DNA of 64,000 nt, taken from NCBI GenBank assembly GCA_020632535.1, contig JACKFJ010000005.1, positions 200 through 64,199 on the forward strand, given 5' to 3'. Below the pieces are notes generated by a model. That model saw only the letters and a program-made list of their open reading frames with translations. It was not told the origin of the DNA and ran no database searches. Source of the DNA: Candidatus Omnitrophota bacterium (GTDB lineage: Bacteria > Omnitrophota > Gorgyraeia > Zapsychrales > JANLHA01). The position numbers were made by a program, and so were the translations under genes. Every line of letters starts with the position of its first letter. Position 1 is the stretch's first letter. Below are positions 1 through 64,000 of this stretch, piece after piece.

Positions 1-261
1 AACCTTTCAATCTCAGGCCTAAATTATAATTGCCTGGAAGCATTTTATCGATCAGAGTAGGAGTATAATACGTATAGTGTCGATTGCCCAAATAGACATC
101 TGCCCCCGAAGGGATAGTCGAAATCGAAATCACACCCGTCGACGTCATCTTTTGATTCAAAGGATTGTAAATGTAGCCCAGTGAATACAAAATCACCCAT
201 GGACATACAACACAATAAACCGCTAAGAACAAAAAGAAAATTATTTTTCGAAATAAACGCA

Positions 262-483
262 TTATAAATTGGGTTTATATCGGTCAGGTGGCCCGTTGAC
301 CACCTGCAAAAAAGCCTGAAACTTTCGCGAAGGGACAACCATCTCCGTTACTTTTTCATGCGTCACATCTTCAAAGATCATGGTCATTCCTTTACGACCA
401 TCATCGTCAATAAAATGCTTAATATAGACGCTATAATGTGAACCCAAATAATCCCATTCAATCAAATTATTAACTTTACTCAC
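262..483 (-). CDS. hypothetical small protein (73 aa)
   Basis: GTG-initiated ORF 16 nt downstream of the BI-1 family gene on the same strand. No recognisable motif. It overlaps a 97-aa ORF (45..338) in another frame, so coding status is uncertain. Confidence 0.3.
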   Translation of the reverse strand: MSKVNNLIEWDYLGSHYSVYIKHFIDDDGRKGMTMIFEDVTHEKVTEMVVPSRKFQAFLQVVNGPPDRYKPNL

Positions 484-498
484 GTTTTATTCCCAACT

Positions 499-1233
499 TT
501 AATTGCGGCTACGAAGTTTAGAAAGTAACCGTAAAATTTCGATATATAACCAAATCAATGTGACCATAAGCCCGAAAGCGCCATACCATTCCATGTATTT
601 CGGCGCGCCGCCTTGCGCTCCCTTTTCAATAAAATCAAAATCAAGTACAAGGTTTAACGCCGCAATAACAACGACGAAGAGACTAAACGCAATACCCCAC
701 GGGCCACTGCTATTAATAAGCGGAATATTGACATTAAAAAAACCAAGTATAAAACTGACGAGATAAAAAATCGCAATCCCACCTGTCGCCGCAAAAATTC
801 CCAAACGGAAATTATCGGTGACAGTGATAAAGCCAGTTTTGTAAGCCAATAAAAGCGCGAACATTGTTCCAAATGTCAAACCAACCGCTTGCATCACAAT
901 TCCGGGATACGAACGTTCAAACATCGCGGATATGCCACCCAAAATAACGCCTTGCACCAAAGCATAAATCGGAGATGTAAACATAGCCCATTTTTTATTA
1001 AAAACCGTCACTAAAGCGATAATAAACCCAACAATCACGGCGGGGATAAGAAATGGCATTAAACGGACCGGATCGCTCCAAACCCATGACGCGCTTAAAA
1101 GGATCAGCGCCAATAGCAAAAATGCTTTATTGGTCGTTCCCTGTACCGTCATTGCATTGCCAACATCATACGTTGCAACATTTTTAAATGCATTATCGTT
1201 TAAAACCGGATTCCCTGAGCGCATCATAATCAT
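499..1233 (-). CDS. Bax inhibitor-1/YccA family inner-membrane protein
   Basis: 244 aa with about 7 hydrophobic helices. N-terminal MRSGNPVL motif and charged C-terminal tail (LRLLSKLRSRN) are typical of the BI-1-like family. Confidence 0.85.
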   Translation of the reverse strand: MIMMRSGNPVLNDNAFKNVATYDVGNAMTVQGTTNKAFLLLALILLSASWVWSDPVRLMPFLIPAVIVGFIIALVTVFNKKWAMFTSPIYALVQGVILGGISAMFERSYPGIVMQAVGLTFGTMFALLLAYKTGFITVTDNFRLGIFAATGGIAIFYLVSFILGFFNVNIPLINSSGPWGIAFSLFVVVIAALNLVLDFDFIEKGAQGGAPKYMEWYGAFGLMVTLIWLYIEILRLLSKLRSRN

Positions 1234-1265
1234 TCTCCTTTTTATTTTTACTTGTTGTTAAATTT

Positions 1266-1640
1266 TTAGCTAATTAACCATTCAACAGGCAAAGGTTTCC
1301 GGCTAGCATATCCATCCTCTGCGCCGTGAAACCAACTGATGTCTCCTTCATCACTACGCCAACACAGCAAAACCTCTTTCCCATCAACGATAGCTGGGAA
1401 ATCCACCAGCCCATGTTCAAAATTCCAATCCTTATAATAACAACCCATGCGCTCTAATTCCGCCATGAGGGTTTCAATTTCTTCAATGATACGACGAGCC
1501 GCAATTGGCAAATCCTTTCCACCATGTGACGCGATAACATGCTTCATCATTTGACCACGCGTCAAAATATCAGCAACAATACTTTTGACTAAAGGCAATT
1601 GTTGCCGAGCTTCCACAAGAGTAAAATGTTTTTTAAACAT
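1266..1640 (-). CDS. DUF2203 family protein
   Basis: 124 aa. Has FTLVEARQQLP at the N-terminus and GLVDFPAIVDGKEVLLCWRSDEGDISWFH at the C-terminus, matching my memory of the DUF2203 pattern. Confidence 0.6.
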   Translation of the reverse strand: MFKKHFTLVEARQQLPLVKSIVADILTRGQMMKHVIASHGGKDLPIAARRIIEEIETLMAELERMGCYYKDWNFEHGLVDFPAIVDGKEVLLCWRSDEGDISWFHGAEDGYASRKPLPVEWLIS

Positions 1641-1655
1641 ATAAACCTTTACATT

Positions 1656-2336
1656 TCAAAACACGTACAATCTTGGTTGAATATCCTGATCTTTAATCCC
1701 CACACTCTGACTTTGCTTGTACAACAGGGTGGCCATTTGCTCATCACCAAGTTTCTGAGCACACAGCGCGGCAAAATAAGCACTTACTCCATAACCTCTT
1801 TTTAGCCGTTCACCAAAACTCAATTTTAAAGGCTGTGCTTTATAGATAATATAAACGAAAATTTTAAAATTACGTAAAAAAAGAGCATTGTCTGAAGGGT
1901 TTGTCATTAATGCCCTTTGAAACCCCGCAAGCGCTTCTCGATATTGGCCCTGTTCAAAATAGATCACAGCCAGGTTATAGTGAAACCATAAAAACTTTGG
2001 ATTCAAACTCACCGCGCGTTCATACGATGCCAACGCCTTATCTTTTTGACCTAAATGATAATAACAAAAACCCGCCATCGCGTGCGCATCTGCCTGTGAA
2101 TTATCGGTATTGATCACCGATTGAAAATATTGCAAATATGCTTCAATTTTATCACTAGGTATTTGGCCCTTTTCATTTTCTAAAGTCAATAAATCAGCAA
2201 AGTTCAATTGTGACACAAGGCGCCGTGCTTGCGTTTGTTGATGTTGTCGATAATCCAAAAAAATACTGCCCGCCAAAGACAAAACAATAAAACCTAAAAG
2301 CACATTGCTTAGAATTGTTGATTTATTTTTTTTCAT
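1656..2336 (-). CDS. membrane-anchored TPR repeat protein
   Basis: N-terminal TM helix (ILSNVLLGFIVLSLAGSIF) followed by TPR-like repeats (AMAGFCYYHLGQKDKALASYERAVSLNP, YNLAVIYFEQGQYREALAGFQRAL). Its ATG overlaps the upstream stop as ATGA (2333..2336). Confidence 0.75.
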   Translation of the reverse strand: MKKNKSTILSNVLLGFIVLSLAGSIFLDYRQHQQTQARRLVSQLNFADLLTLENEKGQIPSDKIEAYLQYFQSVINTDNSQADAHAMAGFCYYHLGQKDKALASYERAVSLNPKFLWFHYNLAVIYFEQGQYREALAGFQRALMTNPSDNALFLRNFKIFVYIIYKAQPLKLSFGERLKRGYGVSAYFAALCAQKLGDEQMATLLYKQSQSVGIKDQDIQPRLYVF

Positions 2337-4690
2337 AACCTTCTCGCTCGTCGATAACGAATAAGAATTCCTAAAAATACTGCTGTACCAATAAAGCTAA
2401 CAACCAAACCCAGATGCCACAAAACCGGTCGATACTCTAGTTCAATCGTATGTTCACCTTTATCCAATGCAAAACCCATAAAGATGTTATTTGCAGGGAA
2501 CAATGGCTGAGCGCGATCATCGACGCGCAACTGCCAACCTGCCTGGTACATTTCCGGAACGAAAACATAAACATCACTCGCAGCGCTAACATCAAACGTC
2601 AAATAATCTTTACGCTTTTCCAGAAAATTACTATATTTCGTCTTATTCAAATTCGCAACATTTTCTAAAGCGCGCGGCGAAAATCGATTCCAATCTTCAG
2701 CAGTCATATAAATTGTGCCGTGATATGGACGATCAAATGAATCAATTAATTCACGGAATGAAACAACTTGAATTTGATCACTAAACTTAACACGTTCAAC
2801 AGGCAAATCTCGCCTCCAAACATCAAGATTAGTCCCGTCGACAACCCTTGAGAATCCCGGCCAAGGTAAATTCATACCTTTGGCCACCGTCGTAAACTCA
2901 ACAGGGAAATACGTTGTTAAGCTCGCGGGAGTCGCGCCAAAATCGTATTTGTAATCAATCGTGCTTTTGGACCAATTTGTTTTTTTATGAAAAGCATTCA
3001 TGAAATTATTAAACCTCTTCGGTGGAATATTCAAAAATCCATTCACGCCATCCACATCAAACAGCAAATCATAATTATGCATCATTGTTTCGTATTGAAA
3101 CGCCTGACCTTGCGGCTCAACGTAAGCCATATAATAATGACGTTTCATACTCTGATAATACGCATGCTCCGGAGTGTCAAAATAAAATTGGGCGCGCGCG
3201 GTACGCTGACCTTTTTCACCCCAAACATAGCTTGTATGCAACAATTGACCACCCAGAAAAATCAAACACGCTAATAAAAGAGAATTTTGTAATGTTTTAT
3301 TCTTATGCCACGGAATCACGAAAAGCATCAAAGCCATCATCGCGACATACCTTTGGTCAAAGGCAATTTGGACACTGCCAAAATCATGATGAGGAAAAAA
3401 TTGATTAAGCCAAAGAGGTGAAAATAAATAAATTTCCGCTAAAATCAATAAAATAAATAAATAGTTTTTTCTATTTTTGCTCTCCGCAGGTTTCAACCCC
3501 AGAACCACAACGAGAAAAACAACAAACAACATGTCAATCATAAATCCGCAATAACCAAACGTAATCATCCGCAGAGGATTAAATAGTTTTGCGCAAAACG
3601 GAAAAACATTACTTAACAATTCCGCAATCGGCGGAACACAAAAGAAAAACAAAGTAGACATAGCCACATTAACAAATGGCCGATGTTGAGCGCCCCATTG
3701 CCGCATTGCCTTCCAATCGACAATAAGTTTTCCAACAGCAAAAAACATTAAAGCCCAAAATGCCCGCACGCCCTGATCGCCATTAGTAAATATAGAAAGA
3801 TGCAACAATTTCGCAATCGACATTTGCCCTTTGTAATCATTACGAAAAAACGGAAAATTATTAATCGGATATTCGCCGAGCGTGCGAATGGATTCCAAGA
3901 AGGTAAATGACAAAGTCGGCAAAAGTTGTACGCCAGCAATCGTGACGGCAAAAAAGAGAAACACAAAACAGCTCGTAACGCAAAGCACTATCTTGCGAAT
4001 CCATGATTTTTCCTCGACAAATAAAATCGCGTCCATCCCAATGAGAATCATGCTCCAAATGATCATTTGTGCATACTGCCCCGCGCCGCCACCAATAAAA
4101 ATCAGCGACATAAGAGCACCCATCACCGCACTACGCAAATAGAGATGCCGTTTAAATAATTTGGCATAACAATACAACATTAATGGAAAGACTGCGCATG
4201 CCCAAAGAAAGAATGGATGATGTAATATCCCTACATCGCGAGTAAAAACAAACCCCATATATGCCAATGCGCCATAACACGTCAGCGCAAAACTTAATCG
4301 CAAACTTCGCCGCAAGAGCAAACCCATCGCAAACAAACCAATAAAATACGGTTCAATCAGTTTAAAAACATAGAAATGGTCATAACTAATCCATTTGGCA
4401 ATAATATTACCCGGTGACCACAACGGATAAAACCCAGAAGAATACAAGCAAAACCCCCCACCAATTGAACGAGTCCAAAACGCAAATTCTCCAGTTTTCC
4501 ACTGGCGGGCAATATCAATCAAAATACCCCAATAATGATCACTCAATTCATTCAATGAAGTACCAAAAGGCGGCGATGCGGAAATATGCCATAAATAGCA
4601 ACAGCCCACCAATGCGAGAACAAACAAAATGCCAAAGTCTAAATATTTATGGAAAATTTTTCTCATATTGAAACGCATTTTAACATACAA
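2333..4690 (-). CDS. YfhO-like polytopic membrane protein (candidate GT-C glycosyltransferase)
   Basis: 785 aa with many TM helices in the first ~500 aa, a large soluble domain and a single C-terminal TM. This overall architecture matches YfhO-family proteins. The start among several N-terminal Met codons is uncertain. Confidence 0.6.
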   Translation of the reverse strand: MYVKMRFNMRKIFHKYLDFGILFVLALVGCCYLWHISASPPFGTSLNELSDHYWGILIDIARQWKTGEFAFWTRSIGGGFCLYSSGFYPLWSPGNIIAKWISYDHFYVFKLIEPYFIGLFAMGLLLRRSLRLSFALTCYGALAYMGFVFTRDVGILHHPFFLWACAVFPLMLYCYAKLFKRHLYLRSAVMGALMSLIFIGGGAGQYAQMIIWSMILIGMDAILFVEEKSWIRKIVLCVTSCFVFLFFAVTIAGVQLLPTLSFTFLESIRTLGEYPINNFPFFRNDYKGQMSIAKLLHLSIFTNGDQGVRAFWALMFFAVGKLIVDWKAMRQWGAQHRPFVNVAMSTLFFFCVPPIAELLSNVFPFCAKLFNPLRMITFGYCGFMIDMLFVVFLVVVLGLKPAESKNRKNYLFILLILAEIYLFSPLWLNQFFPHHDFGSVQIAFDQRYVAMMALMLFVIPWHKNKTLQNSLLLACLIFLGGQLLHTSYVWGEKGQRTARAQFYFDTPEHAYYQSMKRHYYMAYVEPQGQAFQYETMMHNYDLLFDVDGVNGFLNIPPKRFNNFMNAFHKKTNWSKSTIDYKYDFGATPASLTTYFPVEFTTVAKGMNLPWPGFSRVVDGTNLDVWRRDLPVERVKFSDQIQVVSFRELIDSFDRPYHGTIYMTAEDWNRFSPRALENVANLNKTKYSNFLEKRKDYLTFDVSAASDVYVFVPEMYQAGWQLRVDDRAQPLFPANNIFMGFALDKGEHTIELEYRPVLWHLGLVVSFIGTAVFLGILIRYRRARRL

Positions 4691-4889
4691 AAGGATATAT
4701 TACCTTGTGAATTGCAGAAATTTCTATCTACCTCTCGAGCTTAAGTCATTGTCTCCCTAACATATACGCATCAAGAAAGCCCTTTCTTTTCATCATTTTA
4801 TCACGCCCTATGGAGACGCAATGTATGGCATACTTAAACCAGTCCGTAATCAGGTTTAAAAGGAGTAGCCTATAGGGCTATAAAACGAT

Positions 4890-5933
4890 ATGACAAACGT
4901 TATAGGAAGAAAATACTTAGTACTCCTCTTTTCCTTGCTTTCTGCCAATCCCAGAGCTTCGGCAGATACCATTGAATTAGCCAACGGCCTGACCCTTAAA
5001 ACAGAGCAAGTCAAAGCTGAAGAAAACCTCAATAGCTTTCAATATGGCCTCGTAAAAGTCAACACCACTTACTCACCAATAAAAAATTTAAAACTCGATA
5101 GTGAAGAAAAATACAAACTTTTGCCTGAATCATTGTTTGTCAGTGATGCTCACGCGTCTCTTACTTCCATTGACGAAAACATTTTCACAGTCGGCCGTCG
5201 CGCCCACGAAGCTTTACGCTCAGCCATTCGCTTTGAGGACGTACGACCTTTCATTTCTAATGATGCCTATCAAAATCTCATTGCCAAACGTAATGAAGGG
5301 TCTAAGGAAATGTTGGTTTTACAATTATTAAGGACATCTATTCCCGAAGAAATTGAAATCATTCAGACAAAAATACAAGGTGATCTTGCGTGGGTCGTGG
5401 CCCGAGGGAAAATGCATGGACAACTCTTCTGGGGAATCTTATCTTTAACGCGCGAAAACGGGGACTGGAAATTAGCAGAAGAAACTTGGTACGGCAACAA
5501 TCAATACCAACCTATCATGGTCAAGAATATGACTAAGGCCAGCGATTTTCTAAAACAAATCAATGACAAACCAGCAAGTGACTTTATCAGTTGGGTTGAT
5601 CAAGCGGGCCAACCGCGAAGCACGCTACCTCTTGAACATGGGCGAATCAAAACTCCCAAAAGATCATTTTGTTTCTTTTTCTTTTATGATCCCGAAAAAA
5701 CAAAAAAAGTTTCTGGTGAAACACCCGTCGCAATCACCCCATCACCCGACATGCACATTGTCTGGCCGACGGGCTTGCGTCATGATCCCAAAGTTTATCA
5801 AGGCGATAACGCAGACGGATTTGATGTTTCAATTGCGGCAGATAAAGATGGCTACTACCCTAATAAAATGAATTTACGCATGCCTCGCGGGAAACCAAAA
5901 GAAGTTTATGTCGGAGTTCTTGTCGCGTTCTAA
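4890..5933 (+). CDS. secreted hypothetical protein
   Basis: 347 aa with an N-terminal signal-like segment (YLVLLFSLLSANPRASA). No recognisable catalytic motif. Followed by a stem-loop at 5965..6009. Confidence 0.6.
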   Translation: MTNVIGRKYLVLLFSLLSANPRASADTIELANGLTLKTEQVKAEENLNSFQYGLVKVNTTYSPIKNLKLDSEEKYKLLPESLFVSDAHASLTSIDENIFTVGRRAHEALRSAIRFEDVRPFISNDAYQNLIAKRNEGSKEMLVLQLLRTSIPEEIEIIQTKIQGDLAWVVARGKMHGQLFWGILSLTRENGDWKLAEETWYGNNQYQPIMVKNMTKASDFLKQINDKPASDFISWVDQAGQPRSTLPLEHGRIKTPKRSFCFFFFYDPEKTKKVSGETPVAITPSPDMHIVWPTGLRHDPKVYQGDNADGFDVSIAADKDGYYPNKMNLRMPRGKPKEVYVGVLVAF

Positions 5934-5964
5934 TATCTTCCATACTCTCCTTATCAACACAATA

Positions 5965-6009
5965 CAAAGAGGACAGCTCCATATGAACACAATGAAACTG
6001 TCCTCTTTG
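5965..6009. terminator. stem-loop between convergent genes (possible bidirectional terminator)
   Basis: Perfect 12-bp inverted repeat CAAAGAGGACAG (5965..5976) / CTGTCCTCTTTG (5998..6009) with a 21-nt loop. It lies between the stops of 4890..5933(+) and 6044..6307(-). The flanking U-runs are weak. Confidence 0.45.
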
Positions 6010-6043
6010 ATCAGACGCATGAGGCATACTTTAACTTCCTCCT

Positions 6044-6307
6044 TTAAAACCGCGAACGGCCTTCGTTAATTTGTTTTGCCTCACTGTCCGCGTCTGTTTT
6101 TCGCCCACGAAAGACTTCGACAAGCAAAGCGCTGATTTCCACCTGCTCGGCGCCAAAACCTTTCGCGTCACGAATAAGTTCCGCACAATCCTCGTAGCGT
6201 TGTGCCAAAAGTGCCTCCTTTAAATAAATCAAAGAAGTCAATTTTAGAACTTCGTTCGAATTTAACTGGCCGTTTTCACGACCTTTGATCGTTAAGTTGT
6301 TTTCCAT
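6044..6307 (-). CDS. hypothetical small protein (87 aa)
   Basis: ATG preceded by AAAGGAGGAG (strong SD). The helix LKEALLAQRYEDCAELIRDA only weakly resembles a UVR motif. No confident family. Confidence 0.5.
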   Translation of the reverse strand: MENNLTIKGRENGQLNSNEVLKLTSLIYLKEALLAQRYEDCAELIRDAKGFGAEQVEISALLVEVFRGRKTDADSEAKQINEGRSRF

Positions 6308-6395
6308 TTTCTCCTCCTTTCTTTTTCATTTTGTCTTCGCGAGAAATATACCTCGCTTAGCATTATTGCGAAGCGGCAAATCATATTCGCGCCGC

Positions 6396-6434
6396 AATAA
6401 AAAAGCCACCGCTCAACTAAAAGAGTGGTGGCTT
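6396..6434 (-). terminator. Rho-independent terminator (minus strand)
   Basis: GC-rich 12-bp stem (6403..6414 / 6423..6434) with one A.C mismatch in the minus-strand RNA and an 8-nt loop. It is followed on the minus strand by TTTTTTATT (6402..6396). Confidence 0.6.
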
Positions 6435-6559
6435 GATATTGCTCTGGAATTTATTTAATTAGTTAATCAAGACACACCGCCTCCGGCACGCTTTCTCCAT
6501 ACTGGAAAAAGGGCGATACAAGAGACATGCATAGTTTGATTAACTGATATCATCATAAT
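6396..6559 (-). ncRNA. candidate small RNA or cis-regulatory leader (~165 nt)
   Basis: Bounded by a predicted sigma70-type promoter (6566..6593) and the terminator at 6396..6434. Only 21- and 13-codon ATG ORFs without SD lie inside. No riboswitch class recognised by eye. Confidence 0.3.
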
Positions 6560-6565
6560 GTTTGA

Positions 6566-6593
6566 AGTTTACCACAAATCTCATGAAAGTCAA
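6566..6593 (-). promoter_or_regulatory. predicted sigma70-type promoter
   Basis: Minus strand reads TTGACT (6593..6588), a 16-nt spacer, then TGG-TAAACT (extended -10, hexamer 6571..6566). Confidence 0.35.
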
Positions 6594-6617
6594 ATTCAGC
6601 AATCGACACAAAATATT

Positions 6618-6637
6618 TACAATTTCACTACAATTTC
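6618..6637 (+). promoter_or_regulatory. tandem direct repeat TACAATTTC x2 upstream of the DUF1302 gene
   Basis: Identical 9-mers at 6618..6626 and 6629..6637 (11-bp phasing), 28 bp upstream of the ATG at 6665. The function is inferred only. Confidence 0.25.
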
Positions 6638-6664
6638 GCGATTATTATTCTAGAATACTTTTAC

Positions 6665-8350
6665 ATGAATTTAACTTTTTCATCCAAACAAAAATTTCTC
6701 CATACCTGCATCATGGTTGCTGTCGGTTTTTTCTTACTCACCACGGATGCCCACGCTTTTCGATTCCAACATAACGAAGTTTCCGGATTTATTGACACAA
6801 CAATATCGTCAGGTGCATCGCTGCGTCTTCAAGAACGCGATCCCGCGTTAATCGGTCGCGCTAACGGCGGAACCGCCTACACTGTTGATGGTGATAATGG
6901 TAATCGTAATTTTTCAAAAGGGACTCTTATCTCAAACACAAATAAAGCGATCAACGACATGGGTCTTTCTTACCAGAACTACAGTGCTTTCGTTCGTCTG
7001 TCTTATTTTTTTGATCCCGTTAATCGCTATAAAAAAGAACTCACTCCGTATCAACGCGAAAACGCTGGCCAAGGATTCGATCTTCTCGACGCATATGTAG
7101 AAGGCAAATTTGAACCTTGGGGTAAAAAACTCAATGTTCGAGTAGGAAAGCAAGTCCTCAATTGGGGCGAAAGTATATTTATCCCCGGCGGTTTAAATTC
7201 TTTAAACTCACTCGATGTTGGGAAATTACAAGTTCCCGGCGCAGAATTTCGCGAAGCCATTGTTCCTAGCCCAATGATATCGGATTCTTTTCAATTGACT
7301 CCACGTCTTAGCCTTTCAAATTATTATATTTTTAAATACGATCGTACAAAGCTCGAAGAATGCGGTACATTTTTTTCGACCACAGATATTGGGTGTGAAG
7401 GCGGAACTGGCAATTCAACCGGTGGCTATGGTCAAGTTGCCGAAGGGACTTCTAGCCAACTGACCCGTCGACTTAAAGATGATCGGCCATCAAATCATGG
7501 ACAATACGGCGCGGCTTTACGCTATTTATCACCTGAATTGAATGATTCAGAATTTGGTATTTATTTTGAAAACTTTCACAATCATGTTCCCGTAGTTTCG
7601 GGCGTTTCGTCCACACCGGGCGCGCAGCCATTTCTTTTCTTCCAATATTTAGAAAACTTGCAAGTCTATGGTTTTACAGCCAGCACAAATGTGGGAAGCG
7701 TCGCCATCCAGGGAGAATATTCTTACCGGCCTGACTATCCATTGCAAATTGAAACAGGTGAAGTTTTTGCCGCGGCACAATACTTTCCTTCAGCTCAAGT
7801 TGCGGCTGCTAAAGCTCCTGGGAATATCATTCGCGGATATCGTAAACTACCCGTCAATCAACTGCAGGCTAGCATGATCAAAGCATTTGGTCATAACAAT
7901 CCATTTAAAGCTCAAGAGTGGGTAGTCGCCGGTGAAGCTGCGGTAATCTACGTCTCACATTTTCCAGATAAACGAGACCTTCGTTTTGACGGGCCAGCAA
8001 CAAATTTAGCGGCCTACAGCGGCGTGGGTTCTCCGGCATTACAAACATCCGGCTGGGCAGATCGCCTGTCTTGGGGATATGTTCTTTCATCCTCTACAAC
8101 GTATCAAAAAGTCATTAAAAATATTGATTTGACACCCCGCGTAGCGTTCAGTCATAATGTCGAAGGAACCACTCCTTCACCATTAAGTCAATTTGTTGCT
8201 GACCGCATGAGCGCAACAATAGGGATTAATGTGCTTTACCTCAATCAATGGTCTGCTGAAATCAGTTATACAAACTACTTCGGTGCTTCGTTTCGAAACG
8301 CTCTTAATGACAGAGATTTCGCCAGCCTTATTGTCAAACATTGGTTTTAA
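6665..8350 (+). CDS. DUF1302 family outer-membrane protein
   Basis: 561 aa with a signal peptide (FFLLTTDAHA). Beta-barrel-like alternating sequence ends in an aromatic residue (VKHWF). Contains VDGDNGNRNFSKGTLISN and GFIDTT motifs that I associate with DUF1302. Confidence 0.75.
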   Translation: MNLTFSSKQKFLHTCIMVAVGFFLLTTDAHAFRFQHNEVSGFIDTTISSGASLRLQERDPALIGRANGGTAYTVDGDNGNRNFSKGTLISNTNKAINDMGLSYQNYSAFVRLSYFFDPVNRYKKELTPYQRENAGQGFDLLDAYVEGKFEPWGKKLNVRVGKQVLNWGESIFIPGGLNSLNSLDVGKLQVPGAEFREAIVPSPMISDSFQLTPRLSLSNYYIFKYDRTKLEECGTFFSTTDIGCEGGTGNSTGGYGQVAEGTSSQLTRRLKDDRPSNHGQYGAALRYLSPELNDSEFGIYFENFHNHVPVVSGVSSTPGAQPFLFFQYLENLQVYGFTASTNVGSVAIQGEYSYRPDYPLQIETGEVFAAAQYFPSAQVAAAKAPGNIIRGYRKLPVNQLQASMIKAFGHNNPFKAQEWVVAGEAAVIYVSHFPDKRDLRFDGPATNLAAYSGVGSPALQTSGWADRLSWGYVLSSSTTYQKVIKNIDLTPRVAFSHNVEGTTPSPLSQFVADRMSATIGINVLYLNQWSAEISYTNYFGASFRNALNDRDFASLIVKHWF

Positions 8351-8366
8351 AATAAAGGAAATGTAA

Positions 8367-9368
8367 ATGGAAACGGTTTTTTTGATCGGCGGACGTTCAT
8401 TTATAGGCGGCCATGTCTGCCGAGTACTTATTCAGCGCGGATACAATGTTTTGCTACACTCGACGAGTACCCCAAAATTTGAAAATCTAAAAGATATTCT
8501 TCCTCACCCACAAGTAACCACCGTCGTATGCCCATATGAAAATACTCAACTGCTCTCGGAACTAATGGCGAAAGCGAAATTCTTGATTTTCTCTGCTGTC
8601 CCTCCGGGGAAACAAACATTAGGACAAAAGCAAGCCAAAGGCCGCGACTTTAGTAATCTTAACAATATCCTAGAAGTTCTCTCGGCACACCCAATTGAAA
8701 AATCTGTTTTTATTTCCACATGTGGAACCATCGGATCCATCGACATCGGATCAGCTGATGAAAACTGCATTGCTAAAAAAGGACAAGGCTGGGCCGGGCT
8801 GGCTTTTAAATTTGAAATCGAAAAGCTGGTCATGGATTACTATAAAAAAGGTCTTAAAATTGTTATTGTCAATCCGACGATGTTTATCGGTGAGCACGAT
8901 ACAAAACCTTCAACAGGCGAATTCTTTCGCTTTCTGGACAAGTTTCCATTCATAATTCTTAAGGGCGAGAAAATAAATATTATTGATGTTGCGGATGCGG
9001 CTCTCGGGACAGTCTTAGCTTTAGAAAAAGGCCGAGTTGGAGAACGCTATATTTTAGGTGGGAGAAATATTTTACATGAGGAACTCATCGCTCGTATTAA
9101 AAAATGCGGCGGGAAAAAAATGCCGAAATTTGCTATCCCCCTGAGCTTATCTATTCTCACGGCAGTTACTTCCGAGCTCATCAATTTAATTCTGAAACAA
9201 GACAAGCCCATGGTGCCTCTGATTGGTATTGAATTACAAACTCACGGTTCCCAACATTATTCAACCGCAAAAGCTGAGCGTGAACTTGGATATGTTCCGG
9301 GAGATGCGTGGGCTGCGGTCGATCGTGCATATGCATGGTATAAAGATCACGGAATGTTATCAAAATAA
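8367..9368 (+). CDS. NAD-dependent epimerase/dehydratase family SDR (HpnA / dihydroflavonol-reductase-like)
   Basis: Rossmann motif IGGRSFIGGHV at the N-terminus. The C-terminal YSTAKAERELGYVP resembles hopanoid-associated sugar epimerase-type SDRs (from memory). Confidence 0.8.
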   Translation: METVFLIGGRSFIGGHVCRVLIQRGYNVLLHSTSTPKFENLKDILPHPQVTTVVCPYENTQLLSELMAKAKFLIFSAVPPGKQTLGQKQAKGRDFSNLNNILEVLSAHPIEKSVFISTCGTIGSIDIGSADENCIAKKGQGWAGLAFKFEIEKLVMDYYKKGLKIVIVNPTMFIGEHDTKPSTGEFFRFLDKFPFIILKGEKINIIDVADAALGTVLALEKGRVGERYILGGRNILHEELIARIKKCGGKKMPKFAIPLSLSILTAVTSELINLILKQDKPMVPLIGIELQTHGSQHYSTAKAERELGYVPGDAWAAVDRAYAWYKDHGMLSK

Positions 9369-9395
9369 AACAGATGTTTTAACGGAGGAACTTCA

Positions 9396-10721
9396 GTGAA
9401 AAAATGTACCCTTATGTTAATGGCCGCCGTGCTTGTATTTTCTCTTCCCGTTTTTGCTAGTGAAAAATTAACTCCAGCTATGACAAACTTTGGGGCTGAA
9501 AAAGCCGGTAACAGTGACGGCACAATCCCGGAGTGGAATGGCGGAATCACAACCCCACCACAGTCCTACAAAGCAAATGGCTTTCACCCCGATCCTTTTG
9601 CCAACGATAAACCGCTATTTACTATTACCGCATCCAATTGGACACAATACAAAGACAAACTATCGGCCGCGCATCAAATGATGTTTGAAACATATCCGGA
9701 TTATCAAATCCCAGTTTACCCCACCCGTCGCAGCGCTTCTACTCCTGATTTTGTTTATGAAGCGCTCAAGTTTAATGCCGAAAATGCGCAATTGACATCT
9801 GATGGCAATGATATCAGCGGTGGCAGAATCACAAGCCCTTTTCCCGTCCCAACAAATGGCCTTGAAGCAATTTGGAATCATTTGCTTCGATACCGCGGCC
9901 AGTCACTTGTACGTAAAGAAGAAGCTGTTGCAGTCGCATCAAAAAATCATTTTATTGTCGCGTCTGGATACAGTTCGATTTTGTTTCCATATAGTTTGCC
10001 GGGAAGTTCATTCGACTCACCGGAGGACACACTCGCATACTATAAACAGAAATTATTTTCTCCGCCGCGTTTAGCTGGAACCTTACTTTTAGTTCATGAA
10101 ATGCTCGATAAAGTAAAAGAAAAAAGACGTTCTTGGCTATATAACCCCGGACAACGCCGAGTCAGCCGCGCGCCATTTATCAATTATGATACTTACGCAC
10201 AGTCAAGCGAAGGCTTGCGCACTTACGATCAATTTGACATGTTTAACGGAGCCACCGACCGCTATAATTGGACACTCGAAGGCAAACAAGAAATATTTGT
10301 TCCCTACAATGCTTACCGCCTTGCGAATAAAAAACTAAACAGAAAAGATATTTTGGACGCTCATTTTCTTAACTCAAATTTTACTCGTTATGAATTGCAT
10401 CGTGTTTGGAAAGTTAGCGCTGTTCTCAAAGAGAACACAAATCATATTTATGCTCGACGAGTATTTTATCTCGATGAGGACAGCTGGCAAATTCTTATCT
10501 GTGAACAATACGATGGCCGTGGAGACCTGTGGCGTTTTTCAGAAGCTCATGTCATTAATTATTATGAAATTCCTGTCCTGCTCTCAACAGCCGATATGCA
10601 TTACGATTTGAAATCCGGTCAATACCTCATGGAGTGGCAAATCGAACCTATAAAGTTTAATACAAACTTAAAAGTTGATGACTTTACTCCCGAAACACTC
10701 AGACAGGAAGGTATTCGCTAG
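9396..10721 (+). CDS. DUF1329 family periplasmic protein (LolA-like, lipoprotein-sorting-like)
   Basis: GTG start preceded by GGAGG. Signal peptide LVFSLPVFAS. Its size (441 aa) and its partnership with DUF1302, BNR and RND genes are typical of DUF1329. Confidence 0.75.
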   Translation: MKKCTLMLMAAVLVFSLPVFASEKLTPAMTNFGAEKAGNSDGTIPEWNGGITTPPQSYKANGFHPDPFANDKPLFTITASNWTQYKDKLSAAHQMMFETYPDYQIPVYPTRRSASTPDFVYEALKFNAENAQLTSDGNDISGGRITSPFPVPTNGLEAIWNHLLRYRGQSLVRKEEAVAVASKNHFIVASGYSSILFPYSLPGSSFDSPEDTLAYYKQKLFSPPRLAGTLLLVHEMLDKVKEKRRSWLYNPGQRRVSRAPFINYDTYAQSSEGLRTYDQFDMFNGATDRYNWTLEGKQEIFVPYNAYRLANKKLNRKDILDAHFLNSNFTRYELHRVWKVSAVLKENTNHIYARRVFYLDEDSWQILICEQYDGRGDLWRFSEAHVINYYEIPVLLSTADMHYDLKSGQYLMEWQIEPIKFNTNLKVDDFTPETLRQEGIR

Positions 10722-10958
10722 GAATATCGAAACATCCTATTTATGAGCCTTGCCCAAACCCATAAAAAGATTTTCTTTGCATTAAACCAAAGATTTCTCC
10801 GCCAAACTCTCCCCCGGAAACGGGAAATGGATCTTGTCATGATGGATCGCGAATAGGTCGATCAATATAAGAAAATGGTGACAACGGCGGATTAGCTGTG
10901 TTGTAGATATTATTATCAATAAAAAGGATAACTCTCTAAGCGGCAAGTAAATATCTTA

Positions 10959-11903
10959 ATGCGGCAACTATCTACATACATCTCTTCCCTCGGGGTCGTC
11001 ATATTCTTGGCGGCAACATTTCTTTTCTGGGAACCTTCTTTCAAGCATCCTCCTAAAATTGATGAGTCAAATCGCGGCGCTTTCTTTGATATTACAAAAT
11101 ATAAAGAAATTGTCATCGCCGTCGGTGAACATGGACGAATCTTATACTCTTGCGATGAAGGTAAAAGTTGGATATCGGCAATTAGCCCGACCAATTTATC
11201 TCTGACAAGTATTTTTCTTCTCAATGACAATCTCGGCTGGATCACAGGATATGACGGCATAATACTCAAAACGGAAAATGGCGGTTTGACATGGACATCT
11301 GTCAAGAATCCCTCAACCACAGAACAACCGCTTTTTGCAATATGGTTTAAAAATGAAAATGTCGGCTTAGCTGTTGGAGCTGACAGCATGGTTTATCGTA
11401 CGAATGATGGTGGGGCACATTGGCAATCGCAAAAACTTAACATGCAAGCACATTTATATTCAATATCGGAAACGGCTGATGGAACAGTTTGGATCAGCGG
11501 CGAAAATCAAGCGCTTTATTTCAGCAAAGATTTAGGAAAAACATGGAAAAAGTTAAAACCTCCCTTTCTAACTTCATTTTTTGGTTCAATTACACTGTCT
11601 GATCAACTACTGACTTTCGGATTACGCGGCCGCGTTTGCACATGGAAAACTTCAGGTTTGGTTGAAAGCAAAACAGAAAGCGACGAAAGCCTTTCGGCTG
11701 GCACGCATCTTGAAGATGGGCGAATTGTCCTAGCTGGTCAACGAGGCAAAATCTTAGTCGGTCAAAAAGATGGTAAATTATTTCATTCTTTAAAAACGCC
11801 TATTAAGGAAGATATTGCTTCTCTCATTGAAACATCGAATTCTCTAATTATAGTCGGAAATTCTGGTATTTACCGTATACTTAAGTCAGAGTTGGGGTTA
11901 TAA
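10959..11903 (+). CDS. BNR/Asp-box beta-propeller protein (Ycf48-like)
   Basis: Four Asp-box motifs (SCDEGKSW, TENGGLTW, TNDGGAHW, SKDLGKTW) after an N-terminal hydrophobic segment. Confidence 0.75.
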   Translation: MRQLSTYISSLGVVIFLAATFLFWEPSFKHPPKIDESNRGAFFDITKYKEIVIAVGEHGRILYSCDEGKSWISAISPTNLSLTSIFLLNDNLGWITGYDGIILKTENGGLTWTSVKNPSTTEQPLFAIWFKNENVGLAVGADSMVYRTNDGGAHWQSQKLNMQAHLYSISETADGTVWISGENQALYFSKDLGKTWKKLKPPFLTSFFGSITLSDQLLTFGLRGRVCTWKTSGLVESKTESDESLSAGTHLEDGRIVLAGQRGKILVGQKDGKLFHSLKTPIKEDIASLIETSNSLIIVGNSGIYRILKSELGL

Positions 11904-11904
11904 A

Positions 11905-13968
11905 ATGTTTAAGCAATACATTCTTCCGCCATTATTACTCGTCGCAGGTCTTACGCTTCTAAGCTTTAAGCCAATCAATATTATTCCAGAATCTGCCCCA
12001 TTGATATCATCACGAGAAATTCAAAATAATTTCATACAATACAAGGAATTTGATCAACGCAATCAAATTTCAGTTATCTTAACGAATACACAGGGTGATA
12101 TTTTTAATCCTACTTTTTTTAAAACGCTGAAAGATTTGGCAGAAGAAATCTTTTATCTACCGGGTGTTGATCGCACCAACATACTTTCATTATTTACAAA
12201 TAATTTGAGCTTCAGAGAAGTCATTGAAGACGGTTTTGCCGGCAAAATGATAATTCCCGAGAATTTTTCAAATTCACAAGCGGAATTTGACGCGGTTAAA
12301 AACAATCTATCCAAATCTCTTTACGTCGGAAAACTTGTCTCTTATGACTATCGCAGCGCTCTGATTTCTGTCCCCTTCTATCGTGCCGAACAAGGCCTGG
12401 AATTGACCCGTCGAATTGAACAACTTTTGCCAAGCAGCGGGAATATTCAATCTTCGCTTCTGGGCATGACACCTTTTATGATCGAAATTAAGAAACAACT
12501 CTCACATTCCATGTTTGCCCTTATCTTCTCATGGTTCATCAGCGTTATTCTTTTTAGTCTAATAACACGCAAAGCTTCCAGTATCTTTTGCCTAATAATT
12601 GCGCCATTGTTGACCATTACACTACAATGCGTCCCCTTTGGCATTTTTAATTTCCCCATCCACCCTTATGTTTTTCCGGTAATCATAACAACTTTTATTT
12701 TATCCTTTACAGATATCGCATGGATCACCTTAAACACGACGAAAATTGATACCCGCGTACCCATATGGTTAACATTACTACCGACCATGAGTCTTTGTTT
12801 TCTGGGTTCGGATTGGGCTTATCAAATTCTCTATCTTGCCATCAGCGGCACTGTTTCCTTATTTATTGTACGGTATTTCTTTTTAAATTCGATTCCCACA
12901 ACTCTAAAAGGATTCAAAATTTCAATAATTTCTTCTGGATTTAAACTATCCCGTGTAATCCGAAAAATAATAATGTTATCCCTATTAATTGCGGGACTGA
13001 CACTTGCGTCCAAAATTGTCATTGGTAATCTCGGAGCTGGATCTTCCATGCTAAGAAATGATAGCCCTTATCTTGAAAAACAACTGTCAATGACCAAAAA
13101 CTTCGCGTTTGCACTCGACTCAATATTAGTTCTAGCAATTTCTCCCGAGAAAGGTTGTACCGATCCAGCCACCGTTAGTGTCGCGGAAGAATTTCACTGG
13201 TCTTTGTCAAATATTCCCGGCGTCCGTACAATATGGAGCCTTGGGAATACTGTAAAGAAAATAAATGCCTTCTATCATGAAAATTATCTCAAGTGGATCA
13301 CTGTCCCACGAGAAAAAGCAACATTGATCGCAAGTACAAGCGTCCTTGATTCACGCAGTGGCTTACTCGATCAATCGGGATTAATTTTCCCAATAACCAT
13401 ATTTCTCGAGAATCATAATCCACAAGTTCTTACGCAAATTTATGAGGGAATTAAAAGTTTTGAATCACCAGACAATCTATTATCCTTTAAAATTGTGGGA
13501 GGAACTGCAGGTACCGAGGCAATTATCAATGAAATGATAAAAGCGTCTTGGAAAATCATTTTACTGATACTTCTCCTTACTTTTTTAGTGATCACACGTT
13601 TTTTCTTTCACGCGCATACCACAATCAATTTATGTTTTCTGTATATAACAATCTTATCGTTGACGCTGGGACTCAGTGTCGTACTTGGCATCAATTTATA
13701 TATTGATACAATCGCAGCGCTCGTTTTATCGTCATGCGTATGCTTTTATTTCTTATGGACTTTGCAAAACATGATCGCGTCACGAAAAAAACTGTCGCAC
13801 ATTCTACTTCTTTTATGCGTGTTAATTTCAGGAGGGCTTTTTTCACAAGTAAATTTTATTTTTCGAACTGCAGGGATCGCTGAATGTATGCTGATTATAA
13901 CTTGGTTGGTAGGATTTAACTTGTTTCCGGTAAAAGAAGATCTTCGGGCGAGACACGCAAAGACTTAA
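11905..13968 (+). CDS. RND superfamily (MMPL-type) transporter
   Basis: 687 aa with two blocks of multiple TM helices, each preceded by a soluble loop. The ATG lies 1 nt after the BNR gene stop. Confidence 0.7.
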   Translation: MFKQYILPPLLLVAGLTLLSFKPINIIPESAPLISSREIQNNFIQYKEFDQRNQISVILTNTQGDIFNPTFFKTLKDLAEEIFYLPGVDRTNILSLFTNNLSFREVIEDGFAGKMIIPENFSNSQAEFDAVKNNLSKSLYVGKLVSYDYRSALISVPFYRAEQGLELTRRIEQLLPSSGNIQSSLLGMTPFMIEIKKQLSHSMFALIFSWFISVILFSLITRKASSIFCLIIAPLLTITLQCVPFGIFNFPIHPYVFPVIITTFILSFTDIAWITLNTTKIDTRVPIWLTLLPTMSLCFLGSDWAYQILYLAISGTVSLFIVRYFFLNSIPTTLKGFKISIISSGFKLSRVIRKIIMLSLLIAGLTLASKIVIGNLGAGSSMLRNDSPYLEKQLSMTKNFAFALDSILVLAISPEKGCTDPATVSVAEEFHWSLSNIPGVRTIWSLGNTVKKINAFYHENYLKWITVPREKATLIASTSVLDSRSGLLDQSGLIFPITIFLENHNPQVLTQIYEGIKSFESPDNLLSFKIVGGTAGTEAIINEMIKASWKIILLILLLTFLVITRFFFHAHTTINLCFLYITILSLTLGLSVVLGINLYIDTIAALVLSSCVCFYFLWTLQNMIASRKKLSHILLLLCVLISGGLFSQVNFIFRTAGIAECMLIITWLVGFNLFPVKEDLRARHAKT

Positions 13969-14971
13969 CCGCGCACTCATCGGCATAACCGACTCGCAAC
14001 AATGTTAAAATTTCCTGAGGCTTAATCCCCAGATGATATTCAACATTTCTTTCCACTTGATCAATTGTATCCCTTTCTTTCTTCGAAAAGAAATCGCGGC
14101 TGATTTTGGTAATATCGACGCTTGACGCGACGATATGAGAACTTAATCCATCCTTATTTAAAAGATTGATAATTTTCTGAATATCCATCCAATCCCGAAC
14201 AAGAACTTCCGCAGAAGTATCTGATTCCTTAAACGCAATAAGCAGTGCTGTTTCGCGCAGTAATTTTCTATGCGATTTTTCAGCCACCTTCTGAGCCAGA
14301 ATACTTTGACCGACCGTCCTCCTAAAAATCTCATTTCGACTAAATCGTAAAAATTGCTGCGAAAAAGATGGGATTTCTAGAACCCGTAAATCTAATCCAC
14401 GACGGCTTTTCTCTGCTTCTTCTGGGGTATAACATAACTGATGAATAATTTCCTTGTTCAGCCCTGAATTTCCCATACGAATTCTCTCTAGCGCGGCACA
14501 ATTATTGATAATAGCCTCACTACTGGTAACATTCAAAACCGCACGGGTTTCACCACCAAAGAGATTCCGAATCTTTTCGAAAACACTAGGTGACAAATAA
14601 TCATCCCGATGTTTTTTACGGTTCGTGTAACGAGACATCACATGCGCAATGTCATACTGAGGAAGAGTTGAAGACTTTTGAAATCTTACTTCACACAAAG
14701 CTTGGTATAAATCAGTTTCACGTGTTTTCAAACGATATGTCATTTCATATTGAAAGTGCTTCGCTCCCTCAGAGAGATTTTGTAATAAAGGCCCTAGCGA
14801 ATAAAAAGGGACTTCTTTAAAATTTTCAAGAAAACCACCCCTGCTATATATTTCGAAAATATAAAGAACATCATTTTTAAATTGAAATTGCCATGGTTGC
14901 CCATTGTAAGGCGATGCCGCCTTAAGGCCAACTCTTAGAATTTCTATTATGTCTTTACGATCCATATGCAA
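13916..14971 (-). CDS. nitroreductase-family protein (two-lobed, Acg-like)
   Basis: The N-terminal LKAASPYNGQPWQF motif is typical of nitroreductase-fold proteins, and the ~350 aa length suggests the duplicated-domain type. The likely real start is ATG at 14965. The 3' end overlaps the RND gene by 53 bp. Confidence 0.55.
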   Translation of the reverse strand: MHMDRKDIIEILRVGLKAASPYNGQPWQFQFKNDVLYIFEIYSRGGFLENFKEVPFYSLGPLLQNLSEGAKHFQYEMTYRLKTRETDLYQALCEVRFQKSSTLPQYDIAHVMSRYTNRKKHRDDYLSPSVFEKIRNLFGGETRAVLNVTSSEAIINNCAALERIRMGNSGLNKEIIHQLCYTPEEAEKSRRGLDLRVLEIPSFSQQFLRFSRNEIFRRTVGQSILAQKVAEKSHRKLLRETALLIAFKESDTSAEVLVRDWMDIQKIINLLNKDGLSSHIVASSVDITKISRDFFSKKERDTIDQVERNVEYHLGIKPQEILTLLRVGYADECAVKSLRVSPEDLLLPETS

Positions 14972-17929
14972 TCATTTAAAAACTTTATCGAGAATGCCCC
15001 CGATGATTTGTGAACCAGAAGATTCCTGCCCTTGTGATGGTGTCTCCTGACCTTCCTCCTGAGCTTTTGAATCAACTTTAATTCCTAAAGCCTTATCTAA
15101 AATATTACCAAGCTCCTTCTTTGCTCCGTGACGAACTGCATTCTTGCCAAGATCTAAAGCAGATTGTGTCACAGAAATTACAGGCATCTGATTTCCCTGT
15201 CCGCTGACATGAACCGGCAAACTAACATTATTATCTTTATCATACAAATACTGCCACTCTTGCGAACTCTGCCCCATAATTTCTGAAAGTTCCGATGTGA
15301 TTATAAATGCGCCGTCCAAATCATACTTTTGATCTAAAGTTGCATCACATTTTCCATTAAAAACAAATTCATCTGCCTCCACAGCGATCGGATTCAATTC
15401 AATATTACTATTTGTAAGCACATAAGTCCCTGAAATAGAATTGATTTGCGTATCAGCATCCGCTAATTTCAATTTATATTTTTCCGGAAGCTTAGCTTCG
15501 ACACGCGCCGCGAAATCCGGGAAAAACGTAATTTTGTCAAAAACCGTTTTAAGCACATTGAGATCCTTTAACCTTGCTTTCGTAACTTCAAACTTCCCAT
15601 CACTGTTAATCGCATTTAAATCCGTGCCCTGTCCTTTTGCGCGAATCGTGGCGGAAACTACCCCAGCAATTTTTACAGGGGCATCGTTCTGGTTGAGAAT
15701 CTCATCCAAATCTAAGCCCGTGATTTCTGTTGTAAAATCAAAAGCTTGGCTCGTGAGATAATCACTGACTCCCACTTTGGCTAAAACTTGTCCTTGACCA
15801 ATCTTTAGTTTTAAATCATCCGCGATCAACTGATTTTCGGTTACCCTAAAATTTGTGGTCATTCCGCTGACTGGAACAGCTAATTCTTTAAGTTTAACTT
15901 CCCAATCTTTTAAAGTAATTTCACTGTCCAAACTCGTCAATCCCTGTACTCCCGCAAAAAGCTCCTTAATATCAATGTCAAGTTGACCCTTAAGAGTTTC
16001 AGGCAAACTAACATCTTTTAGACTAACAATTTTTGTTTTAATCTGTGGCAAAGCAATTTTCGCTAATTCAACTTTAATGGCTGTATCGTTCACCACGACT
16101 TTCTGCGACGGAAGATCCAACTGTACTTTACCGTCAACTTTAATATTTGGTTGATCACTTTCATAACCAAGTAACGCGGAAATAGCAAAAGATTCGGTCA
16201 ATGAGAATTTCTTAAGATCAATCTTGATCGCATTCGCTTCAAAAGAGACTCCAGGAACAACATCCACCATAACGATTTTTCCATTTTGCCATTGTAAATC
16301 AACGTCCATAATCCCCAATCCGTTGGGGGAAACATTTAACTCACGAATTTGTACTTGGAATTTTCCACCAAGAGATTGAGGAAATGGCGTGCCATCTGGA
16401 ACCAAACCTGATACTTTAAAAGGATCAAGGGCAAAGCTGTTCAAATTAATCCCTGTCATCCCATTCTTAACTGTCACTGTCTGTGTTTTTTCATCAAACG
16501 AAACCGCGCCATCAAAAGTAATATTCTGAATTTCACTCAAATAAGATGTTTTTAAGGAAACAGCAAATTGCTTGCCTAAAGAAAAATTGTTAATTTCCAA
16601 ATCTGTCTTATTAATAGCAAACTCGATCCCAGGCATTATATTGTTGAACAAAAACGATCCGCCCTTGACTTTGGCATCTAATAAAATAGACTGCAATCCA
16701 CTTGTAGAGATAACAGTATCTTTAATGGTCGCTTGAACTTTGCCTGACAATTTATCAGGCAAAAGAACATCCTTCAAAAGGGCAACTTGTGATTTTATAT
16801 ATTGAATCGGCCACATTGACAGATCTGTCACAAATTGACCTTCGGTCAAATGGGCAGAAAGAACCTTGTGGTCAACGGCAACGTTAGCTTTAAAATCAAT
16901 ATTCGTTTCGTCTTGATAAAGCGCGGCTTTAACACTCATCTGCGCAACTGCTGAACTATCCGAAGAAAGATTTTCTAAATCCACATCAAGTTTTCGAACG
17001 TCTAAAGAAATACCAGAAACAATATTCGGTGCGATAATCTTGACATTATTAAGATAAAACGCCCCTCCCAATTTAGTAATACCTTTATCAGAAAGCGTTG
17101 CCTCTTTAATCTTTAACTCAACTTCCCCATCCAAAACCTGAGGCAATGGAATACCGGCAAGCATCGACCAATTTTTCATTCGCTCCAAAGGCAAGTGCCC
17201 CAAATCTAAAACCACATTCATATCTGAAAGTTTTAACTCAGTAATGTTTTGCCGCAATTGTGTTTTTCCCTGCAAATGAAAATTCTGTTCTGCCGTCAAT
17301 ATGGCCGCATCAAGCACAATATCAAAAGAATTAACAAAAGAAAAATGCTGAATATCCACCGTTATCTTGCTTATATCCAACTGCAATTGAGGAGACACCG
17401 ATTGATCAATCAAACTCACATCTGCATTCTCAATCTTAAAAGAATTGATCAGAATCGCGGGCAATACCATCGCGGCCGGTGGTTTGCCTGTTGCAGCAGA
17501 CTTATTCACAACCGGTCCTAATGTTTGAATATTTAAAATTCCAGACGCATTGCGAATAATAGCAATGCGAGGAGCAACAATTTGCACGCTTGGAACTGTG
17601 ATTTGGCGGGAAAGGATAAACGCGAGAATATCGACCCCAGCGTTAACTTCTTTAATATGAACAAACGAATTTGTCCCAAAATCAGGATTTTCAGCGATGA
17701 CAAAATCTTCAATATGAAGTCGAATACCTTTTTCTAATGAAACAGTCAAATCAATGGCATTCAAATCAACATTACGACCTAGCGCGTTGCTAGCAGCCGC
17801 GACTATTTGGGGTCGATACTTCTGAATATCAATATTCTTTAAGAAAATAATCCCACCGATAAAAGCTAGGATCATTAAAATCAGAATAACCGATATAACA
17901 ATACCAATAATTTGGAAAAACTTTTTCAT
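14972..17929 (-). CDS. AsmA family protein
   Basis: 985 aa with a single N-terminal TM (IIGIVISVILILMILAFIGGIIF), then a long beta-rich repetitive periplasmic region as in AsmA/TamB-like proteins. Confidence 0.7.
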   Translation of the reverse strand: MKKFFQIIGIVISVILILMILAFIGGIIFLKNIDIQKYRPQIVAAASNALGRNVDLNAIDLTVSLEKGIRLHIEDFVIAENPDFGTNSFVHIKEVNAGVDILAFILSRQITVPSVQIVAPRIAIIRNASGILNIQTLGPVVNKSAATGKPPAAMVLPAILINSFKIENADVSLIDQSVSPQLQLDISKITVDIQHFSFVNSFDIVLDAAILTAEQNFHLQGKTQLRQNITELKLSDMNVVLDLGHLPLERMKNWSMLAGIPLPQVLDGEVELKIKEATLSDKGITKLGGAFYLNNVKIIAPNIVSGISLDVRKLDVDLENLSSDSSAVAQMSVKAALYQDETNIDFKANVAVDHKVLSAHLTEGQFVTDLSMWPIQYIKSQVALLKDVLLPDKLSGKVQATIKDTVISTSGLQSILLDAKVKGGSFLFNNIMPGIEFAINKTDLEINNFSLGKQFAVSLKTSYLSEIQNITFDGAVSFDEKTQTVTVKNGMTGINLNSFALDPFKVSGLVPDGTPFPQSLGGKFQVQIRELNVSPNGLGIMDVDLQWQNGKIVMVDVVPGVSFEANAIKIDLKKFSLTESFAISALLGYESDQPNIKVDGKVQLDLPSQKVVVNDTAIKVELAKIALPQIKTKIVSLKDVSLPETLKGQLDIDIKELFAGVQGLTSLDSEITLKDWEVKLKELAVPVSGMTTNFRVTENQLIADDLKLKIGQGQVLAKVGVSDYLTSQAFDFTTEITGLDLDEILNQNDAPVKIAGVVSATIRAKGQGTDLNAINSDGKFEVTKARLKDLNVLKTVFDKITFFPDFAARVEAKLPEKYKLKLADADTQINSISGTYVLTNSNIELNPIAVEADEFVFNGKCDATLDQKYDLDGAFIITSELSEIMGQSSQEWQYLYDKDNNVSLPVHVSGQGNQMPVISVTQSALDLGKNAVRHGAKKELGNILDKALGIKVDSKAQEEGQETPSQGQESSGSQIIGGILDKVFK

Positions 17930-17992
17930 ACGTAAGGGCTATCTTACCTTTTTTTTATCGTTTTTACAGCGTTTTTTCAACATCCACGACGA

Positions 17993-19267
17993 TTAAACTA
18001 AAACACCAGTTTTGCAGACTTCGCTAAACTTGATGGCACTCTTACGAATCGCACGGGCGTAAGTTTTATAGTCCACGTCAATCAATCCAAACCGTGGGGC
18101 AAATCCTTGATGCCACTCAAAATTATCCAACAAAGACCAATACAAGTATCCACGCACATCTACACCCTGCGCAAGCGCGTGATGCACGCTCTTTAAATGC
18201 TGATCAATAAAATCCCAACGCTGTTCATCGTTTAATGTGCAAATGCCGTTCTCGGCAATAATAACCGGCAAATTATATTTCTTAACTTTCAACAGCAATT
18301 GACTAAGCCCCTTAGGATAAATGTCCCAACCCAATGAATTTTTTTGAATCTCCGGACTATTGTCCTTACCCATCTTTAAGAGCAAATCAAACAGCCCAAT
18401 CTTTTTAACATCTACCATCTGACGGGAATAATAGTTAATACCAATAAAATCCATAGCCTTATGCTTATTAAGACGATCCAATAAGTTGAAATTACAAATT
18501 TTATGTCGTAAATAAATCGCAAATTGGTTCAATAAACTATTCGTAGAAGGTGTCATGGCCTGAACATGCTGCGCAATACCAATCGAAGGCCTTAGCAAAT
18601 TCAATTCTTTATAAATGTCATGCATGCGGCGATATACCTCAAGATGACTCGTCGCAAGATTATCATAGACAATCTTGGCGATCCACCGTGATGTGGATTG
18701 TGGTGGCCATGTTCCGGAAAGATACGAGTGAAATAAATAAATCGTCGGCTCATTGATGGTGATCCAATAATGAACATCTTTTGCGAGCGCTCTCGTCACC
18801 ACATCACAAAAACGGACAAAACAGGAAAGATTTTCCTTTTTTGCCCAACCACCTTTTTTACTAAACCAAATCGGATTGGTAAAATGATGCAGTGTGACTA
18901 AAGGCTCAATTTTACGACGACGCAAAGATTGTATAACGTCACAATAATGTTGCAATTCCTTCTGGGAAAACTTTCCTTCCTCAGGTTCAACACGACTCCA
19001 CTCTACAGACAAACGATGAGCATTGTGGTGTAATCCTTTGGCTAAATCAAAATCCTGTTCATAGAATTCATAATGACGGCAGGCGTCCCCAGAATTTTCT
19101 TTGCCGACCGCTTTTTCCCACACCCACCAATCCGCGTTGGAATTATTTCCTTCAACTTGATACGCAGATGTCGCGGCGCCCCAGAGAAAATCATTTGGAA
19201 ACTTGATCATGGCCTCAATTATACCATCACCCATCACAAATAATCCTCTAAAAATATGTTTGTTCAA
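17993..19267 (-). CDS. glycoside hydrolase family 1 beta-glucosidase
   Basis: FPNDFLWGAATSAYQVEGN, ITINEPTIY (acid/base Glu) and IIAENGIC (nucleophile Glu). Alternative starts at 19234 and 19210. Confidence 0.9.
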   Translation of the reverse strand: MNKHIFRGLFVMGDGIIEAMIKFPNDFLWGAATSAYQVEGNNSNADWWVWEKAVGKENSGDACRHYEFYEQDFDLAKGLHHNAHRLSVEWSRVEPEEGKFSQKELQHYCDVIQSLRRRKIEPLVTLHHFTNPIWFSKKGGWAKKENLSCFVRFCDVVTRALAKDVHYWITINEPTIYLFHSYLSGTWPPQSTSRWIAKIVYDNLATSHLEVYRRMHDIYKELNLLRPSIGIAQHVQAMTPSTNSLLNQFAIYLRHKICNFNLLDRLNKHKAMDFIGINYYSRQMVDVKKIGLFDLLLKMGKDNSPEIQKNSLGWDIYPKGLSQLLLKVKKYNLPVIIAENGICTLNDEQRWDFIDQHLKSVHHALAQGVDVRGYLYWSLLDNFEWHQGFAPRFGLIDVDYKTYARAIRKSAIKFSEVCKTGVLV

Positions 19268-19293
19268 GTCATACTCCCGTGTAAATTAGAAGC

Positions 19294-20589
19294 ATGAAAC
19301 GCGTCATAAACCTAATCAAAAAGACTTACCAAATGGCTGGACCAAAGGAAAGCCAAGTAGTCTTGGACAATGTGGTTTCACTTTCGTGGCTGCAATTCAT
19401 CACATATATCTTGCCATTAGTGATCCTTCCATATCTTTTTCGGATTTTAGGACCGGAAAAATTTGGACTCATCGCCTTCGCGCTCGCATTCACACAGTAT
19501 TTTGTAATCATTACTGATTATGGATTCAACATTTCGGCGACAAAAGAAATCTCCCTGTTTAGAACAGATACAGCTAAAATCCGTAAAATCTTTTCGGCGG
19601 TCATGACGATTAAAATCGTCTTGGCTTTTCTTAACAATCTTCTCCTTTGCCTCATTATCTCGTCTGTTGCGAAATTTAAAACAGATTGGTTAATATACAT
19701 TTTTAGTTTTGGCGCCGTGGCCGGTATCACATTATTCCCAAGCTGGTTTTTCCAAGGCATGGAAAAAATGAAATATATCGCCAATCTCAATATTGTTGGA
19801 GAAGTAGTTTATGCCCTAACCATCTTTTATTTTATTCGTGAACAGGAAGATTATTTAATGGTACCGGTCATCACATCTTGTGTTTTTTTAACAACAGGGT
19901 TGTTGGGGCAGTATATCGTCTTTCGAAAATTCGAGATAAGATACGAATTCCCTTCTTTTCATGAAATCATCAAACAACTGCAGGCGGGATGGAACATTTT
20001 TATTTCTGTAGTCGCGATCAATGCTTACACCAACACGCGTATATTTGCCGTCGGGCTTATGACCAACAATACCTTAACGGGCTATTACTCCATTGCAGAA
20101 AAAATCGCGAATGTCGTACAAACCTTTCCACTTTCATCATTTTCACAAGCTATCTTTCCTCGCCTGAGTAAAATATTCCAAAAAAGTAAAGATCGTGCTT
20201 TTGCCATCATGGAACAAATCCAACATATTACTGTTATTGTCGCCTTAATTTGCCTACCTTTAACTTTTATTTTTGTACCGAAAATCGTCGAAATAGTCTG
20301 CGGAGGGATTTATCCTGAAACCGTATTGTCCCTGCGATTGCTTTTAGTCTCAGTGTTCTTTATCAGCGCCAATGCTTTTCGTGTGCAATTTCTTTTGGTT
20401 TCAAATAAAACACATATTTACTCTCAAATCCACATCACAATGGCATTGATCGGCTTGCCGCTTATTTTACTGCTCATTGCATATCTCAATTATGTCGGCG
20501 CCGCTTTAGCGACGGTATTTATCGAAGCAGGGATTTTTACAATGACGTACTTAACCGTCAGTAAACTTCGTCGTTTAAAAGAATTCTAA
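19294..20589 (+). CDS. oligosaccharide/polysaccharide flippase (MOP/Wzx-like)
   Basis: 431 aa with about 12-14 TM helices. The N-terminal pattern is typical of polysaccharide biosynthesis (Wzx) proteins. Confidence 0.75.
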   Translation: MKRVINLIKKTYQMAGPKESQVVLDNVVSLSWLQFITYILPLVILPYLFRILGPEKFGLIAFALAFTQYFVIITDYGFNISATKEISLFRTDTAKIRKIFSAVMTIKIVLAFLNNLLLCLIISSVAKFKTDWLIYIFSFGAVAGITLFPSWFFQGMEKMKYIANLNIVGEVVYALTIFYFIREQEDYLMVPVITSCVFLTTGLLGQYIVFRKFEIRYEFPSFHEIIKQLQAGWNIFISVVAINAYTNTRIFAVGLMTNNTLTGYYSIAEKIANVVQTFPLSSFSQAIFPRLSKIFQKSKDRAFAIMEQIQHITVIVALICLPLTFIFVPKIVEIVCGGIYPETVLSLRLLLVSVFFISANAFRVQFLLVSNKTHIYSQIHITMALIGLPLILLLIAYLNYVGAALATVFIEAGIFTMTYLTVSKLRRLKEF

Positions 20590-20593
20590 ATTA

Positions 20594-22933
20594 TTATATT
20601 CTCAAATTTCTTAACCTTAATGAATTGCCAATCACAGAAACCGAGCTAAACGCCATAGCCGACCCAGCAATAATTGGGCTTAAGAGAATTCCGAAAAACG
20701 GATATAGAATTCCAGCCGCAATTGGCACACCCAAAGCATTATAAATAAACGCGAAGAAAAGATTCTGACGAATATTTAACATGACAGAATGGCTCAAAGT
20801 CAACGTTTTGACGATTCCACTTAGATCTCCTTTAACCAAAGTCATTCCCGCGCTTTCGATGGCGACATCCGTCCCTGTTCCCATGGCAATACCCACTTGA
20901 GCTTCTGCCAGCGCTGGAGCATCATTGATCCCATCTCCCGCCATCATGACTAAAGCACCTTGCTGCTTAAACTCTTTAACAATTTTCTGCTTATCCTGCG
21001 GGTCCAATTCTGCTCTAACATCATCAATATTCAACTCTTTGGCGATGGCCTGTGCGGTTTTCTTATTGTCACCAGTAAGCATAATGACCTTGCATCCTTT
21101 CTTATGCAAAGCCTCGATCGCTTGAGCAGTTGTTTTTTTAATAGGATCTGAAATCCCTAAAATTCCGATAACACTTTTCTCTACCGCTACCCAAACGACT
21201 GTTTGAGCTTTCCGCTGTAATTCAATAGATTTGTTTTGTAAATTCTCTGGTAAACTGCCGCTGATCTCCTCAATGAACTTGCCTTTACCCAAACTGATCA
21301 TCTTTCCATTGAGCTTGCCCTTAACACCACCTCCAGTTACAGATTCAAAATCCACAACATTGATCAGCGCGATGCTCTGCTCTTTTGCATAATCAATAAC
21401 CGCCCGAGCTAGTGGATGTTCGCTGAATTGTTCTAATGATCCAGCCGTCATCAATAACTCTTTTTCATTAATCCCTTGAGCTGGAATAACAGTAGTAACC
21501 CGTGGCTTTCCTTCAGTGAGCGTTCCGGTTTTATCAATAAACACATGCGTAATTTTCTCTGCCCTTTCAATAGCTTCCGCGTTCTTAATCAATATTCCAG
21601 ATTGAGCCCCCCGTCCAACACCTACCATAATCGACATTGGCGTAGCCAGCCCTAATGCACAAGGGCAGGCGATAATCAAAACAGCAATGGCATTGACAAT
21701 GGCATAGGCAATTGATGGTTGCGGTCCCCAAAAAAACCAAACTATGAAAGTCACAATCGAAATCAAAATAACTGCTGGCACAAAGTATCCAGCGACCTTG
21801 TCGGCTAATCCTTGTATCGGCGCTCGACTGCGCTGAGCCTCAGAGACCATATGAACGATTTGGGACAACAATGTTTCAGAGCCAATCTTCTCTGTTCTCA
21901 TTACAAAAGTTCCTGTCTGATTAACAGTAGCTCCAATAACTTTATCACCAACTCGCTTTTCGACTGGAACAGGCTCTCCTGAAATCATTGATTCGTCAAT
22001 CGTGCTTTTCCCTTCTGTAATTATTCCATCAAGAGGGACTTTCTCTCCCGGACGCACTCGCAGCAAATCGCCTTTTTGAATTTGATTAACTGGGACATTT
22101 TCTTCCTTGCCATTTTTAATGTGATGCGCGCTCTTTGCCGCCAGTCCCAATAAAGCTTTAATAGCCTGCCCAGTTTGCGCCCGCGCTTTGGCTTCAAGAT
22201 ATTGTCCAAGAATAACTAAAACAGTGATACCGACAGCCGCTTCAAAATACAGACTTGGCATTCCGTTCATTGTAAATGAAGAAGGAAACAGGTGGGGGAA
22301 CAAAACAGCTACCAAACTATAAAAGTAAGCCGATCCAACACCCATTGCAATCAGTGTAAACATATTAAGACTGCGATGAACAATCGACTTCCACGCTTTT
22401 GTAAAAAAGAACCCGCCCGCCCAGAAAATAACAGGTGTAGCTAATATTAACTGCGCCCAGACGGAAAAATCGTGAGTTATAAACTCAAATTTTAACCCCG
22501 GAATCATTTCTTCCAACGCTAAAAAAACAACCGGTAAACCGAAGGACAAACTTCCCCAAAATTTTCGCCCTAATGCCTTGATCTCATTTCCTTCAGTATT
22601 ATCCTCCAAGCTGACATTCTTAGGCTCTAAAGCCATCCCACATTTTGGGCAATCCCCGGGCTGATCCTGCTCAATTTCAGGATGCATTGGGCAAGTATAA
22701 CCACTCTTTGACGAAACGACTTTCTTCTCTTCCTGTTTTTTTGCTCCTGTTGAACAACAATGATGCAAACCACTTCCAGAATTTTTCTGATCTGACTTTA
22801 AAATTGATTCCTTTTGATTTAAGAATTTATCTTGGCAGCGTTGACTACAAAAATAAACATCTTTGCCTTCATGATACACATGCAAAGCACTTTTTTCGTC
22901 CACATTCATTCCACAAATTGGATCTTTAACCAT
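20594..22933 (-). CDS. copA: copper-translocating P1B-type ATPase
   Basis: CPC motif ([13 protein letters not shown]), DKTGTLT, SEHPLA, TGDN and [10 protein letters not shown]. The N-terminus has a TRASH/YHS-like [20 protein letters not shown] and [14 protein letters not shown]. Strong SD AAGGAGAAGGG. Confidence 0.95.
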
Positions 22934-22997
22934 CCCTTCTCCTTTGCTTTTTATATTATACGATTTTTTATACTTAACCCAATCAACCGAATAATAT

Positions 22998-23013
22998 GTA
23001 TATACACATATTA
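22998..23013. promoter_or_regulatory. candidate MarR operator box 1 (GTATATACACATATTA)
   Basis: 16-bp sequence identical to 23518..23533, containing the palindrome GTATATAC. It lies 12 bp after the marR stop and about 40 bp upstream of a TATAAT (22960..22955) that precedes copA. Confidence 0.4.
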
Positions 23014-23024
23014 GTTAAAAAAAT

Positions 23025-23483
23025 TTACCTCTTTTGCATCACATTTAGAATCCCATTCAAATCTGTAATAAAATCAGCCATACGCTTTACTCCCACTGCT
23101 TTAAGGACTTCTTGATGTTTCTCTTGCCAAATGCGCGATGCTTTTTGTAAAATCTTCCCACCCTTTTCAGTTAACATGATGGCTTTTTCCCTGCGATCCG
23201 CACAATCACAAGGTTTGATTAAACCATCTTTCTTTAAGGGAAGCAAATTTCGACTGACCGTTGTACGATCCGTAGACACCGCCTCTGCTAACTCATTAAT
23301 ATTAGCAGAATGCAATTCTTGAATATTTGACAAAATCATGATTTGGCTTGGTGTATATCCAAGACTTCGAAGAGCCTCATCGTAGATCTGTGTTATCATT
23401 CGTGAAGCTTTTCGAATATTAAAACACAAACACTGATTGTCCTCGACCAACCTTTTTATTTTATCCTTTTTGTCATACAACAT
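23025..23483 (-). CDS. MarR family transcriptional regulator
   Basis: Winged-HTH region (ILSNIQELHSANINELAEAVSTDRTTVSRNLLPLKKDGLI). ATG at 23483 is preferred because of the AAGGTGG SD. The longest ORF starts at GTG 23510. Confidence 0.85.
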   Translation of the reverse strand: MLYDKKDKIKRLVEDNQCLCFNIRKASRMITQIYDEALRSLGYTPSQIMILSNIQELHSANINELAEAVSTDRTTVSRNLLPLKKDGLIKPCDCADRREKAIMLTEKGGKILQKASRIWQEKHQEVLKAVGVKRMADFITDLNGILNVMQKR

Positions 23484-23516
23484 ATTTACCACCTTTCTTA
23501 ACATCAACACAATAAG

Positions 23517-23545
23517 AGTATATACACATATTATGCCGATGTCAA
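23517..23545 (-). promoter_or_regulatory. marR promoter overlapped by operator box 2
   Basis: Minus strand reads TTGACA (23545..23540), a 17-nt spacer, then TATACT (23522..23517). The 16-bp box (23518..23533) covers the spacer and the -10. Confidence 0.55.
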
Positions 23546-23570
23546 GAATTTCTTGTTACGATTCTTAAAT

Positions 23571-24824
23571 CTAATTTGTTGCCTTTTTAACGACGACATC
23601 GGCAACCGTTCCTTTTGGATGTGGGTAGTCGCCGGGTTGATCGTAATCTTTCAAATGATCTCGAACCATAAGTACCGTAAACATCCCTCCCATACCCACT
23701 GGGCCAAACTGTCCTTCTCCACCCATCATAGCAAGCGTATTTTCCGGCCCCTTCATTTTCATATAATTCATTTCATCCATACCATGTTCGCCCATTGCCA
23801 TGTATCCGGGAACCAGATCACGGACTTTGTCTTTGACATCATCCTGATTAACACCCAAAACATTGGCGGCATCATGACCCATCGCATTCATAGGATGATG
23901 ACGGCGATGACAATGCAGCGCCCAGTCACCTGCGACATCAGCAACAAATTCAATATCACGCGTCTGTCCCGGAGCAACTAGTACAGTTGTTTCGGGCCAT
24001 TGAGCAGAAGCAGGAATCTGCCCTCCATCAGTCGCAACAACTTTAAAACTATATCCATGCAAATGAATCGGATGTGACTCCTGAGCCACATTACCAATTC
24101 TAATCCGCACGCGTTCTCCAGACTTGACAACCAAAGGAGCGGTTCCAGGAAAAGCTCTACTATTAAACGTAAAAATATTAAAATCCGTCATAATGCTTGG
24201 ATTAGGGGTTTTTGTTCCCGGCTCAACAAACCATTCATTTAAAAATAGAGCAAAATCACGATCAATTTTGGGATCTACCGGATTTTTAGGATGAGAAATT
24301 AGAAATCCCATTGTTCCCAAACCCATTTGCACCATTTCATCACCATGTGAATGATACATAAACGTTCCGTGCTGTTTCATACGAAATTCATACTTAAACG
24401 TTTGACCCGGCTCAATAGATTTTTGCGTTAAGCCCGAAACCCCATCCATTCCACTTGGGAGAAATACTCCATGCCAATGAACTGCAGTCCCTTCCGGTAA
24501 TTCATTCTTCACATAAATTCGTAATAAATCTCCCTCGACAACTTCAATCGTCGGACCCGGAGTCTGCCCGTTATAGCACCAAGCATTAATAATCATCCCC
24601 GACGCAACTTCATGTTGACACGCTCCCACTGTTATTTGAAAGACTTTGGCTCCATCTTTATCCCGTGTCCACGGCATCGTGGAACCATTAGGCGTAATAA
24701 CCGGAGTATACGGCAATTTTTCAGTATATTTTTTCTGAACCTTGTCTTGTGCGTATACCGCAACACTAAAAACAAGACCTACTAAAATTAATATCATTAC
24801 AAAAATATTTTTCTTACTAAACAT
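23571..24824 (-). CDS. multicopper oxidase (CopA/PcoA/CueO-like)
   Basis: Copper-ligand motifs HWHG, HSHG, HPIHLHG and HCHRRHH, plus a Met-rich segment (GYMAMGEHGMDEMNYMKMKG..MMGG..GMGGM). Has a signal peptide. The SD GGAGGA lies inside the end of the TolC gene. Confidence 0.9.
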   Translation of the reverse strand: MFSKKNIFVMILILVGLVFSVAVYAQDKVQKKYTEKLPYTPVITPNGSTMPWTRDKDGAKVFQITVGACQHEVASGMIINAWCYNGQTPGPTIEVVEGDLLRIYVKNELPEGTAVHWHGVFLPSGMDGVSGLTQKSIEPGQTFKYEFRMKQHGTFMYHSHGDEMVQMGLGTMGFLISHPKNPVDPKIDRDFALFLNEWFVEPGTKTPNPSIMTDFNIFTFNSRAFPGTAPLVVKSGERVRIRIGNVAQESHPIHLHGYSFKVVATDGGQIPASAQWPETTVLVAPGQTRDIEFVADVAGDWALHCHRRHHPMNAMGHDAANVLGVNQDDVKDKVRDLVPGYMAMGEHGMDEMNYMKMKGPENTLAMMGGEGQFGPVGMGGMFTVLMVRDHLKDYDQPGDYPHPKGTVADVVVKKATN

Positions 24825-24826
24825 AT

Positions 24827-26230
24827 TTATCCTCCATGATGTTTGTGATTCATATCAATAGGTTGATGATCCTTTTTATTCAATGGCGTTATGACTAATT
24901 CATAATCCAGCTTAGTGCCCACTGCATTCTCAAGCTCAATACGTGAAATCCAATAATTCTTTAATGCGTCCACATACTCTTTCTTGGTTTCTAACTCAGC
25001 TTGCTTAGATTCAAGCAAATGGAAGACATCCGTCAGCATAAAATTATAATGATATAACGTTTCTTTGATCATTTGCTGATACAATGGCATTGCCTCCTGA
25101 TAAGCTTCCACTATTTGACGATTTGTCATCAAATTTAGATATCCTAGATGCACTGCAAGCAATACTTCCTGTTCCATAACATCTAATTGATGTTTCGCTG
25201 TTTCAATCGATGCTTTAATTCCCGCGCGCTGGGCTTGATTGCGATTAAACAAAGGTACTTGACCCTCAACGACAGCCCCTTTTAACGTATGGCCACTAGT
25301 TTCCTTTTCTTGGTTATAGCCTACTTCCAGATCCGGTAAAAAACCTGCAGCTGCCAAATTCTGCGACTGCTCTAAATGCTTGATTTCCTGCCGTTTCATC
25401 AATAAATCCAAACGGCGATCAAGAGCCTTTTTTTCGAGCTCCTCGACGACCAGATCTTCTTTAGGCAAATCCGGTATTTGTAACATTTCTTCCATAAAAA
25501 ACTGATTTACCGTTAACCCTAACATCGTCCTTAACCGCTCGGTAAACATTCGGGTTTCCTGCTTAGTTTTTAACTGTTCGATTTTTGCTTTCTGAAAAAT
25601 GGCTTGAGCCTCAGCCATGTTGAGGGTATTAATGTTCCCTGCCTCCTTCTGTCGGCGGGCAATTTCTAGGGAAGCTTCTTGAGCCTTAAAATGATCTGCT
25701 GCCAATGCCTGTTTATGCATAGCTGTCAGCCACTCTAAATATGATAATCGAACCTCTTTAATAAAATCAGTCATCTGATGTGCCGTTTCATACTGTGAGA
25801 CTTTAAATTGTGTCCCTGCTATCTTTTTACGCAACGGCCAAAACAAAATATCAAAAACATCCTGTTTAATTTCAAACTCCTTATTACGCTTAACCCCTCC
25901 TTCATTAGAGGTACGTGTTTTAAATGACAATGTGGGATTACGTAAAATACCAGCTTCACGCATATCTGCTTCAGAAACACCCAATGACGATAATTGCGCT
26001 TTAATTACAGAACTATTTAAAAACGCAATTGCCACTGCCGCATCTTCACTTAACGATTGCGATAATAAACTCTCAACATCTTGTTGATCGCCGGCAGCCT
26101 TTGCCTCATATCCAGTTTGTTCTTGTACCAAATTCTTAACTTTTGCTTGATTCTTCTGATCAGACGCCTGCGTAAGATCTGTCATTATTAAACCAGCCAA
26201 TAATATCAAAATTGTTATTTTCATTTTCAT
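24827..26230 (-). CDS. TolC-family outer-membrane efflux protein
   Basis: 467 aa with a signal peptide and two long coiled-coil/OEP-like repeats. It stops 2 nt before the MCO start codon. Confidence 0.8.
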   Translation of the reverse strand: MKMKITILILLAGLIMTDLTQASDQKNQAKVKNLVQEQTGYEAKAAGDQQDVESLLSQSLSEDAAVAIAFLNSSVIKAQLSSLGVSEADMREAGILRNPTLSFKTRTSNEGGVKRNKEFEIKQDVFDILFWPLRKKIAGTQFKVSQYETAHQMTDFIKEVRLSYLEWLTAMHKQALAADHFKAQEASLEIARRQKEAGNINTLNMAEAQAIFQKAKIEQLKTKQETRMFTERLRTMLGLTVNQFFMEEMLQIPDLPKEDLVVEELEKKALDRRLDLLMKRQEIKHLEQSQNLAAAGFLPDLEVGYNQEKETSGHTLKGAVVEGQVPLFNRNQAQRAGIKASIETAKHQLDVMEQEVLLAVHLGYLNLMTNRQIVEAYQEAMPLYQQMIKETLYHYNFMLTDVFHLLESKQAELETKKEYVDALKNYWISRIELENAVGTKLDYELVITPLNKKDHQPIDMNHKHHGG

Positions 26231-26354
26231 ATCCTTTGCTTTTCCTCTGCAACTTTGTCCTATTAAAGTTGAACAAAAAAACCTAGAAATTCTAATCAGC
26301 CAAAATCAAACACCTCTGGCCTTTCAGATCTAAGGTCAATTGATCAAATTTGAT

Positions 26355-26777
26355 CTAAAGTCTGAGATTTGAAAATTTTAAATAGATAGGAATTGCTGCA
26401 TGCTGTAAGTAGTCTCGCAAAGGAGGCCCCTGCGATTGATTTACTAATGAAGCGATAAGAAGCGTATTATTGGAACGCAAGTCAGCAAGGAAATCCTTGG
26501 CTAACATTTGCCGAAAAGTCGAGACAAAAATTATGTCGGTAGATTGTGCGGATAGAAAACTAAAATGTTTTGCGCAAGAACAGTCTTTATCACCGTTAGA
26601 GTGTTGATGTGTAGAATGTTGGGTTTCACCTACGTCCTGATGATGATGTTCTATTACGACACCTTCATCCGCGAAAGAACCTCTCTCCAAACAACAACAA
26701 AAAGTGATTACAAAGAAAAGCGGAATAAGCAAAGATGAACTGATAATTCTTTTATATATTCGTCGCATTAACAGCAA
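26355..26777 (-). CDS. His/Cys-rich membrane-anchored small protein (putative metal binding)
   Basis: N-terminal TM with CCC, then EHHHQDVGETQHSTHQHSNGDKDCSC. Family not recognised. The start (TTG 26777 or ATG 26768) is uncertain and has no SD. Confidence 0.45.
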   Translation of the reverse strand: MLLMRRIYKRIISSSLLIPLFFVITFCCCLERGSFADEGVVIEHHHQDVGETQHSTHQHSNGDKDCSCAKHFSFLSAQSTDIIFVSTFRQMLAKDFLADLRSNNTLLIASLVNQSQGPPLRDYLQHAAIPIYLKFSNLRL

Positions 26778-26909
26778 TTTTGCATAACTAAATTAATTAG
26801 TCAAGTGAAAATTCAAAACGAGCTCTTCAAGTTTCTTTAAAGGAGGACTTGAAAAACAAATAGATGCACCATATTCCTACTTATCGACACTGTTGCTCGC
26901 ACCTCATTT

Positions 26910-27593
26910 TTATACCATTTCTTTCCTTTTATCCTTTAGAAATTTTTGTAGCCAATAAACAAAAGCAAACAATAAGACTGCTAAGCCGACCTTCCAGATA
27001 TTCTTGGGATTTGTCAACACACTCATAAAGGACGATCCAAAATATACCAAAACAAATGAGCCCGGGACAATACCGATAAATGTCGCCCAGAAATAATCAC
27101 GAAACTTTACTTTTGTTAAACCAAGACCAAGATTTTGGATATCCCAAGGAAGATTTGGAATCAGACGGATCAGAAGCACTGTTACAAACCCACGCCTTTC
27201 AATAGCTTCATCAATATTGCCCATTTTTCCTTTAATTAATTTTTCAACAGCTCCGCGTGCCAAATACCGCGAAATCAAAAACTCTCCAACCGCTGACAAA
27301 TTGGCTGCGATCAATAAATAAATTAAACCTTTAACGCCCCAAATCACACCGGCGGATGCTGAAAGCAAAGCAGCTGGAAAAAAAATCAGCGGACGAAGAA
27401 TATAAAACACAATATAAATGACCGGACCCCAAATACCGAATCCTTCAATCGTTTCTTTAAACTTCTCCGGCGTGATGTTGGAAAAATCAATATGCAACGA
27501 TCGCACCAACATAAATATTGCGACGAGAACAACAATCCCTATTAACAATTTTAACAATGGATTTCTTTTCAAGGAAACACCTTTAAGATACAA
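26910..27593 (-). CDS. TVP38/TMEM64 (SNARE-associated, DedA-superfamily) membrane protein
   Basis: Polytopic protein. The RLIPNLPWDIQNLGLGLTKVKFRDYFWATFIGIVPGSF motif is typical of this family. Possible TTG start at 27572 with an AAAGGTG SD. Confidence 0.85.
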   Translation of the reverse strand: MYLKGVSLKRNPLLKLLIGIVVLVAIFMLVRSLHIDFSNITPEKFKETIEGFGIWGPVIYIVFYILRPLIFFPAALLSASAGVIWGVKGLIYLLIAANLSAVGEFLISRYLARGAVEKLIKGKMGNIDEAIERRGFVTVLLIRLIPNLPWDIQNLGLGLTKVKFRDYFWATFIGIVPGSFVLVYFGSSFMSVLTNPKNIWKVGLAVLLFAFVYWLQKFLKDKRKEMV

Positions 27594-27596
27594 AAT

Positions 27597-29018
27597 TTAT
27601 TTTATTAAATAGGTGGCAATCTTAACCAAAGGATTTTGTGCCGCCAGATAAATGCCACTGACTTTCTTGTTGATTTGTGCCAATGTGGGATAAACATGCA
27701 TTGCTTTTTCGATTTTTCCAATATCAATCTTCGCGTTAATCACCGCGACCCATTCATGAATCAATTCACCGGCGTGAAGACCAACAATTTGCGCTCCAAT
27801 AAGTCGCCTTTTTGCGTCTGTTAATATTTTAACAAATCCATTTGTTGCACTCTCGGCCAATGCTCTATCCAGATAAGCAAAATCATATTTATAGACTTTA
27901 TATTCTATCCCAGCTTTCTTGGCCATCATTTCATTGAGCCCAACGGAGGCGACTTCCGGATCCGTAAATGTACACCATGGAACATTGGAGTAATCGGTTT
28001 TTAAAATTGGGAATGGCAGTTTGGCATTTAATGCCGCAATTCGCGCATCATATTCAGCGACATGCGTAAATAAAAATCCGCCCTTACAATCTCCACACGC
28101 ATAGATATTCTTAGCTGTTGTCTGCAAGTACCGATTAACTTGAATTCCCTGCGGCGCATACTCCACACCCGCTTTTTCTAAATCCAAGCCACCGACACCC
28201 GGCTGTCGACCCGTAGCTACCAAAAGGGTTTCAGCTTCTATGCTTTTTGCTGTGCCATCATAATCAACGGTAAGTTTGATCGAATCGCCAACCTTTTCCA
28301 CTTTTTGAGCTTTAGCCTTGGTCAAGAATTCAATTCCTTCTTTTGCAAGAAGATCATGAATATAACGTGAAACATCCAAATCTTCTTTTGGCATAATACA
28401 ATCCGCGGACTCAACAACAGTAACTTTTGACCCCAAACGCGAGAAAGATTGTGCCATTTCGATACCAATTGGACCGCCACCCAAGACAATTAAAGACGCA
28501 GGCAATTTATTAAGTGAGAATATTTCAACATTGGTAACATAAGAAACATCTTTTAATCCTTCAATCGGTAGGATACGAGCAGAAGACCCTGTCGCTAAAA
28601 TAAACGTTTTACTGGTGATCTTTATTCCGCTTAACACAATCGTGTGATGATCTAAAAACTTTGGTGATCCAAATTTTGTGTCGATATTGTATTGCTTTTT
28701 AAAAGTCTCGGGAGAATCATGCTTTTGTATTCCTCCGATAATACTTTGAATACGATCCCTCACTTTAGAAAAATCAACCGGCGCAATATTTACTTTAGGC
28801 AGACCATATTGTTCTGCCTGCTTTATTAAATGATAAACGTGCGCACTTTTAATCAGTGATTTTGAGGGCACGCAACCAAAGTGGAGACAATCACCTCCTA
28901 ATTTTTCTTCCTTCTCGACAATCAAAGTTTTGGAACCAAGTTGTGCTGACCATATGGAAGATGTCAAACCGGCCGCTCCTGCACCGATCACAATGACATC
29001 GTATTGAAAATCCGCCAT
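27597..29018 (-). CDS. FAD-dependent pyridine nucleotide-disulfide oxidoreductase (dihydrolipoyl dehydrogenase / MerA-like)
   Basis: YDVIVIGAGAAG, redox CxxxxC (GGDCLHFGCVPSK), second Rossmann LIVLGGGPIGIEMAQ and C-terminal HVYPTLAQ. No C-terminal Cys pair. The longest ORF begins at GTG 29033. Confidence 0.9.
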   Translation of the reverse strand: MADFQYDVIVIGAGAAGLTSSIWSAQLGSKTLIVEKEEKLGGDCLHFGCVPSKSLIKSAHVYHLIKQAEQYGLPKVNIAPVDFSKVRDRIQSIIGGIQKHDSPETFKKQYNIDTKFGSPKFLDHHTIVLSGIKITSKTFILATGSSARILPIEGLKDVSYVTNVEIFSLNKLPASLIVLGGGPIGIEMAQSFSRLGSKVTVVESADCIMPKEDLDVSRYIHDLLAKEGIEFLTKAKAQKVEKVGDSIKLTVDYDGTAKSIEAETLLVATGRQPGVGGLDLEKAGVEYAPQGIQVNRYLQTTAKNIYACGDCKGGFLFTHVAEYDARIAALNAKLPFPILKTDYSNVPWCTFTDPEVASVGLNEMMAKKAGIEYKVYKYDFAYLDRALAESATNGFVKILTDAKRRLIGAQIVGLHAGELIHEWVAVINAKIDIGKIEKAMHVYPTLAQINKKVSGIYLAAQNPLVKIATYLIK

Positions 29019-29033
29019 AATCCAACCTTTCAC

Positions 29034-29705
29034 TTAACGAATATTACGGTATAACTGCCCAAGATATTTTGGTGAAATACCGACAAAGAAACAAAAAGTT
29101 AGAAACCAATTTAACAACATTGTTTTTAACACCCCACCATGTTCCCATCGCCGCGGCAAAACAATTGCAGAATTTTGAAGAACTATCGTTCTTCCTAATC
29201 GTCGTAATTTTTTAGAAAAAATCACATCTTCAAATAAAGAAACCGCTTGAAAACCGCCAATCTGTTCAAAAATATCCCGCCGAACAAAAATAGCCTGATC
29301 GCCATAAAAAATCTTGAATAATTTTGCCCGTAAAGTTCCGGACATTTCAATACAACGATACAACCATTTGTTCGAATCAATTTTATGAGTAAAGCACCCC
29401 CCAACATGATTCAGTGAAACCTGCTTCTCTACGGCTTGCAGTCCTTTGGTATCAATCACGCAATCCGCATGCAAAAAAAGGAAGATATTCCCTTTCGCGG
29501 CAGCAGCCCCGGCATTCATTTGCAATGCTCTTCCCCGCGGGGAAATCATCGTTTTAACAGGAAATTTATGAACAATCTCCAATGTTCTATCATGACTCTG
29601 ACTATCAATAACAATGACTTCAATTGCATCCCCATACGGCAATGAAACCAGCGTTCTCTCGATCGCCCTTTCTTCATTTAAAACAGGAATAATAACAGAA
29701 ATCAC
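29034..29705 (-). CDS. family 2 glycosyltransferase (rSAM/selenodomain-associated transferase 2 type)
   Basis: ISVIIPVLNEE near the N-terminus, VIVIDSQSHDRT and FLHAD. The preferred GTG start at 29705 overlaps the radical-SAM stop as GTGA. The ORF track extends it to 29756. Confidence 0.8.
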   Translation of the reverse strand: MISVIIPVLNEERAIERTLVSLPYGDAIEVIVIDSQSHDRTLEIVHKFPVKTMISPRGRALQMNAGAAAAKGNIFLFLHADCVIDTKGLQAVEKQVSLNHVGGCFTHKIDSNKWLYRCIEMSGTLRAKLFKIFYGDQAIFVRRDIFEQIGGFQAVSLFEDVIFSKKLRRLGRTIVLQNSAIVLPRRWEHGGVLKTMLLNWFLTFCFFVGISPKYLGQLYRNIR

Positions 29706-30658
29706 CGCAAGGCTCCTTGACAGCTTGATCCCGCTCCGGCGGTGCAACCAAAACAATGATTGGCTGTTCTAACTTGCCAATTCTCCAAGTCTTTCTTTGT
29801 AACATCAAAAACCGTAAACGGTTTACGATTGCCCATTCCCATTCCCAACATTTGATTAAAATCACAGTCAAATAATTTCCCGTCCCAGCTAACGTTCAAA
29901 GTATTGCGACACATCAAGCCGTCTAACGTGTGAGGATTAAAATTATTAATCAATAATTCCATGTAACTCTCAAGCTGATTAAAAGCCTTGAGATATTTGG
30001 CATAACGAGTGATAGGCATATTGGTAATGGTGTAAAGTTTATGGAAGGCAATACCAAAATCATTTTTTAACCGTTGTTTATAATCATTTTCCAATTGTTC
30101 CTGTGCTGGCGGCAAATGTGCTCCGACGGGATTATAAACGAGATTTAAATTCAACTCTTCATCCGGCAGCCCATAACCTAAGTTGTTTAACTTTTGTAAT
30201 GCTTTTACAGATTTACTAAACGTCCCATTGCCTCGCTGTTGATCGACATTATTCTCGGAATAACAGGGTAATGATGCAATAATCTCAACGTGATGTTGTG
30301 CAAGAAAATCCCCTAAGCCTTCCATGCCTTTTTCAAAAAGTATCGTCAAATTGCAGCGATCAATAATGTGAATGTCTCTCGTAAAAGCTTCAGCAACCAA
30401 GTACCGAAAATGAGGATTCATCTCGGGCGCGCCACCTGTTAAATCTAAAGTCTGGGGTTTCAAATCATCCATCAAAGCGACAATCGCTTCCGCTGTTTTC
30501 CAATTCATGTTTTCTTTTGTTTTGGTCGGCCCAGCCTCCACATGACAATGCGAGCATGTCAAATTACACAATTTGCCGACATTAACCTGAAGAATCTCGA
30601 TCGATGATTTTCTCAAATCATAAAAATGCTCAACCAATTTTGCTTGAAAACGATTCAT
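29702..30658 (-). CDS. arsS: radical SAM/Cys-rich domain protein (ArsS-type)
   Basis: CNLTCSHCH (Cx3Cx2C) near the N-terminus and the C-terminal Cys-rich tail HCFGCTAGAGSSCQGAL, which is characteristic of the radical SAM/Cys-rich (seleno)protein family. Here it is the Cys (TGT) version. Confidence 0.8.
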   Translation of the reverse strand: MNRFQAKLVEHFYDLRKSSIEILQVNVGKLCNLTCSHCHVEAGPTKTKENMNWKTAEAIVALMDDLKPQTLDLTGGAPEMNPHFRYLVAEAFTRDIHIIDRCNLTILFEKGMEGLGDFLAQHHVEIIASLPCYSENNVDQQRGNGTFSKSVKALQKLNNLGYGLPDEELNLNLVYNPVGAHLPPAQEQLENDYKQRLKNDFGIAFHKLYTITNMPITRYAKYLKAFNQLESYMELLINNFNPHTLDGLMCRNTLNVSWDGKLFDCDFNQMLGMGMGNRKPFTVFDVTKKDLENWQVRTANHCFGCTAGAGSSCQGALR

Positions 30659-31257
30659 GATGCTCCCGTAAGTTTGATTTCATCTAAATCTTCTAATATC
30701 GACAATGCTTTACATTTTAATCGCAAATTCTTTATGGCTTGATACGTCTGTGACAAAACTTCACTCGTGCTCCAATTGATCCCGACAAATAATTGAGACT
30801 GCTTTGAAGTCAATCCAATTAAATAATATCCTCCATCTTTAGCCGGCCCGACAACCACATCTGCGTCTTTGAGTACTATAAGACTTTGTTTAACAATTGC
30901 TGTCGTCAAATTCAAAGTATCACTCCCGCACACAACAACTCGCTTATAATCCCGCTCAAATGCCCAATCAAAAGCATTTATCAAGCGATCACCCAACCCC
31001 AAACCACTCTGAGGGATATATTGATCGGCATCTGGAAACCATTGCCGCACCTTATCATGAACCTCCGGTGGATCAAAAACAACAATCAAATTAGCCTCTC
31101 GACATTCTCGAAGAACAGAATAATTCTGCTCAGCCAATTGTTGATATAAACGTGCTGCTTTTTGATCGCCAATTGTTTTTGCTAAACGCGTCTTGACCTT
31201 ACCGGGAACTGGGTATTTAACAAAAAGCAACATCGCTTGCCTCATGTTATCTTTCAT
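30655..31257 (-). CDS. DUF2064 nucleotidyltransferase-like protein (rSAM/selenodomain-associated transferase 1 type)
   Basis: LLFVKYPVPGKVKTRLA motif. ATG at 31257 has a GGAG SD. Its stop overlaps the radical-SAM ATG as ATGA (30655..30658). Confidence 0.75.
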   Translation of the reverse strand: MKDNMRQAMLLFVKYPVPGKVKTRLAKTIGDQKAARLYQQLAEQNYSVLRECREANLIVVFDPPEVHDKVRQWFPDADQYIPQSGLGLGDRLINAFDWAFERDYKRVVVCGSDTLNLTTAIVKQSLIVLKDADVVVGPAKDGGYYLIGLTSKQSQLFVGINWSTSEVLSQTYQAIKNLRLKCKALSILEDLDEIKLTGAS

Positions 31258-31380
31258 GAAAACTCCAATCAGATCAAACCTATTAATCAATATGTCAGAT
31301 AGGTATTAGTCTTTGTAAAATCCAAATCCTTACAAAGTTCTTAGTTATATAAATGGACCAACATCAACCGAGGAGTATTT

Positions 31381-33195
31381 TTAATTGGAAGAATTTTGTG
31401 GGTCATCCCCGGAATTGCCATCCGAGAGCGCGAAAACCGTATCGCCTTTTTTAACTTGGAATTTTTCGTCAACTGTAAAAATCTTTAGAACCTTTTTTTC
31501 ATTAACAGAAAAAAGGACATTGATTCCCTTGCCATAGCGCCGTGAAAAACTTTCTTCATTTAAGTCTTCAGTTACGACAATAGTCTTGAAAGCATCTTTA
31601 CGTCTAAATTGCTCTACCAAAACATCATGGCCGGAAGCCCGATTAAAAATATACCTGCCACGCAACGAAGGCGGGATGACCATATCCTGACTTTGTATCT
31701 TCCGTCCGGGGAAAAGCTGATAAACTTCAGAGCGACCAAAAATATCACGAAAATGCAAAACTGCCAACGAATTCGCTTCATCATTTGCCGTGAGCGTCAT
31801 CAAACGTCCGATTCCGCTAAAATCAATATTTTCTTCAATATCCTGATTAAAAATATTTTCCTCATACGCTTCCAAATTATCTTCACGCGCTAACGCAATA
31901 TTGATCGCGTTGGAATCAATTAAAATGACTTTAATTCCCACATCTCGCAAACACTTTGCAAACTTTCGCGCCCAACTATGCGCCCCAAGAATTAAAACAC
32001 CCTGTGGATGACTTTGCGCGAGACCAAGCTTCGTGGCAACCCACAAAGATGTTGTTCCATAAATCAAAACTGTTCCAATAATAACTAAAAAGGTCACCGG
32101 AACTAAATATTCTGCCTGCGGAATTCCTTTCTCAGCTAAGCGAAACGCAAAAATCGAAACAATCGCCGCAGCAACAATCCCTCGAGGCGCCATCCACGAA
32201 ATAAACAACTTTTCCCGAGTGCTAAGACCACTTTTTATTGTGGATATAAAAACAGATAATGGCCGCGCAATCAAAACCAGAACCGCAAGAAACGCGATAA
32301 AACGCCAATCCAAGATTGCTAAATCCTTAAGATTCAATCTCGCTGCCAATATAATAAATAGTGTTGAAATAATCAAGATTCCCAAATTTTCTTTAAAACT
32401 CACAATCTGTTGTACTTCAACTTTTCGCTGATTGCCCATAGCAATTCCCATCGCTATAACAGCGAATAAACCGCTTTCATGATGAATAATGTTCGAAAGT
32501 GTAAAAATAGCCACAACCAAAATCAGTGTCACCGTACCGTGCAGAAAATCAGGAATCCAATATTTTCGAAGAGCCAATATGAGCATCCACGCTCCGGCAA
32601 ACCCTAATGCGGATCCAATTAAAATACTTTTAATAAAGAATATAAGCGCGCCTACAGAAAAGATCTCACCAACAACAATATACTCATAAACAAATACCGC
32701 CAAAGCCGCGCCCACCGGATCAATAACAATCCCTTCCCATTTGATAACACTGCCAACTTTTCCCGTCGGACGAACATGACGCAATAACGGAATAATTACA
32801 GTAGGGCCGGTCACAACCAAAATCGACCCTAAAAGCATAGCAATTGTAAGGTTCAAACCGAGTATGTAATGCGCCGCCAGCGTAATTAAAACTCCATTAA
32901 TCAAAACACCAACACTAACCAAATTAAAGACAGCTTTACCTATTTTGGATAATTCGTGCAACCTTAATCCCAATCCACCTTCAAAAAGAATAATCGCAAC
33001 CGAAATTGAAACCAATGGCATTAATAATGGCCCCAAAACTTCATCAGGGCGAATTAAGAGCATAACCGGTCCCGCAATAAATCCTATCGCCAGCAATAAG
33101 ACGATCGAAGGCAATTTAAACCGCCACGCCAGCCACTGCGCGCCAACCCCAGCTACGAGAATACTCGCTATTCCTATAAATAAATCTTGTGACAT
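31381..33195 (-). CDS. cation:proton antiporter (CPA family) with C-terminal RCK (TrkA-N/TrkA-C-like) domains
   Basis: About 400 aa of TM helices, then a Rossmann-like VLILGAHSWARKFAKCLRDVGIKVILID and a C-terminal beta-rich TrkA-C-like segment (FKTIVVTEDLNE..KKGDTVFAL). Confidence 0.85.
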   Translation of the reverse strand: MSQDLFIGIASILVAGVGAQWLAWRFKLPSIVLLLAIGFIAGPVMLLIRPDEVLGPLLMPLVSISVAIILFEGGLGLRLHELSKIGKAVFNLVSVGVLINGVLITLAAHYILGLNLTIAMLLGSILVVTGPTVIIPLLRHVRPTGKVGSVIKWEGIVIDPVGAALAVFVYEYIVVGEIFSVGALIFFIKSILIGSALGFAGAWMLILALRKYWIPDFLHGTVTLILVVAIFTLSNIIHHESGLFAVIAMGIAMGNQRKVEVQQIVSFKENLGILIISTLFIILAARLNLKDLAILDWRFIAFLAVLVLIARPLSVFISTIKSGLSTREKLFISWMAPRGIVAAAIVSIFAFRLAEKGIPQAEYLVPVTFLVIIGTVLIYGTTSLWVATKLGLAQSHPQGVLILGAHSWARKFAKCLRDVGIKVILIDSNAINIALAREDNLEAYEENIFNQDIEENIDFSGIGRLMTLTANDEANSLAVLHFRDIFGRSEVYQLFPGRKIQSQDMVIPPSLRGRYIFNRASGHDVLVEQFRRKDAFKTIVVTEDLNEESFSRRYGKGINVLFSVNEKKVLKIFTVDEKFQVKKGDTVFALSDGNSGDDPQNSSN

Positions 33196-33256
33196 ATGAT
33201 CCTTTGTTTTTAAAAATTAATGTTTTTCCAAAATTAAAATTGGCTCTGCCCTGCTA

Positions 33257-35509
33257 CTAATTTTCTCTTAACTGAAAGATTGCATCAAAATCAATCTTCT
33301 CCGAAGTTAAAACAATTCCTAAAGCAGGAAATCCCGATGTATTTTCCATTAATGTTTTATAATATTTACTATATTCCTCCGTCGTCTCTTCAAATTCTGG
33401 TGGTTTCATCCCAACAAAAACAAATCTCGCATCATGCGAAGATTCACGCATTAACGCGAAAGAATTCGGATACTTTGGATCCTTAATAACAATCTCAATC
33501 TCGGCATCAATATTTTCCTTATTAACAAAATCTTCAAAATGTTTAACCTGCTCTGCTTCCTCTTCCTGATTATTAACAATTGTTTTGATAACCAACTTTG
33601 AACCAGCCCATTCTGGGCTTGTTTTTAAAAGATACGCCAATGCTAACATCAATCCCGCGTTCTCACCAACCCGGCGAAACCACAAATCAATTTGCTGAGT
33701 ATTTTGCCAATCAAACTTGTCTCCCGGACGTGATCCCTCCCGAACAATAATCAAGTTACGACGACTTTTATACATTGTCATGATTAAATGAACATAATGT
33801 TGAATATTTTCCTGTTCTTCCTCATCACCGAGCAAAACGGTATTGGGAACCAAAGCACCAAATCCATATGATTGAACTAATTCTTTTGCGCCGTCAAAAA
33901 CATCATCCGCCTCAATAATCTTTACAATAGACGGAACCGAACGATCCGTCAAATATTGCCGAACTGATTTTTGTAAATTTGCAATCCGATCAGGATCAGC
34001 TGTTTCTTTCGCAAGAACCACCGCGACAGTCAAAAAACCTTTCCCATGTGAAATCGCATCTGCTAAAGCAATTAAATACCATCGTTTTTCTGGTGCTCCG
34101 CTTAATACCAAAATATTGGGTCGCCATGTTTTAGCATGAGGCGGCCGACTTTCCAATTTGTAAAGGGCATGTCGAATTAACATCATCCAAATTCCATGGC
34201 GCATATCGCCCCAATAGGCATTCAAACGACGACGTTTCACTAAAGTATAAACCCCTACGGAAATAATCGTCGCAATAAATGTCGCGCCCGAATTAATCAT
34301 CAACATCACAATAATACATCCAACAAATCCTATGAAAGGCAATACCCAATGAACTCTAAACTTTGGTCGCCACGAAGGATTATTGATGAGTCCTTCTAAA
34401 GCCGCGGATAAATTTAACAACCCATATGAAGTTAAAAAGAACATCGTTAAAAGCGTTGCAATCGCGTTAAAATTTCCAAAAACAATTCCCGCCAAAGCAA
34501 TACAAAACGAAAATGCGGTCGCAATCAAAGGATCATTCTTACGACCAAAGCCCTTGCCAATCCAATTGGGAATAACCCTATCTTTTGCCAAAGCTTGCAA
34601 AGTCCGTGGAGCTCCCAGCAATGCTCCCAAAGCACTTGATAAAGCCGCCCCCCACAAACCATATAAAACGACATTTCCCCATCGCGCGACATCTTTCATG
34701 ATAAAAGAATTCGTCAATAACATTTCTTCGGGTATTTTCTGAACAACGAGAGTAATGGGAATTCCCAAATAAACGACATAACTAAAAAGAATCGCAATGA
34801 GCGTCCCCGCGGGAAGCGATTTTTCCGGATTTTTTAAATCTCCGGACATCGATAGCCCCGCCTCAATTCCCGTCACCGCTGGAAAGAAAACCGCGAAAAC
34901 AACCCAAAAAGATTGTTTTGCCGGAATCGCTGTTTGAATAATATCCGGCAATCCTGTCGGTGTCGGAGCACTCCCCAAAAAGAATGAAAATAAAGATGTA
35001 AAAATTAAAGCAAAAATTAAAAATTGAAATTTTAGAGCCAAATCTGCGGATAAAGACGCCAATAAGGTCATTCCAACTAACGTTGCTGTACCAATAATAA
35101 CCGGAGAATATTGTGGCAAAAGAGGAGCTAAAGATTCCGTAAACCCAGCGATATAAAACGAAATTCCTAATGTTTGCGCAAAAAATAAAGGGACACCAAT
35201 AGCCGCGCCGGCCTCGAGTCCCAAAGATCTTGAAATAATATAATACGCGCCACCGCCGCCAATTCTCATATTCGTTGCTAATTCTGAAACTGAAAGCGCG
35301 GTAATAAAAGTAATGGCCGTCGCGATGGTGATCGTCAAAATCGTTTCAAATAATCCAACGTTTCCCAGAACCCATCCCAAGCGCAAATACATGACAACAC
35401 CCAGAATTGTCAAAACGCTGGGCATAAAAACACCTTGGAAAGTCCCAAAGTTATAACCCTTTTTGACTGGAATTTCCGGGGTAGAAGATTGCATGAGCTC
35501 TTTGTTCAT
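33257..35509 (-). CDS. SLC12-type cation-chloride cotransporter / APC-superfamily permease with large cytoplasmic C-terminal domain
   Basis: GTFQGVFMPSVLTILGVVMYLRLGWVLGN signature, about 12 TM helices and a ~290-aa soluble C-terminal domain. Confidence 0.8.
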   Translation of the reverse strand: MNKELMQSSTPEIPVKKGYNFGTFQGVFMPSVLTILGVVMYLRLGWVLGNVGLFETILTITIATAITFITALSVSELATNMRIGGGGAYYIISRSLGLEAGAAIGVPLFFAQTLGISFYIAGFTESLAPLLPQYSPVIIGTATLVGMTLLASLSADLALKFQFLIFALIFTSLFSFFLGSAPTPTGLPDIIQTAIPAKQSFWVVFAVFFPAVTGIEAGLSMSGDLKNPEKSLPAGTLIAILFSYVVYLGIPITLVVQKIPEEMLLTNSFIMKDVARWGNVVLYGLWGAALSSALGALLGAPRTLQALAKDRVIPNWIGKGFGRKNDPLIATAFSFCIALAGIVFGNFNAIATLLTMFFLTSYGLLNLSAALEGLINNPSWRPKFRVHWVLPFIGFVGCIIVMLMINSGATFIATIISVGVYTLVKRRRLNAYWGDMRHGIWMMLIRHALYKLESRPPHAKTWRPNILVLSGAPEKRWYLIALADAISHGKGFLTVAVVLAKETADPDRIANLQKSVRQYLTDRSVPSIVKIIEADDVFDGAKELVQSYGFGALVPNTVLLGDEEEQENIQHYVHLIMTMYKSRRNLIIVREGSRPGDKFDWQNTQQIDLWFRRVGENAGLMLALAYLLKTSPEWAGSKLVIKTIVNNQEEEAEQVKHFEDFVNKENIDAEIEIVIKDPKYPNSFALMRESSHDARFVFVGMKPPEFEETTEEYSKYYKTLMENTSGFPALGIVLTSEKIDFDAIFQLREN

Positions 35510-35572
35510 ACGCTGGTCAATAGTTTAATACAATTTCTCAAAAACCAGCAATCTTTAAAAAGAATTAATCTA

Positions 35573-36757
35573 CTAAGGACTTTCTGGATGGCTTAATGTG
35601 ACATTCAAATTTGTTGGTTCAATACTTTCCAAATCGATATCTTCCGGAATTCGCAAATTATCCGCATGTAATTTAATATTTTGTTCCATATTCGTTAATT
35701 TTAAATCGAGGTTAACTTTAATATTTTGTACTTTCATTAAATACAGCGCCCTTCGCGTACCTCGCAATGTGATCCTTAATTCATTCGGTTCCAATTTTTG
35801 AACAATCCACGCTCCCGGCAAATTTGGATTTTGAACTGGTATCGTAAAGCTCTTATAAGTCGTTTCCGCTCCAAAAACGAGAACAAACCAAAGCCCAATA
35901 GCAATGATCAGCGCATAAAATTTTTCGCGCGATGTTTTCTTGAAAAGATTTTGCCAAAATGCTTCCAAAGGCTTAGGTTGATTCATTTGGTAAAAATCGT
36001 CGACAATGGCCGTCAAATGATCCGGATCTCGAACTTCTCTAAGTGAACCCTCATGCGCAACTGAAATTGTTCCCTTTTCTTCAGATACAATCAAACACAA
36101 AGCATCGCTGAGTTCCGCAAGCCCCAAACCAGCGGCATGACGAGTCCCATGATTTTTCAAAGCTTTCAAATTCTTAGACAAAGGAAGATGACAAGAAAAT
36201 AGAGTAATTTTATTTCCTTCAATAATCATAGCCCCGTCATGACCAGCAGAATGCGGGTCAAAGAGACTCGCAATCAATTGGGAGCTGATCACGCCATTAA
36301 GAACATGTCCTCCATCTAATTGTCGACCAATGACGTCCTTGCCTTTAATCACAACAAGAGCACCGATCCTCTTTCTCGCTAATTCAAATAAAGTCCTAAC
36401 TAAAACATCTGTTTGTGGAAGAATATATTTTTTGTCGAGTTTGATCCCAAACCTACGGTTGATTCCCCATGCCGCAATTCTCTCAAAAAAACGTCGAATT
36501 TCTTCCTGAAAAATAACAACAAAGGCAATAAAGATCACTCCAAAAAATTTCTCAAAAACCATCGAAATCATGACCAAATTAAATATACGCGCGATCAAAT
36601 ATACGAATAAAGTAATAAAAATACCCTTAAGAATAAAAGCGGCTCGTGTTTTATTAAACCAAATCAATAAAAAATAAATAAGAATCGCCATTAAAACGAT
36701 ATCTAATAAACCATTCCATCCAATTTCTAAAATCCAATTAAAAAAAAGACTCTTCAT
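35573..36757 (-). CDS. cdaA: diadenylate cyclase CdaA fused to a TM helix plus a YbbR-like domain
   Basis: Three N-terminal TM helices, then a DAC domain with HDGAMII and GTRHAAG (canonical GTRHRAA) and VSEEKGTISV. This is followed by a TM (FYALIIAIGLWFVLVF) and one YbbR-like repeat (ELRITLRGTRRAL..VNLDL..NLNVTL). Confidence 0.9.
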   Translation of the reverse strand: MKSLFFNWILEIGWNGLLDIVLMAILIYFLLIWFNKTRAAFILKGIFITLFVYLIARIFNLVMISMVFEKFFGVIFIAFVVIFQEEIRRFFERIAAWGINRRFGIKLDKKYILPQTDVLVRTLFELARKRIGALVVIKGKDVIGRQLDGGHVLNGVISSQLIASLFDPHSAGHDGAMIIEGNKITLFSCHLPLSKNLKALKNHGTRHAAGLGLAELSDALCLIVSEEKGTISVAHEGSLREVRDPDHLTAIVDDFYQMNQPKPLEAFWQNLFKKTSREKFYALIIAIGLWFVLVFGAETTYKSFTIPVQNPNLPGAWIVQKLEPNELRITLRGTRRALYLMKVQNIKVNLDLKLTNMEQNIKLHADNLRIPEDIDLESIEPTNLNVTLSHPESP

Positions 36758-36769
36758 AAATAATCACTC

Positions 36770-39562
36770 CTATTGATTCTTGACGATACACACAGATGCT
36801 GGGAAATTTGCGAATAATAAACCAACCGAGATCCGACTTGAAATAGTGACTTCTTGATTTGTAATAACGTCCTGATAATTTCCTTCACACCCTGCGGGGA
36901 GAACAAACACCGTATCACCCCAAATTGTATTGCCCAAAGGACATTGATCCATCGTCACAACTTCGCACAAAAACCGTGGGACAGCGACGACAATACTCTT
37001 ATTCAAATACCTACGCATAAAACCAATCACATGATTATGCAAACAGCCTTCGGCAATTAATGGAACATAATCACCTTTTCGGAAAACTTCTTCATATTCT
37101 TGAATTGCCATCAGCAATCGATTTGTTAGAAACAATTTAATCCCATCATCGGTTCGATTGAAAAGCAACTCAGAAATAATCTCATTTAATCTTTCTTGAC
37201 CCTGTGTCATGAAATTCGTCAATTGACGCTCACGACGACTATAATCAACCGCGCGACGATTATCAGGGTCGACCATTGTCAAATCCCAAAATTCTGTCCC
37301 CTGATAAGTATCCGGAACTCCCGGACTTGTCATTTTTAAAACCGTTTGTGAAAGAGAATTCCATACTCCGTACGCAGCGATTTTTCTTTGAAACGGTGAA
37401 AACGCTTTCAAAAATTCATTATCCAGCTCTGAATTAAGAAGATTATCGATAAATTGCAAACAGGCCTGCTCATATTGTTCCGCTGGCTTAATCCAAGCGG
37501 TATGACGTTTGGCCTCACGAATCGCTTTAATAAAATAACTTTTAATGCGCTCTAAATAATCTGACGACATCCCTTCAAATGGATATGTCCCAAGCAAAGT
37601 CTGATATAAAAAATACTCATCATTCTCATCCGGAGCAAGCACTCTCCCAACTTGCGTCTTTTTCCCTTTATTCACTTGGGCCCAATGCCGCAAATGATCA
37701 TCCCATTCTTGGGGCAATTCCGAAACAACATTAATCCTCGCTCTCACATCTTCACCACGCTTCATATCATGTGTAGCCGTCGCGCACATCGCGTGCGGTG
37801 TCATCGCTAATCGATGAGAATTAAAGGTGTGAAACTCATCCCGAGTAAATCCAAATTTCTCAGGACTTCCACCTACTTCATTAAGTGAAATTAGCACGTT
37901 ATAAACATAGAGCATCGTATCTTCAAACCCTTTAGCCATAACCGGACCGGTATATTGCTGAAAAGTCTGCACAAAGTTAAGCCAAGCCTTTTTATCTTCT
38001 TGCGAAGTTTCTTCACCAAATTGTAAAAGTAAGAACTTTTCAATAAAATTTAATTCATAAACAAATCCCGGAATTTTATTCTTAGCGCTGTGGATCGCGA
38101 TTTTTATATACTCCTCATCACTCAAACACACCGCATCACTATTGATATATGTTCGATAAATAGGAAAATGCGCCATGACTTCAACAAGCGCTCTACGCAA
38201 CCCATAAAGAGTAATATCTCTCCCCATCCGATCATGACTGGAAATCTTTTTAATTTGCTGCGCTAAATTATCAATGTTCCCAGCAAGATGTTTACTAATA
38301 ATCGTTCTTTTATTCTCACACAAAAGATCTTCATATGAAGACTTCCAACGCGCAAATGATAAATATAAATCTTCAAAAAGATTTTTATGGTCCGTACGGC
38401 AAAACACACCATTAACAATATTCATAAAATCATACCCCGTTGTCCCTTGCGTCAACCATTGCTTAGGCATATCTTCGTTAGGGAACAAAATCTTTTCGAC
38501 AACAATATAATGATCCGGAGCAATTCCCGAGAGCTGTTTCAAATAATTTTCAGGATCATACAGGCCGTCAATATGGTCAACTCTCAAACTTTGAACTTTA
38601 TTCTCTGCCACAAGCGACTGAATCAACTGATGAGTTAAATGAAAAATTTTCTCATCCTCAACGCGGACTGAAATCAAATCACTGATTGCAAAAAAGCGTC
38701 GATAGTTGATTTCTTCCGTCGCTACTTTCCAGAATGACAAACGATAATGCTGACTCGAAATCAATTCATCTAATGGGCCGTAATGATTTTGACCACCCTC
38801 CGCGCTGTTAAAGAATCGCAAATTCGCATCAATATATTTGGCAACTTTAACATTGCCTTGATAAAGCTGCCAAAGCATTGCTTTGGCATGCCGCATTTGA
38901 TCACTTTGCGCAAAATCCCCAATCTGATTTGCCAAGGCTTTGAATAAATTGATCACCCCTAATAATTTGATTAAATCTGCGTTATGCGCTAATTCCGCTT
39001 CAAGCTGTTTAATTTTATGCAAAAGGATTTGAACATAGGAACCGACCTTTATGGGAAAATGATACTGATAATAGTTGATTTTAAACCCATGCTCATCGTA
39101 AGAAAGCTGGATTTCACCGTCTTCCAAAGCTTGCGCATAAAACTTCCCCAACACCGGGACTAATAATCGACCACGCATATTCTCATACGGATGATTCCAG
39201 TCAATATCAAAAACATGGAAATATTTTGAATCTTCCCGATTCTCAAAAATATCCATTAACATCATATTGTCTGAATCCAATGCCATATGATTTGGAACAA
39301 TGTCCTGCATCCATGTCATTCCATGCTTTTTTAATTCCGCGATCAATTCTTCAAAATCTGCAAGCGTCCCTAATTCAGGATTAATTTGCGAAGGGTCGAC
39401 AATATCATACCCATGCAAACTTTTTACTCTGGCTTTAAATATGGGGGAAGCATAAACCTCCCCTATCCCAAGCTTAGATAAATAAGGAATTATTTCTTTC
39501 AACTTTCGAAAAGGAAATTGATGATTAAGCTGAACTCTATATGTCGATTGAGGGATTCGCAT
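36770..39562 (-). CDS. treY: malto-oligosyltrehalose synthase
   Basis: STYRVQLNHQFPF, VYASPIFKA..SLHGYD, QDIVPNHMA and LRVDHIDGL. The preferred ATG at 39562 overlaps the GH57 stop (TGATG). The longest ORF starts at 39586. Confidence 0.9.
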   Translation of the reverse strand: MRIPQSTYRVQLNHQFPFRKLKEIIPYLSKLGIGEVYASPIFKARVKSLHGYDIVDPSQINPELGTLADFEELIAELKKHGMTWMQDIVPNHMALDSDNMMLMDIFENREDSKYFHVFDIDWNHPYENMRGRLLVPVLGKFYAQALEDGEIQLSYDEHGFKINYYQYHFPIKVGSYVQILLHKIKQLEAELAHNADLIKLLGVINLFKALANQIGDFAQSDQMRHAKAMLWQLYQGNVKVAKYIDANLRFFNSAEGGQNHYGPLDELISSQHYRLSFWKVATEEINYRRFFAISDLISVRVEDEKIFHLTHQLIQSLVAENKVQSLRVDHIDGLYDPENYLKQLSGIAPDHYIVVEKILFPNEDMPKQWLTQGTTGYDFMNIVNGVFCRTDHKNLFEDLYLSFARWKSSYEDLLCENKRTIISKHLAGNIDNLAQQIKKISSHDRMGRDITLYGLRRALVEVMAHFPIYRTYINSDAVCLSDEEYIKIAIHSAKNKIPGFVYELNFIEKFLLLQFGEETSQEDKKAWLNFVQTFQQYTGPVMAKGFEDTMLYVYNVLISLNEVGGSPEKFGFTRDEFHTFNSHRLAMTPHAMCATATHDMKRGEDVRARINVVSELPQEWDDHLRHWAQVNKGKKTQVGRVLAPDENDEYFLYQTLLGTYPFEGMSSDYLERIKSYFIKAIREAKRHTAWIKPAEQYEQACLQFIDNLLNSELDNEFLKAFSPFQRKIAAYGVWNSLSQTVLKMTSPGVPDTYQGTEFWDLTMVDPDNRRAVDYSRRERQLTNFMTQGQERLNEIISELLFNRTDDGIKLFLTNRLLMAIQEYEEVFRKGDYVPLIAEGCLHNHVIGFMRRYLNKSIVVAVPRFLCEVVTMDQCPLGNTIWGDTVFVLPAGCEGNYQDVITNQEVTISSRISVGLLFANFPASVCIVKNQ

Positions 39563-41991
39563 CAAATTAATTTTATTCTCAAGCATTCACCCAATTGTGT
39601 AAATGCTTCAAAGACCCTTTTATCCTCTGGGCTAGCATTTTGTTTGTTTTGAATTGCTTTCGCATATTCCGGCCCGAGCGAAAAATAAATATTTTCCGCT
39701 TTCCACAAATTTAATATCAAATTTAACTCACCAATCAATTTGATCAATTCATTGATTTCTTCCATAATCTCAACACGCGGCGTTGAATCCCGAAAACACT
39801 CTTCAACAGACGCATTAATCCTGTTGCTACACAAAAGTCCCAACGCATCAATATCCAAGCGAATCGAAAAACGCTTGGTCTCTTGAATAATATGTTTCAG
39901 TTTTTGTTGATCGAGTTTGTCTCCCAATAAACATTCTTTAATTTGTGTGTTTAATAAGAACGGGAGAATCCCTTGAAAAAGTTCCGGCAAAACGACATTG
40001 TAACCTTCAGCCGCATGCAGTATTGAAGAATGATGCTCATAAACATGTCCCAACGACGATACAATTTCTTTACGCGCTTCATCAAAAATCAAATTGACAA
40101 CTTTTCTTTGTTCATCACGAAATAAATACCATAATGAAAAATGATGACTGGGAAAATGGCTATTCATTAAGAGAATCACATCAGGAGTCGCGCCACTTAA
40201 AAACGCTTTGCTGACCTGTTCTGTCATTGTCTTGTACGCCTCTTCTCCCTGAAAACTTCGAGCTCCGCATGTCACATTATGATCACCCATATGCAAGACC
40301 GCGAAACTCACTTCCTCCTCTTCCCACGTCAACCGCGATTTAATATATACCTTGCCTAACGCCAATTTATGCTTTCCAAATTTCAATTGTTCATAAGCAA
40401 GGCGTTCAACTTGATAAACATAAAGCTCCTCTGTCGCAGAAAGATCCGAAAATAGTGATGATACCGCGTAGTGAACACCCACCCGCAATAAATCTAAAAT
40501 TTGCGGCTCAACATACTTTTGATAAATAACCGACCCGTTTTGTAACTCCGGCAGATTGCTGGGTGCTCTTTGCAAAAGCCCTTTAAATGAATCCTGCAGT
40601 GAAATATTACTGACATTTTTAGCAATTTGAATAGCCCGAGCCGCGTAATTCATCACTTGCACCGTCTCAATGCCAGAGATCTCATCAAAAAACCAACCAC
40701 AACTCGTATACATCAATAATTCATGCCGCTGCATTTCCAAAAGCTTGAGAATTTTGACTTTTTCTTCTGGCGTTAATTCTTTTTTAGCATATTTTGATAA
40801 AAGAGAATGAACATGATTTGCGTCATGACTTAAAACAACGTGAATATAATCATTTCGTAAAGCCCAAATATCACTGACCAATTCACCAGCTTGCTGCTCA
40901 TATATTTCTGTCAGATTATCTCTTAACCAATCAAGCGCCCCACGCAATGGCGCGCGCCATTCTTGATTCCAATTGCCACGCATTCCAGAATTACAGCCGC
41001 AGTTTGCTTTCCAGCGCTCAACACCATGAACGCAACTCCATGAAGAATTCTCGTGAATCTGCGCCTCCCAAGTTGGCGGAAACTTCTCCAGATACTCAGC
41101 ATAAATTGTGATATTGGCTAAATCATTCGAAATCAAATGATGCAAACAATACGCCAAAGCCATATCCCCATAACGATGATGATGACCATATGTTTCTCCA
41201 TCCGTCGCAATATGTACTAATTCCGGATCCTTACTCGATTCTGAAAAAACGGAAAGAAGACGTCCCGAAAAACGCTCGCCGCTTTCCAACAATTTTTCAA
41301 AAGCAATTTGTTGTGAAATTGGACCGTCATAAAAAAACAAACTTATTGTCTTACCTGACGGCAGATGGCACAAATATGGACGTTTTGGATCAACTTGCCC
41401 TCCCGAAACATCAATCCATTCTTTCCCCTTTAATTTCTTGATTTTTGCCGCTTGATTAGGTGCTAAAATTGTAAATTTGATATTGTGATCTGCTAATAAT
41501 TCTAATGTTTCGGTATCAACCGCTGTTTCTGCCAACCACATCCCTTCCGGATAGCGCTTGAATCGATGCTCAAAATCACGTATTCCCCAAATAATCTGAG
41601 TTTCTTTATCCCGACGATTAGCCAATGGCATAATGATATGGTTATAAACCTGCGCCAAAGCACTGCCATGTCCGGAATACCGCTCCCGACTTTTTTTATC
41701 AGCGTCTAAAATTCCTTGATACGCAAGTGGATCATGTTTCTCAAGCCACATCAAAAGGGTTGGCCCAAAATTAAAGCTGATTCGAGAATAATTATTCACA
41801 ATACTCTGAATACGACCATCATTCCCAAAAATCCGAGAAGAAGCATTAGGAGCATAACACTCAGCCGTAATGCGGCTATTCCAATCATGATAAGGGTACG
41901 CTGAATCCTGAATTTCAACTTCTTCAAGCCACGGATTTTCACGCGGTGGTTGATAAAAATGTCCATGAATACAAATATAACGATTTGTCAT
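39562..41991 (-). CDS. glycoside hydrolase family 57 protein (long, DUF3536-type)
   Basis: ICIHGHFYQPPRENPW, MWLAETAVD (candidate nucleophile Glu) and IATDGETYGHHH (candidate acid/base Asp). The ATG at 41991 has a GGAG SD and overlaps the treZ stop as ATGA. Confidence 0.85.
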   Translation of the reverse strand: MTNRYICIHGHFYQPPRENPWLEEVEIQDSAYPYHDWNSRITAECYAPNASSRIFGNDGRIQSIVNNYSRISFNFGPTLLMWLEKHDPLAYQGILDADKKSRERYSGHGSALAQVYNHIIMPLANRRDKETQIIWGIRDFEHRFKRYPEGMWLAETAVDTETLELLADHNIKFTILAPNQAAKIKKLKGKEWIDVSGGQVDPKRPYLCHLPSGKTISLFFYDGPISQQIAFEKLLESGERFSGRLLSVFSESSKDPELVHIATDGETYGHHHRYGDMALAYCLHHLISNDLANITIYAEYLEKFPPTWEAQIHENSSWSCVHGVERWKANCGCNSGMRGNWNQEWRAPLRGALDWLRDNLTEIYEQQAGELVSDIWALRNDYIHVVLSHDANHVHSLLSKYAKKELTPEEKVKILKLLEMQRHELLMYTSCGWFFDEISGIETVQVMNYAARAIQIAKNVSNISLQDSFKGLLQRAPSNLPELQNGSVIYQKYVEPQILDLLRVGVHYAVSSLFSDLSATEELYVYQVERLAYEQLKFGKHKLALGKVYIKSRLTWEEEEVSFAVLHMGDHNVTCGARSFQGEEAYKTMTEQVSKAFLSGATPDVILLMNSHFPSHHFSLWYLFRDEQRKVVNLIFDEARKEIVSSLGHVYEHHSSILHAAEGYNVVLPELFQGILPFLLNTQIKECLLGDKLDQQKLKHIIQETKRFSIRLDIDALGLLCSNRINASVEECFRDSTPRVEIMEEINELIKLIGELNLILNLWKAENIYFSLGPEYAKAIQNKQNASPEDKRVFEAFTQLGECLRIKLI

Positions 41992-43865
41992 TTTTTCTCC
42001 AAACGATACGCGACAAATGCCCAAGGAGCAATTGTCACAACTTGATTACGTTTAATCATTGATGATAATTCATCCCCAATACCGGCCCATTGCGCCGCGG
42101 TTGAATCAATCATCTTTTTCCATGTGCCAACGGGGATATTCAAACGGCATGTTTGCGACTTAGCACCAAAATTTAGCAAACATAAAATTTCTTGCCGCTG
42201 ATGCCATCGGCGTAAAAGTAAAATCTTTCCCTCTGCGTCAAAGAAAATATCCATTTTCGACTTATCCAAATTCTTCAAAACCCCAGATGTTTGACGAACT
42301 TTTATCAAAGCCTGATAATATCGCAACATGGCCTGTTGTTTCTCTTGCGATAATTGATGCCACTGCAATTTTGATTCCAAAAAAGTTTGTTCATCTTGTG
42401 GATCCGGTGGTTCCCCTTTCCAAAGAAAGGCTTTAAATTCTTCTTTTCTCCCTTTCCGAACCGCACTGATTAAATTCTTGTCACCATGATCAACAAAATA
42501 GAAAAAAGGACTCTTCTCACCATATTCTTCCCCCATAAATAAAAGTGGAACATACGGCGCGGTCATCAGCAAACCCGCCGCCGCTTTTAACGCTTCAAAC
42601 GGGATTAAACTAGCCAATCTCTCCCCGTTCATACGGTTACCAATCTGATCATGATTTTGTAAACTGATTACAAATTGCTCAGCCTTACAATCTTCTACTG
42701 AGTTTCCATGATGGCGCTTACGAAAATCTGAATATTGTCCGTCATAAACAAAAGTTTTCTTTAAAGCTTTTAGAATATCTTCAAACCGACCAAAATCATG
42801 ATAATACCCAAATTGTTCCTTTGTCAGAACCGAATGCACCGCGTGATGAAAATCATCCGACCATTGCGCATCAATTCCAAGCCCCCCCAGTTGAGCGGGA
42901 CGAACAACTGTCGCGTCATTCAAATCACTTTCGGCAATCAAAAGACGCTTTCGTCGATCTACGAGTGAAAATGCCCGCGTTTTCTGAGCCAACTCTTTTA
43001 AGAAATGCTTAGCACTAAAGTCATAAATCGCGTGAACCGCATCTAGACGAAGAGCATCAACATGAAAATCACGAAACCAATATAAGGCATTCTCAAAAAA
43101 ATAATTTCGAACCTCATCAGAATAACGGTCATCGAAATTCACTGCCCAGCCCCATGGCGTTTTATATTTGTCTGTAAAATAAGGCCCGAATTGATTAAGA
43201 TAATTTCCTTCTGGCCCCAAATGGTTATAAACAACGTCGAGAATTACCGCCAAGCCTCGACAATGACATTCATCGATCAATCGTTTAAAAGAATTTACCC
43301 CACCGTAGGAATTCTGTACTGCGAAAGGATAAACGCCATCATAGCCCCAATTCCGTTGACCGGGAAATTGCGCGACTGGCATAATCTCAACGGCTGTAAT
43401 CCCTAAAGAAGATAAATAATCTAACTTTTCAATCGCGGCGTCAAATGTCCCTTTTGCCGTAAAAGTCCCGACATGCAATTCATAAATGATCATTTGTTCT
43501 AATTTTATTCCTGTCCATTTTCGATCCGCCCAAGAATATTGTTTATGATCAATGATTTGTGAGGGGCCATGAACACCTTGTGGTTGTGATAATGAAGCAG
43601 GGTCGGGCTTATCCCCAAAAGCAGACGAATGGTAAAAATATAAATCGCCCGGATCGACATCTGTCGCAGTTATTTCCCAATATCCATCCCTAACAGATTT
43701 CATCGGTAATTTTAGTTTCGGGCGCTTAACAAGTTTTACGGACACGTCCTCGGCAAAGGGCGCCCAAACTCGAAAACGACATTTCTTTTTCCCTAAGTAA
43801 CACGCACCAATATTTATCGAATCTGACACAGACTTTTCCTCACTGACTTTTTTTAAGAACAACAA
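41988..43865 (-). CDS. treZ: malto-oligosyltrehalose trehalohydrolase
   Basis: FRVWAP, NWGYDGV, VILDVVYNHLGPEGNY and DALRLDAVHAI. The longest ORF starts at TTG 43865. GTG at 43832 with a GAGGA SD is a plausible true start just after the glgB stop. Confidence 0.9.
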   Translation of the reverse strand: MLFLKKVSEEKSVSDSINIGACYLGKKKCRFRVWAPFAEDVSVKLVKRPKLKLPMKSVRDGYWEITATDVDPGDLYFYHSSAFGDKPDPASLSQPQGVHGPSQIIDHKQYSWADRKWTGIKLEQMIIYELHVGTFTAKGTFDAAIEKLDYLSSLGITAVEIMPVAQFPGQRNWGYDGVYPFAVQNSYGGVNSFKRLIDECHCRGLAVILDVVYNHLGPEGNYLNQFGPYFTDKYKTPWGWAVNFDDRYSDEVRNYFFENALYWFRDFHVDALRLDAVHAIYDFSAKHFLKELAQKTRAFSLVDRRKRLLIAESDLNDATVVRPAQLGGLGIDAQWSDDFHHAVHSVLTKEQFGYYHDFGRFEDILKALKKTFVYDGQYSDFRKRHHGNSVEDCKAEQFVISLQNHDQIGNRMNGERLASLIPFEALKAAAGLLMTAPYVPLLFMGEEYGEKSPFFYFVDHGDKNLISAVRKGRKEEFKAFLWKGEPPDPQDEQTFLESKLQWHQLSQEKQQAMLRYYQALIKVRQTSGVLKNLDKSKMDIFFDAEGKILLLRRWHQRQEILCLLNFGAKSQTCRLNIPVGTWKKMIDSTAAQWAGIGDELSSMIKRNQVVTIAPWAFVAYRLEKK

Positions 43866-45780
43866 TACTTAATGGCGGAAGCGTTAATGCTAATGAATGA
43901 TAAAATCCATGAATCGCGACGGGATCACTTTCTTGGCCGCCCATATTCCCATGACCACTACCACCGTATTCATTCGCATCCGTATTGAGAATTTCCCGCC
44001 AATACCCTGATTGCGGGACGCCAACTCGATACGCACAACGCAGCGCCGGCGTAAAATTGCACACAATCAAAAGATCATCTTGGGGATGTTGCGTTTTTCT
44101 TAAGAAACTAATTACGCTTTGTTGTGAATCACTTGAATCAACACAGTGAAAACCTTCCGACAAGAAATCCGTTTGATACAGAGCTGGTTCCGTTTTATAC
44201 AAATTGTTCAAGTCCTTGACACATTGCAAAATTCCCGCGTGCGCAGGATACTGTAACAAATGCCAATCAAGACTTTTTTCATGGTTCCATTCATCCCATT
44301 GCCCGAATTCACAACCCATAAAAAGCAGTTTTTTACCCGGATGTGTAAACATATACCCATACAATAATCGCAAATTGGCGAATTTTTGCCATTGATCACC
44401 GGGCATTTTATTAATCAATGACCCCTTGCCGTGCACCACTTCATCATGTGACAGCGACAGTACAAAATTCTCTGTAAACGCGTACAAATAACTAAACGTC
44501 AATTCACCATGATGATATTTACGAAAAACCGGATCCTCAGCAAAATAACTCAACGTATCATGCATCCATCCCATGTTCCATTTCATGCCAAATCCCAGCC
44601 CTCCTAAGTACAAAGGCCGCGACACTCCGGGCCAAGCTGTTGATTCTTCCGCGGTCACTTGCGTGTCAGGAAAATATTCATAAACAGTTTTGTTCAGTTG
44701 TTTTAAAAACTCAATGGATTCAAGATTTTCACGTCCCCCATATTTATTCGGAATCCATTCTCCCTCTTTGCGAGAATAGTCTCGATAAAGCATTGAAGCT
44801 ACCGCATCAACCCGCAGCCCGTCAACATGATACTTGTCCAACCAAAACACAGCACTGGAAATCAAAAATTCCTTTACTTCTTGACGGCCCAGATTAAAAA
44901 TATAACTTTTCCAATCCGGGTGAAAACCTTCTCTTTTATCTGTATGTTCAAATAGATTCGTGCCATCAAAATAAACTAACCCGTGCTCATCGGATGGGAA
45001 ATGTGATGGAACCCAATCTAAGATGACACCAATATTGTTTTGATGTAACGCATCAATCAAGAACATAAAATCCTGCGGTGTTCCATACCGATTCGTAGGA
45101 GCAAAATAACCAATCGATTGATAACCCCATGACCCGTAGAACGGATGCTCCATAACCGGCAAAAATTCCACATGCGTAAAACCTGTCGCTTTAATGTAAT
45201 CGACTAAATATTTTGCTAATTCCCGGTATGTGCAATAACGGTTATTTTCTTCAATAATCCTGCGCCAAGATCCTAAGTGAATTTCATAAATAGACATCGG
45301 CTTATCAAGCGCGTTAAATTGCTGCCTTTTTTTCATCCATGATTGATCCGTCCATTCGTTTTCTAAATCCCAAACAATTGAAGCTGTTTTAGGAGGAACT
45401 TCATTAAAAAACGCGTACGGATCACGTTTCTCAACGGAATAATTCTGATTCTTGGAAGTAATGGAGTACTTATACAGCGTTCCTTTTTCCAGTCCTTCAA
45501 TAAATCCCTCCCAAATCCCCGACGAGTCCCAGCGCGCGGACAAAGGATGCTTCCCTTTGGCCCAACCGTTAAAATCACCGATAACCGAGACACTTTCGGC
45601 ATTAGGTGCCCAAACCGCGAAATGAACACCCGCTTTTCCGTTGCGCACAATCAAATGCGACCCTAATTTCTCATAAAGTTTATAATGATTCCCCTCGCGA
45701 AATAAATAAATATCATGTTCAGTTATAAAGTTCTGTTCTGTTGTCAAAATCTTACTATCCGCATTTTTAACATCAGCCAT
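43840..45780 (-). CDS. glgB: 1,4-alpha-glucan branching enzyme
   Basis: THVEFLPVMEHPFYGSWGYQ, GVILDWVPSHFP, HVDGLRVDAVASMLY and AEESTAWP. Strong SD AAGGAGG. Confidence 0.95.
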   Translation of the reverse strand: MADVKNADSKILTTEQNFITEHDIYLFREGNHYKLYEKLGSHLIVRNGKAGVHFAVWAPNAESVSVIGDFNGWAKGKHPLSARWDSSGIWEGFIEGLEKGTLYKYSITSKNQNYSVEKRDPYAFFNEVPPKTASIVWDLENEWTDQSWMKKRQQFNALDKPMSIYEIHLGSWRRIIEENNRYCTYRELAKYLVDYIKATGFTHVEFLPVMEHPFYGSWGYQSIGYFAPTNRYGTPQDFMFLIDALHQNNIGVILDWVPSHFPSDEHGLVYFDGTNLFEHTDKREGFHPDWKSYIFNLGRQEVKEFLISSAVFWLDKYHVDGLRVDAVASMLYRDYSRKEGEWIPNKYGGRENLESIEFLKQLNKTVYEYFPDTQVTAEESTAWPGVSRPLYLGGLGFGMKWNMGWMHDTLSYFAEDPVFRKYHHGELTFSYLYAFTENFVLSLSHDEVVHGKGSLINKMPGDQWQKFANLRLLYGYMFTHPGKKLLFMGCEFGQWDEWNHEKSLDWHLLQYPAHAGILQCVKDLNNLYKTEPALYQTDFLSEGFHCVDSSDSQQSVISFLRKTQHPQDDLLIVCNFTPALRCAYRVGVPQSGYWREILNTDANEYGGSGHGNMGGQESDPVAIHGFYHSLALTLPPLSIVVLKKSQ

Positions 45781-45792
45781 TTCAGACCTCCT

Positions 45793-48700
45793 TTATACGC
45801 TCGCATTATTAATTCCTAAAATATATTTAATTCCCGTCAGTGGAATCAAAGTTTTCGCAGGACGATTATTTAATTCATATCCCAGTTCATAAACCGCTTT
45901 ATCTAAAAGAAAAATGTCCAGCAAAAGCTCAATCTCTTCGCTTGATGTTGGAATAAACACCGAGGAAGACGAAGCCCCCAGATATGACTTTAGAAAAAGT
46001 TGACTAGCCCAAAAATACCAAGCATGAGCCCAAGGCTCCAAGAATTTCAATTCATCTTCCGGCAATGTCGACTTTAACAATAAAGAACTAAAAGCCGCGT
46101 AATGAAACGAGCGGATCATTCCGGCAACATCACGGAAAGCGGAACGCTTGAGTTTTCGTTCCGTGACGGAACGACTCGGTTCCCCCTCAAAATCAATAAT
46201 CGTAAAATCCTTACCCGTAAATAAGACCTGACCCAAATGATAATCACCATGGATCCGAATTCTTGCTGCCGAAAGTTTTTTCTCCTTAATCCGCAACAAA
46301 CTTTTAAGAATATTTTTCTCGCTCGCAAAAACAATATCTGCTTGCTTTTGAATATTCTTTGGAAGGTATGAATATTGCGCGTGTAAAGTTTGAAAAACTC
46401 GCTTCAACTGTCCCTGCATGGATTGCAAAACAGAACGTTGATATAAGATTGTAAAATCCTCTGGAACAAAATCCGGGAAGTCCTGCGAAGCTAGAGCCTC
46501 ATGCATTTCTCGTGTTCTCTGCCCTAGCAATTTGATCATTTCTGGAAAGATTGGATCAGAGGCTTCACTCAATATCTTGATATTTTCGGGAAGCTCATCT
46601 TTTAACAAAGACACTGGAACCACCGGAACATTTTGATATTTATCCTTATTCGATAAAATATTCTCAAAATACCGTCCTAATTGGTCTAAAAAATACGCCC
46701 ACGTATCGCCTTGATTCGGAATAAAATAGCTCAACATAGCTAACGTTGTAGGTTCAGATTTTGGAGAGACATATTGAATCGCTCCCGCATACGAAGAAAA
46801 ATGAGAGAATGATGTCTTCTCAGTCAGGAATTTTGTAATTTCCAAATCAGGATTGACACCTTCCTTGATCTGACGAAAAAACTTTAAGAAGAATTCCTGT
46901 CCATAAATTATCGAAGAATTACTTTGTTCGGCTTTTAAAACTTTGGAAGAAAATGGCTCCGTGTGACTTTCATAAACTAAACGCATTGATTTCCCCGGGT
47001 AAAATAGCAATCGGCCATCTCGACCGGAAATTCTCTTTTTATCCGCAATCGAGTCCAAAAAGAATTGCTGCAAGGAAGCATCATAAATGCCGTCATATAA
47101 ATAGCCCTCCCCTTGTCCTAGAACCAAATTCGCGATCAAGCATTGGGGATTTTCATTAATCAAATTGACTAACTTCGTTTTTTCTTCATACGCCAAAATT
47201 AATGAATACATCCGCGCAATTCCATCGTAAAAAACAACATTCACAAAGAGACAAACGGCATTCTTCCCCAAAAGATCAAACATCTCCGTGATCTTAACAC
47301 TCTTAATCGCATTTGCTTTTTGACCAAACCAGCGACACTTAGGCAAATATTGCGGCAAAATCTGATTCTCTAAATTATCCAATAAATCACGCTCAAAAAT
47401 TTCTCTCCAACTTTCACTAAGATTAATGGTTGGAATTTCCTGAAGCTGCTCAACACCCGTCGTAATTGTCGCCTTCTTAAGAACAAACCAAAAATGTGTA
47501 TACGCGCCCAAAGTCACAACATAAGGTGATTGTGTAATTTGAGGAAATTTATTCTGACTAAAGATTTCCTCAGGAATATATCCCGCATATTCCGCGAGAT
47601 TCAATTCAATCGCCTGAGAAAATCGCGACAAATTGATAACACACAAAATAACTTCTTCTTCAAATTTACGGACAAAAACCAAAACCTTCTTATTCTCGGT
47701 ATACAAAAAATCCAGTGTCCCACGGCTAAAAGCTTTGAATTTCTTACGCATAAAAATTACACGGCGCATCCACCACAACAACGATGACAAATTCCCTTCC
47801 TGATTCTCAACATTGACACTGCTATATTGATATTCTGGGTCAATCACAACGGGCAAATACAAGCGTTGAGGATTCGTCTGAGAAAAACCCGCGTTCTTAT
47901 CCGGGCTCCACTGCATCGGAGTCCGAACTCCATTACGATCCCCCAAATAAAAATTATCACCCATCCCGATTTCATCCCCGTAATAAATAATCGGGGTTCC
48001 TGGCAAAGACAAAAGAAGAATATTCATCAATTCCACTTTCTTACGATTATTCCCCAAAAGCGGCATCAATCGTCGTCGTATCCCTAAATTGATCTTTGCT
48101 TTAGAATCTTTAGCAAATGAATGGTACATATAATCCCGCTCTTCGTCGGTAACCATTTCTAATGTCAATTCATCATGATTTCTTAAGAAAATCGCCCATT
48201 GGCATGCATCTGGAATCGCCGGTGTTTGCTCTAGGATATCTTTAATCGGAAAATTATCTTCCATTTGCATCGCCATAAACATCCGCGGCATTAAAGGAAA
48301 ATGAAATGCCATCTGACAAGAATCACCTTCTCCAAAATAAGCGACAGCATCTTCCGGCCATTGATTAGCTTCTGCCAAAAGCATTTTGTTCTTATACTTA
48401 CTATCGACATACGATCTTAACTTCTTGAGAAAAGCATATGTCTCTGGAAGATTTTCACAATTTGTCCCTTCTCGCTCATATAAATACGGAACCGCGTCCA
48501 GACGCATTCCATCAACACCCATCTCCATCCAAAAATCCACAACCTTAAATAATTCCTTATGAACCAACGGATTATCAAAATTTAAATCCGGCTGATGCGA
48601 ATAAAAGCGATGCCAATAATACGATTTAGCGACAGGATCCCATGTCCAATTTGAAGGCTCAAAATCCTTAAAAATAATTCGCGCCTCTTTATATTTCTTA

Positions 48701-49125
48701 GGATCATCGCTCCACACATAATAATTTCTCAGTGCCGAACCCGGCTTCGCCATTCTCGCTTTTTGAAACCAATCGTGTTGATCAGAAGTGTGATTAATCA
48801 CCAATTCCGTAATCACGCGAATCCCGCGCGAATGAGCTTCATTTAAAAATTCTTTAAAATCCTTAATCGTCCCGTATTGCGGATGAACAGCAAAATAATC
48901 AGCGATATCATAGCCATCATCCCGTAAGGGTGACGGATAAAATGGTAAAACCCAAACCGCGGTAACTCCCAACTTCTGCAGATGATCTAACTTTTGCGTC
49001 AATCCGGGAATATCGCCAATACCATCAGCATTGCTATCATAAAAAGATTTGATATGAACTTGATAAATAATCGCGTCTTTGTACCACAAGAGATCGTCTT
49101 TAAATTTCTTGGTCTTTTTTGCCAT
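45793..49125 (-). CDS. treS: trehalose synthase fused to maltokinase (TreS-Pep2/Mak)
   Basis: N-terminal GH13 part: [26 protein letters not shown] and [13 protein letters not shown]. C-terminal kinase part: [27 protein letters not shown]. The ATG at 49125 has a GGGAG SD. The longest ORF starts at 49167. Confidence 0.9.
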   Translation of the reverse strand: [1110 protein letters not shown]

Positions 49126-49167
49126 GTTATCTCCCAAATGATTAAAGTAATGCCGCAACAATAACAA

Positions 49168-51123
49168 TTATTTGATACAAAAGATGTGGGCTGGAATTTT
49201 ATATGGATTTAACTCCACAAAATTCCAATCTCCATTCCAAATATATTCATCACGAGTCAACAAATCCTTAATTTTATATGGCTTGTCATATGGTATTCCC
49301 CATTCATGCAGAGGAACTTTAATCATGCCGCTCTGTGTATTCGAAGAATCCAAATTCACAACAACCAAAATAATATTTTTATAATCCGGTGACGTCTTGA
49401 CATAAGCGATTAACTGATCATTATTGACATCACAAAACTGAACATTCCAAGTTGTTTGCAAAGCAACATTTTCTTTGCGAATTTTATTCACGCGAGTCAT
49501 TAAATCTTTCAGATTCCCTGGCGCATCCCAATCCCACTTCTTAATTTCATATTTCTCTGATTCGAAATACTCTTCCTTTTCAACAACAGCATCTTTAACA
49601 CACAAATCAAATGCCGGTCCATAAATCCCATAATTGGAAGACAACGTTGCCGCGAGAACAAAGCGACTGATAAACGCCGGCCGACCACCACTTTGCAAAT
49701 GATACGGCAGAATATCCGGCGTATTCGGCCAAAAATTTGGACGAAAATATTCCCGCGATTCCGTCCGAGTTAATTCATTGACATATTCAATAAGATCCGA
49801 CTTCATTGGGCGCCATGTAAAATACGTGTACGACTGATGAAAGCCCAACTTGGCTAATTGCTTCATAATGTTAGGTCGAGTAAATGCTTCAGCAAGAAAT
49901 ATGACATCGCGATGCTTTTTACGGATTTCTCGGATCATCCATGCCCAAAACGCGAATGGTTTGGTATGCGGATTATCAACACGAAAAATCTTAACACCTT
50001 TGTCAATCCAAAAATCGACCACACTTTTTAATTCGTCCCATAATTCCGCCGAATTCTCACAATAGAAATTAATGGGGTACACATCTTCATATTTCTTGGG
50101 TGGGTTTTCGGCATATTGGATACTACCATCAGGTCGTTTGAAAAACCATTCTGGATGTTCCTTGACATAAGGATGATCCGGAGAACACTGATAGGCTAAA
50201 TCAAGTGCAATATTAATTCCCAAAGATTCTGCGGTTCGAACCAACTTTTGAAAATCTTCCATCTTCCCAAGCTGAGAATGAATCGCCTTATGACCGCCGT
50301 CTTTATTGCCAATGGCCCACGGACTCCCCGGGTCTCCCGTTTTTCCAGTACGAGCATTATTTCTCCCTTTTCGATTCGTATCGCCAATCGGATGAATCGG
50401 CGGGAAATAAACGACATCAAAGCCCATACGAGCAATGACGGGCAAAATGCTCTCGGCGTCCTTGAATGTTCCATGAGCGCCATTCTTACCAAATGATCGC
50501 GGGAAAAATTCATACCAGCTGCTTACCAACGCCTTTTGCGGCTCAACATGAACCTTTAATGTTTTTTCATAACTGACACATGTTGACGACGCAGGAATCT
50601 CTTGCGTAAGTTTTAAGAGTTCTTCGCTTAAAAGCAATTTTTGCGTTTCAGCAGAACTAGACGATTTTCGAATCTGCCCTCTCAAAACATCAAAACGCTT
50701 TACTGCCTTTTCTTTTCCCGATATTGCCTCTAAATATTGAATTCCCGCGAGAATATCAACAGTAACATCTTGCCCTGCATCTATTTTCTTTCGAAAATCA
50801 ATTTGCCAAGTTTCGAAATCATTAACCCACGCCTGCAACGAATATTCATAATCCACATCATGCGTAATCACCAATTCACCCTGCCAACGATCATTTCCGA
50901 TTGCAATCATTGACACTGTTGTCCACGTTGTATCCCCACATTTGCGGTACAGCAAAAAAGCGTTAACACTATTATGTCCTTCGGTGTAAATATCCGCCTC
51001 AACACAAACAACCTCATGAACAATCCTCTTAATTGGAAACAAACCTCCATCAATTTCCGGAGAAACATGTTCAATAATAACTCTAGGCAACAATTGCTTT
51101 GCTTTGTCTACGGCTGTCGTCAT
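49168..51123 (-). CDS. glgE: alpha-1,4-glucan:maltose-1-phosphate maltosyltransferase
   Basis: VKIFRVDNPHTKPFAFWAWMI signature, N-terminal RVIIEHVSPEIDGGLFPIKR and GH13-like core. Start is ATG 51123 or GTG 51132. Confidence 0.9.
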   Translation of the reverse strand: MTTAVDKAKQLLPRVIIEHVSPEIDGGLFPIKRIVHEVVCVEADIYTEGHNSVNAFLLYRKCGDTTWTTVSMIAIGNDRWQGELVITHDVDYEYSLQAWVNDFETWQIDFRKKIDAGQDVTVDILAGIQYLEAISGKEKAVKRFDVLRGQIRKSSSSAETQKLLLSEELLKLTQEIPASSTCVSYEKTLKVHVEPQKALVSSWYEFFPRSFGKNGAHGTFKDAESILPVIARMGFDVVYFPPIHPIGDTNRKGRNNARTGKTGDPGSPWAIGNKDGGHKAIHSQLGKMEDFQKLVRTAESLGINIALDLAYQCSPDHPYVKEHPEWFFKRPDGSIQYAENPPKKYEDVYPINFYCENSAELWDELKSVVDFWIDKGVKIFRVDNPHTKPFAFWAWMIREIRKKHRDVIFLAEAFTRPNIMKQLAKLGFHQSYTYFTWRPMKSDLIEYVNELTRTESREYFRPNFWPNTPDILPYHLQSGGRPAFISRFVLAATLSSNYGIYGPAFDLCVKDAVVEKEEYFESEKYEIKKWDWDAPGNLKDLMTRVNKIRKENVALQTTWNVQFCDVNNDQLIAYVKTSPDYKNIILVVVNLDSSNTQSGMIKVPLHEWGIPYDKPYKIKDLLTRDEYIWNGDWNFVELNPYKIPAHIFCIK

Positions 51124-51154
51124 TATTAGCACCTGCCTTTTCTAAAAAGTTCCC

Positions 51155-51751
51155 CTACGATTGAATTCCACGAATAAAAATATCCCAAAGCGATTCCATT
51201 TTATTAAGCGGAAAAACGGTATAGTTTGTTAACGCGTAAAGAATAATACATGTTTGAATAAGTCCAAAAAAAGCAAGACTGGCTGCTTCTAGGTCAGTAT
51301 CACCGCGAATATTCTTTTTCGTTTTGGCGACTTCTAAAATCTCCTTAATTTGAGATTGATAATTTTTAACAACTTCAAGAACCCTCTTAGTTAGAACTTT
51401 ATCTTGAAAATGAATCGATTCCGACGTGATTGCAAAGAAAATCCCCTTCTTTCTTTCTGAAAGCAATAGATGAGCGCGCATAATCTCTTTTAATTGGTCT
51501 AATGGCGCGGATTGCAGGGAAATAGAATTTTTTATGCCTTCGATTAATGTTCCTTCAAAATCCTCAATCAAGGCGGTTAAAATGGCACGCTTATTCTTAA
51601 AATGCCGATACAGCGCCGGTTCAGAAAGCTTCATTTTGGTAGAAAGGTTCTTAATCGTCAAAGCCTTGGTGCCCTGATGAACAATCAAGTCGCGCGCGAT
51701 ATCGATGATTTCTTTTTTACGAATGTCTGTGGATTTTTTAGTCATAATCAT
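51155..51751 (-). CDS. TetR family transcriptional regulator
   Basis: N-terminal HTH (TIKNLSTKMKLSEPALYRHFKNKRAIL), 198 aa. First gene of the glucan/trehalose operon, with a 22-31 nt gap to glgE. Confidence 0.9.
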   Translation of the reverse strand: MIMTKKSTDIRKKEIIDIARDLIVHQGTKALTIKNLSTKMKLSEPALYRHFKNKRAILTALIEDFEGTLIEGIKNSISLQSAPLDQLKEIMRAHLLLSERKKGIFFAITSESIHFQDKVLTKRVLEVVKNYQSQIKEILEVAKTKKNIRGDTDLEAASLAFFGLIQTCIILYALTNYTVFPLNKMESLWDIFIRGIQS

Positions 51752-51779
51752 GTTAGTTAGCGTTAACTAACATGATTAT
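51744..51779. promoter_or_regulatory. 36-bp palindromic operator (candidate TetR site)
   Basis: Perfect 16-bp arms ATAATCATGTTAGTTA (51744..51759) / TAACTAACATGATTAT (51764..51779) with a 4-nt spacer. It spans the -10 box, the predicted TSS and the tetR start codon. Confidence 0.65.
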
Positions 51780-51802
51780 ATAGAAGAATGGGGTTTTGTC
51801 AA
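51775..51802 (-). promoter_or_regulatory. consensus sigma70-type promoter of the tetR-glgE operon
   Basis: Minus strand reads TTGACA (51802..51797), a 16-nt spacer, then TATAAT (51780..51775). Both hexamers are perfect consensus. Confidence 0.7.
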
Positions 51803-51873
51803 GCGGAACAAACACCTTCATGGCCTGTCTTTCGTGAACAACTTGTTTATTTCAATCTTGCGGTCAACCACCG

Positions 51874-54800
51874 TCAAAAATGAAGCGTCGCAACATTACC
51901 GGTCAAACTATTATTACCATCATCCGCTTCCCTCTGCGTCTGAGTAAAATCAGCGATAGCACCCCAATAATATGTCCCAACAGGCAATGATGTCGGAATC
52001 GTCACAGTGACGGTGCCAGTAGATGATGCCCCCACCACAAGACTCGAAATATACCGAGCCCCTAAACGAATATCGCTCGTCGTAATTTCGGAATCCGCAG
52101 AAAGATACACACCAACGTAACTCGCGCCAATCGATGCAATCCCTTGATTTTTCACAGTTATGGCAACTGTTACCGATTCGCCATTGATCATTTCATTCGA
52201 TCCATTAACACTTGTCATCACCAAATCACCACCAGCACTGACAAGAATCGTGTTTCCAGCTAACACATTATTATTTTCATCCGATTCTGATTGCGTCTGC
52301 GTAAAATCAGCAATAACACCCCAATAATACGTTCCCGGCATTAAATTCACAGGAATCCCAAAACTCGCGCTACCGCTATTCGATGCTCCAGCGGCCAAGT
52401 TTTGAACAAAACGCGCTCCCAAACGAAAATCATTTGCCGTAATCACTGGATCAACCGAAAGATAATAGCCCACATAATGACCGCCAATAGTACTAGTTCC
52501 TTGATTTTTGATAGTATCGTTAATCGTGACCACCTGACCTGTCGCACCAATTGCCGGTCCACTCATAGCAATCATCGTCAAATCCGCACCTGGAGTTATA
52601 ACAATGGTATTACCGACAATCGTATTATTCCCTTCATCACTCTCTGGTTGTGTTTGAGTAAAATCAGCAATAGCACCCCAATAATATGTTCCCCCCGGTA
52701 AACTCGAAGGAATAGTGACACTAAAACTACCGACAGACGAAGCCCCAACCGCCAAACCCGAAATATAACGCGATCCTAAACGCGTATCCGCAACTGTAAT
52801 CTGCGGATCCGCTGAAAGATAATACCCAACATAATGCGCGCCTATTGCGCTTGTTCCCTGATTTAATACAGTATCGCTAACCGTAACCACCTGATTTGTC
52901 GAACCGCTCGCTGGCCCGCTAACAACAGTCATTTTTAAATCAGCACCGGGAGTAACGACAACCGTACTGCCGAGCATAGAGTTATTGCTTTCATCCGCTT
53001 CGGTTTGCGATTGAGTATGATCCGCAATAGCGCCCCAGTAATATGTTCGTGCTCTTATGTCCGACGGAATTGTCACATTAACATTGCCGTTAGAAGAGGC
53101 ACCTGCCGCGAGACCCGCCACATAGCGATTTCCAACCAAAATATCGCTCGTTGTAATCACATCATCTTCTGAAAAATAATATCCCACATAATGAGCGCCG
53201 ATTGGCATAAGTCCTTGATTTTTCACAGAGTCCGTGAGAGTCACAGTCTGACCGCCAGAAGCATGTGTTGTTCCAACGAATGAGGTCATCGTCAAATCCG
53301 CGCTGGTAGACAATACAACGCTATTTCCACTTGTCGCGTTATTGCTCTCATCTGATTCCGGTTGCGAAAAAGTCGAATCGACGATCGCGCCCCAATAATA
53401 TGTCCCTAACGCTAATGTTGACGGAATCGTCAACGTAATACCACCGGCGATTGATGCTCCAGCCGCAAGACCACCCACGTAACGATTACCGATAAGAATA
53501 TCACTATCGGTAATTTCTGAATCCGTCGAAAGATAATAATTAATATAATTTGCTCCAACCGATGCTGTTCCTTGATTCTTTACAGTATCAGTTAAGGTCA
53601 CACTTTGTCCCGGTAAAACCGCTGCCGGTCCATTAATGTCCAATACAATTAAGTCCGCCCCAGCGCTTACGGTAACACTATTTCCTAAAAAGGAATTGTT
53701 ATTTTCATTTTGTTCAATACGAAAATTGGTGTAATCCGCAATAGCTCCAAGATAATATGACGCTGGCGCGATATTGCTGGGAACGACAAAAGTCGTCGCG
53801 GCACTGCTGCTTGCGCCACCATCAAGAGCGGGAATTACTCGTGTCCCCAAAAGCACATCCGACGTCGTAATATTTTCGTCATACGATAAATAATACGATG
53901 TAAGAAAGATAGCGCCACGCGCAGCACTGCTATTCTTAACCGTACTATTGACAATTAATGGATTGCCGATTTTGACATCATTCAATGAACTTAAAGCCGT
54001 AATCTCAAAATCCGGAGCGGCCAAAGTCGCGCTTAACTCATTAGATTCCTGAGCAAGATCACCACTGTATTTCGCAACAACGATAAAATAATATGTCGCA
54101 CCATTAATCAATCCCGATATCGTCGCAGTATTGACGGCGGGCAAATCTATAAAATTCCAATAAATTCCCGAATCATTTCCATATTTAACGGTATAGCCGG
54201 TCACAGCTACCACATTATTCCAATTTAAAATGACCTGCCCATCTCCTCCAACAACTGATATCAGAGTAGGAGCCGCCGGCAAAGTCGTATTGGCCACTGT
54301 CACCGCTGTGGAAGCTGTTCCCAAATTTCCTTCCTCATCACGGGCAATTGCTGTTAACGTGTGCATGCCATCAGAGACACTTGTTGTATCCCAAACCATC
54401 GAATACGGGGCGGTGATATCTTCGTCGCCTAAATTACTTCCGTCTAATTGAAATTGCACGCCCGCAACTCCAATATTATCCGTAGCATTGACAGAAAAAA
54501 TAACATCAGTTCCACGAACAACCGCATTATTCTCCGGCGCACTAATCGTGACAGTCGGCGGATTCTTATCTTCTAAAAACAATTGTTGAAAAGTCGTGTA
54601 AACCTGCCGCGGCAACATAATATCCGGATAACCCAACCGAGCATCTTTGGCAATTGCCATAATCCCCCACCATTCTTCATTAAAGAAATGATCTGCCGCC
54701 GGAGGATTCCAATCAATCACTCCATCCCGAGGGCAAGAATTGTCTTGCGGCCCAAAACCATAATAATTTTGAACAAGGTTGCATCCCCCGGGACCATTCG

Positions 54801-55986
54801 CGGTTGTCGTCGGGTCATTGTCAATCTCACATAACCACGCGTATGGCTTCCACCATTCATCAGAATAATTCATAACCGTGCCGCCGATACTTTGCTGATT
54901 CAAGTAAGCAGCTTTAATTTCTTGCCACAATGCCCCATCACGAGTCGCCTGAAGCGCCTGATCCTCATATCCATCAGCCGGATTATTGACATCCGTCACA
55001 TGCCACGCATCTTCTCCATATTCTGATAACCAAAAAGCCTTACCTGAACGAACGTTAAAATTCTGGAACAAATCAGTAAAACCAATTCCCCGATAAACAT
55101 TCGCGCCCCAAATATCGATGTCGCTTAAATCCGCGTCGCTTGTCCCAAGCTCAGAATTACCAATATTCTGAATATCGCCATTGACAATAGCTACAGGATG
55201 ATAAAATGCTCCTTCGATCAGACGAGCTTCTTGCGCCATTTCCTGAATCAAAGAATAAAACGCGACACTTTGTGCTTTGCCCTGCGGCGTCTGCTCATCA
55301 AAGCCTAAATTATTTTCGTTACCAATGGCCCAAAAAAGAAGCGCGGGGTGATCTTTAAATTCAAGGACGTACGCTCTAAATCGATTGATGATATCGCTGC
55401 GCAAATAAGGATCATTAAAATCAACGCTGATTTGATATCGCGCGGCAGTCGCGTTTTGATCACATTGCCAAGAGCCCGGCCATGGCATTTCGAAGCCAGC
55501 GATAATCTTTAATCCGTAAGTCTCTGCTAAATCAAATGTTTGAGCTGTGAGATAATTCGGGAAACGAGTAATATCCGCATAATGCAAGTACCACGGAGAG
55601 CGTGGATTTTGGGTATCGGCAAAAGTGACTTGTGTATTATTTCCTTTCCAAAACCGTACAACATTGGCATTCATAGTTTTTAACAAAGCAAAATCCCGAT
55701 TCAAGACTGCGGGATCATCATAAAGATTTTTAGGCCGAGGATCGGCAGGACTAGGATAGCCCCAATCATCGCTATAACGACCAATTGGCGTCGGAGAATA
55801 TGCCACACCTTTAATCAGATAAGGCGTGTAATTTCCATCGCGGTCAAAATCAACCAATAATTGACGATTTTGAACTTTGACGTTTTGATAGGGTGTTGTG
55901 GCGGCTAAAGCAAAATGACTTTCGAAAAAGAAAACCAAAAGAAAGAACAAGCCGCTAATCAACTTATTTCGGGATATTAATGTCAT
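51874..55986 (-). CDS. secreted clan GH-A glycosidase (GH2-type TIM barrel) - Ig-like - FN3 - 6x CARDB repeat protein
   Basis: Signal peptide. KDHPALLFWAIGNENN and AFWLSEYGEDAW are candidate catalytic Glu motifs. An Ig-like domain (PPTVTISAPENNAVV..) and an FN3 (ISVVGGDGQVILNWN..) follow, then six ~119-aa CARDB-like repeats (GADL..VKNQG..YYLS..ITxxD..G.R....LAAGAS...TIP..L..GTYYWGAIAD...Q.E.DE.NN). Confidence 0.85.
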   Translation of the reverse strand: MTLISRNKLISGLFFLLVFFFESHFALAATTPYQNVKVQNRQLLVDFDRDGNYTPYLIKGVAYSPTPIGRYSDDWGYPSPADPRPKNLYDDPAVLNRDFALLKTMNANVVRFWKGNNTQVTFADTQNPRSPWYLHYADITRFPNYLTAQTFDLAETYGLKIIAGFEMPWPGSWQCDQNATAARYQISVDFNDPYLRSDIINRFRAYVLEFKDHPALLFWAIGNENNLGFDEQTPQGKAQSVAFYSLIQEMAQEARLIEGAFYHPVAIVNGDIQNIGNSELGTSDADLSDIDIWGANVYRGIGFTDLFQNFNVRSGKAFWLSEYGEDAWHVTDVNNPADGYEDQALQATRDGALWQEIKAAYLNQQSIGGTVMNYSDEWWKPYAWLCEIDNDPTTTANGPGGCNLVQNYYGFGPQDNSCPRDGVIDWNPPAADHFFNEEWWGIMAIAKDARLGYPDIMLPRQVYTTFQQLFLEDKNPPTVTISAPENNAVVRGTDVIFSVNATDNIGVAGVQFQLDGSNLGDEDITAPYSMVWDTTSVSDGMHTLTAIARDEEGNLGTASTAVTVANTTLPAAPTLISVVGGDGQVILNWNNVVAVTGYTVKYGNDSGIYWNFIDLPAVNTATISGLINGATYYFIVVAKYSGDLAQESNELSATLAAPDFEITALSSLNDVKIGNPLIVNSTVKNSSAARGAIFLTSYYLSYDENITTSDVLLGTRVIPALDGGASSSAATTFVVPSNIAPASYYLGAIADYTNFRIEQNENNNSFLGNSVTVSAGADLIVLDINGPAAVLPGQSVTLTDTVKNQGTASVGANYINYYLSTDSEITDSDILIGNRYVGGLAAGASIAGGITLTIPSTLALGTYYWGAIVDSTFSQPESDESNNATSGNSVVLSTSADLTMTSFVGTTHASGGQTVTLTDSVKNQGLMPIGAHYVGYYFSEDDVITTSDILVGNRYVAGLAAGASSNGNVNVTIPSDIRARTYYWGAIADHTQSQTEADESNNSMLGSTVVVTPGADLKMTVVSGPASGSTNQVVTVSDTVLNQGTSAIGAHYVGYYLSADPQITVADTRLGSRYISGLAVGASSVGSFSVTIPSSLPGGTYYWGAIADFTQTQPESDEGNNTIVGNTIVITPGADLTMIAMSGPAIGATGQVVTINDTIKNQGTSTIGGHYVGYYLSVDPVITANDFRLGARFVQNLAAGASNSGSASFGIPVNLMPGTYYWGVIADFTQTQSESDENNNVLAGNTILVSAGGDLVMTSVNGSNEMINGESVTVAITVKNQGIASIGASYVGVYLSADSEITTSDIRLGARYISSLVVGASSTGTVTVTIPTSLPVGTYYWGAIADFTQTQREADDGNNSLTGNVATLHF
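51877..54018 (-). repeat. six tandem 357-bp coding repeats (CARDB units)
   Basis: The motif CCCCAATAATA (or a near variant) recurs at 51962, 52319, 52676, 53033, 53390 and 53747, an exact 357-bp period. Confidence 0.85.
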
Positions 55987-56156
55987 TAAAAATAACCTCT
56001 GCGAAATAGTAGAGTTTATAGACTACATTGTTGCTTTTATGGGAAAGATTGCATCCGAAGCTGGGAGAATCCCTGATGACGCTTTATGCTAGCATGGTTG
56101 GACATTATTAGTCAAGCACAGTACGCTCTCTACGATGAAGAAACCAGTATCATAAC

Positions 56157-57254
56157 CTACTTTTCGAGGGGCGCCTTCTTCACAATATTAGAAGCGGCAC
56201 TGCGAAACCATTCATTGTCCTGTCCCGCCCCCCAATATAACGTACGATGCGGAAACGGAATTTCAATCCCTAATTCATCAAATCGGTTCTTAATGCGGCG
56301 ACGTAATTCACGAGCCACTTCAAACTGTTTTGACGGTAACGTTTTGATTCGAAATTTTATCGTGACCTGTGACTCAGCAAAATCATCAACACCCTGCATT
56401 TCTAAATCGTCGATAATTAATTTACCAAAATACGCATCCTGACGAATTTCCTTTCCAATCTCTCTAATCACATCCATTACCCGGTCAACATTCTCCTTAT
56501 ACGCAATCCCGATCGAAAGAACTGCGCGCGAAAAATCTTTTGTTAAATTAACAACCGTCTTAATTTCTCCATTAGGAACAATAATCACGCGACCTTCCGC
56601 ATCTCGCAAAACAGTAATACGTAAATTTATACTTTCCACAACACCGGCATACTCACCAATTTTAACAATGTCATTAACACCATAATGCCCTTCTAAAAGA
56701 ATAAAAATCCCATTGATCAGGTCACGAATCAAATATTGCCCACCAAACCCAAAAGCTAAACCAACGATCCCCGCACCTGCCAACAATGGAGCAACATTAA
56801 AACCTATATTTTCTAATGCCATATAGAGGATCGCACAAATAATTGCTAAAGAACCAATCCAATTAAACAGGCGAACAATTGTCTTGATTCGAAGCGTTTG
56901 GTCACTTTCCCGTATCACTCCCTTTTCAGAAATAAAATCTTCGAATTTCTTCAAACTAAACTTTAACAAAATAAAGAATATAATTCCGATAACTATTAAA
57001 ATGCCTGTATTAATTATTTTTGTCATAAGCGAGCGCTCAACAACGACATTCTCGTGCTTCATGTCCTCAATCTTTTGTTCCAATTCATCAATACGCGACT
57101 TATTGACCTCAACAGTAGCACTTTCCGAAATCACAGATGTCAATGCTGACGATTGGGTAGCGTTAATAGGATCTTTCGCAAAAGACAAATCATGAACAAC
57201 CGCAATTGAAAGTACAATCTGAAGCATGACAATAAAATAAAATTTTCTCCTCAC
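56157..57254 (-). CDS. mechanosensitive ion channel (MscS family)
   Basis: Signal/TM at the N-terminus, three TM helices, and an MscS beta-domain motif (GVNDIVKIGEYAGVVESINLRITVLRDAEGRVIIVPNGEI). Confidence 0.9.
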   Translation of the reverse strand: MRRKFYFIVMLQIVLSIAVVHDLSFAKDPINATQSSALTSVISESATVEVNKSRIDELEQKIEDMKHENVVVERSLMTKIINTGILIVIGIIFFILLKFSLKKFEDFISEKGVIRESDQTLRIKTIVRLFNWIGSLAIICAILYMALENIGFNVAPLLAGAGIVGLAFGFGGQYLIRDLINGIFILLEGHYGVNDIVKIGEYAGVVESINLRITVLRDAEGRVIIVPNGEIKTVVNLTKDFSRAVLSIGIAYKENVDRVMDVIREIGKEIRQDAYFGKLIIDDLEMQGVDDFAESQVTIKFRIKTLPSKQFEVARELRRRIKNRFDELGIEIPFPHRTLYWGAGQDNEWFRSAASNIVKKAPLEK

Positions 57255-57287
57255 ACTTTCCTCATTTCAATAATGTTAATAACTGTT

Positions 57288-58088
57288 TTAATTTAAATAC
57301 GAACTTAATCTTTTTTGCCACCCCACCAGCCATCTCTTTTCATTGCGTTGAGGCGGAGAATTTTTAACTCTTTCTTCAAGAATAATCTTAGCGACTCTCA
57401 CAAATTCACGCAAGACCTGTTTTTCATCTTCCATCCTTTCCATAGCTAACAAAACTTGCAGTAATCCCCATCCCTTTCCCTGATATCGTTCGCTTTGCGA
57501 CACACCCAGCCCTTTAAAGTTCACATAATCAATCAGGGCAAAAGTTCCCTCGCGCGTACTGGACATATGATCAAATTGTTGTTGTATACGAAGTCGGTTT
57601 TCTGGCGAGGTGTTTGCTAGTATCAGGGGTAAAGCCTTCTCGAAACGATTGATGATAAATTCACTCTGCTTAGACTTTGTCTTATTTAAAAACTGCTGCA
57701 ATTCTCGAGCTTTTTGATTATGGCGATTACGTAAAAAATCTTCTCGCGTTAGCCACGGGCATCCGGGAAAAGGTTTTGTATTTAACCAAGCGGGTAATTC
57801 TTCGCCACTTGATTTTAAATAATCTAGAAGCTTTATAAAACCCTCATCAAAGGGTCCCTGCCTATCGCTGGGATACCATATGAAATGGCCGATCCCCAGC
57901 GACAAAAATTCTTCCCCGTCATTCCACTCTAGGAGGTGTTCACTTTTACTAGAACACTCATTCTCATAAATTTTGTCGCCGATCCATTGCACCTGACTTG
58001 CCGTCAAAGTTATTTTTTTGGCCAATACACAGGTCGGATGACTTAATAAAAGCAAAATAACAATGCTTATATTAAAAATAAGTATCAA
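57288..58088 (-). CDS. secreted hypothetical protein (266 aa)
   Basis: N-terminal signal-like segment (IVILLLLSHPTCVLA). Distinctive segments LSLGIGHFIWYP and GKGWGLLQV, but no family that I can name. Confidence 0.55.
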   Translation of the reverse strand: MILIFNISIVILLLLSHPTCVLAKKITLTASQVQWIGDKIYENECSSKSEHLLEWNDGEEFLSLGIGHFIWYPSDRQGPFDEGFIKLLDYLKSSGEELPAWLNTKPFPGCPWLTREDFLRNRHNQKARELQQFLNKTKSKQSEFIINRFEKALPLILANTSPENRLRIQQQFDHMSSTREGTFALIDYVNFKGLGVSQSERYQGKGWGLLQVLLAMERMEDEKQVLREFVRVAKIILEERVKNSPPQRNEKRWLVGWQKRLSSYLN

Positions 58089-58131
58089 TTTAAAAACGAT
58101 GGCGTTTTAAATGTTAATGATTACTTAAATT

Positions 58132-58416
58132 TTATTTTTTTCGTGGTGACTTTACTAAAGTAGCCACATTCGTACCAAGTTGATAAATCACAACAACATC
58201 GCCTCCAGTGACCAAATTAGTATCTATTGCCCCCCGAACAGTAAATCTTGTTTCCTTTCCAGCATGATCTTTCACAACAACTTCATTTTTACTTCGGTCG
58301 ACTGATACCAGTTTTCCTCTAAAAACATCTCTGTCCTTACGAAGTGCCGCAAAACTCGGCGATGTTAATCCAACGACAAAAGCTAATGCTAGAATAAAAA
58401 TTGCTGTTTTCTTCAT
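58132..58416 (-). CDS. small secreted protein (94 aa)
   Basis: Clear signal peptide (AIFILALAFVVGLTSPSFA) followed by a short beta-rich domain. Family unknown. Confidence 0.6.
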   Translation of the reverse strand: MKKTAIFILALAFVVGLTSPSFAALRKDRDVFRGKLVSVDRSKNEVVVKDHAGKETRFTVRGAIDTNLVTGGDVVVIYQLGTNVATLVKSPRKK

Positions 58417-58452
58417 TTTGATCCCCCCTGTTTTATTAATGAACTACGTTTA

Positions 58453-58881
58453 TTAATTTGTGTTTGCTTTAAGTTCCGACCAAGTCATTGGACCAACTTT
58501 GCCATCCGCCTTTAACCCATGCTCTTTCTGAAACTTCATAATTGCATCCTGAGTCTTGGCACCCATTTTCCCATCAATATTTCCGTTATAATAACCAGCT
58601 TTTTTCAGAGCTTTTTGAATTTGCGTTACGGATGGCGACGAGTTGAGACTTTCGACACTTTTAATTCTTGTTGAATTTGATTGCGGATATGACGACTTTA
58701 CTTGCCCTTGACTTTTGCGCTCCCTCTGCGCAATCTCATTTTCCTTAGCGCTTAACTCTTCTTCCAAAAATTTTATATGATTTTCACATTGAAGAAGTTT
58801 TGCACTTGAGTCATTAGTGGTTGTAGCACATCCAACAAAAAATAAAACACACAACATTGGCATAAGAAATCTACTCAACAT
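58453..58881 (-). CDS. lipoprotein with coiled coil and C-terminal peptidoglycan-binding (PG_binding_1-like) domain
   Basis: Lipobox LFFVGC. C-terminal VTQIQKALKKAGYYNGNIDGKMGAKTQDAIMKFQKEHGLKADGKVGPMTW. SD GGGAGG. Confidence 0.8.
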   Translation of the reverse strand: MLSRFLMPMLCVLFFVGCATTTNDSSAKLLQCENHIKFLEEELSAKENEIAQRERKSQGQVKSSYPQSNSTRIKSVESLNSSPSVTQIQKALKKAGYYNGNIDGKMGAKTQDAIMKFQKEHGLKADGKVGPMTWSELKANTN

Positions 58882-58883
58882 CC

Positions 58884-59282
58884 CTACCTCCCAGTTTCAA
58901 GTTTACGAAGTTCCTGAGTTGTTTTAACATTTATGACACCACTCTCCTGAAGATTCCGCGACTTTTGAAATTGCTTTATAGCCCTGACAGTCCCTTGCCC
59001 AACCTTTCCATCAACATCCCCTTTGTAAAAGCCTTCCCTTTTCAATAATGACTGCACTTCCTTAATTTGATACGGTGCTTTACTCACGTTGAAGCGTTCA
59101 ATCTTTTGCAGAGGCTTAGGCTGAACTTCTTCTCCTCGAGAATTGACATTGGTAATATTCACAACGGATAAATCTTTTTTTTGAGCAACGTCACGAAAAG
59201 AGTTAACCAAGTATTTCGTCATAGGCTTAAAAAACAATAGTCCCGCGACGCTGAGGACAACCAAGACTACTATCAATCGCAT
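58884..59282 (-). CDS. membrane-anchored peptidoglycan-binding (PG_binding_1-like) protein
   Basis: N-terminal TM (LIVVLVVLSVAGLLFF). C-terminal IKEVQSLLKREGFYKGDVDGKVGQGTVRAIKQFQKSRNLQESGVIN. Confidence 0.8.
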   Translation of the reverse strand: MRLIVVLVVLSVAGLLFFKPMTKYLVNSFRDVAQKKDLSVVNITNVNSRGEEVQPKPLQKIERFNVSKAPYQIKEVQSLLKREGFYKGDVDGKVGQGTVRAIKQFQKSRNLQESGVINVKTTQELRKLETGR

Positions 59283-59365
59283 CCTTTAATCCCCGCATCA
59301 CTGATGATCAAATTTCTCAGCATAGTTTCCCCAGCACTAAAATGTTTCATACGAATTAACTTTAG

Positions 59366-59415
59366 CAAATGAAAATGAGAACAAAATGAAACCAAAATGA
59401 AAATTCTCTCATTTT
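59366..59415 (-). promoter_or_regulatory. 11-bp-phased direct repeats (TCATTTT on the minus strand), candidate response-regulator binding sites
   Basis: AAAATGA at 59372, 59383 and 59394 (exact 11-bp spacing), a CAAATGA at 59366 and an inverted TCATTTT at 59409..59415. They lie between the HK stop (59430) and the ATG at 59282. Confidence 0.45.
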
Positions 59416-59429
59416 AATTATTGGAGATT

Positions 59430-60932
59430 TTAAGCGAGCGGCAAGGTCACAATAAAGATTGAACCTTGATGAATTTGGCTTTGTACTTCAATTTTACCTT
59501 GGTGGGCTTTAGCAACCGACTGAGCGATATTGAGTCCCAAGCCACTTCCTTTAAGAGGATTTTCATCACGCATTGGGACCTGAAAAAATCTATCAAAAAT
59601 ACTTGAGAGGTATTCTTCGGGAATACCGACGCCTTTATCGCTAATACTGATTTTTAAAGCACTTCCTTCTTTAAAAATCTTAATTGATATTTTCTGAGCA
59701 GTCGGCGTAAATTTAATAGCATTGTGAATGATATTAAAAAACAACCTCCTCAAATGCAAAGAATCTCCTTCAATAAAAATCTCATCCTTTGGAAAAGCAC
59801 AAATAACTTCAATATTTCTTTCTTCAGCTAAAAGTTTTGCTTTATCGAGAATCGGATTAAAAAACTCTTTAAAATCAAAGCGTTCAAACCTCAAAAATTC
59901 TGGACGATAATCGAGCTTGGCCAAAAGGAGCAAATCCTCAACAACACGGATTATCTTCTCAATTTCGTCCATATTTTCCTTTAATACTCTTTTATACTCT
60001 GGCGCACTTTGATCCATGCGCAAAGCGACTTCTGTTTCACCACGCAAAATCGCTAAAGGAGTCTTTAATTCGTGCGCAACCTGTGAACTAAACTCTTCAA
60101 TATGTTTGAATGAATTTTCCAAGCGGGCGATCATATCATTGAAAGAATCTGCCAAAACTTTCATTTCTTCGTCGACGTCATCTGCTCTAAGTCTTTTGGA
60201 TAAATCTCGAGAGCCAATTTGCCGAGCCATTAAAACAATATTATTAACTGGCCGCAGAATACGATCCGCCAAAAATCGGCCCAAAAAAGCTGTCACTAAT
60301 AAAATGATGGGAATACTCACCATGAAAAGATGCTGTCTGTGTCGTAATAAATCAATAATAGGTTTTTCAGACGAAGCAATGAGAACCACAATCTGCCGTC
60401 CGTTGGGTAAGGATATTACAGACTGGACTTGTCGATAATACTTTTTGTGGATTGTAACATCTTTGAAACTATCATCTTGTATATACGATTTCAAACTTGG
60501 TATAAATTTCCTTATGACATCTTGAGGTATATTTTGCGATGAGAATATTGGATTTCCGTCCAGCTCAAAAAAAGCCAACATGTCCTGACTCAAATCCAAG
60601 CGATCAAATCTTACAAACCATTTTTCTTCATCCGACAAAGGCTCACCACCTGTTTTTTTCTTTTTGACGGCGATGAGACTGGATTTTGGTGGATACTGAA
60701 ACGAAAAAATCCGTTGAATAACTGTATTTAAATCTTCCCCCGCTGACGCGGCTAATTCATCACTAATAATATTGCCAATTTCATTAACTTTTGCGGAAAT
60801 ATCTTCATCAAGATCATTAATCAAATACTTTGAAAGACTAACTTGAAGAAAAGCACTATAAAGGATCAGAATAATTCCTAAAATAATGGTAAACAGATTT
60901 CCAACTTTAAATTTAATGGAATTAAATTTCAT
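59430..60932 (-). CDS. sensor histidine kinase (two TM helices, HAMP, HisKA, HATPase_c)
   Basis: H-box SSQVAHELKTPLA, N box HNAIKFT, and G boxes DKGVGIP and GSGLGLNIA. Its ATG overlaps the RR stop as ATGA (60929..60932). Confidence 0.9.
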   Translation of the reverse strand: MKFNSIKFKVGNLFTIILGIILILYSAFLQVSLSKYLINDLDEDISAKVNEIGNIISDELAASAGEDLNTVIQRIFSFQYPPKSSLIAVKKKKTGGEPLSDEEKWFVRFDRLDLSQDMLAFFELDGNPIFSSQNIPQDVIRKFIPSLKSYIQDDSFKDVTIHKKYYRQVQSVISLPNGRQIVVLIASSEKPIIDLLRHRQHLFMVSIPIILLVTAFLGRFLADRILRPVNNIVLMARQIGSRDLSKRLRADDVDEEMKVLADSFNDMIARLENSFKHIEEFSSQVAHELKTPLAILRGETEVALRMDQSAPEYKRVLKENMDEIEKIIRVVEDLLLLAKLDYRPEFLRFERFDFKEFFNPILDKAKLLAEERNIEVICAFPKDEIFIEGDSLHLRRLFFNIIHNAIKFTPTAQKISIKIFKEGSALKISISDKGVGIPEEYLSSIFDRFFQVPMRDENPLKGSGLGLNIAQSVAKAHQGKIEVQSQIHQGSIFIVTLPLA

Positions 60933-61609
60933 GACGGGGGTGTCTTGCTCAAGATATATCCCGTGCCTCGCAATGTATGTATCAATTGTCGAGAAAACGT
61001 TCGATCCATTTTGTTTCGCAAATACCGGACATAAACATCAATGACATTAGTAAAACTATCAAAACTCTCATTCCAAACGTGCTCAGAAATCATCGTACGT
61101 GTAATGACCTGCTCCGGACGAAGCATAAAATATTCAAGCAAAGCATATTCTTTAGCTGTGAGATTGATTTCTTGTCCAGCACGCTTGCTTTTATGTGTCA
61201 CCTGATCAAGTTCAAGATCATCATATTTCAAAATTGTTGTCTTGCTGTCATGCTTTCGTCTTAACAGCGCCCTAACTCTTGCTAAAAATTCTTCAAAAAT
61301 AAACGGCTTGGTCAAATAATCATCCGCTCCTAAATCAAGGCCGGTAATTTTATCCTCCAAAGCATCTCTGGCGGTTAACATTAAAATTGGCGTCACATTT
61401 TTCTTTTTTCTTAACTCTCGGCAAACATAAAAACCATCCTTACCCGGCAACATAACGTCAAGAATAATCAAATCATATTCATTAATTTCCGCCGAATACA
61501 ATGCTTTTTCTGCATCATACACGACATCAACAGCATATTTTTCTTCCTTCAACCCACGTTGAATGAAGTTAGCCATTTTTCTTTGATCTTCGACAATGAG
61601 AATTCGCAT
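60929..61609 (-). CDS. OmpR/PhoB-family response regulator
   Basis: Receiver domain (MRILIVEDQ.., DLIILDVMLPGKDG, LMLTARD..KPF) and a winged-helix output domain (LTAKEYALLEYFM.., VYVRYLRNK, LRGTGY). Confidence 0.95.
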   Translation of the reverse strand: MRILIVEDQRKMANFIQRGLKEEKYAVDVVYDAEKALYSAEINEYDLIILDVMLPGKDGFYVCRELRKKKNVTPILMLTARDALEDKITGLDLGADDYLTKPFIFEEFLARVRALLRRKHDSKTTILKYDDLELDQVTHKSKRAGQEINLTAKEYALLEYFMLRPEQVITRTMISEHVWNESFDSFTNVIDVYVRYLRNKMDRTFSRQLIHTLRGTGYILSKTPPS

Positions 61610-61683
61610 AAAGTTCTTTTCTCAGGAGAGGAGACGAAATCGACAAAGTCCAAAAAAGACTTGCTTCGTTTGTAATCTATTCG

Positions 61684-61842
61684 AGATTGCCACGCCCCTA
61701 CGGGGCTCGCCCTAAAAAGGACTCGCGCTCTTCGAGGCTCTCAATGGTAAAAACAGAGACATCATTGGTTTCAATAGATCCCCGATAAAAGATTTCGGGG
61801 ATGACGTGTTTAGAAAAGATTGCCACGCCCTTTGGGGCTCGC
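61684..61842. repeat. short hairpin-forming intergenic repeats (REP-like)
   Basis: AGATTGCCACGCCC-(CTAC/TTT)-GGGGCTCGC at 61684..61710 and 61817..61842, each with a GCCC(C)/(G)GGGC hairpin. A separate hairpin ATCCCCGA-N9-TCGGGGAT lies at 61778..61802. Confidence 0.5.
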
Positions 61843-61880
61843 AATGGGCTAAAAGCGAACAGCATCCCTACCTTCTATTT

Positions 61881-62945
61881 TTACAACCAGCGTTTTCGCC
61901 GAAAATAAATCACCATCGTCCCTGCCACAATTATCATAATCCCCCACACAACAAAGTATCCAATATGTGAATCCAATTCCGGCATATATTTAAAATTCAT
62001 TCCATAAACACCGGCAATAAAAGTCAATGGAATAAAGATCGAAGCAAAAATTGTTAACACTTTCATAACTTCATTCATACGATTGCTCATCGTCGACAAA
62101 TAAATATCGTGCATGCCAGCGAGAATATCGCGAAAACTTTCAATAGTATCCATAATCTGAATAATATGATCATAAACATCGCGCAGATATATATCGACAC
62201 TCCTTGAAATCACCTTAGAATCGCCTCTTTGTAATCCGCTTAACACTTCCCGCATGGGCCAAATCTGCTTTCGCAAGTAAATAATCTCTCGCTTTAATAA
62301 ATGAACCTCCGTCGCGACTTGCGGCTTAACGTCCGTAATAATCTGCTCTTCAAGAATTTCGATACGATCGCCCAATTTTTCCAAAACCACAAAATAATTG
62401 TCAACAATGGCATCCATCAAAATATGAAGCAAGTAATCCGCACCTAAGTTCCGAACCTGCCCCACCCCTTTTCTAATCCGATCCCTGACAGCATCAAAAA
62501 CATCGCCCTCAACCTCCTGAAGAGATAAAACATAATTCGGACCAAGTATTAAACTGATCTGCTCTGACAATATCTCTTTCTTTTTGCCTGAACAATACAA
62601 CATTTTTAAAATAACCAAGACATATTCCCCATGCTGTTCCATTTTTGGACGATGCCCTGTGCTCATGATATCCTCAAGAACCAATGGATGTATTTTATAA
62701 AATTGGGCGATATCCTTGATCACATCAACGTTGCTGACACTATTGATGTTTAACCAAAGCACAGCATTTTCTTTTTTACATGAGAGACTCTCCTCAATCG
62801 TTTGAATCTGCTTTTCTTGAAAATTATCTTTATCGTATTGGATCGCTGTTATTTTAACCTTTTGATGCTTTGGTTCGTCGATAGCGACTAATGCTCCGGG
62901 ATGCAAACCAACTTTCTTTGATACTTTCTTAATAAACTTTGACAT
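61881..62945 (-). CDS. corA: CorA-family magnesium/cobalt transporter
   Basis: YGMNF signature (AGVYGMNFKYMPEL) before the last TM. 354 aa. SD AAGGGGGA. Confidence 0.9.
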   Translation of the reverse strand: MSKFIKKVSKKVGLHPGALVAIDEPKHQKVKITAIQYDKDNFQEKQIQTIEESLSCKKENAVLWLNINSVSNVDVIKDIAQFYKIHPLVLEDIMSTGHRPKMEQHGEYVLVILKMLYCSGKKKEILSEQISLILGPNYVLSLQEVEGDVFDAVRDRIRKGVGQVRNLGADYLLHILMDAIVDNYFVVLEKLGDRIEILEEQIITDVKPQVATEVHLLKREIIYLRKQIWPMREVLSGLQRGDSKVISRSVDIYLRDVYDHIIQIMDTIESFRDILAGMHDIYLSTMSNRMNEVMKVLTIFASIFIPLTFIAGVYGMNFKYMPELDSHIGYFVVWGIMIIVAGTMVIYFRRKRWL

Positions 62946-62956
62946 TGCGGTCCCCC

Positions 62957-64000
62957 TTATACTGCTTTTGTCCCTTTGACTTCAAAGACGACATCCGAAG
63001 TTTTAAGATGAATATCACGTTGAGGATAGGCGATCACAATATTGCGCTCATTAAATAATTTATTAACCGCAAAATGTAATTCGCTCAAAATCGAAAATCT
63101 CTTGTCAGGTTGATCTGTCCAGCCATACAAAATAAATCCCAAAGAATTATCACCAAAATCATAAAAAAGAACAGTTGGTTCAGGATGCTTCAATGTGTTA
63201 GGATTGGCGGCTGCCACTTCCAATAAACTTTTTTTAACTAACAAAACATCCGATCCATAGGCCACACCAACGGTCAGCTTGAAACGGATAATTTTATCAC
63301 TATAACTCCAGTTGACCACCTGCTTGGTAATAAACTCAGAGTTCGGGACGACCACCGAGATATTGTCAAATGTCTGAATCACTGTCCCGCGAGCCTTGAT
63401 CGCCTGTACTCGTCCGGGCAAATCCCCAATCTCAACCCAATCGCCGACTTTCACTGGACGTTCAATAAGCATAATGATTCCGCTAATAAAATTCTTGGCA
63501 ATTTCTTGAAGACCCAGCCCTATACCGATTCCAACTGTACCGGCAAAAACGGCAAGCGCGGCAAGATCAAATCCCAAAACCCTTAACCCCAACATGACAG
63601 CAACAAGAATCAATAAATATTTGATCGCAACAGAAATAGAATATTGAGCACTTTCATCTAATTGTGTCCGCGGATAAATATTTTTGTCTAAAAATTTATT
63701 AACCACATGTGAAAAAACATTAAAAATCCAAATCAAGAATAAAAACTGAACGAGGACCTTCATGGAAAGATGCACATTCCCAAACGAAAAAAATGCTTTT
63801 TGAAATATCTCTTTAAGAGTACTGTAATGCCCTTGATCAAATCCCCACAAACTCAATGTCGCAAAAGCAGCTAAACAAATGAATAAAAACCAAATACATC
63901 CTTTTAACGTAGCAAATAAAGGAACATCCTTTTGTGACTCACCATCAAGACCGTGAAAAAGAATGATAGCGACCCCCGTCATTAAAAGTCGATACCCTAG
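62957..64000 (-). CDS. mechanosensitive ion channel (MscS family), probably 5'-truncated by the window edge
   Basis: MscS core (GIGLGLQEIAKNFISGIIMLIERPVKVGDWVEIGDLPGRVQAIKARGTVIQTFDN). The reading frame stays open from the first ATG (63982) to position 64000, so the gene may start outside the window. Confidence 0.85.
   Translation of the reverse strand, partial: LGYRLLMTGVAIILFHGLDGESQKDVPLFATLKGCIWFLFICLAAFATLSLWGFDQGHYSTLKEIFQKAFFSFGNVHLSMKVLVQFLFLIWIFNVFSHVVNKFLDKNIYPRTQLDESAQYSISVAIKYLLILVAVMLGLRVLGFDLAALAVFAGTVGIGIGLGLQEIAKNFISGIIMLIERPVKVGDWVEIGDLPGRVQAIKARGTVIQTFDNISVVVPNSEFITKQVVNWSYSDKIIRFKLTVGVAYGSDVLLVKKSLLEVAAANPNTLKHPEPTVLFYDFGDNSLGFILYGWTDQPDKRFSILSELHFAVNKLFNERNIVIAYPQRDIHLKTSDVVFEVKGTKAV

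Follow-up and report, generated by a model that had tools for sequence, protein, structure and literature searches.

The locus lies on the minus strand of a 64,000-nt stretch of DNA (the window) from an uncultured Omnitrophota bacterium. In order of reading it comprises genes for a TetR-family regulator (tetR), a maltosyltransferase (glgE), a trehalose synthase–maltokinase fusion (treS-pep2), a branching enzyme (glgB), a malto-oligosyltrehalose trehalohydrolase (treZ), a GH57/DUF3536 protein, a malto-oligosyltrehalose synthase (treY) and a CdaA-class cyclase (cdaA). At each junction from tetR to cdaA the spacing read from the sequence is 42 nt or less, or the stop and start codons overlap, and Shine-Dalgarno (SD) motifs precede nearly all starts. 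No terminator-like site was seen in any gap of the array, nor any Rfam element. These eight genes, their positions and their tight packing had been described in a first-pass annotation and were all borne out by the sequence and by profile matches, as were the three junctions it had singled out (ATGA between treZ and the GH57 gene, TGATG between the latter and treY, and 12 nt before cdaA). Its use of the common orientation as operon evidence fails: the minus strand is favoured window-wide, in GC skew as well as in gene orientation, with nearly all of the window's genes lying on it, and co-orientation of the tetR–cdaA genes is thus uninformative. From these junctions, and from the treY–cdaA adjacency kept in relatives (below), we infer that the genes from tetR to cdaA are co-transcribed as one unit.

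A sigma-70-type promoter, TTGACA-16-TATAAT (51775..51802, minus strand), is the sole 12/12 consensus match in the 19.5 kb scanned (33000..52500), in agreement with the single upstream promoter proposed earlier. Promoter-like sites in the same scan numbered 58 in total versus 53.9±5.7 in shuffled sequences, i.e. there was no excess. Directly 3' of the −10 box and spanning the expected transcription start, the sequence contains a perfect 11+11 bp palindrome, CATGTTAGTTA-acgc-TAACTAACATG (51749..51774, minus strand), which occurs once in the window (chance expectation 0.03 matches) and is likely to be the TetR operator. The promoter is also kept in a 94%-identical relative (L001), as is the palindrome bar one outer mismatch. 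The adjoining tetR gene (51155..51745, minus strand) encodes 196 residues counted from ATG 51745 (Pfam TetR_N, E=1.6e-10). The longest reading frame begins at 51751, and since its first ATG reads ATA in L001, ATG 51745 is favoured as the probable start. A TetR_N helix-turn-helix protein and a palindrome beside its own promoter are the feature pair of a TetR-family autoregulated operon, and binding of this regulator to the palindrome is predicted. Its closest solved relatives among the PDB matches listed are SlmA and FadR; against the NCBIfam SlmA-like model it scores 87 bits (cutoff 120). A close sequence relationship to the DarR-type, c-di-AMP-responsive TetR regulators was considered and finds no support, as no DarR occurs among the 60 PDB matches listed and SlmA and FadR are nearest.

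The six genes that follow, all on the minus strand, encode enzymes of trehalose and α-glucan metabolism, the GH57/DUF3536 protein by prediction. The ATG of glgE (49168..51123) at 51123 lies 31 nt past tetR and is preceded by the SD motif AAGGCAGG; the product is identified by two family-specific Pfam domains (GlgE_dom_N_S, 158 bits; GLGE_C, 96 bits) and matched no NCBIfam equivalog. After 42 nt, with a GGGAG SD upstream, treS-pep2 (45793..49125) starts at ATG 49125, its product matching both the TreS model TIGR02456 (890 bits, cutoff 678) and the maltokinase model TIGR02457 (446 bits, cutoff 375). A 12-nt gap with an AGGAGG SD leads to glgB (43840..45780; NF003811, 985 bits, cutoff 741). The treZ frame (41988..43865; TIGR02402, 746 bits, cutoff 539) probably starts at GTG 43829, about 10 nt past glgB, and shares the ATGA overlap (41991..41988) with the GH57+DUF3536 gene (39562..41991; DUF3536, 382 bits; GH57, 63 bits), whose product is a predicted α-glucan-active enzyme. 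For treY (36770..39586; TIGR02401, 905 bits, cutoff 499) the start is either ATG 39586 or ATG 39562, the latter overlapping the stop codon of the GH57 gene (TGATG, 39564..39560). Hence the GlgE pathway from trehalose to α-glucan is complete (TreS, Pep2, GlgE, GlgB), and for the opposite route both TreY and TreZ score above their equivalog cutoffs, with the GH57/DUF3536 enzyme grouped on that side.

The eighth gene, cdaA (35573..36757, minus strand), begins 12 nt past treY with a GGAG SD that overlaps the treY stop codon. An internal terminator or promoter that would uncouple the two genes had been considered in the first-pass annotation; at the sequence level this SD-occupied junction holds no terminator-like and no strong promoter-like site. 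The 394-residue product joins a CdaA to a fourth transmembrane (TM) helix and one putative YbbR/CdaR-like domain. It matches Pfam DAC (115 bits) and, with its N-terminal three-helix module, CdaA_N (33.6 bits, cutoff 23.8). An AF2 model (pLDDT 82) places TM helices at residues 2–36, 40–58 and 62–82, followed by the DAC domain, TM4 (276–295) and a confident β domain. Compared with CdaA/DacA crystal structures by Foldseek, the DAC domain gave E values of about 1e-14 and target-normalised TM-scores of 0.88–0.90 at 36% identity, and the alignment to the full-length CdaA structure 9g69 begins at residue 17. NCBIfam TIGR00159 (CdaA) scored 185.0 bits, just below its cutoff of 188.8, with residues 15–241 aligned and the fused C-terminal part extra. 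Among 114 homologues the HDGA motif (173–176) is invariant; the second motif reads GTRHAA versus GTRHRAA in the reference CdaA, i.e. RHA for the canonical RHR, with R206 and H207 invariant and A208 at least 90% conserved. The YbbR match itself is sub-threshold (21.6 bits, cutoff 22.3); YbbR was detected in 19 of the 114 homologues at E≤0.01 (best 1.2e-5), and the best PDB match of the C-terminal profile is Lmo2119 (E=0.0033), which we take to be the CdaR of L. monocytogenes. The protein is thus predicted to be a membrane diadenylate cyclase of the CdaA class.

The array had been said to end in cdaA. It does not; the run continues without a terminator into a gene for an SLC12-family cation/chloride cotransporter (33257..35509, minus strand; Pfam AA_permease and SLC12) 63 nt past cdaA, and after a further 61 nt into one for a CPA-type K+(Na+)/H+ antiporter with an RCK N-domain (31381..33195, minus strand; Na_H_Exchanger and TrkA_N). 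To judge from this spacing, both very probably belong to the same transcription unit. The SLC12 protein has a below-cutoff match to TIGR00930, the K-Cl cotransporter subfamily; the antiporter carries TrkA_N alone, with no detectable TrkA_C. A domain search found none of the known c-di-AMP receptor domains (RCK_C, CBS pair, PII-like) in the window's proteins, and the window showed no SbtB-like gene. As further context, Pfam confirmed the two MscS genes and ion transporters noted nearby: one MscS-family channel at 56157..57254 (MS_channel domains), and a CorA Mg2+ transporter (61881..62945) which with the second MscS (62957..63982) spans 61881..63982, all on the minus strand.

The linkage of cdaA to sugar genes is not unique to this genome. 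A comparative survey of cdaA adjacency to treY and glgE, as the first-pass annotation had suggested, revealed treY→cdaA adjacency in three more Omnitrophota lineages (L003, L004, L089; CdaA identity 63–64%), with a 1-nt overlap in L003 and a 16-nt gap in L004. The GH57+DUF3536 gene co-occurs with treZ, treY and cdaA in L003, L004, L045, L071, L079 and L093, and in L003 the array is followed by OtsA–MscS–OtsB–GH15 trehalase. Out of 82 loci, 20 carry a GlgE, TreYZ, GH57 or GlgB gene within 10 kb of cdaA, 14 of them within 500 nt. When OtsAB, GlgX and extra loci are counted, 29 of 90 loci are linked (≤10 kb), in at least eight phylum-level groups and at least six separate CdaA clades; the 80 genome loci were those most similar to the query CdaA, and this linkage of about 30% may not hold family-wide. 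Gene orders vary (cdaA→glgE→treS→glgB, glgB→cdaA, GH57→cdaA, divergent), 7 loci pair cdaA with OtsAB, and glgB stands alone beside it in L055, L069 and L070. About two thirds of the cdaA loci have no sugar gene within 10 kb. The cyclase gene also has recurrent neighbours of other kinds: DHH phosphodiesterases (at about 30 of 90 loci), MgtE/CorA/CNNM, MscS, SLC12, CPA antiporters and K+ channels. Both CorA and MscS turn up beside cdaA in other phyla, the SLC12 gene is syntenic 3' of cdaA in L001 and L003 and near it in L091, and CPA-type antiporter-like genes adjoin cdaA in L001, L003 and L092. As a control, unrelated neighbours in the window (CARDB, tetR, DUF2064, rSAM, GT2) matched no locus other than that of the 94% relative. 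A literature search found no paper on a cdaA–trehalose/glucan linkage, in keeping with the annotator's impression that cdaA had not been described within a glgE/treYZ operon.

The 94% relative provides a natural deletion. A segment of 12,625 bp from mid-glgE to mid-treY (38042..50666, minus strand; blastn breakpoints) is absent with precise ends, with GAAAA microhomology on both sides and the same junction in a second assembly (L002). All six sugar genes are lost; tetR, cdaA, the SLC12 gene and the CPA antiporter gene are retained, together with a 1.27-kb treY 3' remnant upstream of cdaA. The coupling of cdaA to the sugar genes is therefore dispensable. The label of an integrated osmoadaptation locus, given earlier to the region, holds in part: the recurrent DHH, MgtE/CorA/CNNM, MscS, SLC12 and CPA neighbours support it, whereas this loss of the sugar genes, with cdaA and the transporters kept, speaks against it.

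The deletion is also an argument for a different explanation, in which cdaA belongs to a downstream ion module (cdaA–SLC12–CPA) with its own promoter in the 3' part of treY, and the sugar genes are an unrelated, exchangeable cassette. The treY remnant would fit a cdaA promoter lying there. Ion transporters are the established class of c-di-AMP targets and are found again beside cdaA in other phyla, and nearly all genes in the window share one orientation. However, the 3' half of treY has no promoter-like site above 9/12, with counts matching those in shuffles, the treY–cdaA gap of 12 nt has its SD on the treY stop codon and stays as tight in relatives (overlapping genes, or 16 nt between them), and trehalose/glucan linkage occurs in many phyla without an SLC12 or CPA gene. 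We regard this explanation as unlikely, though it is the strongest competitor.

Less probable still is a control of carbon and energy storage, not osmotic, with c-di-AMP reporting metabolic state and governing glycogen, and trehalose a mere glucan precursor. Precedents are published: in cyanobacteria c-di-AMP-bound SbtB acts on GlgB (PMC8654305), and in Streptomyces GlgX is bound by c-di-GMP (PMC9530166). The loci in which glgB is the only such neighbour of cdaA fit as well. Evidence against such a role comes from the seven loci linked to OtsAB, whose de novo route to trehalose bypasses glucan, from the MscS, K+ and Mg2+ transporters that accompany cdaA, from the L003 array, which adds two MscS genes and a trehalase, and from a window in which no SbtB-like gene was seen. 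That the adjacency is chance or hitch-hiking without functional meaning is highly improbable: a compact, strand-biased genome with long co-directional runs, and the two thirds of homologous loci in which sugar genes are not near cdaA, would allow it, but in a genome of at least 2 Mb a given cluster would, by our estimate, fall within 10 kb by chance in about 1–2% of cases, versus the 26–32% observed, 14 of the 20 linked genes directly adjoin cdaA, and the linkage extends over the separate CdaA clades in differing gene orders.

We favour, with moderate confidence, a TetR-controlled unit that combines both trehalose/glucan routes, a diadenylate cyclase and, very probably, two ion transporters, in which c-di-AMP would tune ions and perhaps the sugar cycle. 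TetR on the start-overlapping palindrome would repress the single strong promoter until a ligand relieves repression, upon which all genes of the unit would be made together. Cyclase activity may be tuned at the membrane via the TM and periplasmic YbbR part and would set the c-di-AMP level, by which ion flux would be adjusted; c-di-AMP is an osmotic alarm messenger, and its control of K+ systems is established in Firmicutes. As both directions of the cycle are encoded in one operon, transcription alone cannot set its direction. Directly or via a receptor, c-di-AMP may do so, and the cell would then balance osmotically active sugar versus inert polymer, matched to its ion pools. That c-di-AMP acts on the transporters, or on the sugar enzymes, is a supposition drawn from these gene associations.

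Several known systems share parts of this arrangement. Cyanobacterial SbtB likewise ties c-di-AMP to the α-glucan branching enzyme and to glycogen levels, but at the protein level via a PII-like receptor, with operon linkage not reported (PMC8654305); no SbtB homologue is seen here. In Firmicutes (Bacillus, Listeria, Staphylococcus) the cdaA–cdaR–glmM operon likewise encodes a CdaA-class cyclase at the membrane, in which a DAC domain follows three N-terminal TM helices, together with sugar-metabolising enzymes; an extracytoplasmic domain of the YbbR/CdaR type, putative in the present protein, is associated with the cyclase in both cases. There CdaR is a separate four-domain protein, whereas here a single putative YbbR domain is fused to CdaA via the fourth TM helix, and RHA replaces RHR. 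The cyclase is accompanied by trehalose/α-glucan enzymes, DHH phosphodiesterases and ion transporters; none of the 25 top-ranking Pfam families in the immediate neighbourhood of cdaA at 70+ loci is glmM-like (PGM_PMM). The GlgE and TreY/TreZ pathways of Actinobacteria and Pseudomonas comprise the same enzymes in operon-type clusters. In those organisms the two routes usually occupy separate operons, while here a single TetR promoter precedes both, and cdaA adjoins them. No diadenylate cyclase is known to be described with either pathway, and c-di-AMP does not occur in the 300,000 characters searched of a 2024 α-glucan review. The Gram-positive c-di-AMP systems (KtrA, CpaA, KimA, OpuC, BusR) are alike in using the messenger for osmotic and ion homeostasis and in involving cation transporters, including an RCK-domain CPA antiporter, which here adjoin the cyclase. 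In contrast to them, the phyla with the present linkage are Gram-negative and uncultured, and the transporters of the window carry neither RCK_C nor CBS. Finally, the Gram-positive targets serve uptake of external solutes, whereas the genes linked to cdaA here make and remove endogenous trehalose; by gene context, the recurrent pairing points to an undescribed link of c-di-AMP with the cell's own trehalose reserves.

The eight genes that the first-pass annotation had placed in one array were all found on the minus strand of the window, each identity being backed by Pfam and NCBIfam. They encode a TetR-family regulator (51751/51745..51155), GlgE (GlgE_dom_N_S 158 bits, GLGE_C 96 bits), a TreS–maltokinase fusion (TIGR02456 890 bits, TIGR02457 446 bits, both above cutoff), GlgB (985 bits), TreZ (TIGR02402, 746 bits), a GH57+DUF3536 protein of 820 aa, TreY (TIGR02401, 905 bits) and CdaA (394 aa). 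Reading of the sequence gave gaps of 31 nt (tetR to glgE), 42 nt (glgE to treS), 12 nt (treS to glgB) and about 10 nt (glgB to treZ), followed by an ATGA overlap between treZ and GH57 (41988..41991) and a TGATG overlap between GH57 and treY (39560..39564), both exactly where they had first been placed. The gap between treY and cdaA is 12 nt, and a GGAG Shine-Dalgarno motif overlaps the treY stop. GC skew is negative all along the window and, between 13.9 kb and 64 kb, the minus strand carries nearly all genes, so co-orientation per se has no evidential weight; this rests on the short gaps and the Shine-Dalgarno motifs.

Contrary to the first proposal, the array does not end in cdaA. The next gene, 63 nt on, encodes an SLC12-family cation/chloride cotransporter, and another 61 nt separate it from the gene of a CPA-type K+(Na+)/H+ antiporter bearing TrkA_N. 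The synteny cdaA–SLC12–antiporter recurs in L001 and L003, loci of relatives with 94% and 64% identity, respectively. RCK_C (TrkA_C) was undetectable in the antiporter even at E≤1, its PDB matches covering the membrane domain only, and no known c-di-AMP receptor domain was found among the window's proteins.

The upstream consensus promoter, described at first pass as single, is indeed so: TTGACA-16-TATAAT (51802..51775) is the sole 12/12 match within 19.5 kb. Overall counts of promoter-like sites equal those of shuffled sequence, and only one internal minus-strand site reaches 10/12, within treZ. Terminator-like sites number 23 (17.1±3.8 in shuffles); none lies in an intergenic gap of the array, including that between treY and cdaA, where a terminator had been envisaged as uncoupling the two genes. 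Immediately after the −10 box, at 51774..51749, there is a perfect palindrome, CATGTTAGTTA-acgc-TAACTAACATG, absent from the first-pass annotation, which occurs once in the window and is kept, with the promoter, in the 94% relative. The layout of this putative operator is as expected of a TetR site blocking its own promoter. The longest tetR reading frame opens inside it at ATG 51751. Since this codon is ATA in the 94% relative (window 51743-51751), ATG 51745 is probably the true start; the leader would then be about 20 nt long and lack an obvious Shine-Dalgarno motif, unlike the other genes of the array. A DarR-type c-di-AMP-responsive repressor was considered and rejected for want of similarity; among the PDB matches listed, the best relatives of the regulator are SlmA and FadR. 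No Rfam element, including the c-di-AMP (ydaO/kimA) riboswitch, was detected in the window at gathering thresholds. Directly upstream of the promoter, a 1370-aa protein (51874-55986, minus strand) comprises a GH2-like TIM-barrel segment, Big_7, fn3 and six CARDB repeats, the internal repeats sharing about 65% DNA identity among themselves (blastn).

The arrangement is not unique to this genome, a reservation made at first pass. On contigs encoding the closest CdaA relatives, treY→cdaA recurs in three lineages at 63–64% identity: L003 (glgB–MscS–treZ–GH57–treY–cdaA–SLC12–Na/H exchanger–…–OtsA–MscS–OtsB–GH15 trehalase), L004 (treZ–GH57–treY–cdaA–MgtE–CNNM; treZ by tblastn) and L089 (GH57–treY–cdaA; GH57 by tblastn). 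In bacterium F11 (50%), an SLC12–DUF502–cdaA–MgtE–DHH array has treY, treZ, treS-pep2 and glgX within 10 kb. The L003 genes downstream of cdaA–SLC12–antiporter (15585-21185) encode OtsA, MscS, OtsB and a GH15-type trehalase (TREH_N), and a second MscS gene is inserted between glgB and treZ; one strand thus holds three trehalose routes, a trehalase and two MscS genes.

In the 94% relative the sugar genes have undergone a natural deletion. The gene order on its Omnitrophota contig (L001, 164 kb) is tetR – glgE fragment – treY fragment – cdaA – SLC12 – antiporter. Positions 8716 and 8717, adjacent on L001, map by blastn to window 50667 and 38041, so that window 38042..50666 (12,625 bp, mid-glgE to mid-treY) is cleanly missing, with GAAAA at both breakpoints and frameshifted remnants at L001 8260-9988 between tetR and cdaA. 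An assembly artefact is unlikely, as the identical junction, GAAAA microhomology included, recurs in L002, another assembly (Logan collection) with 100% identity over 5 kb, though both may stem from the same sample. The deletion joins glgE to treY out of frame. No stop codon has yet arisen in the treY remnant, and its synonymous-to-nonsynonymous ratio of 87:42 is slightly below that of intact genes, which dates the loss as recent. The sugar module is thus dispensable, cdaA and the transporters being retained behind the TetR promoter; the retained 3' part of treY leaves room for a cdaA promoter there. The strain offers a ready comparison by a natural 12.6-kb deletion. Its gene content would fit a cdaA that is part of a transporter module alone; set beside the recurrence of treY→cdaA in three other lineages, that explanation appears unlikely.

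For distant loci, one genome per GTDB species was scanned, and the best 80 matches (36–49% identity) were searched with the window's proteins for neighbours. A GlgE-pathway, TreY/TreZ, GH57 or GlgB gene lies within 10 kb of cdaA in 20 of 82 loci, 14 of which have a sugar gene within 500 nt. The order cdaA→glgE→treS-pep2→glgB(→treZ) was found in Binatia, Syntrophobacteraceae and 'delta' lineages, and glgB→cdaA and GH57→cdaA in Planctomycetia; sugar genes flank cdaA on both sides in a Verrucomicrobiota genome, and other loci have divergent layouts. OtsA/OtsB occur near cdaA in seven loci, chiefly of Bacteroidota and Ignavibacteriales. Four further loci were picked solely on contig size, one of them in a complete Nitrospiraceae genome with DHH–cdaA–MgtE–treZ-like–GH57/DUF3536. 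In total, the cyclase is linked to trehalose/α-glucan genes in 29 of 90 non-redundant loci, a fraction that may be inflated family-wide because 80 loci are the best matches to this CdaA. Scanning metagenomes with CdaA as the sole query yielded no more than three distant DAC loci (L086–L088), which contributed nothing further. By analogy with cyanobacterial SbtB–GlgB (PMC8654305), the link might serve carbon storage; the glgB→cdaA order would suit such a role, the OtsA/OtsB loci less readily, and we consider it improbable.

Linked loci spread over at least six separate CdaA clades in an NJ tree. Chance adjacency is very hard to credit, given our own estimate of 1–2% for a given cluster falling within 10 kb in a genome of ≥2 Mb and an internal control in which the window's unrelated neighbours (CARDB protein, TetR, DUF2064, radical-SAM DUF3641, GT2) matched only the 94% relative.

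At about 70 loci, the genes next to cdaA on either side were also compared with Pfam. The commonest upstream neighbour is a DHH-family protein (13/73 by Pfam; about 30/90 by tblastn and gene tables), plausibly a c-di-AMP phosphodiesterase; the window's 64 kb contain no DHH gene. On the downstream side, α-amylase-family/GlgE proteins, MgtE, MscS, CorA and MalQ head the list. The phosphoglucosamine-mutase (glmM-type) family is absent from the top 25 Pfam families on either side, which makes this context distinct from the Firmicute cdaA–cdaR–glmM operon. Three of the four size-picked loci have cdaA flanked by a three-gene set (L093 6297-8939, L094 12571-15231, L096 11249-13967), absent from the window, that encodes a RimB-like protein, a RimK-type ATP-grasp ligase with TrkA_C (RCK_C) and an AstE/AspA-family hydrolase. 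In KtrA/CpaA, it is domains of the RCK_C type that bind c-di-AMP, so the ligase may be a c-di-AMP-controlled enzyme. In L093 (Nitrospiraceae), a mannosylglycerate-synthase-type glycosyltransferase (MGS_GT), a further compatible-solute gene near a CdaA+YbbR cyclase, and an MscS-like gene lie at 4287-5540, a few kb upstream of DHH–cdaA.

The AlphaFold model of CdaA (pLDDT 82) shows three N-terminal helices, the DAC domain, a fourth transmembrane helix (276–295) and a C-terminal β domain. The DAC part matches CdaA/DacA crystal structures with target-normalised TM-scores of 0.88–0.90 at 36% identity. As CdaA crystal structures filled the 50 Foldseek matches listed for the whole model, with no YbbR structure among them, a profile search was made with the C-terminal domain; its top solved relative is Lmo2119 (E=0.0033), which we take to be CdaR of Listeria. 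The β domain scores slightly below the Pfam YbbR threshold, and YbbR was detected in 19 of 114 homologues. Together these matches mark the gene as a probable CdaA–CdaR-type fusion, in line with the original cdaA-ybbR label. The family comprises 2863 matches in Omnitrophota, Verrucomicrobiota, Nitrospirota, Thermodesulfobacteriota and others. It carries GTRHAA where reference CdaA has GTRHRAA, R-H-A (window 36134-36142, cdaA codons 206-208) replacing the R-H-R of reference CdaA/DisA, and Ala208 is ≥90% conserved (114 homologues, alignment A4). TIGR00159 scores 185 (cutoff 188.8). Cyclase activity is predicted as likely. The matches also delimit a probable family of CdaA–YbbR fusions, widespread and marked by the RHA form of the motif.

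Two MscS genes and CorA lie in the window 20–27 kb upstream of cdaA. The stretch that parts the CorA/MscS pair from the second MscS (58453-61609, minus strand) encodes an OmpR-type response regulator and a HAMP histidine kinase, then two small PG_binding_1 proteins. Elsewhere on the minus strand, three genes whose junctions overlap encode DUF2064, radical-SAM/DUF3641 and GT2 proteins (29034-31290), a trio with conserved synteny in the 94% relative. After it come a pyridine-nucleotide disulphide oxidoreductase and a VTT-domain protein. A copper-type resistance cluster (20594-26230) encodes an OEP outer-membrane protein, a multicopper oxidase, a MarR-family regulator and a P-type ATPase with YHS and HMBD metal-binding domains.

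The best-supported reading is that of a predicted TetR-gated transcription unit, probably including the two ion transporters, that co-expresses both directions of trehalose⇄α-glucan conversion with a membrane diadenylate cyclase and sits inside a wider ion/turgor neighbourhood. TetR-gated transcription would make both directions together with the cyclase, and any directional control would then be post-transcriptional.

Known chiefly from Gram-positive bacteria, c-di-AMP governs potassium and the uptake of external compatible solutes; its control of Firmicute K+ and osmolyte-uptake systems makes it an osmotic and ion-homeostasis messenger. To our knowledge, little has been learnt of its wiring in many Gram-negative or uncultured phyla that carry cdaA. 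In the loci described here, the cyclase gene is recurrently linked, in many arrangements, to genes for making, storing and releasing trehalose, Mg2+/K+ transporters, MscS and a candidate DHH phosphodiesterase. What is new is that this genomic coupling recurs and that it extends to the synthesis and storage of endogenous trehalose. The finding would be an instance of c-di-AMP osmoregulation connected with an internal solute/polymer cycle, the carrier being the CdaA–YbbR fusion family of Gram-negative and candidate phyla. The linkage yields a concrete, testable hypothesis, that c-di-AMP also governs endogenous osmolyte/glycogen cycling. We suggest only tentatively that c-di-AMP, or CdaA–YbbR through CdaA–GlmM-like contacts, might directly control the enzymes (GlgE/TreS-Pep2 versus TreY/TreZ; OtsAB elsewhere). 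As targets of c-di-AMP these would form a class that is not known so far, and the messenger would govern an internal 'osmolyte buffer' between trehalose and inert polymer in many such phyla.

That cdaA had not been described in a glgE/treYZ operon, as supposed at first pass, agrees with a search of full-text literature mostly outside subscription journals. No description was found there of a diadenylate cyclase linked with GlgE, TreS, TreY/TreZ or OtsA, and the accessible part of a 2024 α-glucan review mentions no cyclase link to GlgE, TreS, TreY/TreZ or OtsA. The nearest published links are c-di-AMP–SbtB–GlgB (PMC8654305) and c-di-GMP–GlgX (PMC9530166). Both operate at the level of proteins.
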